DNA of 63,889 nucleotides, counting the filler, from Craspedostauros australis (lineage: Eukaryota): NCBI GenBank assembly GCA_030167865.1. It is 9 parts of 9 records of this genome, joined end to end, with 100 filler letters (N's around TTAATTAATTAA, not from the genome) between each part and the next. Parts side by side here need not be neighbours in the genome. Positions count along the whole stretch, not along the records: positions 49,789 to 56,643 come from JALAGF010004256.1; 8 more parts are not named here. One strand, written 5' to 3'. The translations under genes and the position numbers were made by a program. This document shows, one piece after another, positions 1-63,889 of the stretch. How positions within the stretch are numbered: position 1 is the first letter of the stretch; each line of letters begins with the position of its first letter. Under the pieces are notes generated by a model. That model was not told the origin of the DNA and made no database searches. It saw only the letters and a program-made list of their open reading frames with translations.

Positions 1-1071
1 CTTATTCCCTGCAGTTCCAATGGTGAAATCGATTCACGCCGTGCTCTGCCATGGTGTGGGTACGGGATCAAGACCGCCAATCGAATTCGAGGGAGAGCAG
101 GTCGTGCATTTCGTGCAGGTAACCCTTCGTCATACTTGGGCCCACTTATCATCCGTGCCGTCCTCAGCTTTGGTCCTTGGAGCAAGTCCATCCATGCTCT
201 GCCTGTCAGTCGCTTGCATATATGCATCGTTATCACCTATGGATCCAATTCTGCTGACGCCTGTCATACTGCTTTCTAGATGCTGAGGCCTCCCGATATC
301 ATCAATCCTTGCTTGAGGCTTCCTATCGTTTGGAGGAATGTTCGCGTAGATGTTGGTCACAGTGCGAGATGTGCTGCCGAAGGATGCAGGTGCTGGCACT
401 GAGGTCGCCATGCAGCGCGATGTAGAAAGAGCCAAGATGTATGTCGAATATAGTGTAGTGCAATTCAAGGCAAGCAAGTCATCATTCGATGTTCGAGGTT
501 GGAGAGAAAGGGTGGTGTGAGCGAGTGGATTTATAAGTGGGAAGAGCAATGGACGTTTGCGAAGATTCCGCCTTCAAGGCTCTTGGCCATGACAGGATGT
601 TCGCAAATGCATCGGCAACCACAATCGCAATCACAACTGTCACCTTCATCCACAGCAATGGCAACAGCAACAGCAACAGCAATAATCCCATCGTCAATCC
701 TGCCAACGCCGCCAAGTCCATGGACATTTAGAAGACAGCCGGAAGGGGGGACGCACCGCGGTTGGGGGGATTACTGAAGTAACGTGATATTCTAAACTTG
801 AATGATTGTGAAATCCTGCTCAGGTTTTGCAGTTCGAATATGTTCACCTGCCATTCTCGTCCATGTGAATATGTAGAATATGGATATGCAGCGCACGTTG
901 TGCCCCCCCATCCGGGTGTGTTAGTCGGCTCAAGACTGTTGCTGAATGTCTCGCTTGGACAAGCTGGCGTCGCCACGATGAGATGCCTAGAATCAGGCTG
1001 GCCTGATCCAGAGATCTCATCGAGGGGCACACCTTGCTCTTGCGTTGGACCGCAAGGCATGGCATGATGGA

Positions 1072-2876
1072 TTAGAATGAAATCCCTTCCATCACGAATG
1101 GATTCGCACTCGATGAAAAGAGCAAAGATGCTTCGGGCATCAATTCAAACAGGACAGAGGACAACTCACCCTCAAAGCCATCCTGGATGCTGGTGAACTT
1201 TGATCCTGGTGTGCTGAAGATGAATGGCGCGGCCGTCTGCTGATCTTGCCCCAGTCCCTGTTCTCGTTCTTGAGGCTGCAGTTGCTGCTGCTGATGATGC
1301 TGTTGGTGAGGCTGCTCTCTTGCATACAACTCGAACGAGGGAAAGGGAGGAACTGAGAGCGACGGTGCAGCTTCATGCTTCATCAAGTACGTGGGTGCAT
1401 CTTGCTGCTGATATTGCTGTTGTTTCCACGCTGTTGCTGCCACTGATGTTGTTTGGACGCCGGCGATGCTTTGCGTTTCTTCGGCCGCCAGCTGCTTCAA
1501 GAGAATCTTGGTTGCCAGGACCAGGTCATTTGCTTCGATACCGTCTGTCCGAGCGACCGTGTTAGTTGCCACCATATGTGGCATCGCGGAGGGGATCTGA
1601 GGAACCTGGAATGATGCTGGGAGGGCATTTTGAATCGCCGGAGCCTGAAGGTCTCCCGCTTGTTGGCGTGACGGCGATGCACCATCAAGCGGGACAGGTT
1701 CAAACTCCTCGGGATTGTACCCAAAACAAGGCTGCGATTGCACTGAATTGGTGGCAATCGATGCGTTGTCGTGTTGTTGCTGGGCGAACGATAGATCTGC
1801 TACGTTGTAGGGCGTAGGCGGAGATGCCGGGTCGAAGGCACCGAACTTGCTTGGAACATAGGAGTCCAACGCGGGCGTGCTTGCAGAACCGACATCCCCG
1901 TACTGCGCGGCATCCTTCCGTTGCTTCTTAGTTGGACTGGGGCTGGGCGCTTTTCCATCCTCGTCATCGTCGGATGAATGGGCGAGTGCAGTGGCTGCCG
2001 GCGATGCAGCGGTGCTTGCTGCTTGAGATGACTTGCGCCTGCGTCGTCGTCGCTTCAGCTCCTTGCTGTCCATATTCTGCAACCGCTCCTGTTGCTGCCT
2101 CTTGACCGTCTCGAACAAGTCGGTCATTCTGTGCTCCTTGCGGGCAAGCTTCACGGCATCGCGAAGCGCTTGGCCAACCTTCACGCACGCCATTTTGTCG
2201 GTCACTGCCTGCCATCGGCCAGCTGATTGGTCGTACCGGACGAAGCCGCGGCCACCGACCAGCACGGCTTTTTCTTGGATGGCGTGAGAGATGGAGACCA
2301 CGATGACTGTCTTGTCTTGGCGCGTTGGTGCAGAGATGTACGTCTCGAGATGTTCATCAACGCATTCGCGAAATCTTTGGTTGCCGACTGAAGATTGCCA
2401 AAGAGCAGCGCGAGGGCGATAATGCCGCAGGGGTCATTTGGAGGGGTGCGAATGTTCGCGGTGAACCAACGAGAATGCGAATATCAGTCAGGATTATTCA
2501 TGGTGCGCCAGACAATGAACGAAGTGTGATCGCTGCTCCCAGCCGAAGCGACTCAGTTTCTTCACATCAACAAACAAATTCGAAAGCGCGGGGCGTCGAG
2601 GTGATGTGATGTGATGCGATGCGATGTGTTGGGTGAAGCCATGTATCGTCACACCAGATGCATCCCATGGTGTGGTGCCGCGTGGTACAGTACGGATCAC
2701 CTCCGTCTCGATCATCTCTCCTGCGCACGATGTATCATTCTGTACTTACCGTGTTGGAAGCACTCCTTACCGCGTTGGCAGATAACATCCCACTCGGTCG
2801 GTGCATAGTTGCTGGGGAGTGTGATAACCTCTTCGGTGCCTTTCTTCGTCATTTTCGTTGCTGTCGGACTTGACAT
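1072..2876 (-). CDS. DUF6824-like putative transcription regulator, two exons (2876-2750, 2387-1072), ~480 aa
   Basis: Exon 1 MSSPTATK...PTEWDVICQRGKECFQH, donor G|GTAAGT at 2749, acceptor TTCAG at 2388. Exon 2 VGNQRFRECVDEHLETY...GGRGFVRY...W..VTDKMACVKVGQALRD completes the DVIC.RG..H.GN.RFR...GF....W......KV.QALRD pattern. Basic NLS (KRRRRRRK) and Q-rich tail follow. Confidence 0.85.
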
Positions 2877-3699
2877 GTGAGCGCGAGTCTTGAATGATCG
2901 GATGAATGCGTGTTGATCGATTTGTTGTTATGCTGCGATGCTGTGGTGGTTTGAGCTGGACCGGACTGGGCTTTGGATTTGGCTTGCTTCTGATCTTGTG
3001 TTGTGAGTGTTGTGAGATAAATTGATGCTGTTGCCTTTGTTTGAGCTTGCTTCAGTCTTGTGCCTTTTGGAATGCGCGCAGAGTTGCTTTGTGGTACTCT
3101 GCTACTGAGAATGAGTACTCGCTATGTGTATGGTTTGCATGCCCTCGTGTGGTGTGGCGTGGTGTGGCGTGGTGTGGCGTGACGTGACGTGGCGTGGTGA
3201 GGGTGCACGTAGTAACGTTAGGCGCTTTGCTTGGAAGATTGTTGAAGCCATAAGAGGATCTTTTTTGTGTGTTGGTGAGTGTTGCGAGTTGGGGAAAGAT
3301 ATTTTCGGAACGGCCAGCGGTGATATCCGTTTCTGCGTGCTTCTCCAGTGAAGCAAATATCAGAAGCCCTGGTGACAAATACGACCTACTCTGCCTCGTG
3401 GTGGCTCGTACTGGTATTGGTACCAGTTTTGGTACAGGGGAAGGTTGCTATGCCGTCGTCGAAGACCGGCAGTGTGGTTGGAGAAGTGCTGTGAGTCGCC
3501 CGCCACCAGAGTAGTGGATGAGTGAGACTGTGGCAGGAATGCGAACAGGCGTGTTGTTCGCGTCTGGATGCTGGTGTGTACTGAGCGCGCGTTCACCCAG
3601 GGTTTGGCTGTGTTGGGGATGGTATAGTCGTACGAGGGGATCGGGTGCGGCTGAAAGTGATGTTGCTGATCTCAGTGTGGTTCAATGCCTCACCGTGTA

Positions 3700-3749
3700 T
3701 TGTTGTTGTTGTTGTTGTTGTTGTTGCTGCTGCTGCTGCTACTACTACT
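3700..3749. repeat. Compound trinucleotide microsatellite (TTG)n(CTG)n(CTA)n; duplicate at 10392-10441
   Basis: Read directly; explains the poly-C/V/T/N ORFs here. Confidence 0.95.
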
Positions 3750-4835
3750 GCTCTTGTTGTTGTGATCGCTCTTGCTGTTGTCGCAGTTGCAGTGGCCGGA
3801 GGATGTGATGATTTTCGTGTAGAGCGCAGAGAATATGATCGTGCACGCGCCACTATTTGACGAATGGTTGCGGAACTTCAAGCTGCTTCGTTCTGAAGAT
3901 TGATAGTCTGTTTTGATGTCTGTTCAGGAATGTGCTCAATCGCGTCGTGGGACGTCGTGCTTTCGTTTTGTGAGAAGGGTGATCAACTGGCGCGAGCGTG
4001 GGTGGTGTGGTATGTTATCCTTCTGTTTGACAGGATTACGTTTTGTTGTGGAGTGGAGTGTTCTATTGCTTTCGTTGCGAAGGAGAAGTGGAGAGAGAGA
4101 GAGGTCTCTCTTTTGCATGATGGGTGTGGGGAAAGGAGACGGAACCCTGAAATGGAGCAAGGCCGTGTTGATGGAACAGTCGGAGAGGACGATGGATGGG
4201 TCCGATGCTTCTTGTTGTTCTGGATGCTTCTTTGGGGATGGCACAGATACCGTTCCTCCAATGTTGTGTTTGCCGCCGGTATCGTTCCAATGCTTTTTGT
4301 CAATTTGTCGGATGCTCCATTTCGATCCAGCAGATTCTTGGAACCCAAGCACCAATGATCATGTGATGTGCAAGGCGGAGGCAGTACCTATGCACGTAGC
4401 TACTGGCCCAGCCCAGGCCAATGTCCCTGTTTCCTTGAAGAAGAGGACCAACAAGCCACCCAACCCATGTCGGCGAGGTTGATGAGTTTTGTTTGGCCGA
4501 AACAAGACGATGTCTCAATCGTGTCACATTTGAAGTTATCACTTATCATCCAAGGACGGCGAACAACCTTCGCCCACGGGACTGTCGCGAAAGTCACGAC
4601 AAACGATCTGGATTACCTGAGCATTGTGGATCGATCTGTTCTCCGAATGTTTGGTGCTGAGACGATACCAGAACAACGAGGAAATTCACGAACCAGCCGT
4701 TTTGAAGCGCCGATTTCCACCAACCAGCCTGTTTGTGTTACTTAAAGTACCGAAACATCCGAATGTCCACGCGACGTCCCAGGGACACAATGGTTTCGCA
4801 TCGGCCCTCAAGGCTAGTAGATAAATGTAGATTGC

Positions 4836-5190
4836 TGTTGGCAAGTTCCGCTCACGGAAGCCTACGATCGTGGAAGACGGTGTTGTTGATAGTCGGTCTG
4901 TTTGCTATTTCATTAGTTGAGCACTCCGATCCTCTTGGTGTCTCCGTTGTCTTGCCCAATGCTCTTGGCGCGTTTGTCTATCTCGTAGATTGGGTTGTCC
5001 GACTATGAGTCGGCACGCAAGATGCTCTCTCGCTGTTATTCGTATTCTCTCTCTCTCTCTCTCTCTCTCAATATTGTGTACTTATGCTACACAATGTTCC
5101 ACATTCAATGCGTGCTCCGCATTCAACGCTCTGTTCGTTCACTACTGGTTCCTACTCCATGGGTGCTTACCATTTGAACTTCACCTCTCG
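4836..5190 (+). mobile_element. LTR-like repeat (TGTTGGCAAG...CAATA, ~4836-5073) plus adjacent internal sequence; same family as 44844-45196
   Basis: Clear alignment with 44844-45196 starting exactly at TGTTGG; (TC)n tract; the other copy ends in CAACA, giving TG...CA termini. Confidence 0.7.
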
Positions 5191-6692
5191 TATCCATGGC
5201 CTTGATGTCCTTCGGTCATTGGATCTTCGTCTCCTGCTCTGACATGGAGACAGACGCCGACGTGGTGACACGATGACATCCTGTCAATGTCAGTAGGCGT
5301 CCTTCTGCTCTCCAGATGCCACGTTCCATTGCTGATGCGATGGTCTCTCAGATGATATCATCATCTGGGGGTTAGTTGGGAAATACATCAAGTTTCGCTC
5401 GATGCCATACGTTTCCATTGGTTGATGGACAGACGATGTTCCTGATACTCTCAGAAATCGCTGTTTGCATCTTTCCTTCAGATATTCTGCTCATTTTCAT
5501 GTGTTCAATTTGGTGATGTGATTTTGTTCAATCACAGTTCACTCATGACATGAATGTAGTTGTACTGCCTGTACATGAGTTAAGAGAACAATGGGTGAGC
5601 GATGCACATACACATTTGCACATTCCTACAGTCGTGGATGATTTTTCCACTTGCTTGCACCATTGCACAGGGAGTGAGTGATGCCTACAAACATACCAAC
5701 ATGCACACAAAACCCCAACAAACAAGTACATGGAAGGCTCTCATTCAAAGCTACACACTGAGGAATTGGCAAGGTGCATCCCAGAGACGTTGACAACAAC
5801 AAGTCAGAACAAAACGAGCAAGTTCCATTGTGCAACGCACAGCATACACAACTTTGATGCATACAAGAGCGTTGGGTGAACGCAACTAGAATGTGGTGAA
5901 CCCTGTAAGATCAAGCACCTTGATAGTGGCAGTAGGCAGTCGTGTATTCTAATGCAGTGCAGAAAATAATGCTGTGTTTGCGATCATGATGCGCAGCAGG
6001 GGACTCCCAAAATGATGACTCGTGCACGCGACAAGCCACCCTGTAGTATGTACACGAAGCTCGTATTTGCCCACATGATCGCCGCGAACAGAAAGGAGAC
6101 AAATTGAACGAAGATCTGATACTGGGATGGAGGTATCTCATTTAGCAACTCAGAGAAATGACGTCACATGTTGATATGGTGATGCGAGACACTGCGGAGA
6201 CAAAAAAGAGTCTGTTGATGACGTGGTTGCGAGCGTGCAGCACTCGGGAAGGAGTATTGGGAAGAACAGGAACAGTGTTTACCGCAGCTTCCAATTTAAC
6301 CCTTTACCGTTAATGACAGTCCCAACTCATGTCCCACAGCAAACTCGTCCGAGTGGAGTAGTATTGTCCGACAAATGGAGAACAAGGCGAAGGTTCTGCA
6401 TTTTCATCCTTCACCTGTCACAACCGTGTGAGAACAATGTTTCATTCTTCCTGTGGGTCTGAACGACTCATGCGAACACGTCCAGGTATGGACAGACGAG
6501 GGCGAAGAGAACCACCCAAGAAAAGCACGGGCAATCATACACATAATATTATGTCATAGCATTGTGGTATTGTATAGTAGCATGGCGAGGCCCACCCATG
6601 GTTCTTTCCAACAAGCGTCTCTCTCAACGCAACACAGTAGGTCAGCGCAACACCGGCAATCAGAAGCGAAAGAGTGGCGTTCGTTTCCCAGG

Positions 6693-9600
6693 CTTATTCC
6701 CTGCAGTTCCAATGGTGAAATCGATTCACGCCGTGCTCTGCCATGGTGTGGGTACGGGATCAAGACCGCCAATCGAATTCGAGGGAGAGCAGGTCGTGCA
6801 TTTCGTGCAGGTAACCCTTCGTCATACTTGGGCCCACTTATCATCCGTGCCGTCCTCAGCTTTGGTCCTTGGAGCAAGTCCATCCATGCTCTGCCTGTCA
6901 GTCGCTTGCATATATGCATCGTTATCACCTATGGATCCAATTCTGCTGACGCCTGTCATACTGCTTTCTAGATGCTGAGGCCTCCCGATATCATCAATCC
7001 TTGCTTGAGGCTTCCTATCGTTTGGAGGAATGTTCGCGTAGATGTTGGTCACAGTGCGAGATGTGCTGCCGAAGGATGCAGGTGCTGGCACTGAGGTCGC
7101 CATGCAGCGCGATGTAGAAAGAGCCAAGATGTATGTCGAATATAGTGTAGTGCAATTCAAGGCAAGCAAGTCATCATTCGATGTTCGAGGTTGGAGAGAA
7201 AGGGTGGTGTGAGCGAGTGGATTTATAAGTGGGAAGAGCAATGGACGTTTGCGAAGATTCCGCCTTCAAGGCTCTTGGCCATGACAGGATGTTCGCAAAT
7301 GCATCGGCAACCACAATCGCAATCACAACTGTCACCTTCATCCACAGCAATGGCAACAGCAACAGCAACAGCAATAATCCCATCGTCAATCCTGCCAACG
7401 CCGCCAAGTCCATGGACATTTAGAAGACAGCCGGAAGGGGGGACGCACCGCGGTTGGGGGGATTACTGAAGTAACGTGATATTCTAAACTTGAATGATTG
7501 TGAAATCCTGCTCAGGTTTTGCAGTTCGAATATGTTCACCTGCCATTCTCGTCCATGTGAATATGTAGAATATGGATATGCAGCGCACGTTGTGCCCCCC
7601 CATCCGGGTGTGTTAGTCGGCTCAAGACTGTTGCTGAATGTCTCGCTTGGACAAGCTGGCGTCGCCACGATGAGATGCCTAGAATCAGGCTGGCCTGATC
7701 CAGAGATCTCATCGAGGGGCACACCTTGCTCTTGCGTTGGACCGCAAGGCATGGCATGATGGATTAGAATGAAATCCCTTCCATCACGAATGGATTCGCA
7801 CTCGATGAAAAGAGCAAAGATGCTTCGGGCATCAATTCAAACAGGACAGAGGACAACTCACCCTCAAAGCCATCCTGGATGCTGGTGAACTTTGATCCTG
7901 GTGTGCTGAAGATGAATGGCGCGGCCGTCTGCTGATCTTGCCCCAGTCCCTGTTCTCGTTCTTGAGGCTGCAGTTGCTGCTGCTGATGATGCTGTTGGTG
8001 AGGCTGCTCTCTTGCATACAACTCGAACGAGGGAAAGGGAGGAACTGAGAGCGACGGTGCAGCTTCATGCTTCATCAAGTACGTGGGTGCATCTTGCTGC
8101 TGATATTGCTGTTGTTTCCACGCTGTTGCTGCCACTGATGTTGTTTGGACGCCGGCGATGCTTTGCGTTTCTTCGGCCGCCAGCTGCTTCAAGAGAATCT
8201 TGGTTGCCAGGACCAGGTCATTTGCTTCGATACCGTCTGTCCGAGCGACCGTGTTAGTTGCCACCATATGTGGCATCGCGGAGGGGATCTGAGGAACCTG
8301 GAATGATGCTGGGAGGGCATTTTGAATCGCCGGAGCCTGAAGGTCTCCCGCTTGTTGGCGTGACGGCGATGCACCATCAAGCGGGACAGGTTCAAACTCC
8401 TCGGGATTGTACCCAAAACAAGGCTGCGATTGCACTGAATTGGTGGCAATCGATGCGTTGTCGTGTTGTTGCTGGGCGAACGATAGATCTGCTACGTTGT
8501 AGGGCGTAGGCGGAGATGCCGGGTCGAAGGCACCGAACTTGCTTGGAACATAGGAGTCCAACGCGGGCGTGCTTGCAGAACCGACATCCCCGTACTGCGC
8601 GGCATCCTTCCGTTGCTTCTTAGTTGGACTGGGGCTGGGCGCTTTTCCATCCTCGTCATCGTCGGATGAATGGGCGAGTGCAGTGGCTGCCGGCGATGCA
8701 GCGGTGCTTGCTGCTTGAGATGACTTGCGCCTGCGTCGTCGTCGCTTCAGCTCCTTGCTGTCCATATTCTGCAACCGCTCCTGTTGCTGCCTCTTGACCG
8801 TCTCGAACAAGTCGGTCATTCTGTGCTCCTTGCGGGCAAGCTTCACGGCATCGCGAAGCGCTTGGCCAACCTTCACGCACGCCATTTTGTCGGTCACTGC
8901 CTGCCATCGGCCAGCTGATTGGTCGTACCGGACGAAGCCGCGGCCACCGACCAGCACGGCTTTTTCTTGGATGGCGTGAGAGATGGAGACCACGATGACT
9001 GTCTTGTCTTGGCGCGTTGGTGCAGAGATGTACGTCTCGAGATGTTCATCAACGCATTCGCGAAATCTTTGGTTGCCGACTGAAGATTGCCAAAGAGCAG
9101 CGCGAGGGCGATAATGCCGCAGGGGTCATTTGGAGGGGTGCGAATGTTCGCGGTGAACCAACGAGAATGCGAATATCAGTCAGGATTATTCATGGTGCGC
9201 CAGACAATGAACGAAGTGTGATCGCTGCTCCCAGCCGAAGCGACTCAGTTTCTTCACATCAACAAACAAATTCGAAAGCGCGGGGCGTCGAGGTGATGTG
9301 ATGTGATGCGATGCGATGTGTTGGGTGAAGCCATGTATCGTCACACCAGATGCATCCCATGGTGTGGTGCCGCGTGGTACAGTACGGATCACCTCCGTCT
9401 CGATCATCTCTCCTGCGCACGATGTATCATTCTGTACTTACCGTGTTGGAAGCACTCCTTACCGCGTTGGCAGATAACATCCCACTCGGTCGGTGCATAG
9501 TTGCTGGGGAGTGTGATAACCTCTTCGGTGCCTTTCTTCGTCATTTTCGTTGCTGTCGGACTTGACATGTGAGCGCGAGTCTTGAATGATCGGATGAATG

Positions 9601-10750
9601 CGTGTTGATCGATTTGTTGTTATGCTGCGATGCTGTGGTGGTTTGAGCTGGACCGGACTGGGCTTTGGATTTGGCTTGCTTCTGATCTTGTGTTGTGAGT
9701 GTTGTGAGATAAATTGATGCTGTTGCCTTTGTTTGAGCTTGCTTCAGTCTTGTGCCTTTTGGAATGCGCGCAGAGTTGCTTTGTGGTACTCTGCTACTGA
9801 GAATGAGTACTCGCTATGTGTATGGTTTGCATGCCCTCGTGTGGTGTGGCGTGGTGTGGCGTGGTGTGGCGTGACGTGACGTGGCGTGGTGAGGGTGCAC
9901 GTAGTAACGTTAGGCGCTTTGCTTGGAAGATTGTTGAAGCCATAAGAGGATCTTTTTTGTGTGTTGGTGAGTGTTGCGAGTTGGGGAAAGATATTTTCGG
10001 AACGGCCAGCGGTGATATCCGTTTCTGCGTGCTTCTCCAGTGAAGCAAATATCAGAAGCCCTGGTGACAAATACGACCTACTCTGCCTCGTGGTGGCTCG
10101 TACTGGTATTGGTACCAGTTTTGGTACAGGGGAAGGTTGCTATGCCGTCGTCGAAGACCGGCAGTGTGGTTGGAGAAGTGCTGTGAGTCGCCCGCCACCA
10201 GAGTAGTGGATGAGTGAGACTGTGGCAGGAATGCGAACAGGCGTGTTGTTCGCGTCTGGATGCTGGTGTGTACTGAGCGCGCGTTCACCCAGGGTTTGGC
10301 TGTGTTGGGGATGGTATAGTCGTACGAGGGGATCGGGTGCGGCTGAAAGTGATGTTGCTGATCTCAGTGTGGTTCAATGCCTCACCGTGTATTGTTGTTG
10401 TTGTTGTTGTTGTTGTTGCTGCTGCTGCTGCTACTACTACTGCTCTTGTTGTTGTGATCGCTCTTGCTGTTGTCGCAGTTGCAGTGGCCGGAGGATGTGA
10501 TGATTTTCGTGTAGAGCGCAGAGAATATGATCGTGCACGCGCCACTATTTGACGAATGGTTGCGGAACTTCAAGCTGCTTCGTTCTGAAGATTGATAGTC
10601 TGTTTTGATGTCTGTTCAGGAATGTGCTCAATCGCGTCGTGGGACGTCGTGCTTTCGTTTTGTGAGAAGGGTGATCAACTGGCGCGAGCGTGGGTGGTGT
10701 GGTATGTTATCCTTCTGTTTGACAGGATTACGTTTTGTTGTGGAGTGGAG
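6693..10750. repeat. Direct duplication, copy B
   Basis: ORF track identical to 1-4058 shifted by 6692; ends at the N gap. Confidence 0.97.
7764..9568 (-). CDS. DUF6824-like putative transcription regulator, duplicate copy (exons 9568-9442, 9079-7764)
   Basis: Identical to 1072-2876 shifted by 6692. Confidence 0.85.
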
Positions 10751-10850
10751 NNNNNNNNNNNNNNNNNNNNNNNNNNNNNNNNNNNNNNNNNNNNTTAATT
10801 AATTAANNNNNNNNNNNNNNNNNNNNNNNNNNNNNNNNNNNNNNNNNNNN
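10751..10850. other. Artificial contig-join spacer 44N-TTAATTAATTAA-44N (also 28407-28506, 40503-40602, 45197-45296, 49689-49788, 56644-56743, 59029-59128, 60756-60855)
   Basis: Identical 100-nt structure with a six-frame stop linker at every occurrence. Confidence 0.98.
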
Positions 10851-12028
10851 TTCGTCTTCGTTTCTTGTGCTGACGCTTTTCTTAGCAGGTCGCCTGTGCT
10901 CTCTGCCACGAAGAATTGCAGCGGAGACATGGATTGCCTATGCAATTCACCTCTGGCATACTTCCTGTACGACACCCACAGCTGCGAGTCGTGCACGAAC
11001 AGTCGGCTATCATCCATCTCAGCGTGGATCATCGGTGGCAGAGAGTTATGTGGTCCTTTCGGAATCTCCTCCGTGGGGAGTATCGACGTCGGTGTTTCGA
11101 TGGTCGACATTGCAAGAGGCTGGAAGTGCTCGTTCATGATGATGATGTCAGTTTCATGCCGATGCGTGCGCCAGGTTGGAATTCGGTTCGATTTGTTCAG
11201 ATCATAGTTACATTGGTGATTGGTCTTGAAAACGACCGAAACAACATACCTCGCAGTCGGAAAACTGTCCGTGACGGATTGGTAGCTTGTTGTTTGCGTT
11301 GACGTTGGTAAATCTGCTGCCGATGTTGACAGCCGCGAAAGATCGATGATGGTTGGGTTGGTTCCATCCATCAGGGGCGCACGGGACCCCATGGACGCAA
11401 GATTCTTGCACAACTTTGTTGCCAGTGGTGGAGATGACGAAGACTCATTTGGAGTCGACGACACAGTCAATAGAATGGGCTTCTCGCCGTAGATGTACTG
11501 ACACGACTTGAGGAAATCGTAAGGATAATCCGGAGATGTGATTCCGTACAACCGTTTCGTGGGGTGATCGGCGTAATCCCGAAAGCGGCATGATGGATCT
11601 GACTTGGGTATTTCTGTGGCTGAGGTTAGTGCAGATTGCTGAAGTTTGTTCACGTTGAGATCGATTGTCGCCGATTGGTCTGGCTGGGTTGCCACCGTGT
11701 CGAGATTTGGCGGTGCGGTAGATTGGTCAGGCTCAGGTGAATTGGTACTCGTGTATGAATTGGCATTGGCATTGGCATTAGCATTAGCACCAGTATCGAT
11801 GTTGATGGTGATATCGCCGTTGGTATTGATCGTTGGTGATGGATTGGCCTCAGGTTCGATGAGCCGTTGGGACAAACGCTGCATCATCGTGAAATTGCAT
11901 ATCAGAAAGCCCAGCACAAACACAGAGAGCACCAACGTGATCTGAGAGATTGCATTTCTGCCATTGTTGCTGTTGCTGGTATGGCCACGTCGTGCACGTG
12001 AAGTCGTTCCGGACTTCTTTTTTCCCAT
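10851..12028 (-). CDS. Type II membrane protein of unknown function, 3'-truncated by gap (possibly glycan-active)
   Basis: Long ORF with short basic N-tail, one TM helix (ITLVLSVFVLGFLICNF), low-complexity stem, then globular region with DDSRLFVHDSQLWVSY, loosely resembling the EDPRLF motif of GH130/GT91 propellers. Confidence 0.65.
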
Positions 12029-12931
12029 CTGACCTTCTCGTTGTTGGTGAGTAGCGGGTGTGGTGCTCGGGTGTTGGGGTGGAACGTATTGTGCTCACTG
12101 TCCAAACCGCAGCCTGTGATGTAGCAGATGTGATGCGAGCTTCTCTGAGAGCCTCTCTGAGATTGCTGGCCTGCCTGTCTTCTTTCCTATTCTATTATAC
12201 AATAGTTGCCACCCGCAGCGTCCTCTGGCCTGGACAATGGCATTGACAATGGCACAGACAGTGATATTATACAGGCTGGTGCTCGTCAGATGCCTTTGGC
12301 GAACTCTCGCTGGGTACGATGATCGAGGTGGCGGTCGGGATGAGGAGAAGCTGAGGAAGCAACGCTTGATGACTGTTGGAACAGCGCAGGCTCTGTTACA
12401 TCATTTGCTCCGCAGAGGTAGGTCCGGAGAGACGGAGGGATGGAGCGAGAGAGAGAGAGAGAGAGAGATAGAGGACTGGGGCTGTGTCGCAACTGAAGTC
12501 GGGAGGTATCAAGAACACTTGGCACGCCAATGACCGTGAGGGTGGCTGGAGTGTGTGGTTCGCTCTACGTGTGCGTTGGATGGATACGCGCCCGAGACAC
12601 AACAACAGTTGTTGGCATACGGTCCCACGACAGACGGCGCAGCACCACACCCCCATGTCAGCCTGTGCGGGGTCGGAGATGATCGCGATAATCACATCAT
12701 CACACAACACATCACATCACGTATCGTCTCCCGATCATCACAACAACAACTCGCAACGCATCACCATGCTTCGCCACCCGATCTCACTCCGATCTCCTCC
12801 TTCTCCTCCCGCTGCTCATAACACGTGATATAGTACAGACGCACACAGATTGACGACCGCAGCGGCATTACACATCCTCTGCGAATGGTGTGATCCTCGT
12901 ACGAATCTCTCCCTAGAGCGATCATGTTGAG

Positions 12932-14461
12932 ATGAGAGGACACGGAAAGAAGACCAACGGCGAAGAAAGGAAGCAGACGATGGAGATGCTGGAGACGATA
13001 GAGGCCATGGAAGCGATGGCGCAATCCAGAGCGAAGGCAGGTCTTCGTGGCCTCCAGAACAACGATCCCAAGCTTCGATTGGAGGGCGAATCTCCTCCAC
13101 CATCACAATCACCATCACCACCCTCTCTCGTTGAGAAGGTCGCATTCCCGACACTCGTTGTGGTGGGAGGATCCATGATGGTGACCAGAGGTTGGGTTTG
13201 GTCCGGCTCCGTGTCCTTCATCTTTGGTCTTTTCATGCTCGTCGCATCCTTGTTGCTGGACGATGATGGTGACTATCTCATTCATGACATCTCTGACGAT
13301 GCAGGGAAGGACGTGGGAGAGGATGCATGGATGCAGCATGCTGCCATGTCAGCGGGACAAGATGATGCGTCGGTGCTGGACATGAGACGCGAAATGAAGC
13401 TGTCTCAGCTGCAGCAGCCCTCGCAGTTCATCGAACAACTTGAGAAGCTTCAAGACGATCAACTGGAGAGCGCTGATGCGGACAAGATCGCGAGTACGGA
13501 TGTGACGAACGAAGCAACCGATGCAACCCACGCGCGCAGCAACACAATGAAGTGCCTGGCCATCATGCACGAATTGAGCGCAAGGGTCGCCGATTCCATA
13601 CGAAACAACCACGGCAGCATGCCGCAGATGGAAGACGGTCTTGCCCTGGTTGCACAGGAAGCATGCTGCAGTTCCATTCGGAAGTACCCCGAAGACGTCA
13701 ACGTGATCAGAACTGCGCTGTTCCTCCTTTCTCTGATCGCAAAGAACACCGCCGTTCGGACAAGGTGCATCTCGAACCCCCGGCAATTCGGGGTGAAGGG
13801 GATCATCCAGAGCATGAGACGGTTGTTGGACAAGGCCAGGAACGAGCGCGATGAGAGCCAGGAGGAGATTCTTGCAGAATCATTGCGCAAGGGGGCGCTG
13901 CTGCTGGGCGTGCTGGCGGACGACGACGGCGACGGATCGGGCGATCGTTCGTTGGCTACGACGCTGTCACGACATGTCTGCGAGGCTGGTGGGATGGGCG
14001 TCATCATCGACACCGCCAACTGGTACAGGTTGCATCGAGGCATCGTCAAGTGGTCTCTGTGGTCCATCTTCACGCTGTGCTACGACAACGCCCAGCACAA
14101 GGCCATACTCATCCAGTTTGGTGGCGTCGGAATGATCTGCCGGTCGTTGCACAACTTCCCCGAATGCCTGGATATCCACCGCCATGGTTTGGGCATCCTC
14201 TTCGACATCTTGCGAGAGACTGCGCCGGGTCAGAATCAGAATGGTGACATCAAGATCGATTACTGGAAGGTCCGCAACCATGCGGTCAACTGTGGTCTCC
14301 ACGTCACTGCGCAGAAAGCAATGAAGAGCTTTCCGCGATGCCCTGACATACTCATGATGGCGCAGCAGCTGCTTCTGGGAACTGGCTACGCAGGCGAGAT
14401 TCCAAGCGCAACATACAATGGCAGCCAGACTTCCACAACTCTGTGCCTTGCACCGTCGTGA
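12932..14461 (+). CDS. Armadillo-like helical repeat protein with N-terminal hydrophobic segment
   Basis: 509-aa ORF; ARM-like segments (EAGGMGVIIDTANWY, ILIQFGGVGMICRSLHNFP, VNCGLHVTAQKAMKSFP); start codon uncertain. Confidence 0.7.
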   Translation: MRGHGKKTNGEERKQTMEMLETIEAMEAMAQSRAKAGLRGLQNNDPKLRLEGESPPPSQSPSPPSLVEKVAFPTLVVVGGSMMVTRGWVWSGSVSFIFGLFMLVASLLLDDDGDYLIHDISDDAGKDVGEDAWMQHAAMSAGQDDASVLDMRREMKLSQLQQPSQFIEQLEKLQDDQLESADADKIASTDVTNEATDATHARSNTMKCLAIMHELSARVADSIRNNHGSMPQMEDGLALVAQEACCSSIRKYPEDVNVIRTALFLLSLIAKNTAVRTRCISNPRQFGVKGIIQSMRRLLDKARNERDESQEEILAESLRKGALLLGVLADDDGDGSGDRSLATTLSRHVCEAGGMGVIIDTANWYRLHRGIVKWSLWSIFTLCYDNAQHKAILIQFGGVGMICRSLHNFPECLDIHRHGLGILFDILRETAPGQNQNGDIKIDYWKVRNHAVNCGLHVTAQKAMKSFPRCPDILMMAQQLLLGTGYAGEIPSATYNGSQTSTTLCLAPS

Positions 14462-14955
14462 AGCATCATCGTCATGGTAAATGGAGGGGGGACAAGGCTC
14501 GGTCCAATTGGTACCAGCGATGACAAGCACCCCTCATACAATCGCCTTCCTCCACATCATCCGCAGCAACAGCTAACGATGCAAAAGGAGGAAAAATGAA
14601 TTTGGAGTAGTCCGATTTGTCCAAGATACGATTTCGTGCGAATTCTGTCTTCGCCTTTTCGGTTCGCATCGTGGAAATTCCGAAATGAACTGATCGCATC
14701 GATACGACCTCAACTGGGATTTTCCCGTGCTCCAGGGGTCAAGAAGCCTCTTTGTGTGGCTTTGTTCGTTGTGTTCTTGCATTCTGTGTTGTCATTTCAC
14801 GGGTGTGGCTGTATCGAAGGAGGCTGTGTGGTCATAGTCAGTTGCAATCAGCTGCATTCGGCGAGAGAGAGAGAGAGAGGAAGGGACGCGGCTTCCATCA
14901 ACGCGAGAGAGAGAGAGAGAGAGCACGCGCGAAACTGCCAAAAGGAACGATCAAG

Positions 14956-16323
14956 ATGAGAGTCACAGTTGTGCTGACTTCGATCGCCGCTGTGCTGCAT
15001 TCCACCGTGGCGTTCTCGCCTCTGTTACCTTGCCACGACGGATTTCGGCAACAGCGAGTAACACGGCATCGTCTCGATCGTGCACGCTGCAGTGGCGGCG
15101 GCAACGGCTCCCGTTTCGCTCTCGAAGAAGACAATGATGAAGGTTCCTGGGAATACGACAGGCTCACTTTTGAAAACGTTCGCAAGATCCCGGCCGCCGC
15201 TGTCTTCGTATGTATCTTATTCTCCCTCTGCGCCTGCAACGCCATTATCATGGGCACCCGCGACGTCTTTGATGACATCCGCGACTTCTTCAACAAGGTC
15301 AAAGTCGACGTCTTCAACAAGGCCAATGTCGACGTCTGCAACAACCACGACAGCGTATACGTTGATGGCGACGTTGGTAACGATGTTGGTAACGGCGTTG
15401 GTAAGGATGTTGGCGACGATGTTGATGGCGACGTTGATAACGGTGTTGGTGACGATGTTGGTGACGACTTCTTCAACAAAGTCAAAGTCGACGTCTGCAA
15501 CAACCACGACAGCGTATACGTTGATGGCGATGTTGATGACGACGTTGATAACGGTGTTGGTGACGATGTTGGTGACGACTTCTTCAACAAGGTCAAAGTC
15601 GACGTCTTCAACAACCATGACAGCGTATACGTTGATTGCGATGTTGATGACGACGTTGATAACGGTGTTGGCGACGATGTTGGTGGCGACTTCTTCAACA
15701 AGGTCAAAGTCGACGTCTTCAACAACCACGACAGCGTATACGTTGATGGCGATGTTGGTGACGACGTTGATGACAATGATCCATTGTTCCCACCGCGCAT
15801 CGCGGCGATCATCGAACGTGTCAAAATGACCAGATCCATCTCGGACATTCGTTTCACAAACGCTGGGACGCTGGTGCTGGACATTCCGCCAAGAGGCATG
15901 ACAGTGCGTTCGGCGATGATTGGTGCAAGCTTGAGCACGGCGGGGCTTTTTGTGGTGGGGTCGCTTTCGGGTCCCCTCGTTTCAGGGGTGTATGGCGGCT
16001 TCGTGGCCAAATTCATGGTTGTGAATCCCTTCGTATCGACCCACATCACGATCGGTCAGCACACGTGGTCCTTGGAACGAAGGTATTGTGGGGACACGGA
16101 TGCCTTCACGGAAAGCAGCACCGACCAGTTGGTCCGAGCAAGTCTCAAGACAAAGTCCTCGATGTTTTCGGATGAAATGGAAGGCAAGCTGTACTTGTAC
16201 ACAAAGAAGCCACGAATGCGAAAGGTCCGGTTGGCGGCTGGGTTGCCTTTGGAAGAGCAGCAACTACTCGAGGGTGTCATCAATGACTACTTGGACCATC
16301 GATCATGTGGCGACTCCGAGTAG
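14956..16323 (+). CDS. Putative plastid-targeted membrane protein with acidic 37-aa tandem repeats (455 aa)
   Basis: ATG 14956 gives signal peptide MRVTVVLTSIAAVLHSTVA|FSP (ASAFAP-type cleavage motif) and an Arg-rich transit peptide; repeat block; C-terminal TLVLDIPPRG + hydrophobic hairpin + ITIGQHTWSLE domain. Confidence 0.75.
   Translation: MRVTVVLTSIAAVLHSTVAFSPLLPCHDGFRQQRVTRHRLDRARCSGGGNGSRFALEEDNDEGSWEYDRLTFENVRKIPAAAVFVCILFSLCACNAIIMGTRDVFDDIRDFFNKVKVDVFNKANVDVCNNHDSVYVDGDVGNDVGNGVGKDVGDDVDGDVDNGVGDDVGDDFFNKVKVDVCNNHDSVYVDGDVDDDVDNGVGDDVGDDFFNKVKVDVFNNHDSVYVDCDVDDDVDNGVGDDVGGDFFNKVKVDVFNNHDSVYVDGDVGDDVDDNDPLFPPRIAAIIERVKMTRSISDIRFTNAGTLVLDIPPRGMTVRSAMIGASLSTAGLFVVGSLSGPLVSGVYGGFVAKFMVVNPFVSTHITIGQHTWSLERRYCGDTDAFTESSTDQLVRASLKTKSSMFSDEMEGKLYLYTKKPRMRKVRLAAGLPLEEQQLLEGVINDYLDHRSCGDSE
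15283..15775 (+). repeat. Coding tandem repeat, 4 units, 111-bp period (first unit expanded to 183 bp)
   Basis: GACTTCTTCAACAA starts at 15283, 15466, 15577 and 15688; encodes DFFNKVKVDV(F/C)NNHDSVYVDGDV... Confidence 0.93.
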
Positions 16324-16469
16324 AGAATACTGCAACTCTCTCTAGCGACAGTATTACTAGTAAACTCTCGCACTCGTCAAACTAATCATGGCGGTTCATC
16401 ACGTAACTCGTTCAGCCGATGCTTCATACAATCAATATTCTACTCCCGCTCACCACCCCAGCCTAAAGC

Positions 16470-18614
16470 TCAGTCATTGAATTGCTCGACGTCTTGGTCG
16501 ATCAAGCGCCAGCCAATTGGAAACTCCCTGGCCCACATGGGCCGATCGATCGGTTCGTATTGGCGATTGAGGTTGAGATCCTTGGCATGCGTGTAAAAGT
16601 AGCTCTCCGAGATGCCCTGTTCGTATCCTGGCGTGTGGTCTTTGAGTTCGTGATAACCGCGCATGCGGATGATGTATCCAGTGAACGTGGAGAGGAAGGC
16701 ACCGAAGAAACGGCGTCCTTTCGAGGCGACGACCTGATCGAGCATGCCGAAGTAGTTGGGGTTCATGCCGAACAGGAGGGGTTGGAAGTCCTGCAGGAAG
16801 TAGATGTGGTAGTGGTGGCGGAAGAGATCGAAGAAGGATTTGTCCTTCTCGTCCGTGGCGATGAAGATGGTGGCGTTGGGCGTGAGCAATGACCGAATGT
16901 TGTTGTGGATCTCCTCAGCTGATAATCGGGTCTCCTTGTACTGAAAGTCACCACGCCGAATGTGAAAGGTATCGAATTTGCCATCGGGGTTGCCATTCGC
17001 CTTGGCGATCTGTCGCAGCGAGTGCACGATACGCGCCGCGGTGCAGTGGATGGCATCGATGTAGCGCAAGTGATCGCGAATGAAGCGTTTCGTCCACAGA
17101 TCTTGCTTCCAGTGCTCATGGAACAAGTAGGCGTAGAAGTGGACGAGGAGACGTGCTCCCGACTTGTTGTCGCCCATGAAGTGCACCACCTTGGAATCCT
17201 GCAGTGTTTTGTTGTAAACGCAGAGATCTTGTCGAAAGGCCTTGAGCTCCGTCATGCGTTCGGTCGTCGTGCCGTCGACAGGCGCTGGGTTGCCTTGCAG
17301 CTTTCGTATCCGAGCGCGCGTCTTTTTGGGTCCTACGGCGATCTGATCCCAGTACTGTTGGCCCCGCTGTTCGCCCTCCAGACCGGGTCCTTTCGGGAAG
17401 TAGACGAGGCAATTGTCGAAGGACCAGATGGGCGTCTCAGCGACCGACCGCATCCACTTCCACATGTGCCATCCCATGCTGCGTTGCTTTGGCAGGAAGG
17501 TGGTTTGTTTGCGTGGCGTGTAGGCGACCTTACCGCTCTCCTTGTACTTGAGATTGCCCGGCAGCATTTCACGCTCGAGGAATTCCTCGAAGGTAATGAC
17601 GTTGAGCCCTCTGTGTTCGTTGGCGACCGACGAGAAGTGGTAGAAATCAGCAAACGAGAACCGATTCTTGGCGTTATCCTGATCCTTGTTGAGGAGGTAC
17701 ACTTTCATCCTCGGCGGCATGACGAGGGTGCGTCCCATGGAGACCGCGAGCGCGGTGGCCGTCTCGATGCTCATGCGGATGTTATTCCAGCCACCCTCGT
17801 CGCCCTCGAAGGTGAGGTACTTGGTTTCGGTCGTGGATTGGTACGGCGAGGTGTACTCCGCGTCGGACGGTATGTCCCTCCAGTAGACCATCTCTTCCTG
17901 CAGGAAGGATCGGTTGTACGGGCCTCCATGCGCGTCACATGACAACCCAGCCACTCTGTGGTCGTTCAAGTATTTGGGGGAGGGCCGAGGTTGGTTCATC
18001 CTGGGTTGGAGTTCGGCGAAGAGCCGTTTGAAGAAGTCCGGCGGTAGCGGTGGGAGCCAGTCGCCGGGGTCGGAGTACGGATTGGCGGTTGCGTTGGTCA
18101 CGATATCGACCTTGCCACCGTTGCCGGAATCGCTGCTGGCCACGGCAAAAGCCTCCGCCACCTTGGCCGATCGGATGATGGTCTGCATGGAGGTGTAGTT
18201 GAGCAGGACCGTGCTGACGATGCATACCATCAGCACAGAGACGAGCAGAGTCGCATTGCGCGATTGTTTCCTGGGAGATGCCTTCTGCTGCTGCTGCTTC
18301 TGTTGCTGCTGCTGTTGTTGTGTGAGAGCCAGCTTCGATGAGTACGGATGCGAGGTGGCAGCTGTTGGTGGCATCTGAGGCCGCCGTAGCAGTGGTGGTT
18401 GCGAGGCGGGCTGCAGTGAAGTCATTGACGGTTTCTGTTGCTGCGATTGCGCCAATGCAGGAAGAGCGGTTGGAGCAGAAGTCGGAAGAGGCGTGCGGAC
18501 ACCTGCGCTTGCATCTGATTGTGCGTCTGCGGCCACCACCGATTCCTGCTGTTCGCCATTGCCGTTCGTCATTCTGCCTTGGCCTGTCTGAGCCTCTTCG
18601 GTCATGGCAGGCAT
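16470..18614 (-). CDS. GDP-fucose protein O-fucosyltransferase family (POFUT2/GT68-like), type II membrane
   Basis: 714 aa; TM anchor; motifs YLTFEGDEGGWNNIRMSIET, FHIRRGDF, IFIATDE, LDQVVAS..F.G.F.STFTGYI. Confidence 0.88.
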   Translation of the reverse strand: MPAMTEEAQTGQGRMTNGNGEQQESVVAADAQSDASAGVRTPLPTSAPTALPALAQSQQQKPSMTSLQPASQPPLLRRPQMPPTAATSHPYSSKLALTQQQQQQQKQQQQKASPRKQSRNATLLVSVLMVCIVSTVLLNYTSMQTIIRSAKVAEAFAVASSDSGNGGKVDIVTNATANPYSDPGDWLPPLPPDFFKRLFAELQPRMNQPRPSPKYLNDHRVAGLSCDAHGGPYNRSFLQEEMVYWRDIPSDAEYTSPYQSTTETKYLTFEGDEGGWNNIRMSIETATALAVSMGRTLVMPPRMKVYLLNKDQDNAKNRFSFADFYHFSSVANEHRGLNVITFEEFLEREMLPGNLKYKESGKVAYTPRKQTTFLPKQRSMGWHMWKWMRSVAETPIWSFDNCLVYFPKGPGLEGEQRGQQYWDQIAVGPKKTRARIRKLQGNPAPVDGTTTERMTELKAFRQDLCVYNKTLQDSKVVHFMGDNKSGARLLVHFYAYLFHEHWKQDLWTKRFIRDHLRYIDAIHCTAARIVHSLRQIAKANGNPDGKFDTFHIRRGDFQYKETRLSAEEIHNNIRSLLTPNATIFIATDEKDKSFFDLFRHHYHIYFLQDFQPLLFGMNPNYFGMLDQVVASKGRRFFGAFLSTFTGYIIRMRGYHELKDHTPGYEQGISESYFYTHAKDLNLNRQYEPIDRPMWAREFPIGWRLIDQDVEQFND

Positions 18615-19250
18615 CGATGTCCCTTGGAGAAGGGGAGGACTCCGCTTGGAGACTAGTCAGTGTGGTGCTTGAGTCTCTGCCTCTCGACAAGATGCTGCAG
18701 CGATACCTGGGGATCCCTGGCTGCTACAACTATAATATTATATTATATTATATAATACGAGTATGATGGATTCGTGGCCGGTTGATGGACCAAGGGAGGT
18801 GATGGTGAATGTGTCGAAACGCAAATGGGGCTGAGGATGCTTCCACATCGTGAACGCCAGGACCCTTGTGACCAACCGTGGTCGTGTCAAAAGACCCCTC
18901 GACTCCGCAAAAGTGCAGACCAAGCTCACTCCGTAATCTTCCCAAATCTCGAAAACGCTTCCAAAATCGTGGTTAGGTATTTTGGAATCTCGACATGCCG
19001 ATTAACCCGTCTACTATATCAATATTGAATATACAAAAGAGCTAATATTTTTGCGCAACGTTCATCGGAAGTTCAATGCTCAATCTCTACCCCCAAAGTC
19101 ACACTTCATCGTTTCATGACTTCATCACTTCATCATCATCTCTCGCATCATCCTTATCCTCGTCATTTCCTGATTCATCGAGTTACGTCGAGTTGCATCA
19201 AGTTGAGTTGATCGATCGACACTCCAAACAAGACACGATCTTGGATCGAG

Positions 19251-20450
19251 ATGGTCCGAAAGTCCAGCAAGAAGGCGTCCAGAGCCAAGCGCCAGCAGGA
19301 GCAACAGCAGCAGTCTGCTGGAGGCGACGGCTCGTCTTCCTCTGAAGCACAGCAGACCGGCGGCTCCCGAATGGGCCTCATCGTTCTCTCCATCGGCGTT
19401 GCGATCGCCGCCATCTTCTTCCGCAACAACTCGCAGGCAGATCAGCTCCACAACAAGTACCGCAAACAAAAGAACGTCAAGACGGAACCCAAGAAGTCGC
19501 CCAAGCCGAGCCACACGATCGCGACGATCACCAACGACTGCGAGATCCTGGAAACGCAGCGGCATGATAAGACCTCCTTCACGCAAGGATTGGAGTACGA
19601 TCTGCAAACATCCACGTTCCTCGAGGGCACCGGTCTGTACGGAAGATCCGGCGTGCGCACATGGTCCTACGGAGATGCGCCCGTCGATGACGCGGCAGCA
19701 GAATATCAGCGGTACCCCACCTACACGAGGCGTCCCATCCAGGTCCACTCGCAGCATTCCATTGAGCGGGAGTACTTTGGGGAAGGTATCTGTTCGTACA
19801 GAAACGACACCAGACACAAGGAGCAGGCCGTTGGTCTGGAAGACCGCAGCGGCATTGACGACACCAACAACTACCTAGTGCAGCTCACGTGGAAGGAAAA
19901 CCTACTCATTATCTACGACTACAATTCTGCAAACCGGAGCCTCACCTACAAATTCAGCAAGTATTTCAGGACGCAGCACAGGAACGAAGGCTGGGGCATC
20001 GCCTACAACCCCAATCATCACGTCTTCTACGTGTCGGACGGATCGCACTACATCTACACGTGGGACGCGAACAACTTCAAGCTCGTGGCGCAGATGCCCA
20101 TCACGATCCTCCTCTCGGATGAACAGCAGCGATCCCTGCGGCGGCCGTTGCCCGGTGACGACGTCAATGATCGTGATGGAGCGCGCACGATCCCGCTGCT
20201 CAACGAGCTCGAATACGACGAGCATACGCATACCCTGCTTGCCAACGTGTGGTACGAAGACGTCATCGTGCGGATCGACATGAATGTGGGAGAAGTGATC
20301 GAGCTTTATGATTTGCAGACGCTCTTTTATCCTCGTTCCCGCAATGAAGATTGCATGAACGGTATCGCGTGGGCCAATGAGGAGCACACGGAGCTGTGGG
20401 TCACGGGGAAGTTCTGGCCTTGGATGTTCCGCGTGCAGCTCGAAGAATAG
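19251..20450 (+). CDS. Glutaminyl-peptide cyclotransferase, plant/bacterial beta-propeller type
   Basis: Motifs HD..SFTQGL, EGTGLYGRS, YFGEGI, QLTWKE, EGWGIAY, SDGS, LNELEY, ANVWYED.IVRID, NGIAW, LWVTGKFWP; N-terminal signal anchor. Confidence 0.93.
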   Translation: MVRKSSKKASRAKRQQEQQQQSAGGDGSSSSEAQQTGGSRMGLIVLSIGVAIAAIFFRNNSQADQLHNKYRKQKNVKTEPKKSPKPSHTIATITNDCEILETQRHDKTSFTQGLEYDLQTSTFLEGTGLYGRSGVRTWSYGDAPVDDAAAEYQRYPTYTRRPIQVHSQHSIEREYFGEGICSYRNDTRHKEQAVGLEDRSGIDDTNNYLVQLTWKENLLIIYDYNSANRSLTYKFSKYFRTQHRNEGWGIAYNPNHHVFYVSDGSHYIYTWDANNFKLVAQMPITILLSDEQQRSLRRPLPGDDVNDRDGARTIPLLNELEYDEHTHTLLANVWYEDVIVRIDMNVGEVIELYDLQTLFYPRSRNEDCMNGIAWANEEHTELWVTGKFWPWMFRVQLEE

Positions 20451-20755
20451 AACCGGCAAAACGCAACATGCGCCATACGAGTGCGACGCCATGGATGGGA
20501 GACATAGACTGTGTGCTGGTGGGTTGATTGAACAGGAGAGCGGGCGAGTGCAATACTCTCTCTCTCTCTCTAGAATTACGAGTATACTAATACTAGTCCG
20601 TGTATTCTACTGCACTCTATGGAACTTCGATCATGTGGTGCTCGTACAGCACTGCTCGTAGTGCGCATATCAGCAGTCTCTTGCAGCACTCGCAGGCTGG
20701 ACGGTGTTGGCACCTCGTTGCTCGACCGCAGTCGGAGTCCTCAACAGGAATGAAA

Positions 20756-23700
20756 TCAGAATGACTCATCGTCATCTGAATCGATGAGGTCGTGGGTTCT
20801 CGGCGGCTGATCCAAAACGAGCTTCTTGTTTGCTGTTTTGACGGCCACGCGCTTGAACCTGGCTGGTTTGTTCGCTGATTTGCTTCGTCTGGATTTTTGG
20901 ACAGATCTGCGGCCGGTGCGAGACATCTTGATCACTGACTCGTCCGGCGGTTCCAAGATGAGTTCTTCGTCTTCCACGTCATCTTCCTCCTCATAGTCAT
21001 CATCCTCACTGATGTCGTCGTCATCATCGTCATCTGTTTCGCTGTCATCCCCAGTGTCCAGGCCGGCATCCGGTTTGTCGTCCAAATCCATTTCAGTCCT
21101 CGTAATGCGAGGTCGTTTGAAGCCGGCATTGGGGCTCGATTTTGAGGCCGCCCCAGGTTTGGTTGATACGTCCGCAGCCTCGTTAACCATTGCCTCTTTG
21201 TCATGACGGATTTCGACGATCTCAGCTGTGGTTGTGTTCGATGGACGGGTCGCATCCAGGCGCGATTCGTCACCGTCAGCCGCTCCCATCTCCTCGTCCA
21301 CGTCCGCATCTATTTGTACAGTAGGTTGAGGAGCAATGGTAGATGAAGGAGAAGTGGTCATGGGATGTTCATGCTCATGGCCGTCGTTGACGTTGCCTTG
21401 GCTGAGATTGCCATCATTGCTGTTGGTGCGCGCCGTGACACCATCGGCAACAACGGGAGTGCTCGCATTGCTCGTCGAATCCAGACCACCAAAATGTGGC
21501 TTCATGTTCGGTGTGCCCAACTTGCGTTTTTTCTTTGTGTCGGATTTCTTCGGTCCACCAGGAGTGGTTGTTCCTGCTGCCGCTGCCATCGTGCGTTTCT
21601 TGGTGGCGGTACGTTTGGTGGATGGCGCCGGTGCGAAGACATCCGCGTTGGGCGCTGTGAGATCTATCTGCTCCAAGATAGCAACATTGTTCCAAAGTCG
21701 CAGCAACCGGCGTGTGAATTCGATGGGTGATATTCTGGACCGAGTCGTTGCGGCATAGCGGTGCTGCAGCAGCCGGCGTATCTGGAAGAACTCCTTGGAC
21801 TCGATTTTTGGCGCTGTCATTGTTGTTGCCGATTGGTTGGTGGTCTTGGAGTCTTCGCTGTCCGATGGCTTGTGCTTGCGCCTTTCCTCGGTGTAACCTG
21901 GAAGAGGCTCATCCAACACGTAATATGCGTGCTTGGGGTCGCTGTGGGTTTCGGTCGTGTTGCAAATGAGCAGCATGCATTCCAAAGCGTAGTGCAGCGA
22001 CGGTTCGTCCGTGAAATCACCACGAGTGGCTGATGTCGGCAATGTTGAAAGTGAAGGTGTCAGAGACGTTTCGCCAGTGGTGGTTTTGGCAATGTCGCTA
22101 TTCTTGCTGTTGCGGCATAGAGCGCGATTCCGAGAAGACGCTGTTGCAATAGCCGCATTTGGATTTGTGCTGGAGCTATTGCTGCCGTTTGCCACATGCG
22201 TGGCGAATCTGGCCAAAGAATCTATCTTCATAATGTATCTGATTGTCGACTTTCGGTTGTTGAAGTTGGGGTTGATTTTGAAAGTGAAGACCTGACGGAA
22301 TGAAGACAGGTCTTTTTCAGGTTCCTTCGGCTTGTCCTCTTTGCTAGCCTTTGACGTTTTCTTCTTCTTCTTGGAGCTACCGCTCGCCCCTTTGGGGGAG
22401 ATGCGCGATTTGGCTCCTGGAGACTTTTTTGGCTTGATTGTTGATTTGGCAAAGAGTTCGGGCGTGAGCAAGGTGTGGTCGCCGGCCTCGTGTTCGGCCC
22501 TGGCGATCTCGACGGCTGCGAGGAAGTCTGATTCCGATTTGGCAAAGTCGATCTCGGTTTTGGCTTGCCTTCCATCGTCGTCATTCTTCTGGGATTGTTG
22601 AGACTGCTGCTGCTGCCCTGTACCTTTGCTTTCGTCTTGGTTGGAAGCCAGTGTTCCAGGTTGAGCGTTGGTTTGCTGGGCTGCCATGGCATCAGCCGGT
22701 TTCTTTTTCTTGGCACCTTTGAAGTTGGGGGCACCAGTGTGTGTACGACCAAACTTGGCAGTCCGAATGGCATGAATGACCTTTGAGAGACGAGTCTTGG
22801 TGGTCATGACGACGCACATGGTGGAGTCTTTCTCGCCATCTTTGAGCTTGAGGAAGCGACCCCCGAGCACCGTGCATATCTCATGGACGACGCACCTGGC
22901 GAGGAGTCGGACCTCGTCCGGTCTCTCTGATTGAAGGCATTGCATCGCGAGCTGTATGATCTTGGTGTAGTATATATTCCCTGCGTGCTTGATGTTCCAC
23001 GTGCGCAGTTTCGTGGAAATGACATCAACCTTGGTTGGCACGAAAGGGATGAGCTCTTCAGGTGTTGGGGCCGACTTTCTGGAGCTCCTTGCTGTCTTTT
23101 TGGGGCCCCATGGTATGGGTGCAGGCACCGCTGGTTTGTTGCCTTGCAGCTCTGCGTCTGGGGCGGTGCTTCTCTCCAAGCCTACATCTGCATCTGCGTC
23201 TGCAGGTGGGCCCGCATTTGTGCCTGCTTCCTTGTTGTTGACATCTTGTGGATTGGCCTTTTTCTTCTTCTTTGCATTCATCTCCCGGTCCTCGTTTATT
23301 GTTTCAAGATCGGGGAAACCGGACTTTGTAGACTTTGCAGGCTTTGATGCCAACGCAGCTGAGACCCTTGGTTTAGCCATTGATCGAGACATGGAAGGGG
23401 AAATGTCGGAAGCTTGGCGGTTAGCTTTTCGTTGCTGTTTTTGTGTCTTGTGCTGTGATTTTGGCTTTTGTTGTTGTTGTTGCCGTGGTTTCTTCTTCAG
23501 TTGCTGCTCATGTTCTTGTTGCTGCAGCTGCTGTTGGTCTTTCCTCTTTTTCGCCTTCGGCTGTTGTTGTGATGGGGGTTGGGGTCGAGGCCGGGGTTGC
23601 TGTTTCTTCTGCTGGTGCGGTTTTGGTTGCGGTTGTGATTGTTCCTGCGGATTCTTCTTCTCTTGCTGCTGAGGTTGAGGCTGAGGTTGAAGCTGCGGCC

Positions 23701-24451
23701 GCAGTTGATTCTGTTGCTGCTGCTGTTGCTGCGGTTGCAGTCTCTGAAGTTGCTGCATTTGCTGTTGCTGCGGATGTTGCGGCGGCGGGTGCTGCCTGGA
23801 GGGAGCTGGATGCCGTGGGGCAATAGGAGAGAGGGCCATTGGGTTCCCTGCCCTATCCAAACCATGTTGCTGCTGCTGCTGATGCTGCTGCTGCTGGTAG
23901 TGCGGAGGTTGGCGTTGATGCTGCGGTTGATAGCGCTGATTTCCGTGGCTTTGCATTTGTGGATGTTGGTGTTGACGATTCTGTTGTTGGGGATGACGCT
24001 GCTGCTGCTGATGCTGGCCTTGCATATGCATGTGCATGGTGTTCATGTTGTTGAGATTGGCTGGATTCATGTTCATCGGATGCATGTTTCCGCCGTTCAT
24101 GTTGATGTTGGCATTCATGTTCATATTAGCATTCATGTTTGTGTCCACGCCCACGTTCATGCGCATCTGCAGGGGATTGAGACCAGACCCCATGGAAGGG
24201 CTGAGATTGGAGGGTTGTGTGGGACCGCGGTTGTTCATGCCCCCCACTTGGCCTCCCACTTGGCCTCCACCAGGATTTGTCGCTGGAAGCGGATCAATGG
24301 TCTCAGGAAAGCGATTCCCGAAGGCAGCGCCAGCGTCGAGATCTTCGGCCATCGGCTCCAGCAACTGCATGGGGTTTTCCGGAAGGTCTTCAATGTGGGG
24401 CATGTTGTCCACAACATCATCGAATGACTCTTCTTCCGTGTCAGGTTGCAT
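20756..24451 (-). CDS. Large Q/M/N-rich nuclear protein with divergent DUF6824-like domain (1231 aa)
   Basis: Uninterrupted ORF with a long poly-Q N-terminus; central PTKVDVI...HAGNIYY...GGRFLK...RLSKVIHAIR; several basic NLS; acidic C-tail. Confidence 0.8.
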   Translation of the reverse strand: MQPDTEEESFDDVVDNMPHIEDLPENPMQLLEPMAEDLDAGAAFGNRFPETIDPLPATNPGGGQVGGQVGGMNNRGPTQPSNLSPSMGSGLNPLQMRMNVGVDTNMNANMNMNANINMNGGNMHPMNMNPANLNNMNTMHMHMQGQHQQQQRHPQQQNRQHQHPQMQSHGNQRYQPQHQRQPPHYQQQQHQQQQQHGLDRAGNPMALSPIAPRHPAPSRQHPPPQHPQQQQMQQLQRLQPQQQQQQQNQLRPQLQPQPQPQQQEKKNPQEQSQPQPKPHQQKKQQPRPRPQPPSQQQPKAKKRKDQQQLQQQEHEQQLKKKPRQQQQQKPKSQHKTQKQQRKANRQASDISPSMSRSMAKPRVSAALASKPAKSTKSGFPDLETINEDREMNAKKKKKANPQDVNNKEAGTNAGPPADADADVGLERSTAPDAELQGNKPAVPAPIPWGPKKTARSSRKSAPTPEELIPFVPTKVDVISTKLRTWNIKHAGNIYYTKIIQLAMQCLQSERPDEVRLLARCVVHEICTVLGGRFLKLKDGEKDSTMCVVMTTKTRLSKVIHAIRTAKFGRTHTGAPNFKGAKKKKPADAMAAQQTNAQPGTLASNQDESKGTGQQQQSQQSQKNDDDGRQAKTEIDFAKSESDFLAAVEIARAEHEAGDHTLLTPELFAKSTIKPKKSPGAKSRISPKGASGSSKKKKKTSKASKEDKPKEPEKDLSSFRQVFTFKINPNFNNRKSTIRYIMKIDSLARFATHVANGSNSSSTNPNAAIATASSRNRALCRNSKNSDIAKTTTGETSLTPSLSTLPTSATRGDFTDEPSLHYALECMLLICNTTETHSDPKHAYYVLDEPLPGYTEERRKHKPSDSEDSKTTNQSATTMTAPKIESKEFFQIRRLLQHRYAATTRSRISPIEFTRRLLRLWNNVAILEQIDLTAPNADVFAPAPSTKRTATKKRTMAAAAGTTTPGGPKKSDTKKKRKLGTPNMKPHFGGLDSTSNASTPVVADGVTARTNSNDGNLSQGNVNDGHEHEHPMTTSPSSTIAPQPTVQIDADVDEEMGAADGDESRLDATRPSNTTTAEIVEIRHDKEAMVNEAADVSTKPGAASKSSPNAGFKRPRITRTEMDLDDKPDAGLDTGDDSETDDDDDDDISEDDDYEEEDDVEDEELILEPPDESVIKMSRTGRRSVQKSRRSKSANKPARFKRVAVKTANKKLVLDQPPRTHDLIDSDDDESF

Positions 24452-25177
24452 CCTTGTCTATTGTGCTCGTACGTGTGGATCTAGGTGCACTAGTTTGGGA
24501 AGCGCTCGTCCTCTGTGACAAAGCACACGCTCTGACAGGATTACGAGTACTGTGGCGGCAAGCTCTCGGGATGGTGCTTGCATCCAAAGCAAGAGGACTC
24601 GTGTTGGCGCTCACGCTGGCTGTCCTGCAGGTTGCAAGTCTCCAAAGAGGCAGTAGATCAGGGCACCAGGTCCGAGAAGATGAAGAAGGCGATCAAAAGC
24701 GTTGATCTTGGGCGGAATGAGAATGGAGGGCGCCTCCGACAGAGTGAGCGAAAAGATACTGGTTTGGCCGCGACGGTTGGTGTTGTTTTTGTTGGTTGGA
24801 GCGGTTGTCTCCAACACGATGGCGGCGTTCAGTTTCGGGTCAAGATCATTTCGGGGGTGCTTTAGTTCATTTCGGGGTGGGAACCGTGCATTCTGGCCAA
24901 TGATGTCCCCCTAATATTAAGGAGTCGCGGTAAATTAAAATAATATAGGAACAAAAGGGAGAAAAGGAAGGAATGTGACGTGCACAATGGTGCACCAGAG
25001 CAACGAGTACAGTTCCAACCATCATCATAGAGAGCAGATCATGCAAGCACAAGCAACAAGCACCCTCACAACATTGCACCTTCAGTGACAGAGACAGCAG
25101 CAGACGAAACGAGACGACGAAGACAGGCACTTGCGGCATCGCCGGAGAGCAGTGCGCCTCTTCAAGATCGCAAAGGC

Positions 25178-27877
25178 ATGAATGCGTTTCGCCAACAAGC
25201 GACGAAGGGGATCTCCCAGCGGCAGCGGGCGGTCCTTGATGCGACATTGCAGGCCTCGAGAGCAGCAAGGCCGGTGCAGAAGAGGCTGGGCCGTTCGCAG
25301 CCAACTCGAAGCCATATGTTTTCCACATCTCGGTGCTTCAGCACAATGGCATCTGCCATCAAGAGTACTCGCGTGCAAGTCTGCACGAATGATCAATCAG
25401 ATACCCAGACGCAGAGAGCCATGAGCGCTGCCACTCAGCCGAATGCAGCTGGTGATGCGGACTCCATGCATCCTGATGTCATCCACTTTGATCATCTCAG
25501 AAAGGCCACCGCTGCACTTCTGCAATCGGTTCCGCGACTCTCTCAGCAACAGCATGGATTGAGGCATGCACGTGGGCGATCATCTGCTGGAAGCATCGCC
25601 GCCGGCTTTGCTCAAGCAACAGACTTCGGTTCTGGCGAGAAAGATCACGACCACGACCATCTCATTAGGTGGTGGCAGGAGGCTGTACACCTTCTGAAAG
25701 GTTGGAGTCGGTATGAGGCACCATCTCCATCCTTCAATCCATCACAATCAAACAAATCCACAGATGCCCCCAACCACCCTCCCGACATTGACATCATCTG
25801 CTGCTTTCAGATCATGAACCAAATGCATCAGATCATCACGCAGGTCTGTCCAGCTCCTCAGGATGGAATGGTCGACCCGTACGTACTCGATCACTTCTTC
25901 ACGCATCCCATCCACCGAGTGGACAGCCATCTGCTCAATAACATCGTTTGGAAGTGGAACAAGGTGTGGTCGCAGCGACAGCCGCGATCGTCTCGTCAAC
26001 ACCAACAACGAATGCGAGATCAACGTCGACATCCAGCACAACGGCAGCGTGATTCGATTGGCGCATCAAAGAAACCAAATGATAGCTCTCTGGATCTCTG
26101 GACACCGTCCAAGTTGGTGGAACAGCTTGACAAGTACCACCGGTGCTCCTTGATCGAGCCCAATGTCAGAACGTACAACGTCATCGTCGACACCACAACG
26201 CTGTTTCACCCGGAAGATGTCGACGAGGGCATACCCTACGCGGAATCCATGGTCCACCGCATGCTGGAGGTCAGCCGGAATACCAATGAGTCCATGCCGA
26301 TGCTCATTGATGCAATCACCATCGGCACCATCATGAAGGCATGGCTCAAGGCGCGTTCGCAAGAGACGCCGGAGAAGGTCGAGTACTGGTTCAAAACTCT
26401 GCACTCGCTCTGGGAGGAGGACTACCAACATCAGCAGCACCAGCAGGATCATGCCGTGCAACAGCTCCTGCGATCCAGCCGCTTCGTGAGCGACTCAAAT
26501 GTGCAGAACCAGATATCCACCCTGCTGCAACCCAACCGCGTCCACTACTCCATCGCCATGCAGGCCTGGGCCAACGCGGGTTATCCCAACAAGGCGCAAG
26601 CCCTCATGCAGGAGATGATGAGCGCCTTCCATCTCTACCGCCGCCGCGAGCAGTGGAATTTGGCGCGCGCAGTCTGTCCCGACACCGTCCTCTTCAACTC
26701 CCTCCTCTCCGCATGGGCCAAGTCCAACCAGCACAAGAATCAGGCACCGCAACATGCCCAGAAGATCATTCAGCGCATGAATGAGATCCAGGCGATTCTG
26801 TCCGGCGATGGGATCCACCATGATGGCTTCGACAGCAATGATAGTGTCAATGATGATGATGATGATGATGATGATGCTACGAGCATGGCAGACGAGCTGT
26901 CGAGTGCAATGAAATTCCCTGAAGCAAAATGGAACGCACAGCTCGACGTCGTCAACTGCGAGCCAGATCAGTACACGTTGTCCAACATCTTGGTGTGCTG
27001 GACACGATCCGGGTTGCCGAACGCCGTCGACAAAGCAGAAGAGCTGCTGGAAGAGATGGAGCGTACATGGGCGAGTGGCGAATCTCCCGTGGGTCCCAAC
27101 ATCGTCGCCTACAACACCATCATGATGGGACATGCGAGGAATGGGAATGAGGAGAAGGCGCAGAAACTGTTCAAGAAGATCGTGCAGTTGGAAAAGCAGT
27201 ACCTCCTGTCCGACCAGAGACATTACGGTTTGGTATCCGCTGACAACATTCCCAGGCCTGACACCATGACCTACAACAGCCTCCTGCAGGCTTGGTCCAA
27301 CTCCAAACGAACGGAGGCGCCTGACCAGGCGATGCGCATCCTCGATCGAATGGTGGCTAATAACAGCGTGCGCCCCGATGCCTTCACATTCGCTGGCATC
27401 CTCAAGTGCTGGTACAAGGTCGGCGCGGGACGCCATAGCAAACACCACAGCGCCAACATGCACAGCCCGCTTACGGCCGCGCAAACGGGCCACGACGTGT
27501 TGCACAGCATGCAGTCCACGTACAACGTGCGTCCCAACACCATCTGCTACAATGCCGTCCTGCAGGCATGGTACCACGTCGCGAGAACCGATGGCGAGAT
27601 GGCCGTGCAACGCAGCGTCGCCCTGCTGCATGAGATGCTGCAGGAATCCGTGGTGCCGGACGAATACACGCTGGGTTGGCTGCTGGAGACCATCCGGTCT
27701 GATAAGAAGAGTAGCGCGATCACGAGATGGAATCGCGCGCAGCAGATCGTGCACGTCATGTCGAACGCCCATGTGTCTCCGAATAGGAAATCTCGAAAGC
27801 TACTGGAACGATTGGAAAGACATGCGAGGGCGCAAACTCTACTTGCGGGGAAAGGCATGGAATCGAAGGGAAACTGA
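25178..27877 (+). CDS. Pentatricopeptide repeat (PPR) protein, probably mitochondrial
   Basis: Repeats PNVRTYNVIV, PNRVHYSIAMQAWA, PDTVLFNSLLSAWA, PNIVAYNTIMMGHA, PDTMTYNSLLQAWS, PDAFTFAGILKCW, PNTICYNAVLQAW. First in-frame ATG at 25178 gives an Arg/Ser-rich presequence. Confidence 0.92.
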   Translation: MNAFRQQATKGISQRQRAVLDATLQASRAARPVQKRLGRSQPTRSHMFSTSRCFSTMASAIKSTRVQVCTNDQSDTQTQRAMSAATQPNAAGDADSMHPDVIHFDHLRKATAALLQSVPRLSQQQHGLRHARGRSSAGSIAAGFAQATDFGSGEKDHDHDHLIRWWQEAVHLLKGWSRYEAPSPSFNPSQSNKSTDAPNHPPDIDIICCFQIMNQMHQIITQVCPAPQDGMVDPYVLDHFFTHPIHRVDSHLLNNIVWKWNKVWSQRQPRSSRQHQQRMRDQRRHPAQRQRDSIGASKKPNDSSLDLWTPSKLVEQLDKYHRCSLIEPNVRTYNVIVDTTTLFHPEDVDEGIPYAESMVHRMLEVSRNTNESMPMLIDAITIGTIMKAWLKARSQETPEKVEYWFKTLHSLWEEDYQHQQHQQDHAVQQLLRSSRFVSDSNVQNQISTLLQPNRVHYSIAMQAWANAGYPNKAQALMQEMMSAFHLYRRREQWNLARAVCPDTVLFNSLLSAWAKSNQHKNQAPQHAQKIIQRMNEIQAILSGDGIHHDGFDSNDSVNDDDDDDDDATSMADELSSAMKFPEAKWNAQLDVVNCEPDQYTLSNILVCWTRSGLPNAVDKAEELLEEMERTWASGESPVGPNIVAYNTIMMGHARNGNEEKAQKLFKKIVQLEKQYLLSDQRHYGLVSADNIPRPDTMTYNSLLQAWSNSKRTEAPDQAMRILDRMVANNSVRPDAFTFAGILKCWYKVGAGRHSKHHSANMHSPLTAAQTGHDVLHSMQSTYNVRPNTICYNAVLQAWYHVARTDGEMAVQRSVALLHEMLQESVVPDEYTLGWLLETIRSDKKSSAITRWNRAQQIVHVMSNAHVSPNRKSRKLLERLERHARAQTLLAGKGMESKGN

Positions 27878-28534
27878 TTGATTATGAGCACAAGGCATGA
27901 GCCATTTACCCCTGACGTGGTCTCTACTGTGCTGCGTACGATTCAGCCGCTGATGCCCTGTCTAACGCCCAATTAACCGAAATAACGCTCGCGTCTCCTT
28001 GGTCCCCTCGATATGCGGTGGCTGTGGTTCCGTCAGATCGTCTCATTCTCTCGCTGTCATTGTCGCTCTTTCTCGTACGGTATGTACCTGCTGCATGCCC
28101 TCACATTAGGACACCACAGGGCGCTCATCCCATCCACTGAAGAGTTACTCCTCAGCAGACCATCCGGTGGGTACTGTCGCGCAGCTTCGATGCATTAGAA
28201 GAGAATTCGCTGAGCTTGCTCTCTCCTTCGTGGTCCCAGCTGAGGCTTGGTCAGCATGTCAGCCAGATTGGTTTCCGATGGTTCATACTGAATGGTTGCC
28301 ACTCCAGCAGCCACATTCTCTCGAACGAAGTGATATGCAATTGCGTTGGCCTTCTTCCTGAGTTGTGATTCGGGTGCAGATGTGTTGTAGACGACGCTCT
28401 GATTGTNNNNNNNNNNNNNNNNNNNNNNNNNNNNNNNNNNNNNNNNNNNNTTAATTAATTAANNNNNNNNNNNNNNNNNNNNNNNNNNNNNNNNNNNNNN
28501 NNNNNNAGACACAGACGCAGGAGCTTCATCCGAG

Positions 28535-31500
28535 ATGGTCCATCAGCCATTCTTCGGAAGGACGGCAGAAATCAACAAGCTCAAATCCATCCAACGCAGA
28601 ATCATGAAGGACAGCAGCGATTCAAGCCATTCATCGACCGCATACCCAGCCGTGCTGGTGTGGGGAACAAGCGGAACGGGAAAATCCTGCATGATCGAGC
28701 AGTTCATCGATGAAACCTGCTGCACTTGCAAGGCAGCAACGACGAATACGCCATCGCGGGCATCAGCGGACGCAGACAATGGGACCAACCACTGTTCGTG
28801 TTGCTACGTCTTGCGCGGAAAGTACGATGAAGGAACAGGTGGAAGCGAGCCATTCTCTGGCATCATCCAGGCTCTCGATGATTTGGCCATGCAACTCCGT
28901 CACGGTCCGCAGGAGGAGCTTGACCGAGTGCGATCTTTGATTCGGAATGCGTTCAGTAACAACAGAAAAAGGGCGAACAAAGCCAACAATGCTGCAGGTC
29001 TCACCCACAATACTCATAATGACGATGAGCAAGCGAAGAAGCCAGGCACGGACTCTGGACTGGAGCTCTCTGGTCTCACGACGTTGGTGCCGTCGCTCTC
29101 CATTCTCTTGAGTACTGGTGGTGCCGTGACTAGCCCATCCATCGTATCTCAATCAACCAAGTCTCTTGCATCAGGGGGTAACACCAACCCACATGACGAC
29201 CAGGCATCTTTGGCGCATGTGCCGATCTCCGCTTCTTCATCAGCTGGAAGCTCCCGAAACGCGTGGAACCGTCTCCAGTACGTCTTCATCCAGTTCATGA
29301 AGGCCATCTCCACGCCCACCAAGCCCATCTATCTCTTCCTCGACGATTTGCAGTGGTCATCACCTGTGGGATTGGAGCTGCTTGCAGCGCTCATCTCGGA
29401 TTCCGACATGAACAGTTTCATGTTGCTTGGTGCCATCCGGCAGGACACGGATCCACACAACGATGAGATCGTCGAGCTGGAAGTGGACGCACCTTTGCGG
29501 ACGTCATTCCTCGATCGTTTGGTGTCGTCCGATGATGATGATGACGCGGCCGCTGTTGATGTTGCTGGTGGTGGCATCGGCGCAAATGCCGCGGACACTC
29601 ACCAAGGCGAAAAGAACTCAAGCGGAACAGGTCAACATGCCTCAGGCAAGGCAATGGAAGGACACCATCAGCCACATCTCGAACAGATCACCATCGCCAA
29701 CCTCTCCCTGGATGACACGACCCAGTGGCTCTCCGACATGTTCGACCGTTCGCAAGATGATGCTGACTTGCGCGTCCTCACGAAGAAGCTCCACAAGAAG
29801 ACACGCGGCAACGTCCTCTTCACGCTCCAAGCCATCGAGGAGCTGAAGCGCAAGAACATCATCGTGTTCAGCCGCATCACGTTCATGTGGGAATGGAATC
29901 TTCCAAGGAAGAACAAGCGCCAGAACGCAAACGTATCGATCGGCTTCGAGAACAACAGTGCTCCTCATGGTGGCCTTGGTGGCACCGGCCACGATGGTGG
30001 GAGCGATGCTCGGAATGATGACGACGAGGATGACGATGATGATCTTCCCATCAGCGACAACATTGTCGCTATCATCGAGACTCAGCTCAGACAGCTACCA
30101 GATGATGTTCAGCACGTGCTGTCGATCGCATCGTACATTCGAGCTCGCTTCGACCTCTTCACCCTCCACAAGGTGCTGGAACACGAGCAAGCACATGCTG
30201 TCAACATCAGCGACGCCAGCGACGCCAGCGACACCAGCAACACCAGCAACACCCACGCTGGTGGCCCCAACAGCAGAAAACAGGCCACCGATCAACCTGC
30301 ACAGACGGGTTTATGGACACAATCCAGGGTCGCATCTGTCCTGCAACAAGCCGTCACTGAACGACTCGTTATCAAGTCAATCACCGCCAAGGACAGATAC
30401 CAGTTCGTCCACGATCGAATCCAGCAAGCCGCATCCGGACTCGTTCCGTACGGCGAGATCAGGGACAAGCTGAGGGTGAGGATCGGCCATTGTCTGCTGG
30501 ACATGTGCACAGCATCACAACCAAGCTCCCCCGTTGAACTTCCAGCCAGGCATCAGGATGGCCGACAGGATGATCAACACGACATCCGCCACGAGCGTGC
30601 CAAGCACAGTGCCAAGGATGATGGAATCGACAACGTCGAACCATTGCAGATGGAAGACTCGCAAGAAAAGTCTCCGCATGACCATCCACATCCATCCCAA
30701 CAGGACGACGCACTCCTCTTCGTCGCAGCGGACCATCTCAATAGCGTCCAAACGAAGGATCACATGTTCTCCGTCACCATGAACCTCCGAGTTGGCAAGA
30801 AGGCACTGCAGATGGCCGCCCTCGCGGCCGCCGCTGGATATCTGCACAAGGCGTCCAACGCTCTCAAGCGAGTACGAAAGCCGTGGGAAGACCACTACGA
30901 CCTATCACTCCAACTATGCCAAGCCAGAGCTGAGGTCGAGCTGTCTCTCGGCCACTTCGAGCTTGGATACAGGCTCTGCAACGAAGTGGTTGACAAGGCC
31001 AAGACGCTGGACCAGAAGCTCCAGACGTACTTCTTGATGGCGCATGCATTGGGGCGAGAGAACAAGCACGTGGAGTCGCTGTCATTGAGTCTGAGTGTGG
31101 CTCACATGCTCAATGTCCTTCCCCGTCGCTGTTACCTAATGCACATCACGAGGGACATACTGAAGATCAGGTCGTACTTGAAGAATCACACAGATGACGA
31201 GATCTTGGAGTTGCCGTTGTTAGATGACCAGCGGATGGGTATTGCCATGCGAATATGTAGCGAAATCGTGTATCGAGGCATGATTGTGAATGATACCATG
31301 CTGTTTCTACTCCAGGGATGCAAACTGATCAAAATGACCATGAAGTACGGAATTTGTGTGGGATCGGCCATTGGCTTCATGACGATGGGCATGATATTCG
31401 ACAGGCTCATGAACGATTACGCTTCTGCGTTACGTTGTGCCAACATCGCACTGAGGATGATGAAGCTGACGGGTTGGGACTACTTTGCTGGACTGGTTGA

Positions 31501-32524
31501 CATCGGCACCAATGAGTACATCTACCGATTCAGCCTGCCGGATGAAGAGATTGATCGCCTCAATCGCAGCGCATATCACCGTTCAATGAAAGCAGGCGAT
31601 TTCGAAGTTGGACTTCTGATGCTGAAGTTTCGCTACGTCGCCCACTACTTGCAGGACTACACTTTGCAGGAGATGGGCGAAAGCATCGAGCATGCCTTAC
31701 AACAATCACAAATCTACCGAGTGACCTCCATGGATGAGACTTCAATTACACTCCTGCGACTTTCGAAGACTTTGAGATGCGCGGAGAAGACTGATTGGGC
31801 GCGCATCGAAGTTCAGTCGCAAAGAGATCTCAGGAGGGATCCGCCAGATCTCTCGCGACTGTACGACATCAAATGGGAGTTCTTCACCTCTTCCGCCTTG
31901 GCCTACTACGATGGGAGGCATGAGCTTTCCTACCGGTTGATGCGGCTTTTCCGGCATGTGGCAGACAAGAACGAACCATTCCAACTCATCAAGCATCGCC
32001 TGTTCCTGTCAGGTTTAACAGCGTCCGCCATGTACAAGCAGACCAAGCAAGGCATGTACAGAAGAAAGCTGTGCTCCCAGCTGAAGACTCTGCGAACCAT
32101 CGTGGCCAACAAAGGGGACAGCCTCTGTCTCTGCAAGCTGCTGATGGAAGCAGAGCATCAATCTTTGTCGGATGCGAAAGGCAACCCTGCCAAGATCCAA
32201 AAAGTCTTGAATGCGTACGAAGCTGTCATCCAAGCAGCAGTCAAGGAAACATCCATGCAGATCACTGCATTGGGGTACGATCTCGCCGCAGAGTATCTCA
32301 TCCGATGCAAAGAGCAAGCAGGAGGTCAACGAGGAAGGGGCAACGGCGGCGATGGTGATGGCGATGGTTCCGGTTTGGAAGAAATCGTTTCGGACGGTGC
32401 CATCAGGCAGTACCTGCTGCAGGCCCTGGATCATTACCATGCCTGGGGATGTCAATTGAGGATTGACTACATCGTGAGGCATCGAAGGGAGTACGTCGGG
32501 AACTGGCATCCAACAAAACCGTAA
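28535..32524 (+). CDS. STAND-class P-loop ATPase (AAA_16 / COG3899-like) with C-terminal helical TPR-like region (1329 aa)
   Basis: FFGRTAEI..L, Walker A GTSGTGKS, GKYDE...PFSGII, Walker B LFLDDLQW, KTRGNVLF, YQFVHDRIQQAA. Starts 28 nt after a gap, so the N-terminus may be incomplete. Confidence 0.88.
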   Translation: MVHQPFFGRTAEINKLKSIQRRIMKDSSDSSHSSTAYPAVLVWGTSGTGKSCMIEQFIDETCCTCKAATTNTPSRASADADNGTNHCSCCYVLRGKYDEGTGGSEPFSGIIQALDDLAMQLRHGPQEELDRVRSLIRNAFSNNRKRANKANNAAGLTHNTHNDDEQAKKPGTDSGLELSGLTTLVPSLSILLSTGGAVTSPSIVSQSTKSLASGGNTNPHDDQASLAHVPISASSSAGSSRNAWNRLQYVFIQFMKAISTPTKPIYLFLDDLQWSSPVGLELLAALISDSDMNSFMLLGAIRQDTDPHNDEIVELEVDAPLRTSFLDRLVSSDDDDDAAAVDVAGGGIGANAADTHQGEKNSSGTGQHASGKAMEGHHQPHLEQITIANLSLDDTTQWLSDMFDRSQDDADLRVLTKKLHKKTRGNVLFTLQAIEELKRKNIIVFSRITFMWEWNLPRKNKRQNANVSIGFENNSAPHGGLGGTGHDGGSDARNDDDEDDDDDLPISDNIVAIIETQLRQLPDDVQHVLSIASYIRARFDLFTLHKVLEHEQAHAVNISDASDASDTSNTSNTHAGGPNSRKQATDQPAQTGLWTQSRVASVLQQAVTERLVIKSITAKDRYQFVHDRIQQAASGLVPYGEIRDKLRVRIGHCLLDMCTASQPSSPVELPARHQDGRQDDQHDIRHERAKHSAKDDGIDNVEPLQMEDSQEKSPHDHPHPSQQDDALLFVAADHLNSVQTKDHMFSVTMNLRVGKKALQMAALAAAAGYLHKASNALKRVRKPWEDHYDLSLQLCQARAEVELSLGHFELGYRLCNEVVDKAKTLDQKLQTYFLMAHALGRENKHVESLSLSLSVAHMLNVLPRRCYLMHITRDILKIRSYLKNHTDDEILELPLLDDQRMGIAMRICSEIVYRGMIVNDTMLFLLQGCKLIKMTMKYGICVGSAIGFMTMGMIFDRLMNDYASALRCANIALRMMKLTGWDYFAGLVDIGTNEYIYRFSLPDEEIDRLNRSAYHRSMKAGDFEVGLLMLKFRYVAHYLQDYTLQEMGESIEHALQQSQIYRVTSMDETSITLLRLSKTLRCAEKTDWARIEVQSQRDLRRDPPDLSRLYDIKWEFFTSSALAYYDGRHELSYRLMRLFRHVADKNEPFQLIKHRLFLSGLTASAMYKQTKQGMYRRKLCSQLKTLRTIVANKGDSLCLCKLLMEAEHQSLSDAKGNPAKIQKVLNAYEAVIQAAVKETSMQITALGYDLAAEYLIRCKEQAGGQRGRGNGGDGDGDGSGLEEIVSDGAIRQYLLQALDHYHAWGCQLRIDYIVRHRREYVGNWHPTKP

Positions 32525-32924
32525 CAGAAGACTAGAACGAGCGAAGGACGATTGAATGGAACAATTGATAGTATCGCTTTGGTTTCGGATGGATCATTTG
32601 GAACTGCTCTGTTGGTCCCATACCTCAAGTTGGCGTGGAAAGCAGTTGGCGTAGTTTCGGTTTCGTCGCATCGGCAGTGGGCAGCATTACCTCCGTACGC
32701 TTTCCCATTACGAAACGCGTACAGGGTTGGATCAGACAAACACAAAAGTATGGTATGGCGCCATCGAACGCCGTAGTTTGTTGTGACGCTGTCTCCTCTC
32801 CTCACGCGCTCTGCATGTTTCATTTTCAACACTTCATCGCATCAACATCACGAGTACAAGGATGGCAACAAGCGCAAGTTGCTACACCAATAGACCACCC
32901 TTTCGTGGCACGTCCTCGTCCAAT

Positions 32925-33231
32925 CGAGTAGCTCGTACAAATATTGTGGACCTCGCCGCGACTGGTTGGAGTGGTTGGATTACATGCAGTTGGTCAACAC
33001 AAAATGTGGCTTGCCAATGACGAAGGAGATAGGGGTGCATGTTGGTGTTAGTGTTGGTGTTGGTGATATGAAGATTGGGATGGTGGGCAGTCACGGTGGT
33101 GTGTGAAATGCCAGGACCATCATTGAAGGATGCTGGGCAAGCAAATAGGGATCCTCCCCATGGCGTAAAGTCCATGGTAGTTGCAATGATCTCTTGAAAT
33201 GATTTGCCAGCATGCACGTACGAGCTACTCG
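32925..33231. mobile_element. MITE-like element, 307 bp, with perfect 14-bp terminal inverted repeats
   Basis: CGAGTAGCTCGTAC (32925-32938) and its exact reverse complement GTACGAGCTACTCG (33218-33231); non-coding interior; no clear TSD. Confidence 0.55.
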
Positions 33232-33913
33232 TCGAAATGAGCTGCCGATAGTATCCCCGTCAACGTCGCTTGCGGAATCGTGGAATTGCGGCCGCAGTCT
33301 TGTGCACCGCTGCTGCTGCTGGACAGAGTGCACCCTTCTCCGCTGCAATGAGCAGAGGCGGGTATTGCACCTTCCCATCACGATCTAGAGGGCGCGAGAA
33401 TGTTGCTTCCGGTGCCAATGTCGTAGGTACCACGTTCTGTCCACTGGCCTAAGACACCCAAATGTGGCACTGCCCGATATGCTATTTTGTATCCGCATGA
33501 TCTAGATAGGGAAGAGCGAGACGCTCCATCTGGCCACGCAGCTCCCGCTTGAACTCAGAGCAACCGATGATGGCGAGGTTGGATTGCAGTGGTTTGTAGA
33601 GGCACTCATCGTCGCATCGTCGCATGATCGCGCTTGAAAGCAGGGCGAGGACACGCGCATCGCGCAACTTGTGACGACGCATTTCGTTGTCGCGCAGGGC
33701 AAAGACGCGGCAGCGCCAACGATAATGTTCGCAGCCGCAGCGCAGCGCACCAGGGAGATTAGTCGACACGGATTCAATTGGAGGATTCTGGCTCGTCTGC
33801 TGCAATGGCAACTCCGGACGGTAGAGTACTCGAAGTCTCAATTGAGCACATTTCGAATATATAATAAATTATGTAGTTTTGGAACGTGTGGGTGCATGTA
33901 TACCATATCACGG

Positions 33914-36646
33914 TTAATTGTCCAGGGAACAGGCCGCCTGATTGGGGACGATACAATCAATGACATGGTCGATGGTGTACGTCGCCATGTCACCTCCAGC
34001 GCACAGTTCTTCCTGTGCACAGGACTGGCATTGCCCAGCCCCGCAGATGTTCTCCTTGACGACAATATTGTTTGTTGCATCTTCGGCATTGGCAAGACCA
34101 CTGCAAGCATCCTCTCCCTTGCAAGCATCCTTCTCGATGAACAGGCTTCCTTTGACTTTATCGAATCCGCCATGCGCATTCTCGCAAGCACTAAATCCTC
34201 CTTGGCACGCATTCTCTCCAACAAAAATATCAGCCACAACTGGCGAGACGGTAACACCTTGGCTTGTGCGATCTCCAAGGCTCCTGCATGCAAAAGACTC
34301 GTTGCAAGCCCCACTCTCAATTCTGATATTGCCGAAGATGTCTCTTCCAAGGTCTTGACAACTCTGTTGTGCATTGCATGCGTTTGGTCCAATCACCCGG
34401 TACCCAACCTGGACATCAGGGTGGGGTTCATCACGGAAGCGACCCACTCCGTCGGAGGCCCTGTGCCCCACGCAGCTTTTGATGATGATAGTGTCAGGGA
34501 AGACGTCATGGCATGCGCGATCACCGCGACAGGAGTCCTTGGTGACTGTCATGACACCAGAAAAGAGAGGGGTGCAAGCTTGAAAGCCCGAGCAACAGTC
34601 GGTGCCACAAGCGCCTTCCAATGTGTCTTCGCTACCAGTGAACAGGCTTGTGCCGTCCTTCACAGTCTTCACCAGCAGCTCAGTCACACCAAGATCGTCC
34701 TTGATCCTGTCGAACCTGGCCTGAGCTTCTTCAACAGTCACGACCCCAGGAGGATTCGCATTGTTACAACCGAAGATGCTCTTGATCATCTTCCCGTTGT
34801 CTCCTAGATCTTCAACGTTTGCAACGAAGTCTGCACATGCACCATCGCCGTCACCACAAAGGACCTGCTTGGAGATCGTATTGAAAACCTTCGTGACATC
34901 TCCTGGATTTGCGAGGCATCCAACATACATTCCAGGTACATTTGTTGGACGCGCAGACGGTTGATCAGTTGGTGCAACGGATGGTAGGCTGGATGGGCGC
35001 GCAGACGGTAGGGTGGACGGTAGGGTGGATGGGAATGCGGATGGTAGAGTGGATGGTAAAGTGGACGGTAGGGTGGATGGTAAATTGGACGGTAGATTGG
35101 ACGGAACAGGTGTGGGCTCAACCGACACGGTAGGATATGGGGTGGGAAAGAAGGTAGGACACTCCGTTGGCAATGTGTCCTTGCCAACGCAATGCTCTTT
35201 CACCTTGTCACCCGTTGGAAGGAAGTTTGTGTCGCTGCCTCCCTTGGGACAGGCTTCCCCCGCATCACTGATGAGATACACCTCATCATGATCGCACTCC
35301 ATCTTTGTCATGCATGCCCAACAGCTCTGAACACCGCCGCAACCACCAGTAGGGACGATGATATCCGTCCTCATCCTGTCATTCAAGCCAAGCTTCTCAC
35401 ATGAGCCTTCATCAGCACAGCCACCATCACCGATGGTCAGGCTTCCTGCAATCTTGCCACCAGGAAAACGACTCACGGTCGAATGGGCAAGCCTGCAGGC
35501 ATTGCTGCCAACACAAGCATTCGAACCAATGTGGATGTGACTTTGATAGCGGAAGGATGGTGCGGATTGTGCGACGCGGCGTCCAGCCGAAGTACATGAT
35601 TCGGGACCAATACACGCACCCTCCTGGATGGTCACGTCGCCGCTGGACAGATGGCCCACTCCCTCACAGGATTGCGCGCTGGTGCATGCGCCTTCACCAA
35701 CGAAGGTCACTCCAGTGATGAAGGGATTGATCTCGCTCTGATTCATCGATTCGCATGCACTCACACCAGTGCAGGAAGAATCCAGGATGAGAGGGTTCGG
35801 TCCCATGTCCTTGCAGGCGCTGCTGTCGGTACAGGCCGTGACGGCGACGGTCATGAACGGCGGAGGGGCGGAGTTGGGCGCAGAACCGGTGGGTGAGGTG
35901 CATCCCGATGATCCTTGGCAGCATGGATTGGCGACGGATGGAGATTGGGCCATTGCGATGGACATACATGCTGCCTTCATCGCATCTGGTCGTTCGGTGA
36001 CGAGAATTGGGTTCGTGGCGGCAATGCGGGTGAGCTGCTCAGCGAGCATATCATGAGATGCGTATTTGTTGAAGAGCTTGCGAGCGGCTCCTTCTCCAAG
36101 GTTCCCTGCACATCCGAAGAAGTTCTGTAATGCCATGGATTCCCTCACAGCGGTCACTGCCTCGCGGCATGATGGCTTGGCAGAGTTGCAGATGATGGTC
36201 TTGGGTTTGGTTTCATCTGTTGTGAGGATGGTGGCACCATCGGGCTTGCAGAAAACGGAGATGATGGAATCGAAATCCATCGGAGGAGCTGATGGAGCCG
36301 GAGCTGGCGGCATGGTCGGCGATGAGGTCGGAGAGCGTGTCGGATCGGCCGTTGGATGAACGCTTGGAATCCATGTGGGCATGGTGGTTAGATCTGCAGC
36401 CTCATTGGAGGTCGAAGGCATTGGTGATGGCGGCATGGAGGGTTCGGAAATGCCGTTCTTATTCGTTTTGGCACCCTTGTTGTTGCCAACGCCGACAATA
36501 GCCTTGAGTGTGCGGGTGGCTTGCAATGCCAGGTGCATTTCATCCACCACATCCGTCGCCTTTTCTCCGTTGAGGCGCGCTTCAGCCACCGCCATGAAGG
36601 CAACAAGGAGAATGGTGATGGCGATTGTCTTGGTGTGGATTATCAT
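33914..36646 (-). CDS. Secreted cysteine-rich repeat protein with Pro/Ser/Thr linkers (910 aa)
   Basis: ATG 36646 gives signal peptide MIIHTKTIAITILLVAFMAVAEA; two modules of xCxGxxxC repeats (ACIGPESC, ACVGSNAC, SCRGDRAC, ACKGEDAC), each preceded by a PS/PT-rich linker including (PSTL)n at ~34975-35105. Confidence 0.85.
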   Translation of the reverse strand: MIIHTKTIAITILLVAFMAVAEARLNGEKATDVVDEMHLALQATRTLKAIVGVGNNKGAKTNKNGISEPSMPPSPMPSTSNEAADLTTMPTWIPSVHPTADPTRSPTSSPTMPPAPAPSAPPMDFDSIISVFCKPDGATILTTDETKPKTIICNSAKPSCREAVTAVRESMALQNFFGCAGNLGEGAARKLFNKYASHDMLAEQLTRIAATNPILVTERPDAMKAACMSIAMAQSPSVANPCCQGSSGCTSPTGSAPNSAPPPFMTVAVTACTDSSACKDMGPNPLILDSSCTGVSACESMNQSEINPFITGVTFVGEGACTSAQSCEGVGHLSSGDVTIQEGACIGPESCTSAGRRVAQSAPSFRYQSHIHIGSNACVGSNACRLAHSTVSRFPGGKIAGSLTIGDGGCADEGSCEKLGLNDRMRTDIIVPTGGCGGVQSCWACMTKMECDHDEVYLISDAGEACPKGGSDTNFLPTGDKVKEHCVGKDTLPTECPTFFPTPYPTVSVEPTPVPSNLPSNLPSTLPSTLPSTLPSAFPSTLPSTLPSARPSSLPSVAPTDQPSARPTNVPGMYVGCLANPGDVTKVFNTISKQVLCGDGDGACADFVANVEDLGDNGKMIKSIFGCNNANPPGVVTVEEAQARFDRIKDDLGVTELLVKTVKDGTSLFTGSEDTLEGACGTDCCSGFQACTPLFSGVMTVTKDSCRGDRACHDVFPDTIIIKSCVGHRASDGVGRFRDEPHPDVQVGYRVIGPNACNAQQSCQDLGRDIFGNIRIESGACNESFACRSLGDRTSQGVTVSPVVADIFVGENACQGGFSACENAHGGFDKVKGSLFIEKDACKGEDACSGLANAEDATNNIVVKENICGAGQCQSCAQEELCAGGDMATYTIDHVIDCIVPNQAACSLDN

Positions 36647-37883
36647 GGTTTTCGCGTTGTATGGTATGTCGTGGAGTGATGGAATGGTGGGATTCGTTGC
36701 TGTTGCTGTCAGTTTCCGTTTCGAATTGGAGCTTGTCGATTTTGTGAGAGGAGAGGTGATGATGCTGATAATGATGCTGATGATGATCCTTCTGCTTCCT
36801 TTTTCTCTTTCAGACAACGCCAAGAGCAAGGAGCTTCAACTGTTGGAGTTGGAGAGCACATGTTTGATGTCGTGCGTGATGCTGTACTGTTCGTGTTGCT
36901 CCGAAAAGCGAAGGTTCCCTCCTTGCATTGCGTTGTTTCCAATTTCGTCTTCACTCAGAAAAGGCGTGTCAACGTGGTCGCGAACTCATCAGAGCATCAC
37001 GCAGGCTGAAGCTGATGGCGCAAGAGGGAACATGCGTACCATGCAGTAGGACATCGTAGTCCAATGCCCTTGAAAATGTGCGCTGATGTCAACCACAGTT
37101 GAAGTCTGTGTGGACCGCCTCCAAGGTCGGAGATGGGGCAAGTCGCCGAAACCACGAACCAACCTCCGCATGCAGGATGGATCTGTTCGCATCGTGTTGT
37201 GATGTGTGAAACGTTGTCCCCATGACGTTGCTGTCAATTCGCCTGATGAAAATGACATTGGCTTACTTCAGCCCGTGCCCTTGTCTGTTCCTTCGCTCTT
37301 GCTTCTGATCTTGCCCTTGTTCCATGAGAGTCTGCATGCGTCATTAGAGACGCACTTCGCTGCACATCGCAGGCCACCACACCATCTTGATTGCCGACAC
37401 CTGCCGAACACTTCAATGTGTGTGGTCAGGACAGGATTCTCAGACGAAACGATGTGGTTGTGGGAAAAGAAGAGAAGAAACGGAGTTGCGGTAATTGCGT
37501 ATTTCTTTCGATTACTGAGACCATTCGATACTGTCGTCCGTCCAGCCGAATACGTATCTTCCTCTCTCTCTTTCCAGTTATCGTACGTTCCACAGGCACA
37601 CCATCCAAGTCATTCATTCTCTGCATGTATATCGCACCATCTTTTCGTTGGTTTCTGCATTTCGCTGATTGACTCGTTACTTCAGTTGTAACTCTATTCG
37701 TTCCGTCGTCGTCCCATTGCTTCGTTCATGCGCATCCTGATCCAGCAGTCCGTTCATTCATTGACTCGTGTATATTCGAGTGAGCTTCGTCACCTCTGGT
37801 CCAGCTCACTTGTTGTGGCTTCAGGCTCCAAAAAGCCGCATGCAACAGCTGCGGCCCACCCGTGCCTTCAATTGGGTGGTGTC

Positions 37884-38419
37884 TCACATCTGACCTCGAG
37901 CTGGGTGGTGGTTGGAGCGGGCCCACGATGGACCACCAACCAACTCTTTGATATTCGGACGGCTGAATGGCACTGACTGTGTCACCTCAAAGAACAGATT
38001 CTTGCTGCTGTAAACCACAAACAGACCTGGCTCCAAAATACAGTGGGCTTGGCAGTATCCGGGCGACCAGCTGACATGTACAGTCCCCATTTCTTGGCCT
38101 GCTCTGCATTGCTCTTGTTGACGATCACGTTCTTCATTGCAATAACCTTCTCCTTCGTATCGATGGAGATGGCGACAATGCTCATGTTGGTCTTGAGGAG
38201 ATTGGAGTCGTAGGCCTCGATCAGTTTGAGCTGACCAACGCAGATGGGGCAATGGATGCCACGGTAGAAGACGAGGAGGGCGTAGTTGTGTTTGGCGGTG
38301 TCCGAGCTTGATGTGACCTTGGAGTTGTTCTTCATGATGGTGCCATGGAGGTTGAATGTGCCACCGGAGATGGTCGGGAGGGTGAGGGCTGGGACGGTTT
38401 GGTTTGGGAAGACGGTCAT
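37884..38419 (-). pseudogene. AhpC/TSA (peroxiredoxin-like redoxin) gene with frameshift near 38034
   Basis: Frame 1: PALTLPTISGG..LLVFYRGIHCPIC...VAISID...WGLYMS. A second frame continues EPGLFVV...QSVPFSRP...HPARG. One missing base joins them, and a central segment appears deleted. Confidence 0.8.
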
Positions 38420-40233
38420 TTTGGAAGTGGGTCGTTAAATGTTGGTTGCTGTTTGGTCGCGTGCGATTTGGCTTTGTGAGATGAAAGGAGAAGGAGTAGG
38501 ATCCGAGTGCGTCCATCACCCATCATCCATCATCCATCATGAGATCTGAGGAGGCTAGGCTGGACACAAGGTGAATGGTCTGGTACTGGTGGTTTGCTTT
38601 GCGATGTTTTGCTTGCTTCATGTGAAAGCGGAATGGACATGCGTGTTCGGAACATGCGGTCCCGAGATCCTTGTCAATTGCTTCCGAACAACTCTTCTGC
38701 AAGTGTGCTCGAGTACATCGCGGGTACAACTATGTACAGGTTCGCTGATACACAAAGTTGCGTGACGACGTAGCTCGTCCGCGGCGCATGAGCTGACTTG
38801 CTCATACCCACTGGGGATCGAAACGCGCCCGCTCCAAGCCGCTTTGAGCCAAGCAGCGGATCGATCAGCACATGGCGAGTGCAGCTCCATCTACTGCACA
38901 AATCAATGAGAACAATGGGAGTCCGGCATGGAAGAGTAGAATAGAAATGGAATAGCGACACTGGTGGCGAACATGACTGGAACAACTTCAGCACTCCAGC
39001 ACGTCTGCATGCCGGCAATCCATTCCATACATGCAGTACGACCTGGCACTACCGTCGCTCGACACTGGCCATACTGAATGGAGTGCACATCATGGAGATG
39101 CAAGGTCAACAGCAACACCAGCAACACCAGCAACACCAACATCATGCGACGTGTGAAGCTGTGAGTACGAATGCGGATCTGCGCGAAGAAAGGGTGGTAT
39201 GTGGCTTGTGTGGCTTGGTCGCTTGGTTGATTGATCATCGCAGAGCGCTGCTTGCCATCACACAACATCGCGAATTGTGGCGAATTGTGACGATCTGTTT
39301 TGCTGTTCACTCGTTGGGCGAGAGTTGTCTCAACAAAGGACGACAAGTGGTCATTGAGTGAACAATACGGGACCAAACCACGAGTGTGCGATAAATGTAG
39401 CTATTCCACTTAGTAAGATCGATCATTCAGTTCTTGATCTTGTTGCGCCTGTCGGTTTCAGTCACCAATCACAACACGCGAGCGTCGCACCCAGTCATTC
39501 CTGATGTCGAACAAAACCAACACCACAAAATCAACACATCACATCGCATCACATCTTCTACTCATCCCATGACCAATACTCAAACGATGTCGTTCATACC
39601 AGTACCAACAATCGGCACCGCTGGTACTATTAACACTATTGGCACAACTAGCACAACTAGCACTACTATCCCTTTTAGTACTGTTGGTGCTATTGAATTG
39701 ACGCTCCAATCCATCACAACAAACGATTCGCTGGAGTCTCGGCACGAACGAAACTGGGGGCACGGGTGAGAAACAAGACCAATTGCCATGATGGATACAT
39801 ACTACGAGCACTCCAGCAGAGTGAGGGTGCATACTCGTGTGATAAAAAAGATGCAACAGTCGGCAGATCACCCGCTCGAGCAAAGTGCCATCAAGATGGA
39901 TCTTGCTCTTGCAATCCGCAACCGATTGTAGTCCTGCGCTGACATGCATCTTGCAATGGGCTCGATTCAATGATCGATCGAGATGTGCCATGCACGAGCT
40001 ACAGAGCAGTAGCAGTCCTGCATACTCCTCCTGCACCAGCGAACGAGTGGAATGCAGGAATACATGAATGAGTGGAATGTAACCTCCTCTAGAGAGTGGG
40101 GTCCATCTCTCGTCGTCTCTTCTCATCTCATAAAATCCAATCGCATTCAACAGCAACAATACCAGCACATCACAACAACACCGTACTTGCACTCGCACTC
40201 GCCATCAACACCACCAACAACGAACGAACAACC

Positions 40234-40502
40234 ATGAAACTTTCATCAGCCCTTCCCATCTTCATCGCAATCATCGCGACTGCCTCAAACATCGCCGCAT
40301 CGGCAACAGACCATCATTCTGCCGCCGGCCGTGATTCCCAACATGACACCGAAGGGCGCGCACTCAGAGGCGGTGCCCACACCAACGGTTCTGCTCCGCA
40401 TCATCATGATTCTCACATCAACGCGAAGAAGACCACGCGTGGCGGAGATCGTCCAAAGAGGCATGGACATGGCAGCAGCCCAACCCACAACAAGCGCACC
40501 CA
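40234..40502 (+). CDS. Secreted protein N-terminus, truncated by gap (possible subtilisin paralog)
   Basis: MKLSSALPIFIAIIATASNIAASA signal peptide followed by GRALRG, similar to the NRALRA motif of the neighbouring subtilisin. Confidence 0.55.
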
Positions 40503-40602
40503 NNNNNNNNNNNNNNNNNNNNNNNNNNNNNNNNNNNNNNNNNNNNTTAATTAATTAANNNNNNNNNNNNNNNNNNNNNNNNNNNNNNNNNNNNNNNNNN
40601 NN

Positions 40603-41818
40603 AAGTCTTCATGATCGCTCACGATTCCAGTGTCCAGCACGCAAACCGTCACGCCTTCTCCCTTGGTCTTGTACTGCTCCCACACCAACGGGGCGTTGAC
40701 CATGTCGATTCCGTACGGTCTCCTTTGGCTTCCGACTTGGAGGTTGCGACCGCCAGCATGATTGTCCGCATCGGCACCCTCCACAACCACGGAATCATGG
40801 ATGTACAGCGGCTCGCGGACCAAATCCTCGTAGTAGTCGTACCCGTTGAGTACGGGCATGTCCGACAAGCTCAAGGACAACGCCACGGCATCGATGGTAT
40901 CAAGGTCGTGGACGATGCTGATGCTGTTGTTCGTGTCGACGCCAGCGTCGGCAGTCAGGGCCTCGATATCCTTGATGCATTGCTCATGAGAGACGCCCGA
41001 TGGGCACATGACGACGACGCGGACAAGGTCTTCATCGACGACCACAGCATCATCGCCAGTCGCGCCGGCGCCGACATCATGCACCGGGTCCTCAGTTTCA
41101 TCCTCGTTGCCAAGGACGTGGAAGGAGACGTCCGTGTCGGTGCCACCGTTGGATGCGGCCAATCCGCGAAGCTTCTTCGCGCCACCGGAGGCACCATCGG
41201 CGCCCCTGTTGGTCGTTCCACGGCCGTCTTCAGCACGAAGAGCGCGGTTGCTGCTGCTCTCGATGGCATCGCCAGCATGCTTGTGGGCGAAAGCTGGCGG
41301 AGTCGAGATGAGCGTCGACAAGACGAAGAGGTTGAAGATGGGGCGGGAAAGCTTGAACATGATGTTGAAGGTAGGTTGATATGGTTTGGTGGGATGGGAT
41401 GGTTTTCTTGATCGGTGAAGTTCCAAATTGTGAGCACTTCATGTTTGTCATTTCGGATCATCCATGCGATTCGCGCCGAACGCCATAATAGCACGATGTT
41501 ACATTGTTGCAGCCGTGTAAAGTGAATAGTGGTTGCATACGAGTAGTACTTCAAGAAGAAGTCACAGTGGCGACACTTGCAACTCTCACTCTCCATTGTC
41601 TGTTGTCTATTGTCCATTGGAACTGTCTCGTCTACAATTCTTCCTGTCGGACTTCCACACTTCTGCACTTCCGTATCTTTGGCTTGCGATTCTGCGCATG
41701 CTCATTTTCTGCTATTCGTTGACGTGGAATGTTGTGTTCCAGCATACCGCAGCATACGGAGCAGAGGAATGTCTGCTATGGCTGTTCCGACATGCGTACG
41801 AAGACGAAGATGGAATAG
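40603..41818 (-). repeat. Inverted copy of 45297-46512 (subtilisin promoter + most of exon 1); probable unmerged contig overlap
   Basis: Mirror-identical ORF set; coordinates sum to 87115; both copies begin exactly at a contig edge. Confidence 0.93.
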
Positions 41819-42562
41819 GTGCGAGATTCTGTCAGAGCACTCTGTAGTATTCTACTCTACTCTGCTTTACTTTACTTTACTTTACTTTACTTTACATCAT
41901 TTTATTCAATTTTATTCACAGTTGCCGAGGTGGAATGTTTGCTGGTGTCATCGGTGCCATTTTCTCACAATGTCCGAGAGGGAAGCTTCAAAGATCGCAT
42001 ATCCTGTGTGTATCCTTCTTCACCGATTTGACACGATTGTTGGCGGAAGCAAATCTCCATGTATGGTCCGTACAGTACGTACGAGCCACGAGCATGAGAG
42101 AGTGTTCAATCAGTTCCGACGAACAACAGCTGCCCAATGTTCGCCGCAATATGCTCCAGTCATTCAATCATATTCATGAGGATTGCGAAGCTCGGAGTCG
42201 GCGTGCCTTTCTGTTTTCGTGTGGTATTGAGGTGGTGTCAACCGCAAATCTTCGATAACTCTCTGTTCTTCCAAAGGAGCAGAAACATGAGGGTGGATGG
42301 TGCATTGGTGTCGTGTTCGTGTCCACCAATGCAAATGCAGAAGTATAGAGAGGAGAGGGCACCATACAGTCACACAGAGTATAGTAGTCCCACGTATGGT
42401 ATGCATGCAAACGATCGCGCATGGATCCTCCAGAGAGTTGGAATGCATCAAGATTCATTGGCTTGATCTATTCCATCGCGCAGACAAAGACTTGCGTGGC
42501 TTCCGTGTTGGTTGGAGTTGGAGAACATGCGAGAGAGAGGCCTGAAACTGCGCGCGAGAGAT

Positions 42563-42705
42563 TTTTGGCGCGCGGGTTGTTGGGTCGTGCGTGACAAATG
42601 ATTCACGAGTGCAGTTGAAGTTCATCTAAAGAACGGACTACTTTTCACTCAGTGTGTTCCTTGTCGCACCTTGAAATTATTTTGGCGCGAAATGTTGGCG
42701 CGAAA
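42563..42705 (+). promoter_or_regulatory. Cluster of E2F-consensus-like sites (TTTTGGCGCG at 42563, TTTTGGCGCGAAA at 42680, TTGGCGCGAAA at 42695)
   Basis: Match to the TTTSSCGC E2F consensus; a further site TTTCGCGCCAAAA at 51354-51366. Function not shown. Confidence 0.45.
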
Positions 42706-43449
42706 CCTCCCACCAACAAATACGGAACAATCACTCTTTTCCCTCCATCTCCCACACTCATTCATGAATCACCACTGACTCAAACACTATCCGAAGTCAA
42801 TGGGATCAAGATACCCTGGGAACTATGTGCTCTCTTGAACTATTGTAATGCAGCCAACCTGAATTCCGTTGTCAGCTAAACAACCTGACAACCTTGCATG
42901 ACAACAGCCAAGAGATCCTCCCNNNNNNNNNNNNNNNNNNNNNNNNNNNNNNNNNNNNNNNNNNNNNNNNNNNNNNNNNNNNNNNNNNNNNNNNNNNNNN
43001 NNNNNNNNNNNNNNNNNNNNNNNNNNNNNNNNNNACTACGATGAGATACTGGAGAAAGAGAGAAAGAGAGGACCCGTCCGCCCTCAGCACTGAACCTCTG
43101 AAGGTCAGTGCAGAGCCGCACCATTCAGACCGACTATCGTTTCTTCATCCCACATCTCAAACTGATCAACTCACAATGCAGACTATTCAAATAACATATA
43201 GCACAACTCAAGATCAGCACTACAACACTAATCTACTCCATTGTCACTAACTACTAATCTCCAGACGGTCGCCACACGTTGACTTCATCATCAGATTCCT
43301 TGAATCTGGCAGTCAACTAGGCCATCCCTTCCGGATCGTGTCACAACAGCACACGAAAATCCAACTGGTAGCTGCGAGTGGTTACACCAACGTTCACCAA
43401 CTCTTCTGAGCATCTTCCTCTGCCAACCGCTCGCAAGGTCTCTTTGAGA

Positions 43450-43625
43450 CCAAGCCCCAAGGCTACGCTCGCAAACCGAGCAACCTGCAAGGACCCTCAG
43501 GTCCAGAGTGGACACCAAGCTCCACGGCTCGCAAACCGAGCAATACCAAGCGGACCCTCAGGTCCAAGGTGGACACTAAGCTCCACAGCTCGAAAACCGA
43601 GCATCTCGAGAGGACTATAAAGTCC
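43450..43625 (+). repeat. ~60-bp tandem repeat (about 3 units) in the retrotransposon leader
   Basis: GCTCG(C/A)AAACCGAGCA at 43467, 43527 and 43588. Confidence 0.85.
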
Positions 43626-43844
43626 AAACTGACGATACCCGATCATAACATCGGACCGCAGTAGCCTCTGCTCAAGCAAGCTCAACCGCGCCTGCAGACC
43701 AGGCGCCTGCCTTCTCCAAAGCCAGCATCGCACTTCAGTGCACAACTTCAAAACGAAGTGAAGTCGAAGCTAGAGCAGTAGAACGCAGAACAGATCGATC
43801 CCTTCGAAGTCAGAAGACCCCTCAAGGACCCGAAACTGCTCATC

Positions 43845-44843
43845 ATGGCGGAAGAGGACCCCATCCCAACGATGGGAGAGCTGCAAGCACAGCTCGAGAC
43901 CATTCGGACTGAAAACCTTCGCCTCCAAGAGGCAACGTTGACAGCCGAAGCCAACGCTGAAGCAGCGAACATGGCAGCAGCCGTCTCCCAAGCCGCAGCT
44001 GACGCCATCACGGACCCCAAGCCAAAAAGAAGCAAGCGTCCGGATGACGACAGCGATGACGACGACGAAGACCTCACCACCAAGCCAACTGTTCCCATCA
44101 TGAGTGGAATGAGCCAGCAAGGCCGCAACTGGGTGCCCTGGACAGCAGGCGAACCAAACGTGGAATGGACTGGTCTCAAGGATGAGTCTCAAACCATGTG
44201 GACGCACGCCCAACAGCAGAGAATTCTCCACAACGGAGCCGACTCTGTGAACCAATCCAAGCGCGAAACCGGATTGACCGACAAGTTCAAGAAGGTGGCA
44301 ACATTCAGCAATTCATCCGGCTGGTACGCAACCACATGAGCAAGACGGGACTCTTAACCATGGCATACATTGCCAATGACGCTGCAACCCCAACAATGGT
44401 ATGTGTCCTCGACTCACCTGCCTCCTTCACCCTTGAAGACTCAATGAGGCATTTCGAAGCGTACCACGAAAAGTGGGACAACTACGACGTCCAAAACAAC
44501 GGGGCAGCCGCCGCGTTCTTCCGCGACAGCCTTGACCCAGTCCTCGAAGATCAGCTCATGAACCGAATCGAAGAAAAATACCACAACCACTTCCTAACCC
44601 TCTTCATCGAGTTCATGAATAGCATCACCGCCAACTCGTTGGACGAGCAAGACAAGATCGCAAAAGACATCCGTAAAGTCGATTGCTCCCAGTTCGCTGG
44701 TGAGAATGTCGGCGAAATGGCCGTTAAGCTTCGCGCCCTCTGCAAGAGCCTTGATGACGCTGGTCGCTTCGACCTCCATCTGCTCCGCAACATCCTCGAC
44801 ACCTTCCTTCAGGCAGGCGGCAAGTTCCTCTCCGGTGAACAAT
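43845..44843 (+). pseudogene. gag: Diatom copia-type gag, frameshifted near 44294 and truncated by insertion at 44844
   Basis: VPWTAGEPNVEWTGL...RETGLTDKFKK then a frame change to GNIQQFIRLVRNHMSKTGL...WDNYD..N..A..F..DSLDP...SQFAGENV..MA...L...G.FD..L...L..FLQAGG, as I recall for diatom CoDi gag. Confidence 0.75.
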
Positions 44844-45196
44844 TGTTGGCAAGTTCCGCTCACGGTAACCTACGATCGTGGAAGATGGTGTTGGTTGATA
44901 GTCGTCTGTTTGCTATTTCATTACGTTGNNNNNNNNNNNNNNNNNNNNNNNNNNNNNNNNNNNNNNNNNNNNNNNNGGCGCTTCAATCTGTTTCGCAGAT
45001 TCGGTCTCCGACTATGAGTCGGTACGCGAGATCCTCTCTCGCTCCTCTCTGTATTCTCTCTCTCTCTTTCTCTCAACATCGTGTGCTCGTGCTACACGAT
45101 CCTCCGTGTTTCATGCGTACTCCGCATTCGACACTCTGTTCATTCAGTACTGGCTTCTACTCCATGAGTACTTACCATTTGAAGTTCACCTTCAGT
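44844..45196 (+). mobile_element. LTR-like repeat (TGTTGG...CAACA, ~44844-45078) plus internal sequence, nested in gag
   Basis: Homologous to 4836-5190; gag similarity stops exactly at TGTTGG. Confidence 0.75.
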
Positions 45197-45754
45197 NNNN
45201 NNNNNNNNNNNNNNNNNNNNNNNNNNNNNNNNNNNNNNNNTTAATTAATTAANNNNNNNNNNNNNNNNNNNNNNNNNNNNNNNNNNNNNNNNNNNNCTAT
45301 TCCATCTTCGTCTTCGTACGCATGTCGGAACAGCCATAGCAGACATTCCTCTGCTCCGTATGCTGCGGTATGCTGGAACACAACATTCCACGTCAACGAA
45401 TAGCAGAAAATGAGCATGCGCAGAATCGCAAGCCAAAGATACGGAAGTGCAGAAGTGTGGAAGTCCGACAGGAAGAATTGTAGACGAGACAGTTCCAATG
45501 GACAATAGACAACAGACAATGGAGAGTGAGAGTTGCAAGTGTCGCCACTGTGACTTCTTCTTGAAGTACTACTCGTATGCAACCACTATTCACTTTACAC
45601 GGCTGCAACAATGTAACATCGTGCTATTATGGCGTTCGGCGCGAATCGCATGGATGATCCGAAATGACAAACATGAAGTGCTCACAATTTGGAACTTCAC
45701 CGATCAAGAAAACCATCCCATCCCACCAAACCATATCAACCTACCTTCAACATC

Positions 45755-48083
45755 ATGTTCAAGCTTTCCCGCCCCATCTTCAACCTCTTCGTCTTGTCGA
45801 CGCTCATCTCGACTCCGCCAGCTTTCGCCCACAAGCATGCTGGCGATGCCATCGAGAGCAGCAGCAACCGCGCTCTTCGTGCTGAAGACGGCCGTGGAAC
45901 GACCAACAGGGGCGCCGATGGTGCCTCCGGTGGCGCGAAGAAGCTTCGCGGATTGGCCGCATCCAACGGTGGCACCGACACGGACGTCTCCTTCCACGTC
46001 CTTGGCAACGAGGATGAAACTGAGGACCCGGTGCATGATGTCGGCGCCGGCGCGACTGGCGATGATGCTGTGGTCGTCGATGAAGACCTTGTCCGCGTCG
46101 TCGTCATGTGCCCATCGGGCGTCTCTCATGAGCAATGCATCAAGGATATCGAGGCCCTGACTGCCGACGCTGGCGTCGACACGAACAACAGCATCAGCAT
46201 CGTCCACGACCTTGATACCATCGATGCCGTGGCGTTGTCCTTGAGCTTGTCGGACATGCCCGTACTCAACGGGTACGACTACTACGAGGATTTGGTCCGC
46301 GAGCCGCTGTACATCCATGATTCCGTGGTTGTGGAGGGTGCCGATGCGGACAATCATGCTGGCGGTCGCAACCTCCAAGTCGGAAGCCAAAGGAGACCGT
46401 ACGGAATCGACATGGTCAACGCCCCGTTGGTGTGGGAGCAGTACAAGACCAAGGGAGAAGGCGTGACGGTTTGCGTGCTGGACACTGGAATCGTGAGCGA
46501 TCATGAAGACTTTGACATCGAACGCTTGACTGGATACAACGGCAGAGAAGCTGTGACACCGTGGGACGCCGATGGCAACGGGCACGGAACGGTACGTGCA
46601 TTTGAGGTTGAATCGGTCGATGTGACAATGCAACATCTCTTCGACATGGTATTGAGACATGGCCAGGACATGACTTCGTCATTCAACATTGGAGCCGCTG
46701 CTCATTCCGCAACTCTCATCATCTTTATGTACCGTACTCTCTGCAATCCATCCTATCGCTACTGCTNNNNNNNNNNNNNNNNNNNNNNCTGCTGCTGCTA
46801 CTGCTGTTACGGTACCAAACCTTTCATACCTTTCATACCTTTCAATCGCTCCATCGACATTCCTCCGAACCACAGCACGTCTCTGGAACGATCGGAGCCT
46901 CGGACAACACCGTGGGAGTCGTCGGCGTGGCACCTGGAGCCAATGTCTTCACCGTCCGAGTTTTCAACGACCGTGGAGTCTTCAGCTCGGACCTGATGAA
47001 GGCCGCGGCGGAGTGCCAAAACGCTGGTGCGGACATCATCAGCATGAGTCTCGGCGGAGGTGGTTCCAACAGTCGAGAACGTCAATTCTTCGAGAAGCTG
47101 TACAGCGAAGGCGTTCTGTCTGTGGCGGCTGCCGGAAACTCTGGATCGCAAGGCAACTCGGTCAACTATCCAGCGGCGTACGACATCGTCGTCAGCGTGG
47201 CAGCCGTGGACTCTTCCAAGCGACTGGCCAGCTTCTCAACTCGCAACAGCCGCGTCGATATCGCTGCACCAGGAGTCAACGTCCGCAGCACATGGAATGA
47301 TGGACGTTATGCCTCGATCAGCGGAACGAGCATGGTAAGTGCGGTACATGCTGCGAGTGATGATTGAAGATGACGAGACGAGACGAGACGAGACGACAAC
47401 GACAACGACAATGATGATACTTGAACGCTCGTCTTTCGGCGTGATCTCACTCTCTTGCAAGCATTCAATCGCTGCTCTTTTGGTTCTACTAAATCGTCTC
47501 ATGAACACAGGCATGCCCACACGTGAGTGGTGTGGCCGCATTGCTCAAGAGCTACAACAAGGATTTGACCACCCAGGAGCTCTTTGAAGCCATGACGTCC
47601 ACAGCGGAAGACCGTGGAGCCGCTGGCAAGGACAGTAGCTACGGAGAAGGCATCGTGGATGCGTTGGGCGCCATGAAAGTGGTAGCGGACAGCACCGACA
47701 ACGGCAACGGTGGAGGTGATGGCGGCGGTGACGAAACCAGCGGAGACGAGGATAACGGCGGTGGCGATGTCGCCTGCAAGGAGATCCGCGTGGACATCCA
47801 ATTGGATCGCTTCCCAGGTGACATCACCCATTCTGTGAGAAACCGTGCCACCGACGCAGTGCTTTGGCTTGAGGATAACTACAGCCAATTCCAACGTGAC
47901 ACGCAAACCGTGTGCGTCGATCCCACCTTGTGCTGGCGTTACGAGATGGTGGACAGCTACGGCGATGGTTTGGAGGGCAACAGAGAGCTCGTGTTGACCT
48001 ACGATGGAACCGTAGTGTACCGTGGCGGAAACTTCGGCACCGGAGGCGTCCGTGACTTTGGAGAAGGTTGTGGCAGCAACTAG
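45755..48083 (+). CDS. Secreted subtilisin-like serine protease (S8), three exons 45755-46591, 46876-47334, 47511-48083
   Basis: Signal peptide; catalytic triad VLDTG, GNGHGT|HVSGTIGA and ISGTSM|ACPHVSG reconstituted across two GT-AG introns; AAAGNSG oxyanion motif; C-terminal DSYGDG domain. Confidence 0.95.
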
Positions 48084-49258
48084 ATCCATGATCGCAGCAC
48101 GCAGGTCCAGCAAAGTGGTGGTTACAGAGCGCGAGCGCAGCAGATGAATCCAGCTCCTCTCCATTTCTGCCAACGCAATTGAACAACAACAGGACAGCTG
48201 AGCACAGACGATGTCTCACCATACACGCTGGCTGGAACCGGTGTTAGAACCGACGGAAAGAATATACCACAGCTGACGACGCCATCCTTACCCGAAGCGA
48301 TGAAGTTACGCAGAGCATCGACAGACAGAGACGCGATGATGAATGGGCGAAGGGGTAGGTTGCCATGGCGCGCAGTTGCTCAAGACAAAGAAAAGTATGA
48401 CGCACCACAAGATAGCAGATATGGCAGAGTAGAGGAGAGGAGAGAAGAGTGCTCTCCATACTCGGCCGTTGCTGTAATGATTATAAGCAAGATCAATCAT
48501 ACAATATAATATTATACAACAGAAGAATGGTGGAACATGGCGGAAGTAGAGAAACTCGTGGAACAAATGAATCCAGTTTCACGAAAAGGGCTTGTGGCTG
48601 AAGGATCCGCGACACTCCTTGACACTCTTTGACACCAAGTTGACTGTGGCTGGTATCTTCCAAACGTGCGCCTCCTGATTGGGAAACTGGATCATCGAAC
48701 AAACAGGAATGATGAGAATTCAGGAAGATGACAACGTGAGGGGAAGATGTGAGCGCGGTCATGGGCCGGCCGGGAGATGGGAGTCCTTCCGGGAAGCCAT
48801 CGAATTGCACGCTCTGCTCGTCCTCTTCCCCGACGTATGAGCTTCGATGCGCTGGAGAAGACCACTGATCAGGAAATCACGGCGACATGATACTCGAAAG
48901 TCGCTGTGTCTACGAAGGTTGCGCGATTGGAATATTGGAGAGTGAGGAAGTAAGTTCATGAATGCGCACGTACAATACTCTTGAACACAAGGTGGGGATC
49001 GAACACTGCATTCGGGGGCCTGCGACAGTTGCTTAGTTAGAAATGTGCACAACTCCAACTTTATTTGAGTAGCTACAACGGCCTCCTGCAGCGGACTCTA
49101 CCTACATTACTCCCGGTTAGGACACTACCTTCGTCCCAACTGTCTTTGATTCGGAACTGTGGTCGCACCATGCTCGTGGACCAACTTGCGCAAGGTCTTC
49201 GTATAATACTTCACAAGAAAGGATCGATTGGATACCAAAACTCCGTGTGCGTCCATGA

Positions 49259-49688
49259 TCAACGCCGGCTCATGGGAAATCGACTGTACTGCGTGGGCAC
49301 ATGGATCATGCTCGTGCCCTGGTTCTGTTCGTGATAGCGGGTTCGATCCGTGGGCATCGACCACGCGCGCCTGCAGTATTCGTTGCAACGGTGGCTGGAG
49401 AAGAAGGAGCTGATGCCCGTGCGACCAAGATCGGTGGGACCGTAGGCGCCCTGCGTTCTGGAGATGATGACGGGATCCGTGAGGACGATGCCGTTGGAGT
49501 AGGATCCGCCCTGCAGATCGCAGAGCAGGCACTGACCACCGGTGATGTGGTAGGAGAAATGGGACAGCGCCTGCATTGCGCGTCCCCAGGCGATGCCGGT
49601 CTCGTTCCAGCCGCTGTTGGAGTTGAATTTCTCGTAGTTCTCGATGAACGGCTCCACAAGCAGCTTTGCGCCAGCTTCCTCACCGTCT
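49259..49688 (-). CDS. Alpha-kinase (eEF2K/MHCK family) catalytic domain, 5'-truncated by gap
   Basis: VEPFIENYEKFNSNSGW, QALSHFSYH, LLCDLQG, LTDPVIIS, GPTDLGRTGI..FF..HRCNEYC. Confidence 0.93.
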
Positions 49689-49788
49689 NNNNNNNNNNNN
49701 NNNNNNNNNNNNNNNNNNNNNNNNNNNNNNNNTTAATTAATTAANNNNNNNNNNNNNNNNNNNNNNNNNNNNNNNNNNNNNNNNNNNN

Positions 49789-50581
49789 TTGCTGGAGCGA
49801 AGGTGGAAGCAATGGTGGCTGAGACGGTCATGTTGAATGCTGTTGAATGCTGTTGAATGCTGTTGGTTTGGGTGATGGTGGTGGTTTGTGAGTTGATGGG
49901 ATGCTGAGCTTGTGCGTTAGTGAGGAGAGTACTAGTGTTTTGTTGTATAATGGTGTTGTATAATAGGTTGCGATGGAGTGCAGTGAGTGGATTGTATGTT
50001 TCTTTTGGTTGTTGGTTTGTTGATGGCTTGGAGTTTGAAATTGTGAGCACAGAATGTTGGACAGACAACTTCGAAGCACTGTCAGCACAGAATCAGCACT
50101 GTCGAAGGCGTCGGCGAAGATCGGTGTGACGGAGTGACCACGAAAGCAACCTCTGGAGTATCATAGAATAGTTCGTACTCGTATTAGTAGTCGTACCCGT
50201 ATTAGTAGTCATACCATTCGCCACTGTCGTCGAACCATGATGAAAGAGAGGAACGGTGAAAGAGTAGAACCGAGTGGAACCTGTTCTCATGACTTCTCAG
50301 ATCCAAGAGAGATTGGAAGCCGCGCGGCGACCATGTGTGCATGGCGCAAGAGTATCGTGAGAGCACATGTCAGAGCGCCGGAGCAAGGGACGACTGCTTG
50401 GATGGGAGGGAGAGGATGGAGCTTTGCGAGAGCGATTGGATCGACGAAGAAGTCGATCGCAGCAGAAGAATTCTCCGGATCACCCACTGCACCACTAATC
50501 ACCACGAGTACTGAAACGGGTGTGATGGCGTGCGTAAGCCCTTGTGAGCACGAAGTAGCACGGTGCGTACTCGTGTGTGTG
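49789..50581 (-). repeat. Inverted copy of 56744-57536; probable unmerged contig overlap
   Basis: Mirror-identical ORFs; coordinates sum to 107325; both copies begin at contig edges. Confidence 0.93.
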
Positions 50582-52356
50582 TGTGGTACGGGTCTGAATG
50601 TCCCTTGGCTGTCTCTGGTCTCAGTGGTGGAGGGCAACGGCTGGAAGTCATTCCACCCAAACGCAGCGCAGGCACACCCTTCGCAAATGAGGATTTTGGT
50701 CGTGGCGGAAGGTCTTCGCCGTTGTTCTTGAGAACGAGGTTTGGTCTTGAGTTTGGATTCGGGCTTAGTCAACACGAATCGGTGGAGGATGCCTCGTGAA
50801 TCTGCCAGCTTCAGGATAGCCATGTGACGAAGTTCAAGAGAGGTGTACTGGATTGAAGATGTGTTACTGTAACGATGAGTAGATGAGTGCTTTGTAGCTA
50901 ATCCTTGTCTGTTTATTATGAGTTAGCTTGTAGTGTTAGTAGGATGAAGAAACAATGTCACACAGCTTGATAGGACCCTGCACTGATGTACTTGGTTCAG
51001 TGCTTGAGGGTAGGCAATTATTGCAGTCCCTTGCTCTCCTCACACATAGACACACTGCAGTGTAGGTCATGACACTCAATGGTGGCGGTCATGAAGCAAT
51101 GGCTGTGGCTGGAGTTCACTCTCGGATTCCCTTGCTTGAGTTGAAGCAGATTGGATATACATGTCAGGACTACAGCAGTAGTGCAGTAGTCATTAGCATG
51201 GAGGGAATCGAGGTATGTTGTAGTGACAGGATCTGAGGAGCATAGTTCCCAAGGTGAGATGTGAGTCAGGTCGGTCATGTTTGAGTCATGATGGATTCGT
51301 GAATGGAGGAGAGAAAAGGGTGAAACGATTTGGTGGTCGATCAAGTCGGAAGATTTCGCGCCAAAACAAGAATTTCTCCTATCAGAGGTGGATACCGTGT
51401 TTGGTGATAGTATGTCCCTTATTGAATCTCAACTCGTACAATTCAATCACAGACAGACGCAAACAACACACAAACAAACACACAAACAAACAGACAGACA
51501 GACAGACATGATGTCAACGACACGCTGGCGCAAACGAGACAAGTCGAAAGCAAACATCCATCTGACTGCCTTCCCTGATTTCCCCTTGTTTCCTCTCGTC
51601 GTCCCACTGTATGATCACTCTCCCTGCCTCCCTGCCTCTCAACAGTGTAGAGTATGATCAGCCCGTGTGCCTTTGCAACTTCACGAATACGAGCCTTGAG
51701 TATGATGTCGTGCGATTATTATGAGGACGATACGAAGTCAAGTTCTCTCTATCTCTAGAGAGGGCGTGTGTGTTGTGTGTGTGTCGTGTGTGATGTGGGT
51801 GTGTCGTGTGTGCCGTGTGGTGATGTGTGTGCCACAGCAACAGCGAATATCAGATAATCCCAAAAGCAAACTGTACAGTATGACGCGGGTGTGTTGTGGT
51901 TGTTGCGAATTAGTGGTTACTGTAGATGTTGTTGCTGGTGCCTGTCAGTGGCGGCAATCACCAAACCCAGGAGTAGGTTTCAATGTCTCTTCATCAGTGG
52001 TGGTTGTGAGCCAAAGATTGCAAGCCAAAGAGATACAGGCAGTGCAAGTGCTGCAAGCGCGAGTGCAAGGGCACGAAAGCAGCGATAGAGCATGATCAAG
52101 GGGCCTTGATACACACAAAACAAAGGCAAAAGCAGCGATGATGGTGCTGTTTCGCACAGTGGTGTGGCATGGGATCGTGACAAGTGCCAGTTGTTGATGA
52201 CGTGTTCGCCAAAAATGATTTCGCAAGCATGTCATGCTTGGCTGGCGTGTAACGAAATCTGCATGTTGCATAATTGGTGGGTGCCAACTGACAAATGTTT
52301 GGAGTTGGCATTCCCATGTATGGATATAGTAATATTGTGGCATGCATTTGAACGGT

Positions 52357-52451
52357 TGTTGGAAATCCGGGGTATAGATATGAACCACAGAAATCAAAAC
52401 ACATATATATACACACACACAATGATCGGTAAAAAACAGGGGATTGCCTGG

Positions 52452-52452
<1 letters not shown>
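52357..52452. mobile_element. LTR-like terminus TGTTGGAAATCCGGGGT, cut off by the (TG)n tract and CRE-like element
   Basis: Same 17-mer at 62859 and 63362. Confidence 0.5.

Positions 52453-52484
<32 letters not shown>
52453..52484. repeat. (TG)16 microsatellite at the 3' end of the CRE-like element
   Basis: Read directly. Confidence 0.97.
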
Positions 52485-52485
<1 letters not shown>

Positions 52486-55400
52486 AACTAGGTGGGTGTT
52501 AATCACTACTGTGTAGGGCGGAACCGCGACAAGCCGAGTTTGAATCACAGAAACCAAGCACCAAGAGAGTCAGTCCCGCAGAACAGGCTCCGCCTGGAGT
52601 GACCGAGATTGTCACGTATTGATGTAGTGAAACCTGAGCAAGCGAAGATAGGGAGCCAAACTATCGATAGAGCGAGAGGCCGTCGCCATTCTCCCATGGC
52701 AACGCCCTCGTGCGCCCGAATGGCTGCCGATCAGCACGGAGACACCGGCTCGTGGCCCGCACCAATGCGATAGACAGTCGAGAGCGAACATACGAGCACA
52801 CCTGCCCGTACTTCCGCTTCCACTTCTTGGAGAGCGTGGAGGCCAGCCGCTTGGTAGCGGCAGCGGCCTCCTGCCCCACGAGTCCATCAACAGAGAACAC
52901 CAGGGGGGTGAAGTGCTTGCGCTGCTGGACGCAGCGGTCCAGATACTTGGCCTTCTTCAGCCCCTCATGCGATCGAAGGACGCTCTTGGGGGATCTGGAG
53001 CGGTACGTCCGAGCATCTGTGTCGCAGACGCGGATGTCGAAGACCGCAGTGGACCCCCGCTTCCAGAACCCATGAACTGCAACATCCCCTCGCAGCTCAG
53101 GTTCAACCTCCACAGCCAACCCAGCAGCACTGCCACCAGCACCTCGGCTGTTCCGACCAGTATGGATCAATGGTTCGTCGGAGACAGAGGAAGGGTTGAT
53201 GGCCTGGCTGCAAAGCTGGCCCCACTCGCCACATACGTCATTGTGGCGAAGCAGAACGAGCCCTCCCTTCTTGCAGGAGAGGGCATGCTCCACAGAGAAC
53301 CGCTCGCCGCAGCCATTGCATCGCTCAGGTAGCGACGCTGGGTGCAAGCCGAAGCGAATGCGGAGGCTGTCGCGAAACTCATCAGCCGACAAATCGGTCC
53401 CATTGAGCTCGCTGGGCATGGCCGTGAGCCACGCCCCAGTGGACTTGGAGCGCTCGATGCGCCGAGCAGCAAGGTTGCTGGAGTTGGCGACGATGCCCGC
53501 GAGGACACCATCGTCAGCCTCTTCCTTGGCCTTGAGCCGTTTGCGCCTTGCACTCCTGGCAGCACTGACAAACCGCTCCACATTGAGACTGGACCCCTGA
53601 ACCAGGGACTGGGTGAGGCAATCCGTGGCATGGACGGACGTGGAGTGGTTCTCAGCCGCCGCAGCAGTGGGATCGGGGATCCCAAGCCCAGCCTGCTTGA
53701 CTGGCAGGCCGAGGAGCCGGCGCAATCCGGCTACCTCGGACACATCCGCATCCAGGAGGGCTGGGAGGAAGGTGCCAGCAATGGAAGCCTCAACAGGGCG
53801 GAAGCAATCTCCAGAGTTCTCCACAATTCGCTGCAAGAACGACCACTCGGCCTGCAGCGACTTGGAGAGGCCAGCAAACGCAGTCTGCGGGAACCGCTTT
53901 GCCACCTTCGCGAGCTCATGGATGCCGTGGACCCACTGCTCGATCTGAGGCGCAATCCAGGCCTCCCTGGAAGCGTCAGACCCGACAAATCCGCCCACGT
54001 AGCGGTGGCCATCGCGGTGGTTGAAGCCAAACTCGGCCAGTGCGGCGCGACAGGCAGCATCCTCATCCGCTTTGCAGCAGACAAACACGCTCTTCGCAGG
54101 CTCGGGGAAGTACCCACGAGCTGGACCCTGCTGCGCCAGCAGACGAGTAGCGGCGGCAATGCCATCCACAGGGCCCACCATGGCAGCATCGTCGGCATAC
54201 CATGGCTGAAGCACACTGGGGACGGCCTCGCGCAGCGACGCCACAAGTGGCAGGAGAGCAACTCCATAGAGGACCATCGAAAGAGGATCCCCTTGGGTCA
54301 CACCCTCGCGTGACTGCAGCACAGTGCTGCCACCCTGTCCTCGCAGGACGAGCATGGCGGAGTGGCGGTAGCAATTGAATGCAAACCGAGCCCCACCTGC
54401 CCAGCGATGCCGCACAGTCCAGAGCATGGCCTTGCGGCTCAGCTCGTTGAACCCATTGCGAGCATCGACGAGCAGCATTCCCCGTGGGATAGAGGCTGCC
54501 TCGTCGCCGTCACCACCACCGCCAGCGTCCATCGCACGACCAGCTCCGCCAGAAGAGGCAGGTGGGTTGCCAGATTCAGTGCTGTCGCGGCCATTGGCGG
54601 GCGCGGCGTCGTTGCTTGGGTCGTCGTCGCCGTCGTGGAACGCAAGTTGCACCGCATGAACAGCACCCTCGATGCCTGCTGGCAAGCCAGCACACAGGTT
54701 CAGGTTGCCACAGGCGGAAGTGGCACGACGCCCAATGGCAGCAAGGACGCATTTCGCCATGAGACGACGAAACACTTCGCCAATGCCGAGAGGACGCACA
54801 CCTGGACGCTTGTCCAGCGCAATGAGGCGGCACGCCATCATGGCGCGGTAGGCAGCCCACGGAGGATGGGAGTTGGAGAGCCAGTTGGTCCAAGCAGCAA
54901 TCTCCTCACGGAGATGCTTGGACTCGCTGCCAAACCGCAGGAGCCAGTTGCCCAGATCAACGGCATCAACACCGCCCGGACCAGCCGCCCCCGAGAGTTT
55001 GGAAGCAACCGATCCAACCACCTCCTCAGTGATCTTGACAGGGACAGGGGTGGGAGCAGGACCACCGTACGGCTCGAACGCTCCGGACCCGTCGCCATCA
55101 ACGCCAGGATCACGCATGGCGGGATGTTTGAGCCGCAGTGCCTCCTCCACTGGCAGACCAGACTTGGCGTCGACGTCAGTTGGAAGGAGGAGATCGCCGC
55201 CTTCACGAGATGTTAGGGTGCGAACCGCAGCACGCAGACGACCGGAAAGAACCTTCGAGTTGAAGGCGCGGGCACGCGACTCGTCGTCGCGTGTGCCACC
55301 AGATCGAGCAGCATGCTGACGCAGCTCGGATTCGGTGTCCTCGACCAGCGCGGCAAACTTTCCGGCCTCCCACAAATCCATGCGAGAGGACAGCCGCTGC

Positions 55401-56602
55401 CGGACGTCACCGGCGCCACGAACACCAGGGGTGGTCTGGAGGACCACTGCCGCAAGCAACAGCGGTCGCTCCGAGTTCCACAGCCGGTCGCGAACCCCCT
55501 TGAGCTCCAGAGAGAGGAGGCGAAGGAATCTGCGGCCGACACGGCCACGCGGGACAGAGTAGCGTCGCGGGGAGAACGCGACGACGCGAGCCCAGCGCTG
55601 CTGCCACACACTATCTCCGTCAACACCACCATGGAGGTGGGAGCCGTCGTTGTCGTGGGCGTGGTCGCCGTACACCTGATCCAGCATGCCATCCGCGGGA
55701 GTTGCGGCGTAGCCAGGGAGATCCGCGCCCCTATCAGGAGTCACAACGTTGCCAGGAGCGGGCACAGGCCCGCCGCGACGAGGAGGGACTTCAGAAGCGG
55801 CGGCAGCCTCCGGCGGAGCAGGATCAGAACCCTCAGGTGCAGGAGGGGCCTCCACACCATCGGCGGGAACAGGAGCAGTCGGTGGCGCTGCAGCTGTTGC
55901 AGGGACGGGCGGAGGAGGGACGTGAGCTGCTGGGGGTGCAGCAGCGTCAGTGGTTGGGTTGGCGGCACCACAATCGCCCGTGTTGCTGGCATTGTTGGCA
56001 CCGTCGCTGCGGCTGCCATTGTTGACGACAACACCACTGCTGTCAGCACTGCCGCGGTATGGATTCACCACAGCAGGATGGGCAGGAAGGAAGGCATCCA
56101 TGGGCCCATCAGCGGTAGCAGCGACAGCATCGCGCTTGTTGGTGCAATGTCTCTTGCATGCGCAAGAGACACAGGTGCGGCCAGCAGCGCGACACTCGCA
56201 CTGATGTGAGCCCCTCGCAGGGCGAGAAGGGCACACAGCAAAGCGAGAGCAAGAGCAGCACGGTTGAAAAGTTGTGCGCTGTCGGCGGTGAGGGGGAGTG
56301 GCCTCAGAACCGGTGTGCGCAGAATTTTGGGTCGTGTGTGCCCTGCGGCGAGATTCCGTCGGCCCACGATGAGCGGTACTGCGACCGCGTGCGGGAGGGA
56401 CGGGGGAGGAATTCTCCGATGGATGAGTTTGTCCGACGCTTGACGCCCGACGCCGACCATGGCGACTCTCATCAGCCATGATTGTCGGTGCAAATCAGCC
56501 CCTGTGGCAGGACGGCAGCGGCGTAAAGACGGAACACAAGTCCCTCGATGAGGTGCGGTGAGAGAGACCTGTTCAGCAGCCCTCGCACGGCGCCCGGAGG
56601 TG

Positions 56603-56604
<2 letters not shown>
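52485..56604 (-). mobile_element. CRE-clade-like RLE non-LTR retrotransposon, apparently full-length (~4.12 kb; ~125-nt 5'UTR, ~176-nt 3'UTR), flanked by (CA)n
   Basis: Single intact RT-RLE ORF; GC/CpG-rich block bounded sharply on both sides by TG tracts. Confidence 0.88.
52661..56479 (-). CDS. Retrotransposon ORF: CXC-like Zn cluster + reverse transcriptase + CCHC knuckle + restriction-like endonuclease (1272 aa)
   Basis: RT motifs GAAGPGG, LIALDK.PGVRPLGIGE..RRL..K, LVDARNGFN, GVTQGDPLS, WYADD, RYVGGFVG, GLGIPDP; C-terminal CNGC...HALSC, RHNDV, RGDV...FDIRV, KKAKY, FTPLVFSVDG. Confidence 0.93.
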   Translation of the reverse strand: MADESRHGRRRASSVGQTHPSENSSPVPPARGRSTAHRGPTESRRRAHTTQNSAHTGSEATPPHRRQRTTFQPCCSCSRFAVCPSRPARGSHQCECRAAGRTCVSCACKRHCTNKRDAVAATADGPMDAFLPAHPAVVNPYRGSADSSGVVVNNGSRSDGANNASNTGDCGAANPTTDAAAPPAAHVPPPPVPATAAAPPTAPVPADGVEAPPAPEGSDPAPPEAAAASEVPPRRGGPVPAPGNVVTPDRGADLPGYAATPADGMLDQVYGDHAHDNDGSHLHGGVDGDSVWQQRWARVVAFSPRRYSVPRGRVGRRFLRLLSLELKGVRDRLWNSERPLLLAAVVLQTTPGVRGAGDVRQRLSSRMDLWEAGKFAALVEDTESELRQHAARSGGTRDDESRARAFNSKVLSGRLRAAVRTLTSREGGDLLLPTDVDAKSGLPVEEALRLKHPAMRDPGVDGDGSGAFEPYGGPAPTPVPVKITEEVVGSVASKLSGAAGPGGVDAVDLGNWLLRFGSESKHLREEIAAWTNWLSNSHPPWAAYRAMMACRLIALDKRPGVRPLGIGEVFRRLMAKCVLAAIGRRATSACGNLNLCAGLPAGIEGAVHAVQLAFHDGDDDPSNDAAPANGRDSTESGNPPASSGGAGRAMDAGGGGDGDEAASIPRGMLLVDARNGFNELSRKAMLWTVRHRWAGGARFAFNCYRHSAMLVLRGQGGSTVLQSREGVTQGDPLSMVLYGVALLPLVASLREAVPSVLQPWYADDAAMVGPVDGIAAATRLLAQQGPARGYFPEPAKSVFVCCKADEDAACRAALAEFGFNHRDGHRYVGGFVGSDASREAWIAPQIEQWVHGIHELAKVAKRFPQTAFAGLSKSLQAEWSFLQRIVENSGDCFRPVEASIAGTFLPALLDADVSEVAGLRRLLGLPVKQAGLGIPDPTAAAAENHSTSVHATDCLTQSLVQGSSLNVERFVSAARSARRKRLKAKEEADDGVLAGIVANSSNLAARRIERSKSTGAWLTAMPSELNGTDLSADEFRDSLRIRFGLHPASLPERCNGCGERFSVEHALSCKKGGLVLLRHNDVCGEWGQLCSQAINPSSVSDEPLIHTGRNSRGAGGSAAGLAVEVEPELRGDVAVHGFWKRGSTAVFDIRVCDTDARTYRSRSPKSVLRSHEGLKKAKYLDRCVQQRKHFTPLVFSVDGLVGQEAAAATKRLASTLSKKWKRKYGQVCSYVRSRLSIALVRATSRCLRADRQPFGRTRALPWENGDGLSLYR

Positions 56605-56643
<39 letters not shown>
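56605..56643. repeat. (GT)n microsatellite (at least 19 units, runs into gap) at the 5' end of the CRE-like element
   Basis: Read directly. Confidence 0.97.
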
Positions 56644-57493
56644 NNNNNNNNNNNNNNNNNNNNNNNNNNNNNNNNNNNNNNNNNNNNTTAATTAATTAAN
56701 NNNNNNNNNNNNNNNNNNNNNNNNNNNNNNNNNNNNNNNNNNNCACACACACGAGTACGCACCGTGCTACTTCGTGCTCACAAGGGCTTACGCACGCCAT
56801 CACACCCGTTTCAGTACTCGTGGTGATTAGTGGTGCAGTGGGTGATCCGGAGAATTCTTCTGCTGCGATCGACTTCTTCGTCGATCCAATCGCTCTCGCA
56901 AAGCTCCATCCTCTCCCTCCCATCCAAGCAGTCGTCCCTTGCTCCGGCGCTCTGACATGTGCTCTCACGATACTCTTGCGCCATGCACACATGGTCGCCG
57001 CGCGGCTTCCAATCTCTCTTGGATCTGAGAAGTCATGAGAACAGGTTCCACTCGGTTCTACTCTTTCACCGTTCCTCTCTTTCATCATGGTTCGACGACA
57101 GTGGCGAATGGTATGACTACTAATACGGGTACGACTACTAATACGAGTACGAACTATTCTATGATACTCCAGAGGTTGCTTTCGTGGTCACTCCGTCACA
57201 CCGATCTTCGCCGACGCCTTCGACAGTGCTGATTCTGTGCTGACAGTGCTTCGAAGTTGTCTGTCCAACATTCTGTGCTCACAATTTCAAACTCCAAGCC
57301 ATCAACAAACCAACAACCAAAAGAAACATACAATCCACTCACTGCACTCCATCGCAACCTATTATACAACACCATTATACAACAAAACACTAGTACTCTC
57401 CTCACTAACGCACAAGCTCAGCATCCCATCAACTCACAAACCACCACCATCACCCAAACCAACAGCATTCAACAGCATTCAACAGCATTCAAC

Positions 57494-58267
57494 ATGACCG
57501 TCTCAGCCACCATTGCTTCCACCTTCGCTCCAGCAATCACCTCTGGTGCCAACGTCTCGGCGGCCATCAGCAGCGTTCTGATGATCGGCGCCACCGGACG
57601 AATGGGAGCCCAACTCATCAACTCCATGTCCAAGCACGAAGCCACCAACGGTGCCTCCGTCGAGATCTCAGCATTCTGCCGCACCCCAGGCAAGCTCGAT
57701 GCCGCCACCAGGGCACGATGCGCACATGTCTACAAGGGTGACGCTCGCCGTGCCTCCGACCTCGAGTACGCCATCCATGATTCCAATGCCGATCTCGTCC
57801 TCGTCGCCGTCGGTAACGGTGACGACGTCAGCAAGTCCGATATCCGCGAGGCCAACGCCAAAGCGCTCGTGCNNNNNNNNNNNNGCAATCCAGCATTCGA
57901 GCACGTCCGCGTCTTCGTGGTCTCCAGCAACGGCGCGGGACCCACCAAGATCAAGGCAGGCTTCGGCCTCGGTCTGATCCTGCAGTACTACCTGCGCCAC
58001 GTGATGAAGGATCACACCAATCAGGAGAACGTGTTCCTGAGCGGCATGAAGAACCGTGTCGGATTTGTGCGTCCCACAGCATTGACCGATGGCAAGCCGA
58101 CCGGACACATGAAGACCTTCGGCGACAAGGACAAGCCACCGTCCATCCAGACCGATCGTGCCGATTTGGCCGATTGGGTGACCGCCAACGTCGTGTTCGG
58201 AGCCGATTCCAACAAGGTGAATGCCTTTGGTTCCAACGCCTTCAACGTCACATGCGTCAAGAAGTGA
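57494..58267 (+). CDS. NAD(P)-binding Rossmann-fold protein (flavin/biliverdin reductase B-like atypical SDR)
   Basis: VLMIGATGRMG dinucleotide-binding motif, AFCRTPGKL, KGDA, VRPTALTDG, DRADLADW; a 12-N internal gap keeps the frame. Confidence 0.88.
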   Translation: MTVSATIASTFAPAITSGANVSAAISSVLMIGATGRMGAQLINSMSKHEATNGASVEISAFCRTPGKLDAATRARCAHVYKGDARRASDLEYAIHDSNADLVLVAVGNGDDVSKSDIREANAKALVXXXXXNPAFEHVRVFVVSSNGAGPTKIKAGFGLGLILQYYLRHVMKDHTNQENVFLSGMKNRVGFVRPTALTDGKPTGHMKTFGDKDKPPSIQTDRADLADWVTANVVFGADSNKVNAFGSNAFNVTCVKK

Positions 58268-59221
58268 GAACGCAGAATGAGACCTTGATTCGTGATGTGT
58301 CTCTGGTGTGAGAATTCGCCCCAGTTTGACAGGAAGCAACGTGAGCGGCAACTGCGACGACAGCATGAAACTCGCACGAGCCCTGTCGGATAGAGAGGTG
58401 GAACCACAGAACAACAACAAATCAACGACTTCCAGATCATATAGAATATATTCTAATACGTACCAGTACCATGCGTCGAAGATATCAGTTTGGTGGAAAC
58501 AGCCAGAGTACTCAGTTCCAAAACATACACAGTCCAGAAGAAGCCACTCCACTTGTGGCGAGAGCAGTCAATTACATCTACTCGTCCTACCAGTATTACC
58601 CTCATGCCATGGTGGTTGCAACAGGTGCAATGCTGCTGCACTCTTTCGCCGCATCGCGTGTCATTCTCTCTTTCTCCTTTGCGGCCTCCGATGGTCTTCA
58701 CTCCGGAGATTGATTTGTGTGTTGCGCTCCTTGTTGTTGATGCTCTCTTGGTTGTGCTTGTCGTGATGTTTGTGACTTCGTTTTGGATCATTTTTGCCGT
58801 TTCGTGACACCATGTCTTCGCCAGAAATATGACATCTCTTTATCACTATTAGGTGTTTGTGCTTTTTGCTTTTGCTTCTGGTGTCACGCCATGTGTTCTC
58901 TGGAGGAACAATTGGGCTGTCGACGTCACCATCATCTGGCCGCCAATAGGATGAAGCAGATGGCAAGGAAGCGAAAGAATCGGATCGAGAGGAAAGGAAG
59001 AGATGTCAGGGATGGTCCAATCAGATGCNNNNNNNNNNNNNNNNNNNNNNNNNNNNNNNNNNNNNNNNNNNNTTAATTAATTAANNNNNNNNNNNNNNNN
59101 NNNNNNNNNNNNNNNNNNNNNNNNNNNNGACTTCCCTGTGTCTCTCACTACCTATCCTACCACAGTTTGTCAGCACCATGGGCCATCAAACATACCACAC
59201 TGGGCATCCGGCTTGCGCCTG

Positions 59222-60050
59222 CTATGCTCTTTCACTAATATCATGCACTGATCCGTGCTCCGCGCCGTTGCTTGTTCGCCCTTCCTCCAACGCCCCGTAT
59301 AACCGTCGTTTGCACAGACCCGTTTCTTGTCGTTGCCCTCTAACCGCGTCTGTGAGTCCTTGGCTTACTCCTCTTCTCTCTTGCATCGTCGCACGTTGTT
59401 TCTGCCTGACCGTCTGGGCAGTTATCCACACTGCTTGCACATGCTTCACCCACCGGCTCTGAGCATCCACTGGTCACCTCACCACCTCCACTCTCACTAC
59501 GTTCGTCATGAGAGCTTGGTCTGTGGCCAGGATACCTCCACCTCCGATTGCCCATTGCTTGTTCACCCTGGCTCATACTTCTTTTTCCTGGGCTGCCGCG
59601 CGCTTGCGTTCGTCCTGGTTGTGCAGCACACAGTTGCGTGCTTCCCACGCCTTCCATCAAACCTCCTACAGCCCTCAAACAGATATGCCCCTCCAGTTCG
59701 TCGGTTTCATTGGGAGCTCTTCCTCCATCATCACGGACTCCTGTATCGCCCTCCACTGCCTTGTCCAACACCCACGTACCATCATACCCCATCCGATCGC
59801 CTGGTGGGCACTGACTGCTTCTTGGATTTGCGTTGGTGCTCTTGGCTCCATGTTGTCTATGTTGCTCCAACTTCTCATCTGGCAGAGCATCTCTTGAGCC
59901 ATCTCTGGATCTCCTCCTGCCTGCAGCATGTCATCTCCCCACTCTGCATTTGCCTTCTCCCTCTCTGCGACCGCTGCTGGATGGCGACACTGCATGACTT
60001 GCTCAGTTGTTATCTTATTCACATGAGTACTAACACATTCATGTTTCTCA
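59222..60050 (-). mobile_element. Degenerate non-LTR retrotransposon 3' fragment
   Basis: Broken frames give TTEQVMQC...Q.AIGWGMMVRGCWTRQWRAIQ...W.ARN..LH, resembling the C-terminus of algal/fungal LINE ORFs; several disruptions. Confidence 0.55.
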
Positions 60051-60613
60051 ATGAAGCAAGCAACCTTTGCTTGAAAGATAAGCACNTGGATGGCGATCTT
60101 GATTCGATGGGAACATCTCATGAGGTTGGGACCCAATGGAAGGAGGAAGCAACACAGATGCAGACACAAACCAAGACATACATCTCACCTTGCAAGGAAT
60201 GAATGAGACCCTGATGTCATGTGAAGCTGCCTGGAGCTGTATCATACGGCATGGAGTATGAACAGAAAGGACTGTAGGTCCTATCGAGACGCGAAGAAAT
60301 ACAAGTGATCGAGTAGACATAAGACACCGGACAGCCAAAGAAAACACCATGTTTATGCTGTCATAGTAGTGCTACTACTAGTTGGTACCAACAAACTATA
60401 GTTGGCATCCTCATNNNNNNNNNNNNNNNNAGCATCCTCTGGAGTATGTGCTTGATGTAGAGAACACACTGAACACCTCGCGAAAATAACACGAGACGGA
60501 AGCCAAGAAAATAACACGAAGGAAGTCCGCACAAGAAGGAGGGAGTTTTGTGGCCGTGAGTCCAACAAGTCGGGACCATTTTCTCGTCGTGTTAAATCTC
60601 CACACAAAATCAG

Positions 60614-60674
60614 AATTTGCGTCAGGACGCAACCATTCCAGAAAAGGGCCAAAATTTGCGTCCTGACGCAAATT
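60614..60674. repeat. 19-bp perfect inverted repeat built from two internally palindromic sites
   Basis: AATTTGCGTCAGGACGCAA (60614-60632) and TTGCGTCCTGACGCAAATT (60656-60674). Confidence 0.9.
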
Positions 60675-61114
60675 AGAGGCCTATCGCATTTCACATTGGG
60701 AGTCCCACGGTACAAAATAACCTGATAATGACATTTTTAGAGGGGCAACATGCGANNNNNNNNNNNNNNNNNNNNNNNNNNNNNNNNNNNNNNNNNNNNT
60801 TAATTAATTAANNNNNNNNNNNNNNNNNNNNNNNNNNNNNNNNNNNNNNNNNNNNTCAGGACATTTAATTTTGGCGTTTGACTGGCTGGAACACGTATCC
60901 ACGACACAAATTATGAGTGTCACAACAATTCATCGTGTTGTGGCTGGTGTCATTTGCTCCGTTCTTCCGTGTGTGCCTGTTCCGGGCATTGGTGGACCTC
61001 CACTTGCAACATGGTACTTGCTTGTTCTGGTTTTGTCTCCTGCTGCGTCAACACAATCATGTTATTGTTTCTACTGTCCAACAAGCTTGGTTACGTCTAT
61101 TTTACAGTCTTTTC

Positions 61115-62858
61115 TCAGCGGATGCGTTTGCGTTTGCTTTTGACTTGTCTTCCACTGTGACTATGTTCCACCACGTTTGCAAGTCTTTCGTTCATTCGAG
61201 CTTCCGCCGCATCTCTTCGCGACGCTGCCAATGCCGATTCCCAATGTATCTCTCTTTCTTTCGGGGTGGCTGTTTTGTTCAGACCTTTTCTTTTCTTGTT
61301 GATTGTTGTGGTTGCTGTATCCGTTCCTTGGTCTTCGTCACTGTTGCCATCATGTTTGTCTGACTCTATGCTCGCAAACAATTCGGTGGACTCCGTTCTT
61401 GTGACATTGGGAGGATGTTCATCATAGTTGCCGTGGTCTTCCCTGTCGGTGCACTCTGCATTTTGTTGGGAGACGATGATTGCGGAATCGCTGTCACTGC
61501 CAGTTTCGCTGCTGTTTTGATTGGCTCCATCATCAGTCTTGGGATCCTCCATTTCATCGGTGCTGCTATTTGACGCAACATGTTTGTCTGTGGACTTTGA
61601 TTTGCTCCCACACTTGATCCGAGGCTTCGTTTTGCCCTTGCTGCTGCTCCTTCCTAGGTGTCTATCGCTATTGCGATTCTTGTTCTTGTCCTTGCCTTTG
61701 CCTTGCGTCTTCTGTGCCATCATTCTTTTCTTCTCCTCTGCATGCACCAGAGCTTTGGTTAGCCATGTTTTGTCAGGTAGATGTGCAATCCGATGGCAAC
61801 AGTTGTGAATCTCCACAGCTTGCTTTCGCTTTGGCACCTTCTTCAACGCTACCATAGAGGGGATGCCAAATTTCCTGATGATCTCCTCGGTCTTTGGTGT
61901 GAGATTTGCGCATACAGAAATTCCACAGCCAGCACACAACCACTGGGTGCGAGAGAGGCACACCAAACAAGTGCCTTTGAACTTCTGACAGTATCTGGGG
62001 GTATGCTGCCCCTTCTTCATCCTTTGCGTCAGCTCCAGCACTTGCTTGTCTACCGCTGTGCGCGAGCTGTTCAGAATTGACTGTAGCTTGGATGGACGTT
62101 GTGGGGATCCCTCGGGTTGTATGTTGCCATCATCCACTCCAGTGACACCTTCTGGCACCAAGGCCACTGGGTGACGCTCGGTATGCTGGCCATTGTCGTT
62201 TCTTGGTGATTTAGTCTCTTCATTCAGCAGATCTACCACCTTCTTTGCAAAGCGGCCAATGATGGTTGTCATGGATGTGTTGAAACTCCATGCATGATTC
62301 GCTCGATTGCGGTAGTGCTCGATGGACTCATTAGGTTGGAAGAGGCTGCCATCTTCGTCCTCCCGCTTTGTTGTGTGTTGGAACATTCGGTGAAGGCCAA
62401 CAAAGACGGTCTGGAGAAGTCGACCGCTCGCCACAGCATTGAGATTTCCCTGTGGGGGTGGGGCCTCATGTTGGCGAATGAGCCGTGTTGTGATGTCAGA
62501 TCCGCCCTTGAGTCCATTCCACCATGCACAGCCATAGGGTAGAAATGTCTTCACTGGCGGTACGGGAAACTCAATCTGTTGTTGGCAGCTTTGCCACAAC
62601 TTGAGATGATGAAAGAGATCATCACTTCGTAGGTGCCATAGAGTTTTGCTGGCTCCTCGGAATTTGTTTGTCTGTGGATCGGTATCGAGAAAGTTCGACA
62701 TGAGATGGCATGACGATCGTTGTATCTCGTTATCGCAGTCTTCTGGATACGCAAACCCCAGCACCAGCCAGAATATGTCATCCATAACATTCCCATAGTG
62801 TTGAAGCAATGCGTCTGGAAATCTGGTGGCGATACTGCGGATGATTTCACCATGCCTG
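61115..62858 (-). mobile_element. piggyBac-like DDE transposase, C-terminal part, 5' end disrupted by an LTR-like insertion
   Basis: WWNGLKGGSD resembles piggyBac YN..KGGVD; C-terminal CLVC...WLCAGC...C...C...H Cys-rich domain; reading frame extends upstream to the TGTTGG at 62859. Confidence 0.6.
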
Positions 62859-63889
62859 TGTTGGAAATCCGGGGTTATAGTTAGTACTGTATTCTAATCT
62901 GCTATTTGAAACTGTACCGTTTTAGAACTGTGAGCACAATCTCACTTTCTCTTCCGATTTCATTTTTCGTAGTAGGCATCTGCCGCGGTGGCGACTCGGG
63001 GCGTCCTGTTGTTCTTAGGTGCTTCTTTTCCCCATTCATCATGCTCTGTTCTTGCTTCCTTATCTTGGCATCGTTGTTGCTTGCCTCTGCATCGTCATAG
63101 CTGTCTACGCTTGCATGGTAGGAGTCTTCAGTCCTGAGCACTTGCCTATCACATGTTTCCGTTGTTGATCTCATGACACCATCGTCCCACGATCGATGTC
63201 AACCTTGGCGATGTTCCAAACCTGCTAATGTTCTGATCCTTTCTGATGTTCCAAACTTGCAGTTGTTCTTGTCCGCAGGAGGGGCGCATGCTGTCCTCTG
63301 AAGGGGGTGCGTCACTTGCCCATTGACCTGCTGTTCTGATCGACGTCGTCGTCTCCATGGTTGTTGGAAATCCGGGGTTAATGTTAGTAAGAACTAATTG
63401 GTTGTTAGATCGTACTGTTTTAGAACTGTGAGTTCATTCTCTTCAGCTCCTTTGCCTTTCAATTCACATATAGCATCTCCTGCAGCAGCATCACATTGTA
63501 CTGTTGCCTTCATGCATCTTATCTTCATGCTTCTGCGCTTGCATACATGAGATCATATCTGCAGGCATCTTTGTCATGCATTTCGCTATGCATATCGTCA
63601 TTCTACATTCCCTGTGGTACGATTCCACAGTCATGCGTTTCTCTCTTGGTCTCCTGACACCAAACTTTACGATTGGTGTCATGATTGATGTCATGGTTGA
63701 TGCTCTTTCTGAGTTGTTCTAGTCCGTGGGTGACACGTGCCTTGATCTCCAGATGGGGTGATCACCAATCTGTCGGTCATCATCTTCCTTCACATGATTT
63801 CGATATCGTGGCCTTTTCTTGATTCATTGAGGACAGGCTTGTTTGCTTGGTAAGACTGAGGTCATTCCCGTGTGATTCGTGTCGTGGGT
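62859..63889. mobile_element. Two related LTR-like sequences starting TGTTGGAAATCCGGGGTTA (62859 and 63362)
   Basis: Shared first ~80 bp including GTTAGTA and TTTTAGAACTGTGAG; no coding capacity; far ends undefined. Confidence 0.6.

Follow-up and report, generated by a model that had tools for sequence, protein, structure and literature searches.

A LINE with a restriction-like endonuclease bounded by (CA)n repeats in Craspedostauros australis, and relatives ending in other simple repeats

An intact element found in Craspedostauros australis is best read as a LINE of the restriction-like endonuclease (RLE) group that carries a simple-repeat 3′ tail and probably inserts into matching repeats, whether these are genomic or the tails of earlier copies, a reading to which we give a probability of roughly two in three. 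What was observed directly is the domain content, the anatomy of the junctions, and its repeated occurrence in relatives.

The element and its junctions

The window, i.e., the whole stretch of DNA analyzed (63.9 kb in total), consists of nine contigs joined by N44-TTAATTAATTAA-N44 linkers, and the contig carrying the element corresponds to positions 49789-56643. The element body measures 4121 bp (52485-56605, minus strand) and is intact and of unique sequence, with one copy in the 63.9-kb window. Its features, together with the adjoining repeats, are the following:

52453..52484, minus strand: 3′ junction repeat, (CA)16 in element sense and (TG)16 on the plus strand; unique flank comes next on the minus strand
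52485..52660, minus strand: 3′ UTR of 176 nt, terminus ...CCTAGTTC, no poly-A
52661..56479, minus strand: single ORF, 1272 aa plus stop, with homologues found
52880..53248, minus strand: restriction-like PD-(D/E)XK endonuclease domain, about residues 1078-1200, from the alignment and a domain-model match to R2
53273..53320, minus strand: CCHC zinc knuckle (C1054, C1057, H1065, C1069), from the alignment of relatives
53990..54862, minus strand: reverse transcriptase (RT) core, about residues 540-830, with RPLGIGE, VDARNGFN, and YADD (761-764), from alignment, profile, and fold
56120..56278, minus strand: N-terminal cysteine module CCxCx5C...CxCx6Cx2CxCx3CxN, conserved among close relatives
56480..56605, minus strand: 5′ UTR of 126 nt, its start homologous to the 5′ start of the relative L007, which is also preceded by (CA)n
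56606..56643, minus strand: 5′ junction repeat, reading (CA)19 in element sense and truncated by the contig end and linker

The unbroken 1272-aa ORF reported in the first-pass annotation is present on the minus strand (56479..52661), with its first ATG 5 codons past an in-frame stop, and the reported lack of poly-A also holds, the 3′ end having no A-run. In a self-BLAST of the window, the element had no long terminal repeats, and the only matches between its ends were the CA arrays. The predicted fold of the 3′ UTR had no extra stability over shuffled sequences (z 0.82). The element had also been described as CpG-rich among CpG-poor neighbors and therefore young, but its observed/expected CpG ratio is 0.88 versus 0.70-1.20 in 2-kb bins of the window. 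G+C content alone is raised (0.62-0.66 in the element versus about 0.50 around it), and the argument for youth falls because the element is not CpG-enriched. It is a well-preserved RLE LINE and apparently coding-competent.

On the plus strand, (TG)16 at 52453-52484 and (TG)19 at 56606-56643 both directly abut the 4121-bp body. Of the proposed embedding in a (CA)n microsatellite, the presence of repeats at both ends stands, while the embedding is fully seen on the 3′ side only, because the contig stops within the 5′ (CA)19. No other GT/AC array of at least 12 units occurs in the 63.9-kb window, so the coincidence of these two with both element ends is not a matter of chance; the only further array of at least 6 units is (GT)6 at 50573. 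An Rfam search over 49789-59028 found no RNA gene, and the flanks consist of (CA)n and unique DNA. Rfam matches to mir-3149 (43.9 and 28.9 bits versus a gathering score of 100) were rejected as an artifact of the inverted (AC)5...(TG)16 arrangement.

Protein domains and classification

On the evidence of profiles and modeled structures, the element is a non-LTR retrotransposon of the RLE group with an R2-like protein architecture, and the RT and restriction-like endonuclease assigned at first pass are both supported by profile and fold matches. Its non-LTR (LINE) character is seen in the LINE-type RT, the absence of LTRs, and the (CA)16 tail, together with 5′-truncated copies at three loci with relatives (L007, L010, and L015). 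As in the RLE group, a CCHC knuckle and then a PD-(D/E)XK nuclease lie C-terminal to the RT, and no N-terminal APE was found. The complete domain order is N-terminal Cys module, RT, linker, CCHC knuckle, and PD-(D/E)XK nuclease.

The profile of alignment A1 matched the RT of L1 ORF2p and R2 (E 9e-14 to 2e-6), and a 973-aa model (pLDDT 89.6) matched R2 proteins across 949-1069 alignment columns (Foldseek E 9e-20 to 3e-16), with R2 and L1 ORF2p ranking above group II intron RTs by fold. RVT_1 (Pfam) was detected in 18/25 aligned relatives, the window protein reaching only E 0.055. The C-terminal model (243 aa, pLDDT 91) matched residues 1178-1390 of R2Tg (Z 14.9, rmsd 3.8, 189 aligned) and 898-1107 of R2Bm (Z 13.8, rmsd 3.3, 179 aligned); after the R2 entries, the next match had Z 7.9, and PD-(D/E)XK nucleases came after. 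In the alignment, catalytic-type nuclease residues (R1078, H1079, E1102, P1103, D1132, D1148, and K1175) are invariant across the family, as is the CCHC knuckle in 25/25 and 60/60 aligned relatives. Pfam scans found no APE family.

For the N-terminal Cys module, no Pfam family appeared at E ≤10, and a PDB profile search returned only a chance fibronectin match (E 3.2). Pfam scans of 25 relatives found no CXC, TCR, or other zinc finger, with the exception of a PHD finger in P0177. An Atlas search with the module gave MSL2-CXC at 0.83, a weak lead under the lead threshold of 0.9.

Relatives and their junctions

Environmental data contain many members of the protein family: 1070 cluster representatives score E 1e-30 or better. 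Relatives are mostly marine contigs plus proteins of Fragilaria crotonensis, and the named members of the lineage come from a diatom. The profile scan of genome contigs was done with the closer alignment A2. A scan of viral contigs gave 67 pattern matches and no relatives, a search for further copies in the genome bin of L015 returned the known copy alone, and a cluster look-up of 10 distant representatives gave uninformative names. L007 is a different element, 49% identical to the window element at the amino acid level, and L015 is a distant relative (35%). L001 and L002 are two contigs of one element family, and L010 is a 5′-truncated copy 99.1% identical to L006. In the tree, the window element, in (CA)n, clusters with L006, L002, and L010, while L007, also in (CA)n, is sister to L011, in (CTA)n; set against this tree, the junction repeat unit is not congruent with kinship.

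The link to simple repeats claimed for the window element extends to its relatives, which share the same anatomy with the units (CA)n, (CTA)n, (AGTC)n, (AGTCGGTC)n, and (AAT)n. A 5′ terminus is visible in seven elements (window, L001, L002, L006, L007, L011, and L015), and each of the seven follows sequence of the sort with which an element of that type terminates. The upstream junctions are as follows:

Window element and L007: (CA)n; in L007, (CA)12 abuts the homologous 5′ terminus
L011: (CTA)25
L006: (AGTC)7.8, ambiguous, the contig being permuted
L015: (AAT)14
L001 and L002: non-repeat 3′-end segment

Immediately past (CA)n, the window element and L007 can be aligned at their 5′ termini. 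Relatives often lie in head-to-tail arrays with 5′-truncated 3′-end fragments upstream, and stacked 3′-end fragments, each terminated by the repeat, number two in L007 and three in L015. The repeat found upstream is often a previous copy's tail, whether that copy is full or truncated (L001, L002, L007, and L015), and the outermost left edges of the arrays are (AAT)7 after unique DNA in L015 and (CA)5+ at the contig start in L007. Across these loci, the anatomy shows the repeat acting as a 3′ tail that belongs to the element.

Departures from the pattern were also seen. L010 ends in (AGTCGGTC)6.9, a unit differing from that of L006, and lacks a clean repeat at its 5′ junction; therefore either insertion is not strictly into repeats or deletions occur. 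For microsatellite specificity, then, there are the single window copy with its 5′ repeat cut by the contig end, the (CA)n of L007, and a counterexample in L010, from a sister family. L001 and L002 are without any microsatellite. A 60-87-nt direct repeat around L002, without a match in Rfam, was considered as a long target-site duplication and rejected because its upstream copy continues into diverged 3′-UTR sequence (87% over 87 nt). At six further loci (L003, L004, L012, L013, L014, and L017), TRF found no simple repeat in the 119-420 nt past the stop; L014 has three GTA units at the contig end, and the 3′ ends of all six may lie beyond the contigs.

Insertion mechanism and alternative explanations

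In the reading that we prefer, the element RNA would end in a (CA)n tail and not in poly-A, and in a (CA)n/(TG)n tract the nuclease would nick the strand that reads (TG)n. The 3′ end released on that strand could then base-pair with the RNA tail and serve as primer for reverse transcription (TPRT), so that a new copy would have (CA)n on both sides. The target tract might belong to a genomic microsatellite or have been left as a tail by an earlier copy, and use of earlier tails would explain the head-to-tail arrays and stacked 5′-truncated fragments of the relatives. The window copy may itself be active. The loci do not establish that genomic microsatellites serve as a safe harbor, because the repeat acts like a 3′ tail belonging to the element, because what lies upstream is often the repeat of an earlier copy, and because the 5′ junction of L010 is non-repeat.

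Other explanations of the flanking repeats have to be weighed against this one. A very improbable one, and disfavored, is that an untargeted LINE fell by chance into an existing CA microsatellite: a single copy is seen in the window, as this would have it, but the two ends fall at the sole long GT/AC arrays of the 63.9-kb window, (CA)n also lies at the homologous 5′ terminus of the independent element L007 (49% amino acid identity), and the pattern recurs with other units in relatives. Less easily dismissed, although still rather unlikely, is that (CA)n is only an element-encoded 3′ tail, as in many LINEs whose tails are simple repeats, and that CA microsatellites of the genome are not recognized. 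The 5′ (CA)19 would then be the tail of a full or truncated upstream copy, and arrays would arise by unequal recombination or because insertion beside old copies recurred for other reasons. Consistent with this, another copy's 3′ end is what lies beyond the upstream repeat where visible (L001, L002, L007, and L015), unusual units, (AGTCGGTC)n for one, are probably not common as microsatellites of the genome, L010 combines a tail with a non-repeat 5′ junction, and GT/AC arrays are scarce away from the element ends (one (GT)6 in about 60 kb). However, the leftmost array edges, (AAT)7 in L015 and (CA)5+ in L007, are again repeats, as if the first insertion had entered an existing tract, exact insertion at old tails would amount to sequence-directed integration too, and PMC4640811 describes Togen, a known RLE relative, as specific for (TG)n.

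What selects the target is a further point. As in R2, the protein could read it, with the N-terminal Cys-rich and possibly CXC-like module binding the (CA)n duplex and positioning the nuclease, and the RNA tail having no role in site choice. The conserved module sits where R2-group proteins carry DNA-binding fingers, and its non-cysteine residues diverge faster than the RT between sister elements in different repeats: for L007 and L011 they are 51% identical versus 57-70% for the RT, and the values for L002 and L006 are 65-66% and 54% in the first 300 alignment columns, which contain the module, versus 82% beyond. The subthreshold MSL2-CXC lead (0.83, less than 0.9) points the same way. Nevertheless, the module lacks a Pfam or PDB sequence match, and L006 and L010, 99.1% identical, have different tail units, which a change in the protein could hardly explain. 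We regard recognition by the protein as unlikely. A proposal that we also hold to be doubtful is that target choice in the lineage is set by pairing of the element's own 3′ RNA tail with the nicked DNA. Such pairing would account for sister elements lying in (CA)n and (CTA)n and for the (AGTC)n and (AGTCGGTC)n of copies that are 99% identical. If true, altering a few tail bases would retarget the element, which would be a naturally RNA-programmable, single-protein integration system.

Comparison with known systems

The closest solved structure over RT, linker, CCHC, and RLE is that of R2 (Bombyx mori, Taeniopygia guttata, and Platysternon megacephalum), also a single-ORF element, which integrates by TPRT. 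However, sequence identity to the window protein is only 13-16%, and R2 targets a site in 28S rDNA, whereas the flanks of the window element have no rRNA match in Rfam. The R2 N-terminus carries CCHH and Myb motifs, in contrast to the Cys cluster without a Pfam match that forms the N-terminal module of the window protein. In the R4 clade, the RLE element Dong is associated with (TAA)n. L015, distantly related to the window element, is comparable in lying within an (AAT)n array where 3′ fragments are stacked, while the window element differs in using (CA)n.

The CRE clade (SLACS, CRE1, and CZAR) likewise consists of RLE LINEs, and "CRE-like" was the label given at first pass; the cluster at rank 3 (score 0.97) among the Atlas look-alikes was automatically named "Retrotransposable element SLACS protein." Members of this clade insert in spliced-leader RNA genes, in contrast to the site of the window element, where Rfam found none (49789-59028). 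In PMC4640811, RLE clades are presented as mostly target-specific, with spliced leader exons and microsatellites among the targets. The authors describe Togen from fish as (TG)n-specific RLE elements near NeSL/HERO and mention microsatellite-specific HERO families too (Kojima & Jurka 2015, PMC4640811). By this published description, Togen shares with the window element both the dinucleotide repeat and the enzyme class, and differs in its host, a fish versus a diatom-like alga.

Since similar repeat-seeking elements have already been described in fish and insects, the window element is not a new system. It adds a well-preserved RLE LINE from a diatom-like genome, and its close relatives with differing junction repeats form a natural series for asking whether target choice in TPRT lies with the RNA tail or with the protein, a question relevant to current efforts to re-aim R2-type enzymes. 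As a safe-harbor tool its value would be below that of R2, because CA repeats are dispersed through the genome and do not form one locus. In the literature on diatom RLE LINEs, a search that did not extend to Repbase, we found no description of the window family. LINEs receive scant attention in the diatom transposable element literature searched, and one paper puts them below 0.5% in Phaeodactylum.

Anatomy of the element and its junctions

The minus-strand retrotransposon of the window is a real, intact non-LTR retrotransposon (LINE) with a restriction-like endonuclease (RLE), carrying (CA)n at both ends (repeats are written in element sense). Its domain content and junction anatomy can be read directly:

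49789-56643: contig bearing the element
52453-52484: 3' junction repeat, (CA)16, which is (TG)16 on the plus strand
52485-56605, minus strand: unique body of the element, 4121 bp
56479..52661, minus strand: single ORF, 1272 aa
56606-56643: 5' junction repeat, (CA)19

An in-frame stop is followed five codons on by the first ATG of the ORF, with a leader of 126 nt before the ORF and a trailer of 176 nt after it. No poly-A was found at the 3' end, as the first-pass annotation had noted. The only GT/AC arrays of at least 12 units in the 63.9-kb window are the two at the element ends, and therefore their placement does not look like chance; the sole further array of at least six units is (GT)6 at 50573 (50573-50584). 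The proposal that the element is embedded in a microsatellite holds insofar as (CA)16 and (CA)19 abut its two ends, but the assembly breaks off on the 5' side: the (CA)19 reaches the contig end (56643), a linker comes next, and the “CACACACA” past it is part of a different contig. The element had also been called CpG-rich, and hence probably young, against CpG-poor neighbors, which is wrong: its CpG observed/expected ratio of 0.88 lies within the 0.70 to 1.20 of the remaining window, and G+C alone is raised (0.62 to 0.66 versus ca. 0.50 outside).

Reverse transcriptase and endonuclease domains

Pfam barely detected the reverse transcriptase (RT) in the window protein (RVT_1, E 0.055), while a profile of 25 relatives matched the RT cores of human L1 ORF2p and R2 proteins (E 9e-14 to 2e-6). 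Residues 300-1272 were modelled with AlphaFold on the basis of 60 relatives (mean pLDDT 89.6), and the best Foldseek matches of the model were R2 proteins from Bombyx, zebra finch, and a turtle (E 9e-20 to 3e-16; 949 to 1069 alignment columns, TM 0.45 to 0.53), with L1 ORF2p next. A VIA comparison of this model placed L1 ORF2p and R2 on par (Z 25-17), the R2 alignments extending to the C-termini of both proteins. The C-terminal 243 residues, modelled separately (pLDDT 91) and compared with 48,161 representative chains, matched the endonuclease regions of R2Tg (1178-1390; Z 14.9, rmsd 3.8, 189 aligned) and R2Bm (898-1107; Z 13.8, rmsd 3.3, 179 aligned), followed by the Prp8 endonuclease-like region (Z 7.9) and, lower, by cap-snatching endonucleases, Hjc resolvases, and restriction-fold proteins. 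Invariant in all 25 aligned relatives were the RT aspartates, including the A-D-D of YADD (762-764), a CCHC knuckle (C1054, C1057, H1065, C1069), and R1078-H1079, E1102-P1103, D1132, D1148, and K1175. Profile matches, fold matches, and invariant catalytic-type residues together support the original description of one intact ORF with RT plus restriction-like endonuclease. The N-terminal region holds a conserved cysteine module (CCxCx5C...CxCx6Cx2CxCx3CxN), to which Pfam scans (including the 25 relatives) and a PDB profile search assigned no family; a weak Atlas lead to MSL2-CXC (0.83) was the only pointer.

Family distribution and comparison with known elements

The family comprises 20,428 cluster representatives at E ≤0.001 and 1070 at E ≤1e-30. 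The best relatives are environmental proteins (up to 59% identity), many on contigs of ca. 4.2 to 4.4 kb, the size of a single element, and the seven organism-named entries among the 120 relatives listed all belong to the diatom Fragilaria crotonensis. A diatom or something closely related is the probable host of the window element. Accessory modules occurred in more distant members, once each among 25 relatives: an OTU-like cysteine protease in P0232 (E 3.6e-12), a PHD finger in P0177 (E 0.0014), and, in P0237, a long insertion bearing an RNase-H-like RVT_3 domain (E 1e-10).

According to Kojima & Jurka 2015 (PMC4640811), most RLE-encoding non-LTR retrotransposons specifically target repetitive sequences, microsatellites included, some HERO families being microsatellite-specific and fish Togen families (TG)n-specific. 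An RLE LINE living in TG/CA repeats is therefore already in print; Togen has the RLE class and the dinucleotide repeat in common with the window element but differs in its fish host. Our literature search returned no description of the diatom lineage of the window element, which may already be deposited in Repbase. Among other elements, (TAA)n is the repeat used by Dong, of the R4 clade, and (AC)n that used by Mino, an APE-type element. R2, the best fold match from the RT to the C-terminus, inserts in rDNA, and the CRE clade in spliced-leader genes, whereas an Rfam scan of 49789-59028 found neither at the insertion site of the window element. The CRE-like label given in the first-pass annotation is a tentative one.

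Junction repeats in related elements

We examined relatives at 11 loci from metagenome contigs and seven from eukaryote-like contigs that had been assigned to prokaryote MAGs (L001 to L018). L005, L008, L009, L016, and L018 were uninformative. No simple repeat was found by TRF in the 119 to 420 nt past the stop of L003, L004, L012, L013, L014, and L017, whose contigs may stop short of the true 3' ends; the contig end of L014 merely carries three GTA units. A 5' terminus was visible in seven cases (the window element, L001, L002, L006, L007, L011, and L015), and in all seven the adjoining upstream sequence is of a kind with which elements of that type terminate.

(CA)19+ precedes the window element and (CA)12 precedes L007; the contig of L011 opens with (CTA)25+. 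In the window element and L007, the 5' leaders can be aligned from the end of (CA)n onward, placing the junction at a homologous, full-length terminus despite 49% protein identity. Upstream of its (CA)12, L007 has two short pieces of a single 54-nt unit, each with terminal (CA)n and read as 5'-truncated 3' ends, and further (CA)n at the contig start. L015 (35% amino acid identity) shows an array with (AAT)7 at its left edge and three stacked 3'-end fragments, then a long copy, (AAT)13, and unique DNA; after fragment 1 come 12 other bases and then (ATA/AAT)n, and fragments 2 and 3 each terminate in GTGTCC(AAT)n. Only a single copy was found in the genome bin behind L015. This array lies at 5673-8912 of a 777,748-base contig titled Nitrosopumilaceae archaeon MAG, with AT-rich, tandem-repeat-rich flanks (GC 0.35 to 0.39); such a eukaryote-type RLE LINE in an archaeal-labelled contig is probably explained by misbinning of a host contig or by chimeric assembly.

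Two further loci are permuted or wrapped. L006 (1-3161) runs 3' UTR-(AGTC)7.8-5' UTR, and L001 (1-4334) wraps head to tail, 4212-4334 being identical to 1-123, with its 3' UTR joined directly to the 5' UTR. Such contigs are expected for head-to-tail arrays, and a circular form would also yield them. L001 and L002 are two contigs of one family whose junctions lack a microsatellite. An 87-nt piece preceding L002 was considered as a target duplication and rejected; being 87% identical to the 3' end of L002 itself, it is interpreted as a 3' fragment of an older copy. L010, a 5'-truncated copy, matches L006 at 99.1% identity and has a different tail unit, (AGTCGGTC)6.9; directly past this tail, at 7818-7910, is an 11-nt tandem repeat (TAAGCAATGCC) of 8.5 copies.

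A quick ML tree of 34 rows, with SH-aLRT as its only support measure and several branches flagged as long, placed L007 (CA) as sister to L011 (CTA) with support 100, and the window element (CA) in a separate starred clade with L006, L002, and L010, which indicates that the junction repeat is evolutionarily labile.

Proposed integration at tail-matching DNA

The simplest account, to which we give a probability of about 0.65, is that the repeat is the 3' tail of the element and that integration occurs at DNA matching this tail. The nicked (TG)n strand would prime on the (CA)n tail of the RNA, and the tract would be either a microsatellite of the genome or, in many cases, the tail that a resident copy already carries; the latter case would generate arrays. 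We infer this nick site and tail pairing, as well as activity of the window copy. The (CA)n targeting suggested by the first-pass annotation is partly supported by the recurrence of repeats at the junctions of relatives. L010, with no clean repeat at its 5' junction, counts against a strictly microsatellite-embedded element, as do the six loci in which TRF found no simple repeat past the stop and the microsatellite-free L001 and L002. That (CA)n is purely a tail, genomic microsatellites going unrecognized, is a less probable alternative, at about one chance in four.

Somewhat less probable again is a target read by the N-terminal module of the protein rather than by the RNA tail, an explanation that coincides with integration at tail-matching DNA except for the site selector. 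Sister elements that differ in their repeats have diverged faster in the N-terminal region than in the RT, and that comparison is therefore indecisive between RNA and protein read-out. L006 and L010, 99% identical, carry different tails, which leans to the RNA or template side. A chance position in (CA)n is very improbable, given the two long arrays at the element ends. That target choice is programmed by the element's tail is, for now, a rather speculative extension.

Organization of the window

The nine contigs are joined by N44-TTAATTAATTAA-N44 linkers (10751-10850, 28407-28506, 40503-40602, 45197-45296, 49689-49788, 56644-56743, 59029-59128, and 60756-60855), and neighborhood across a linker is biologically meaningless. 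Neighboring contigs overlap in reverse complement at 100% identity over 793 bp (49789-50581 and 56744-57536) and 1216 bp (40603-41818 and 45297-46512), and a 4058-bp direct repeat, also 100% identical, occupies both ends of the first contig (1-4058 and 6693-10750); the assembly graph was apparently left unresolved at these overlaps. The contig that begins at 56744 ends inside the (GT)6 of 50573-50584; this further GT repeat, where the assembly branches, lies 1.9 kb from the element. A match to mir-3149 on both strands at 52397-52479 was discarded as sub-threshold in Rfam (43.9/28.9 bits versus gathering 100) and probably meaningless; it arises because (AC)5 at ca. 52415 faces the (TG)16 of the 3' junction, a possible hairpin. 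Other coding features were as follows, the first two being identical copies within the 4058-bp repeat:

1075-2433, minus strand: DUF6824 ORF
7767-9125, minus strand: DUF6824 ORF
20759-24457, minus strand: DUF6824 ORF
16473-18656: O-fucosyltransferase (O-FucT)
19212-20447: glutamine cyclotransferase
25031-27874: PPR protein
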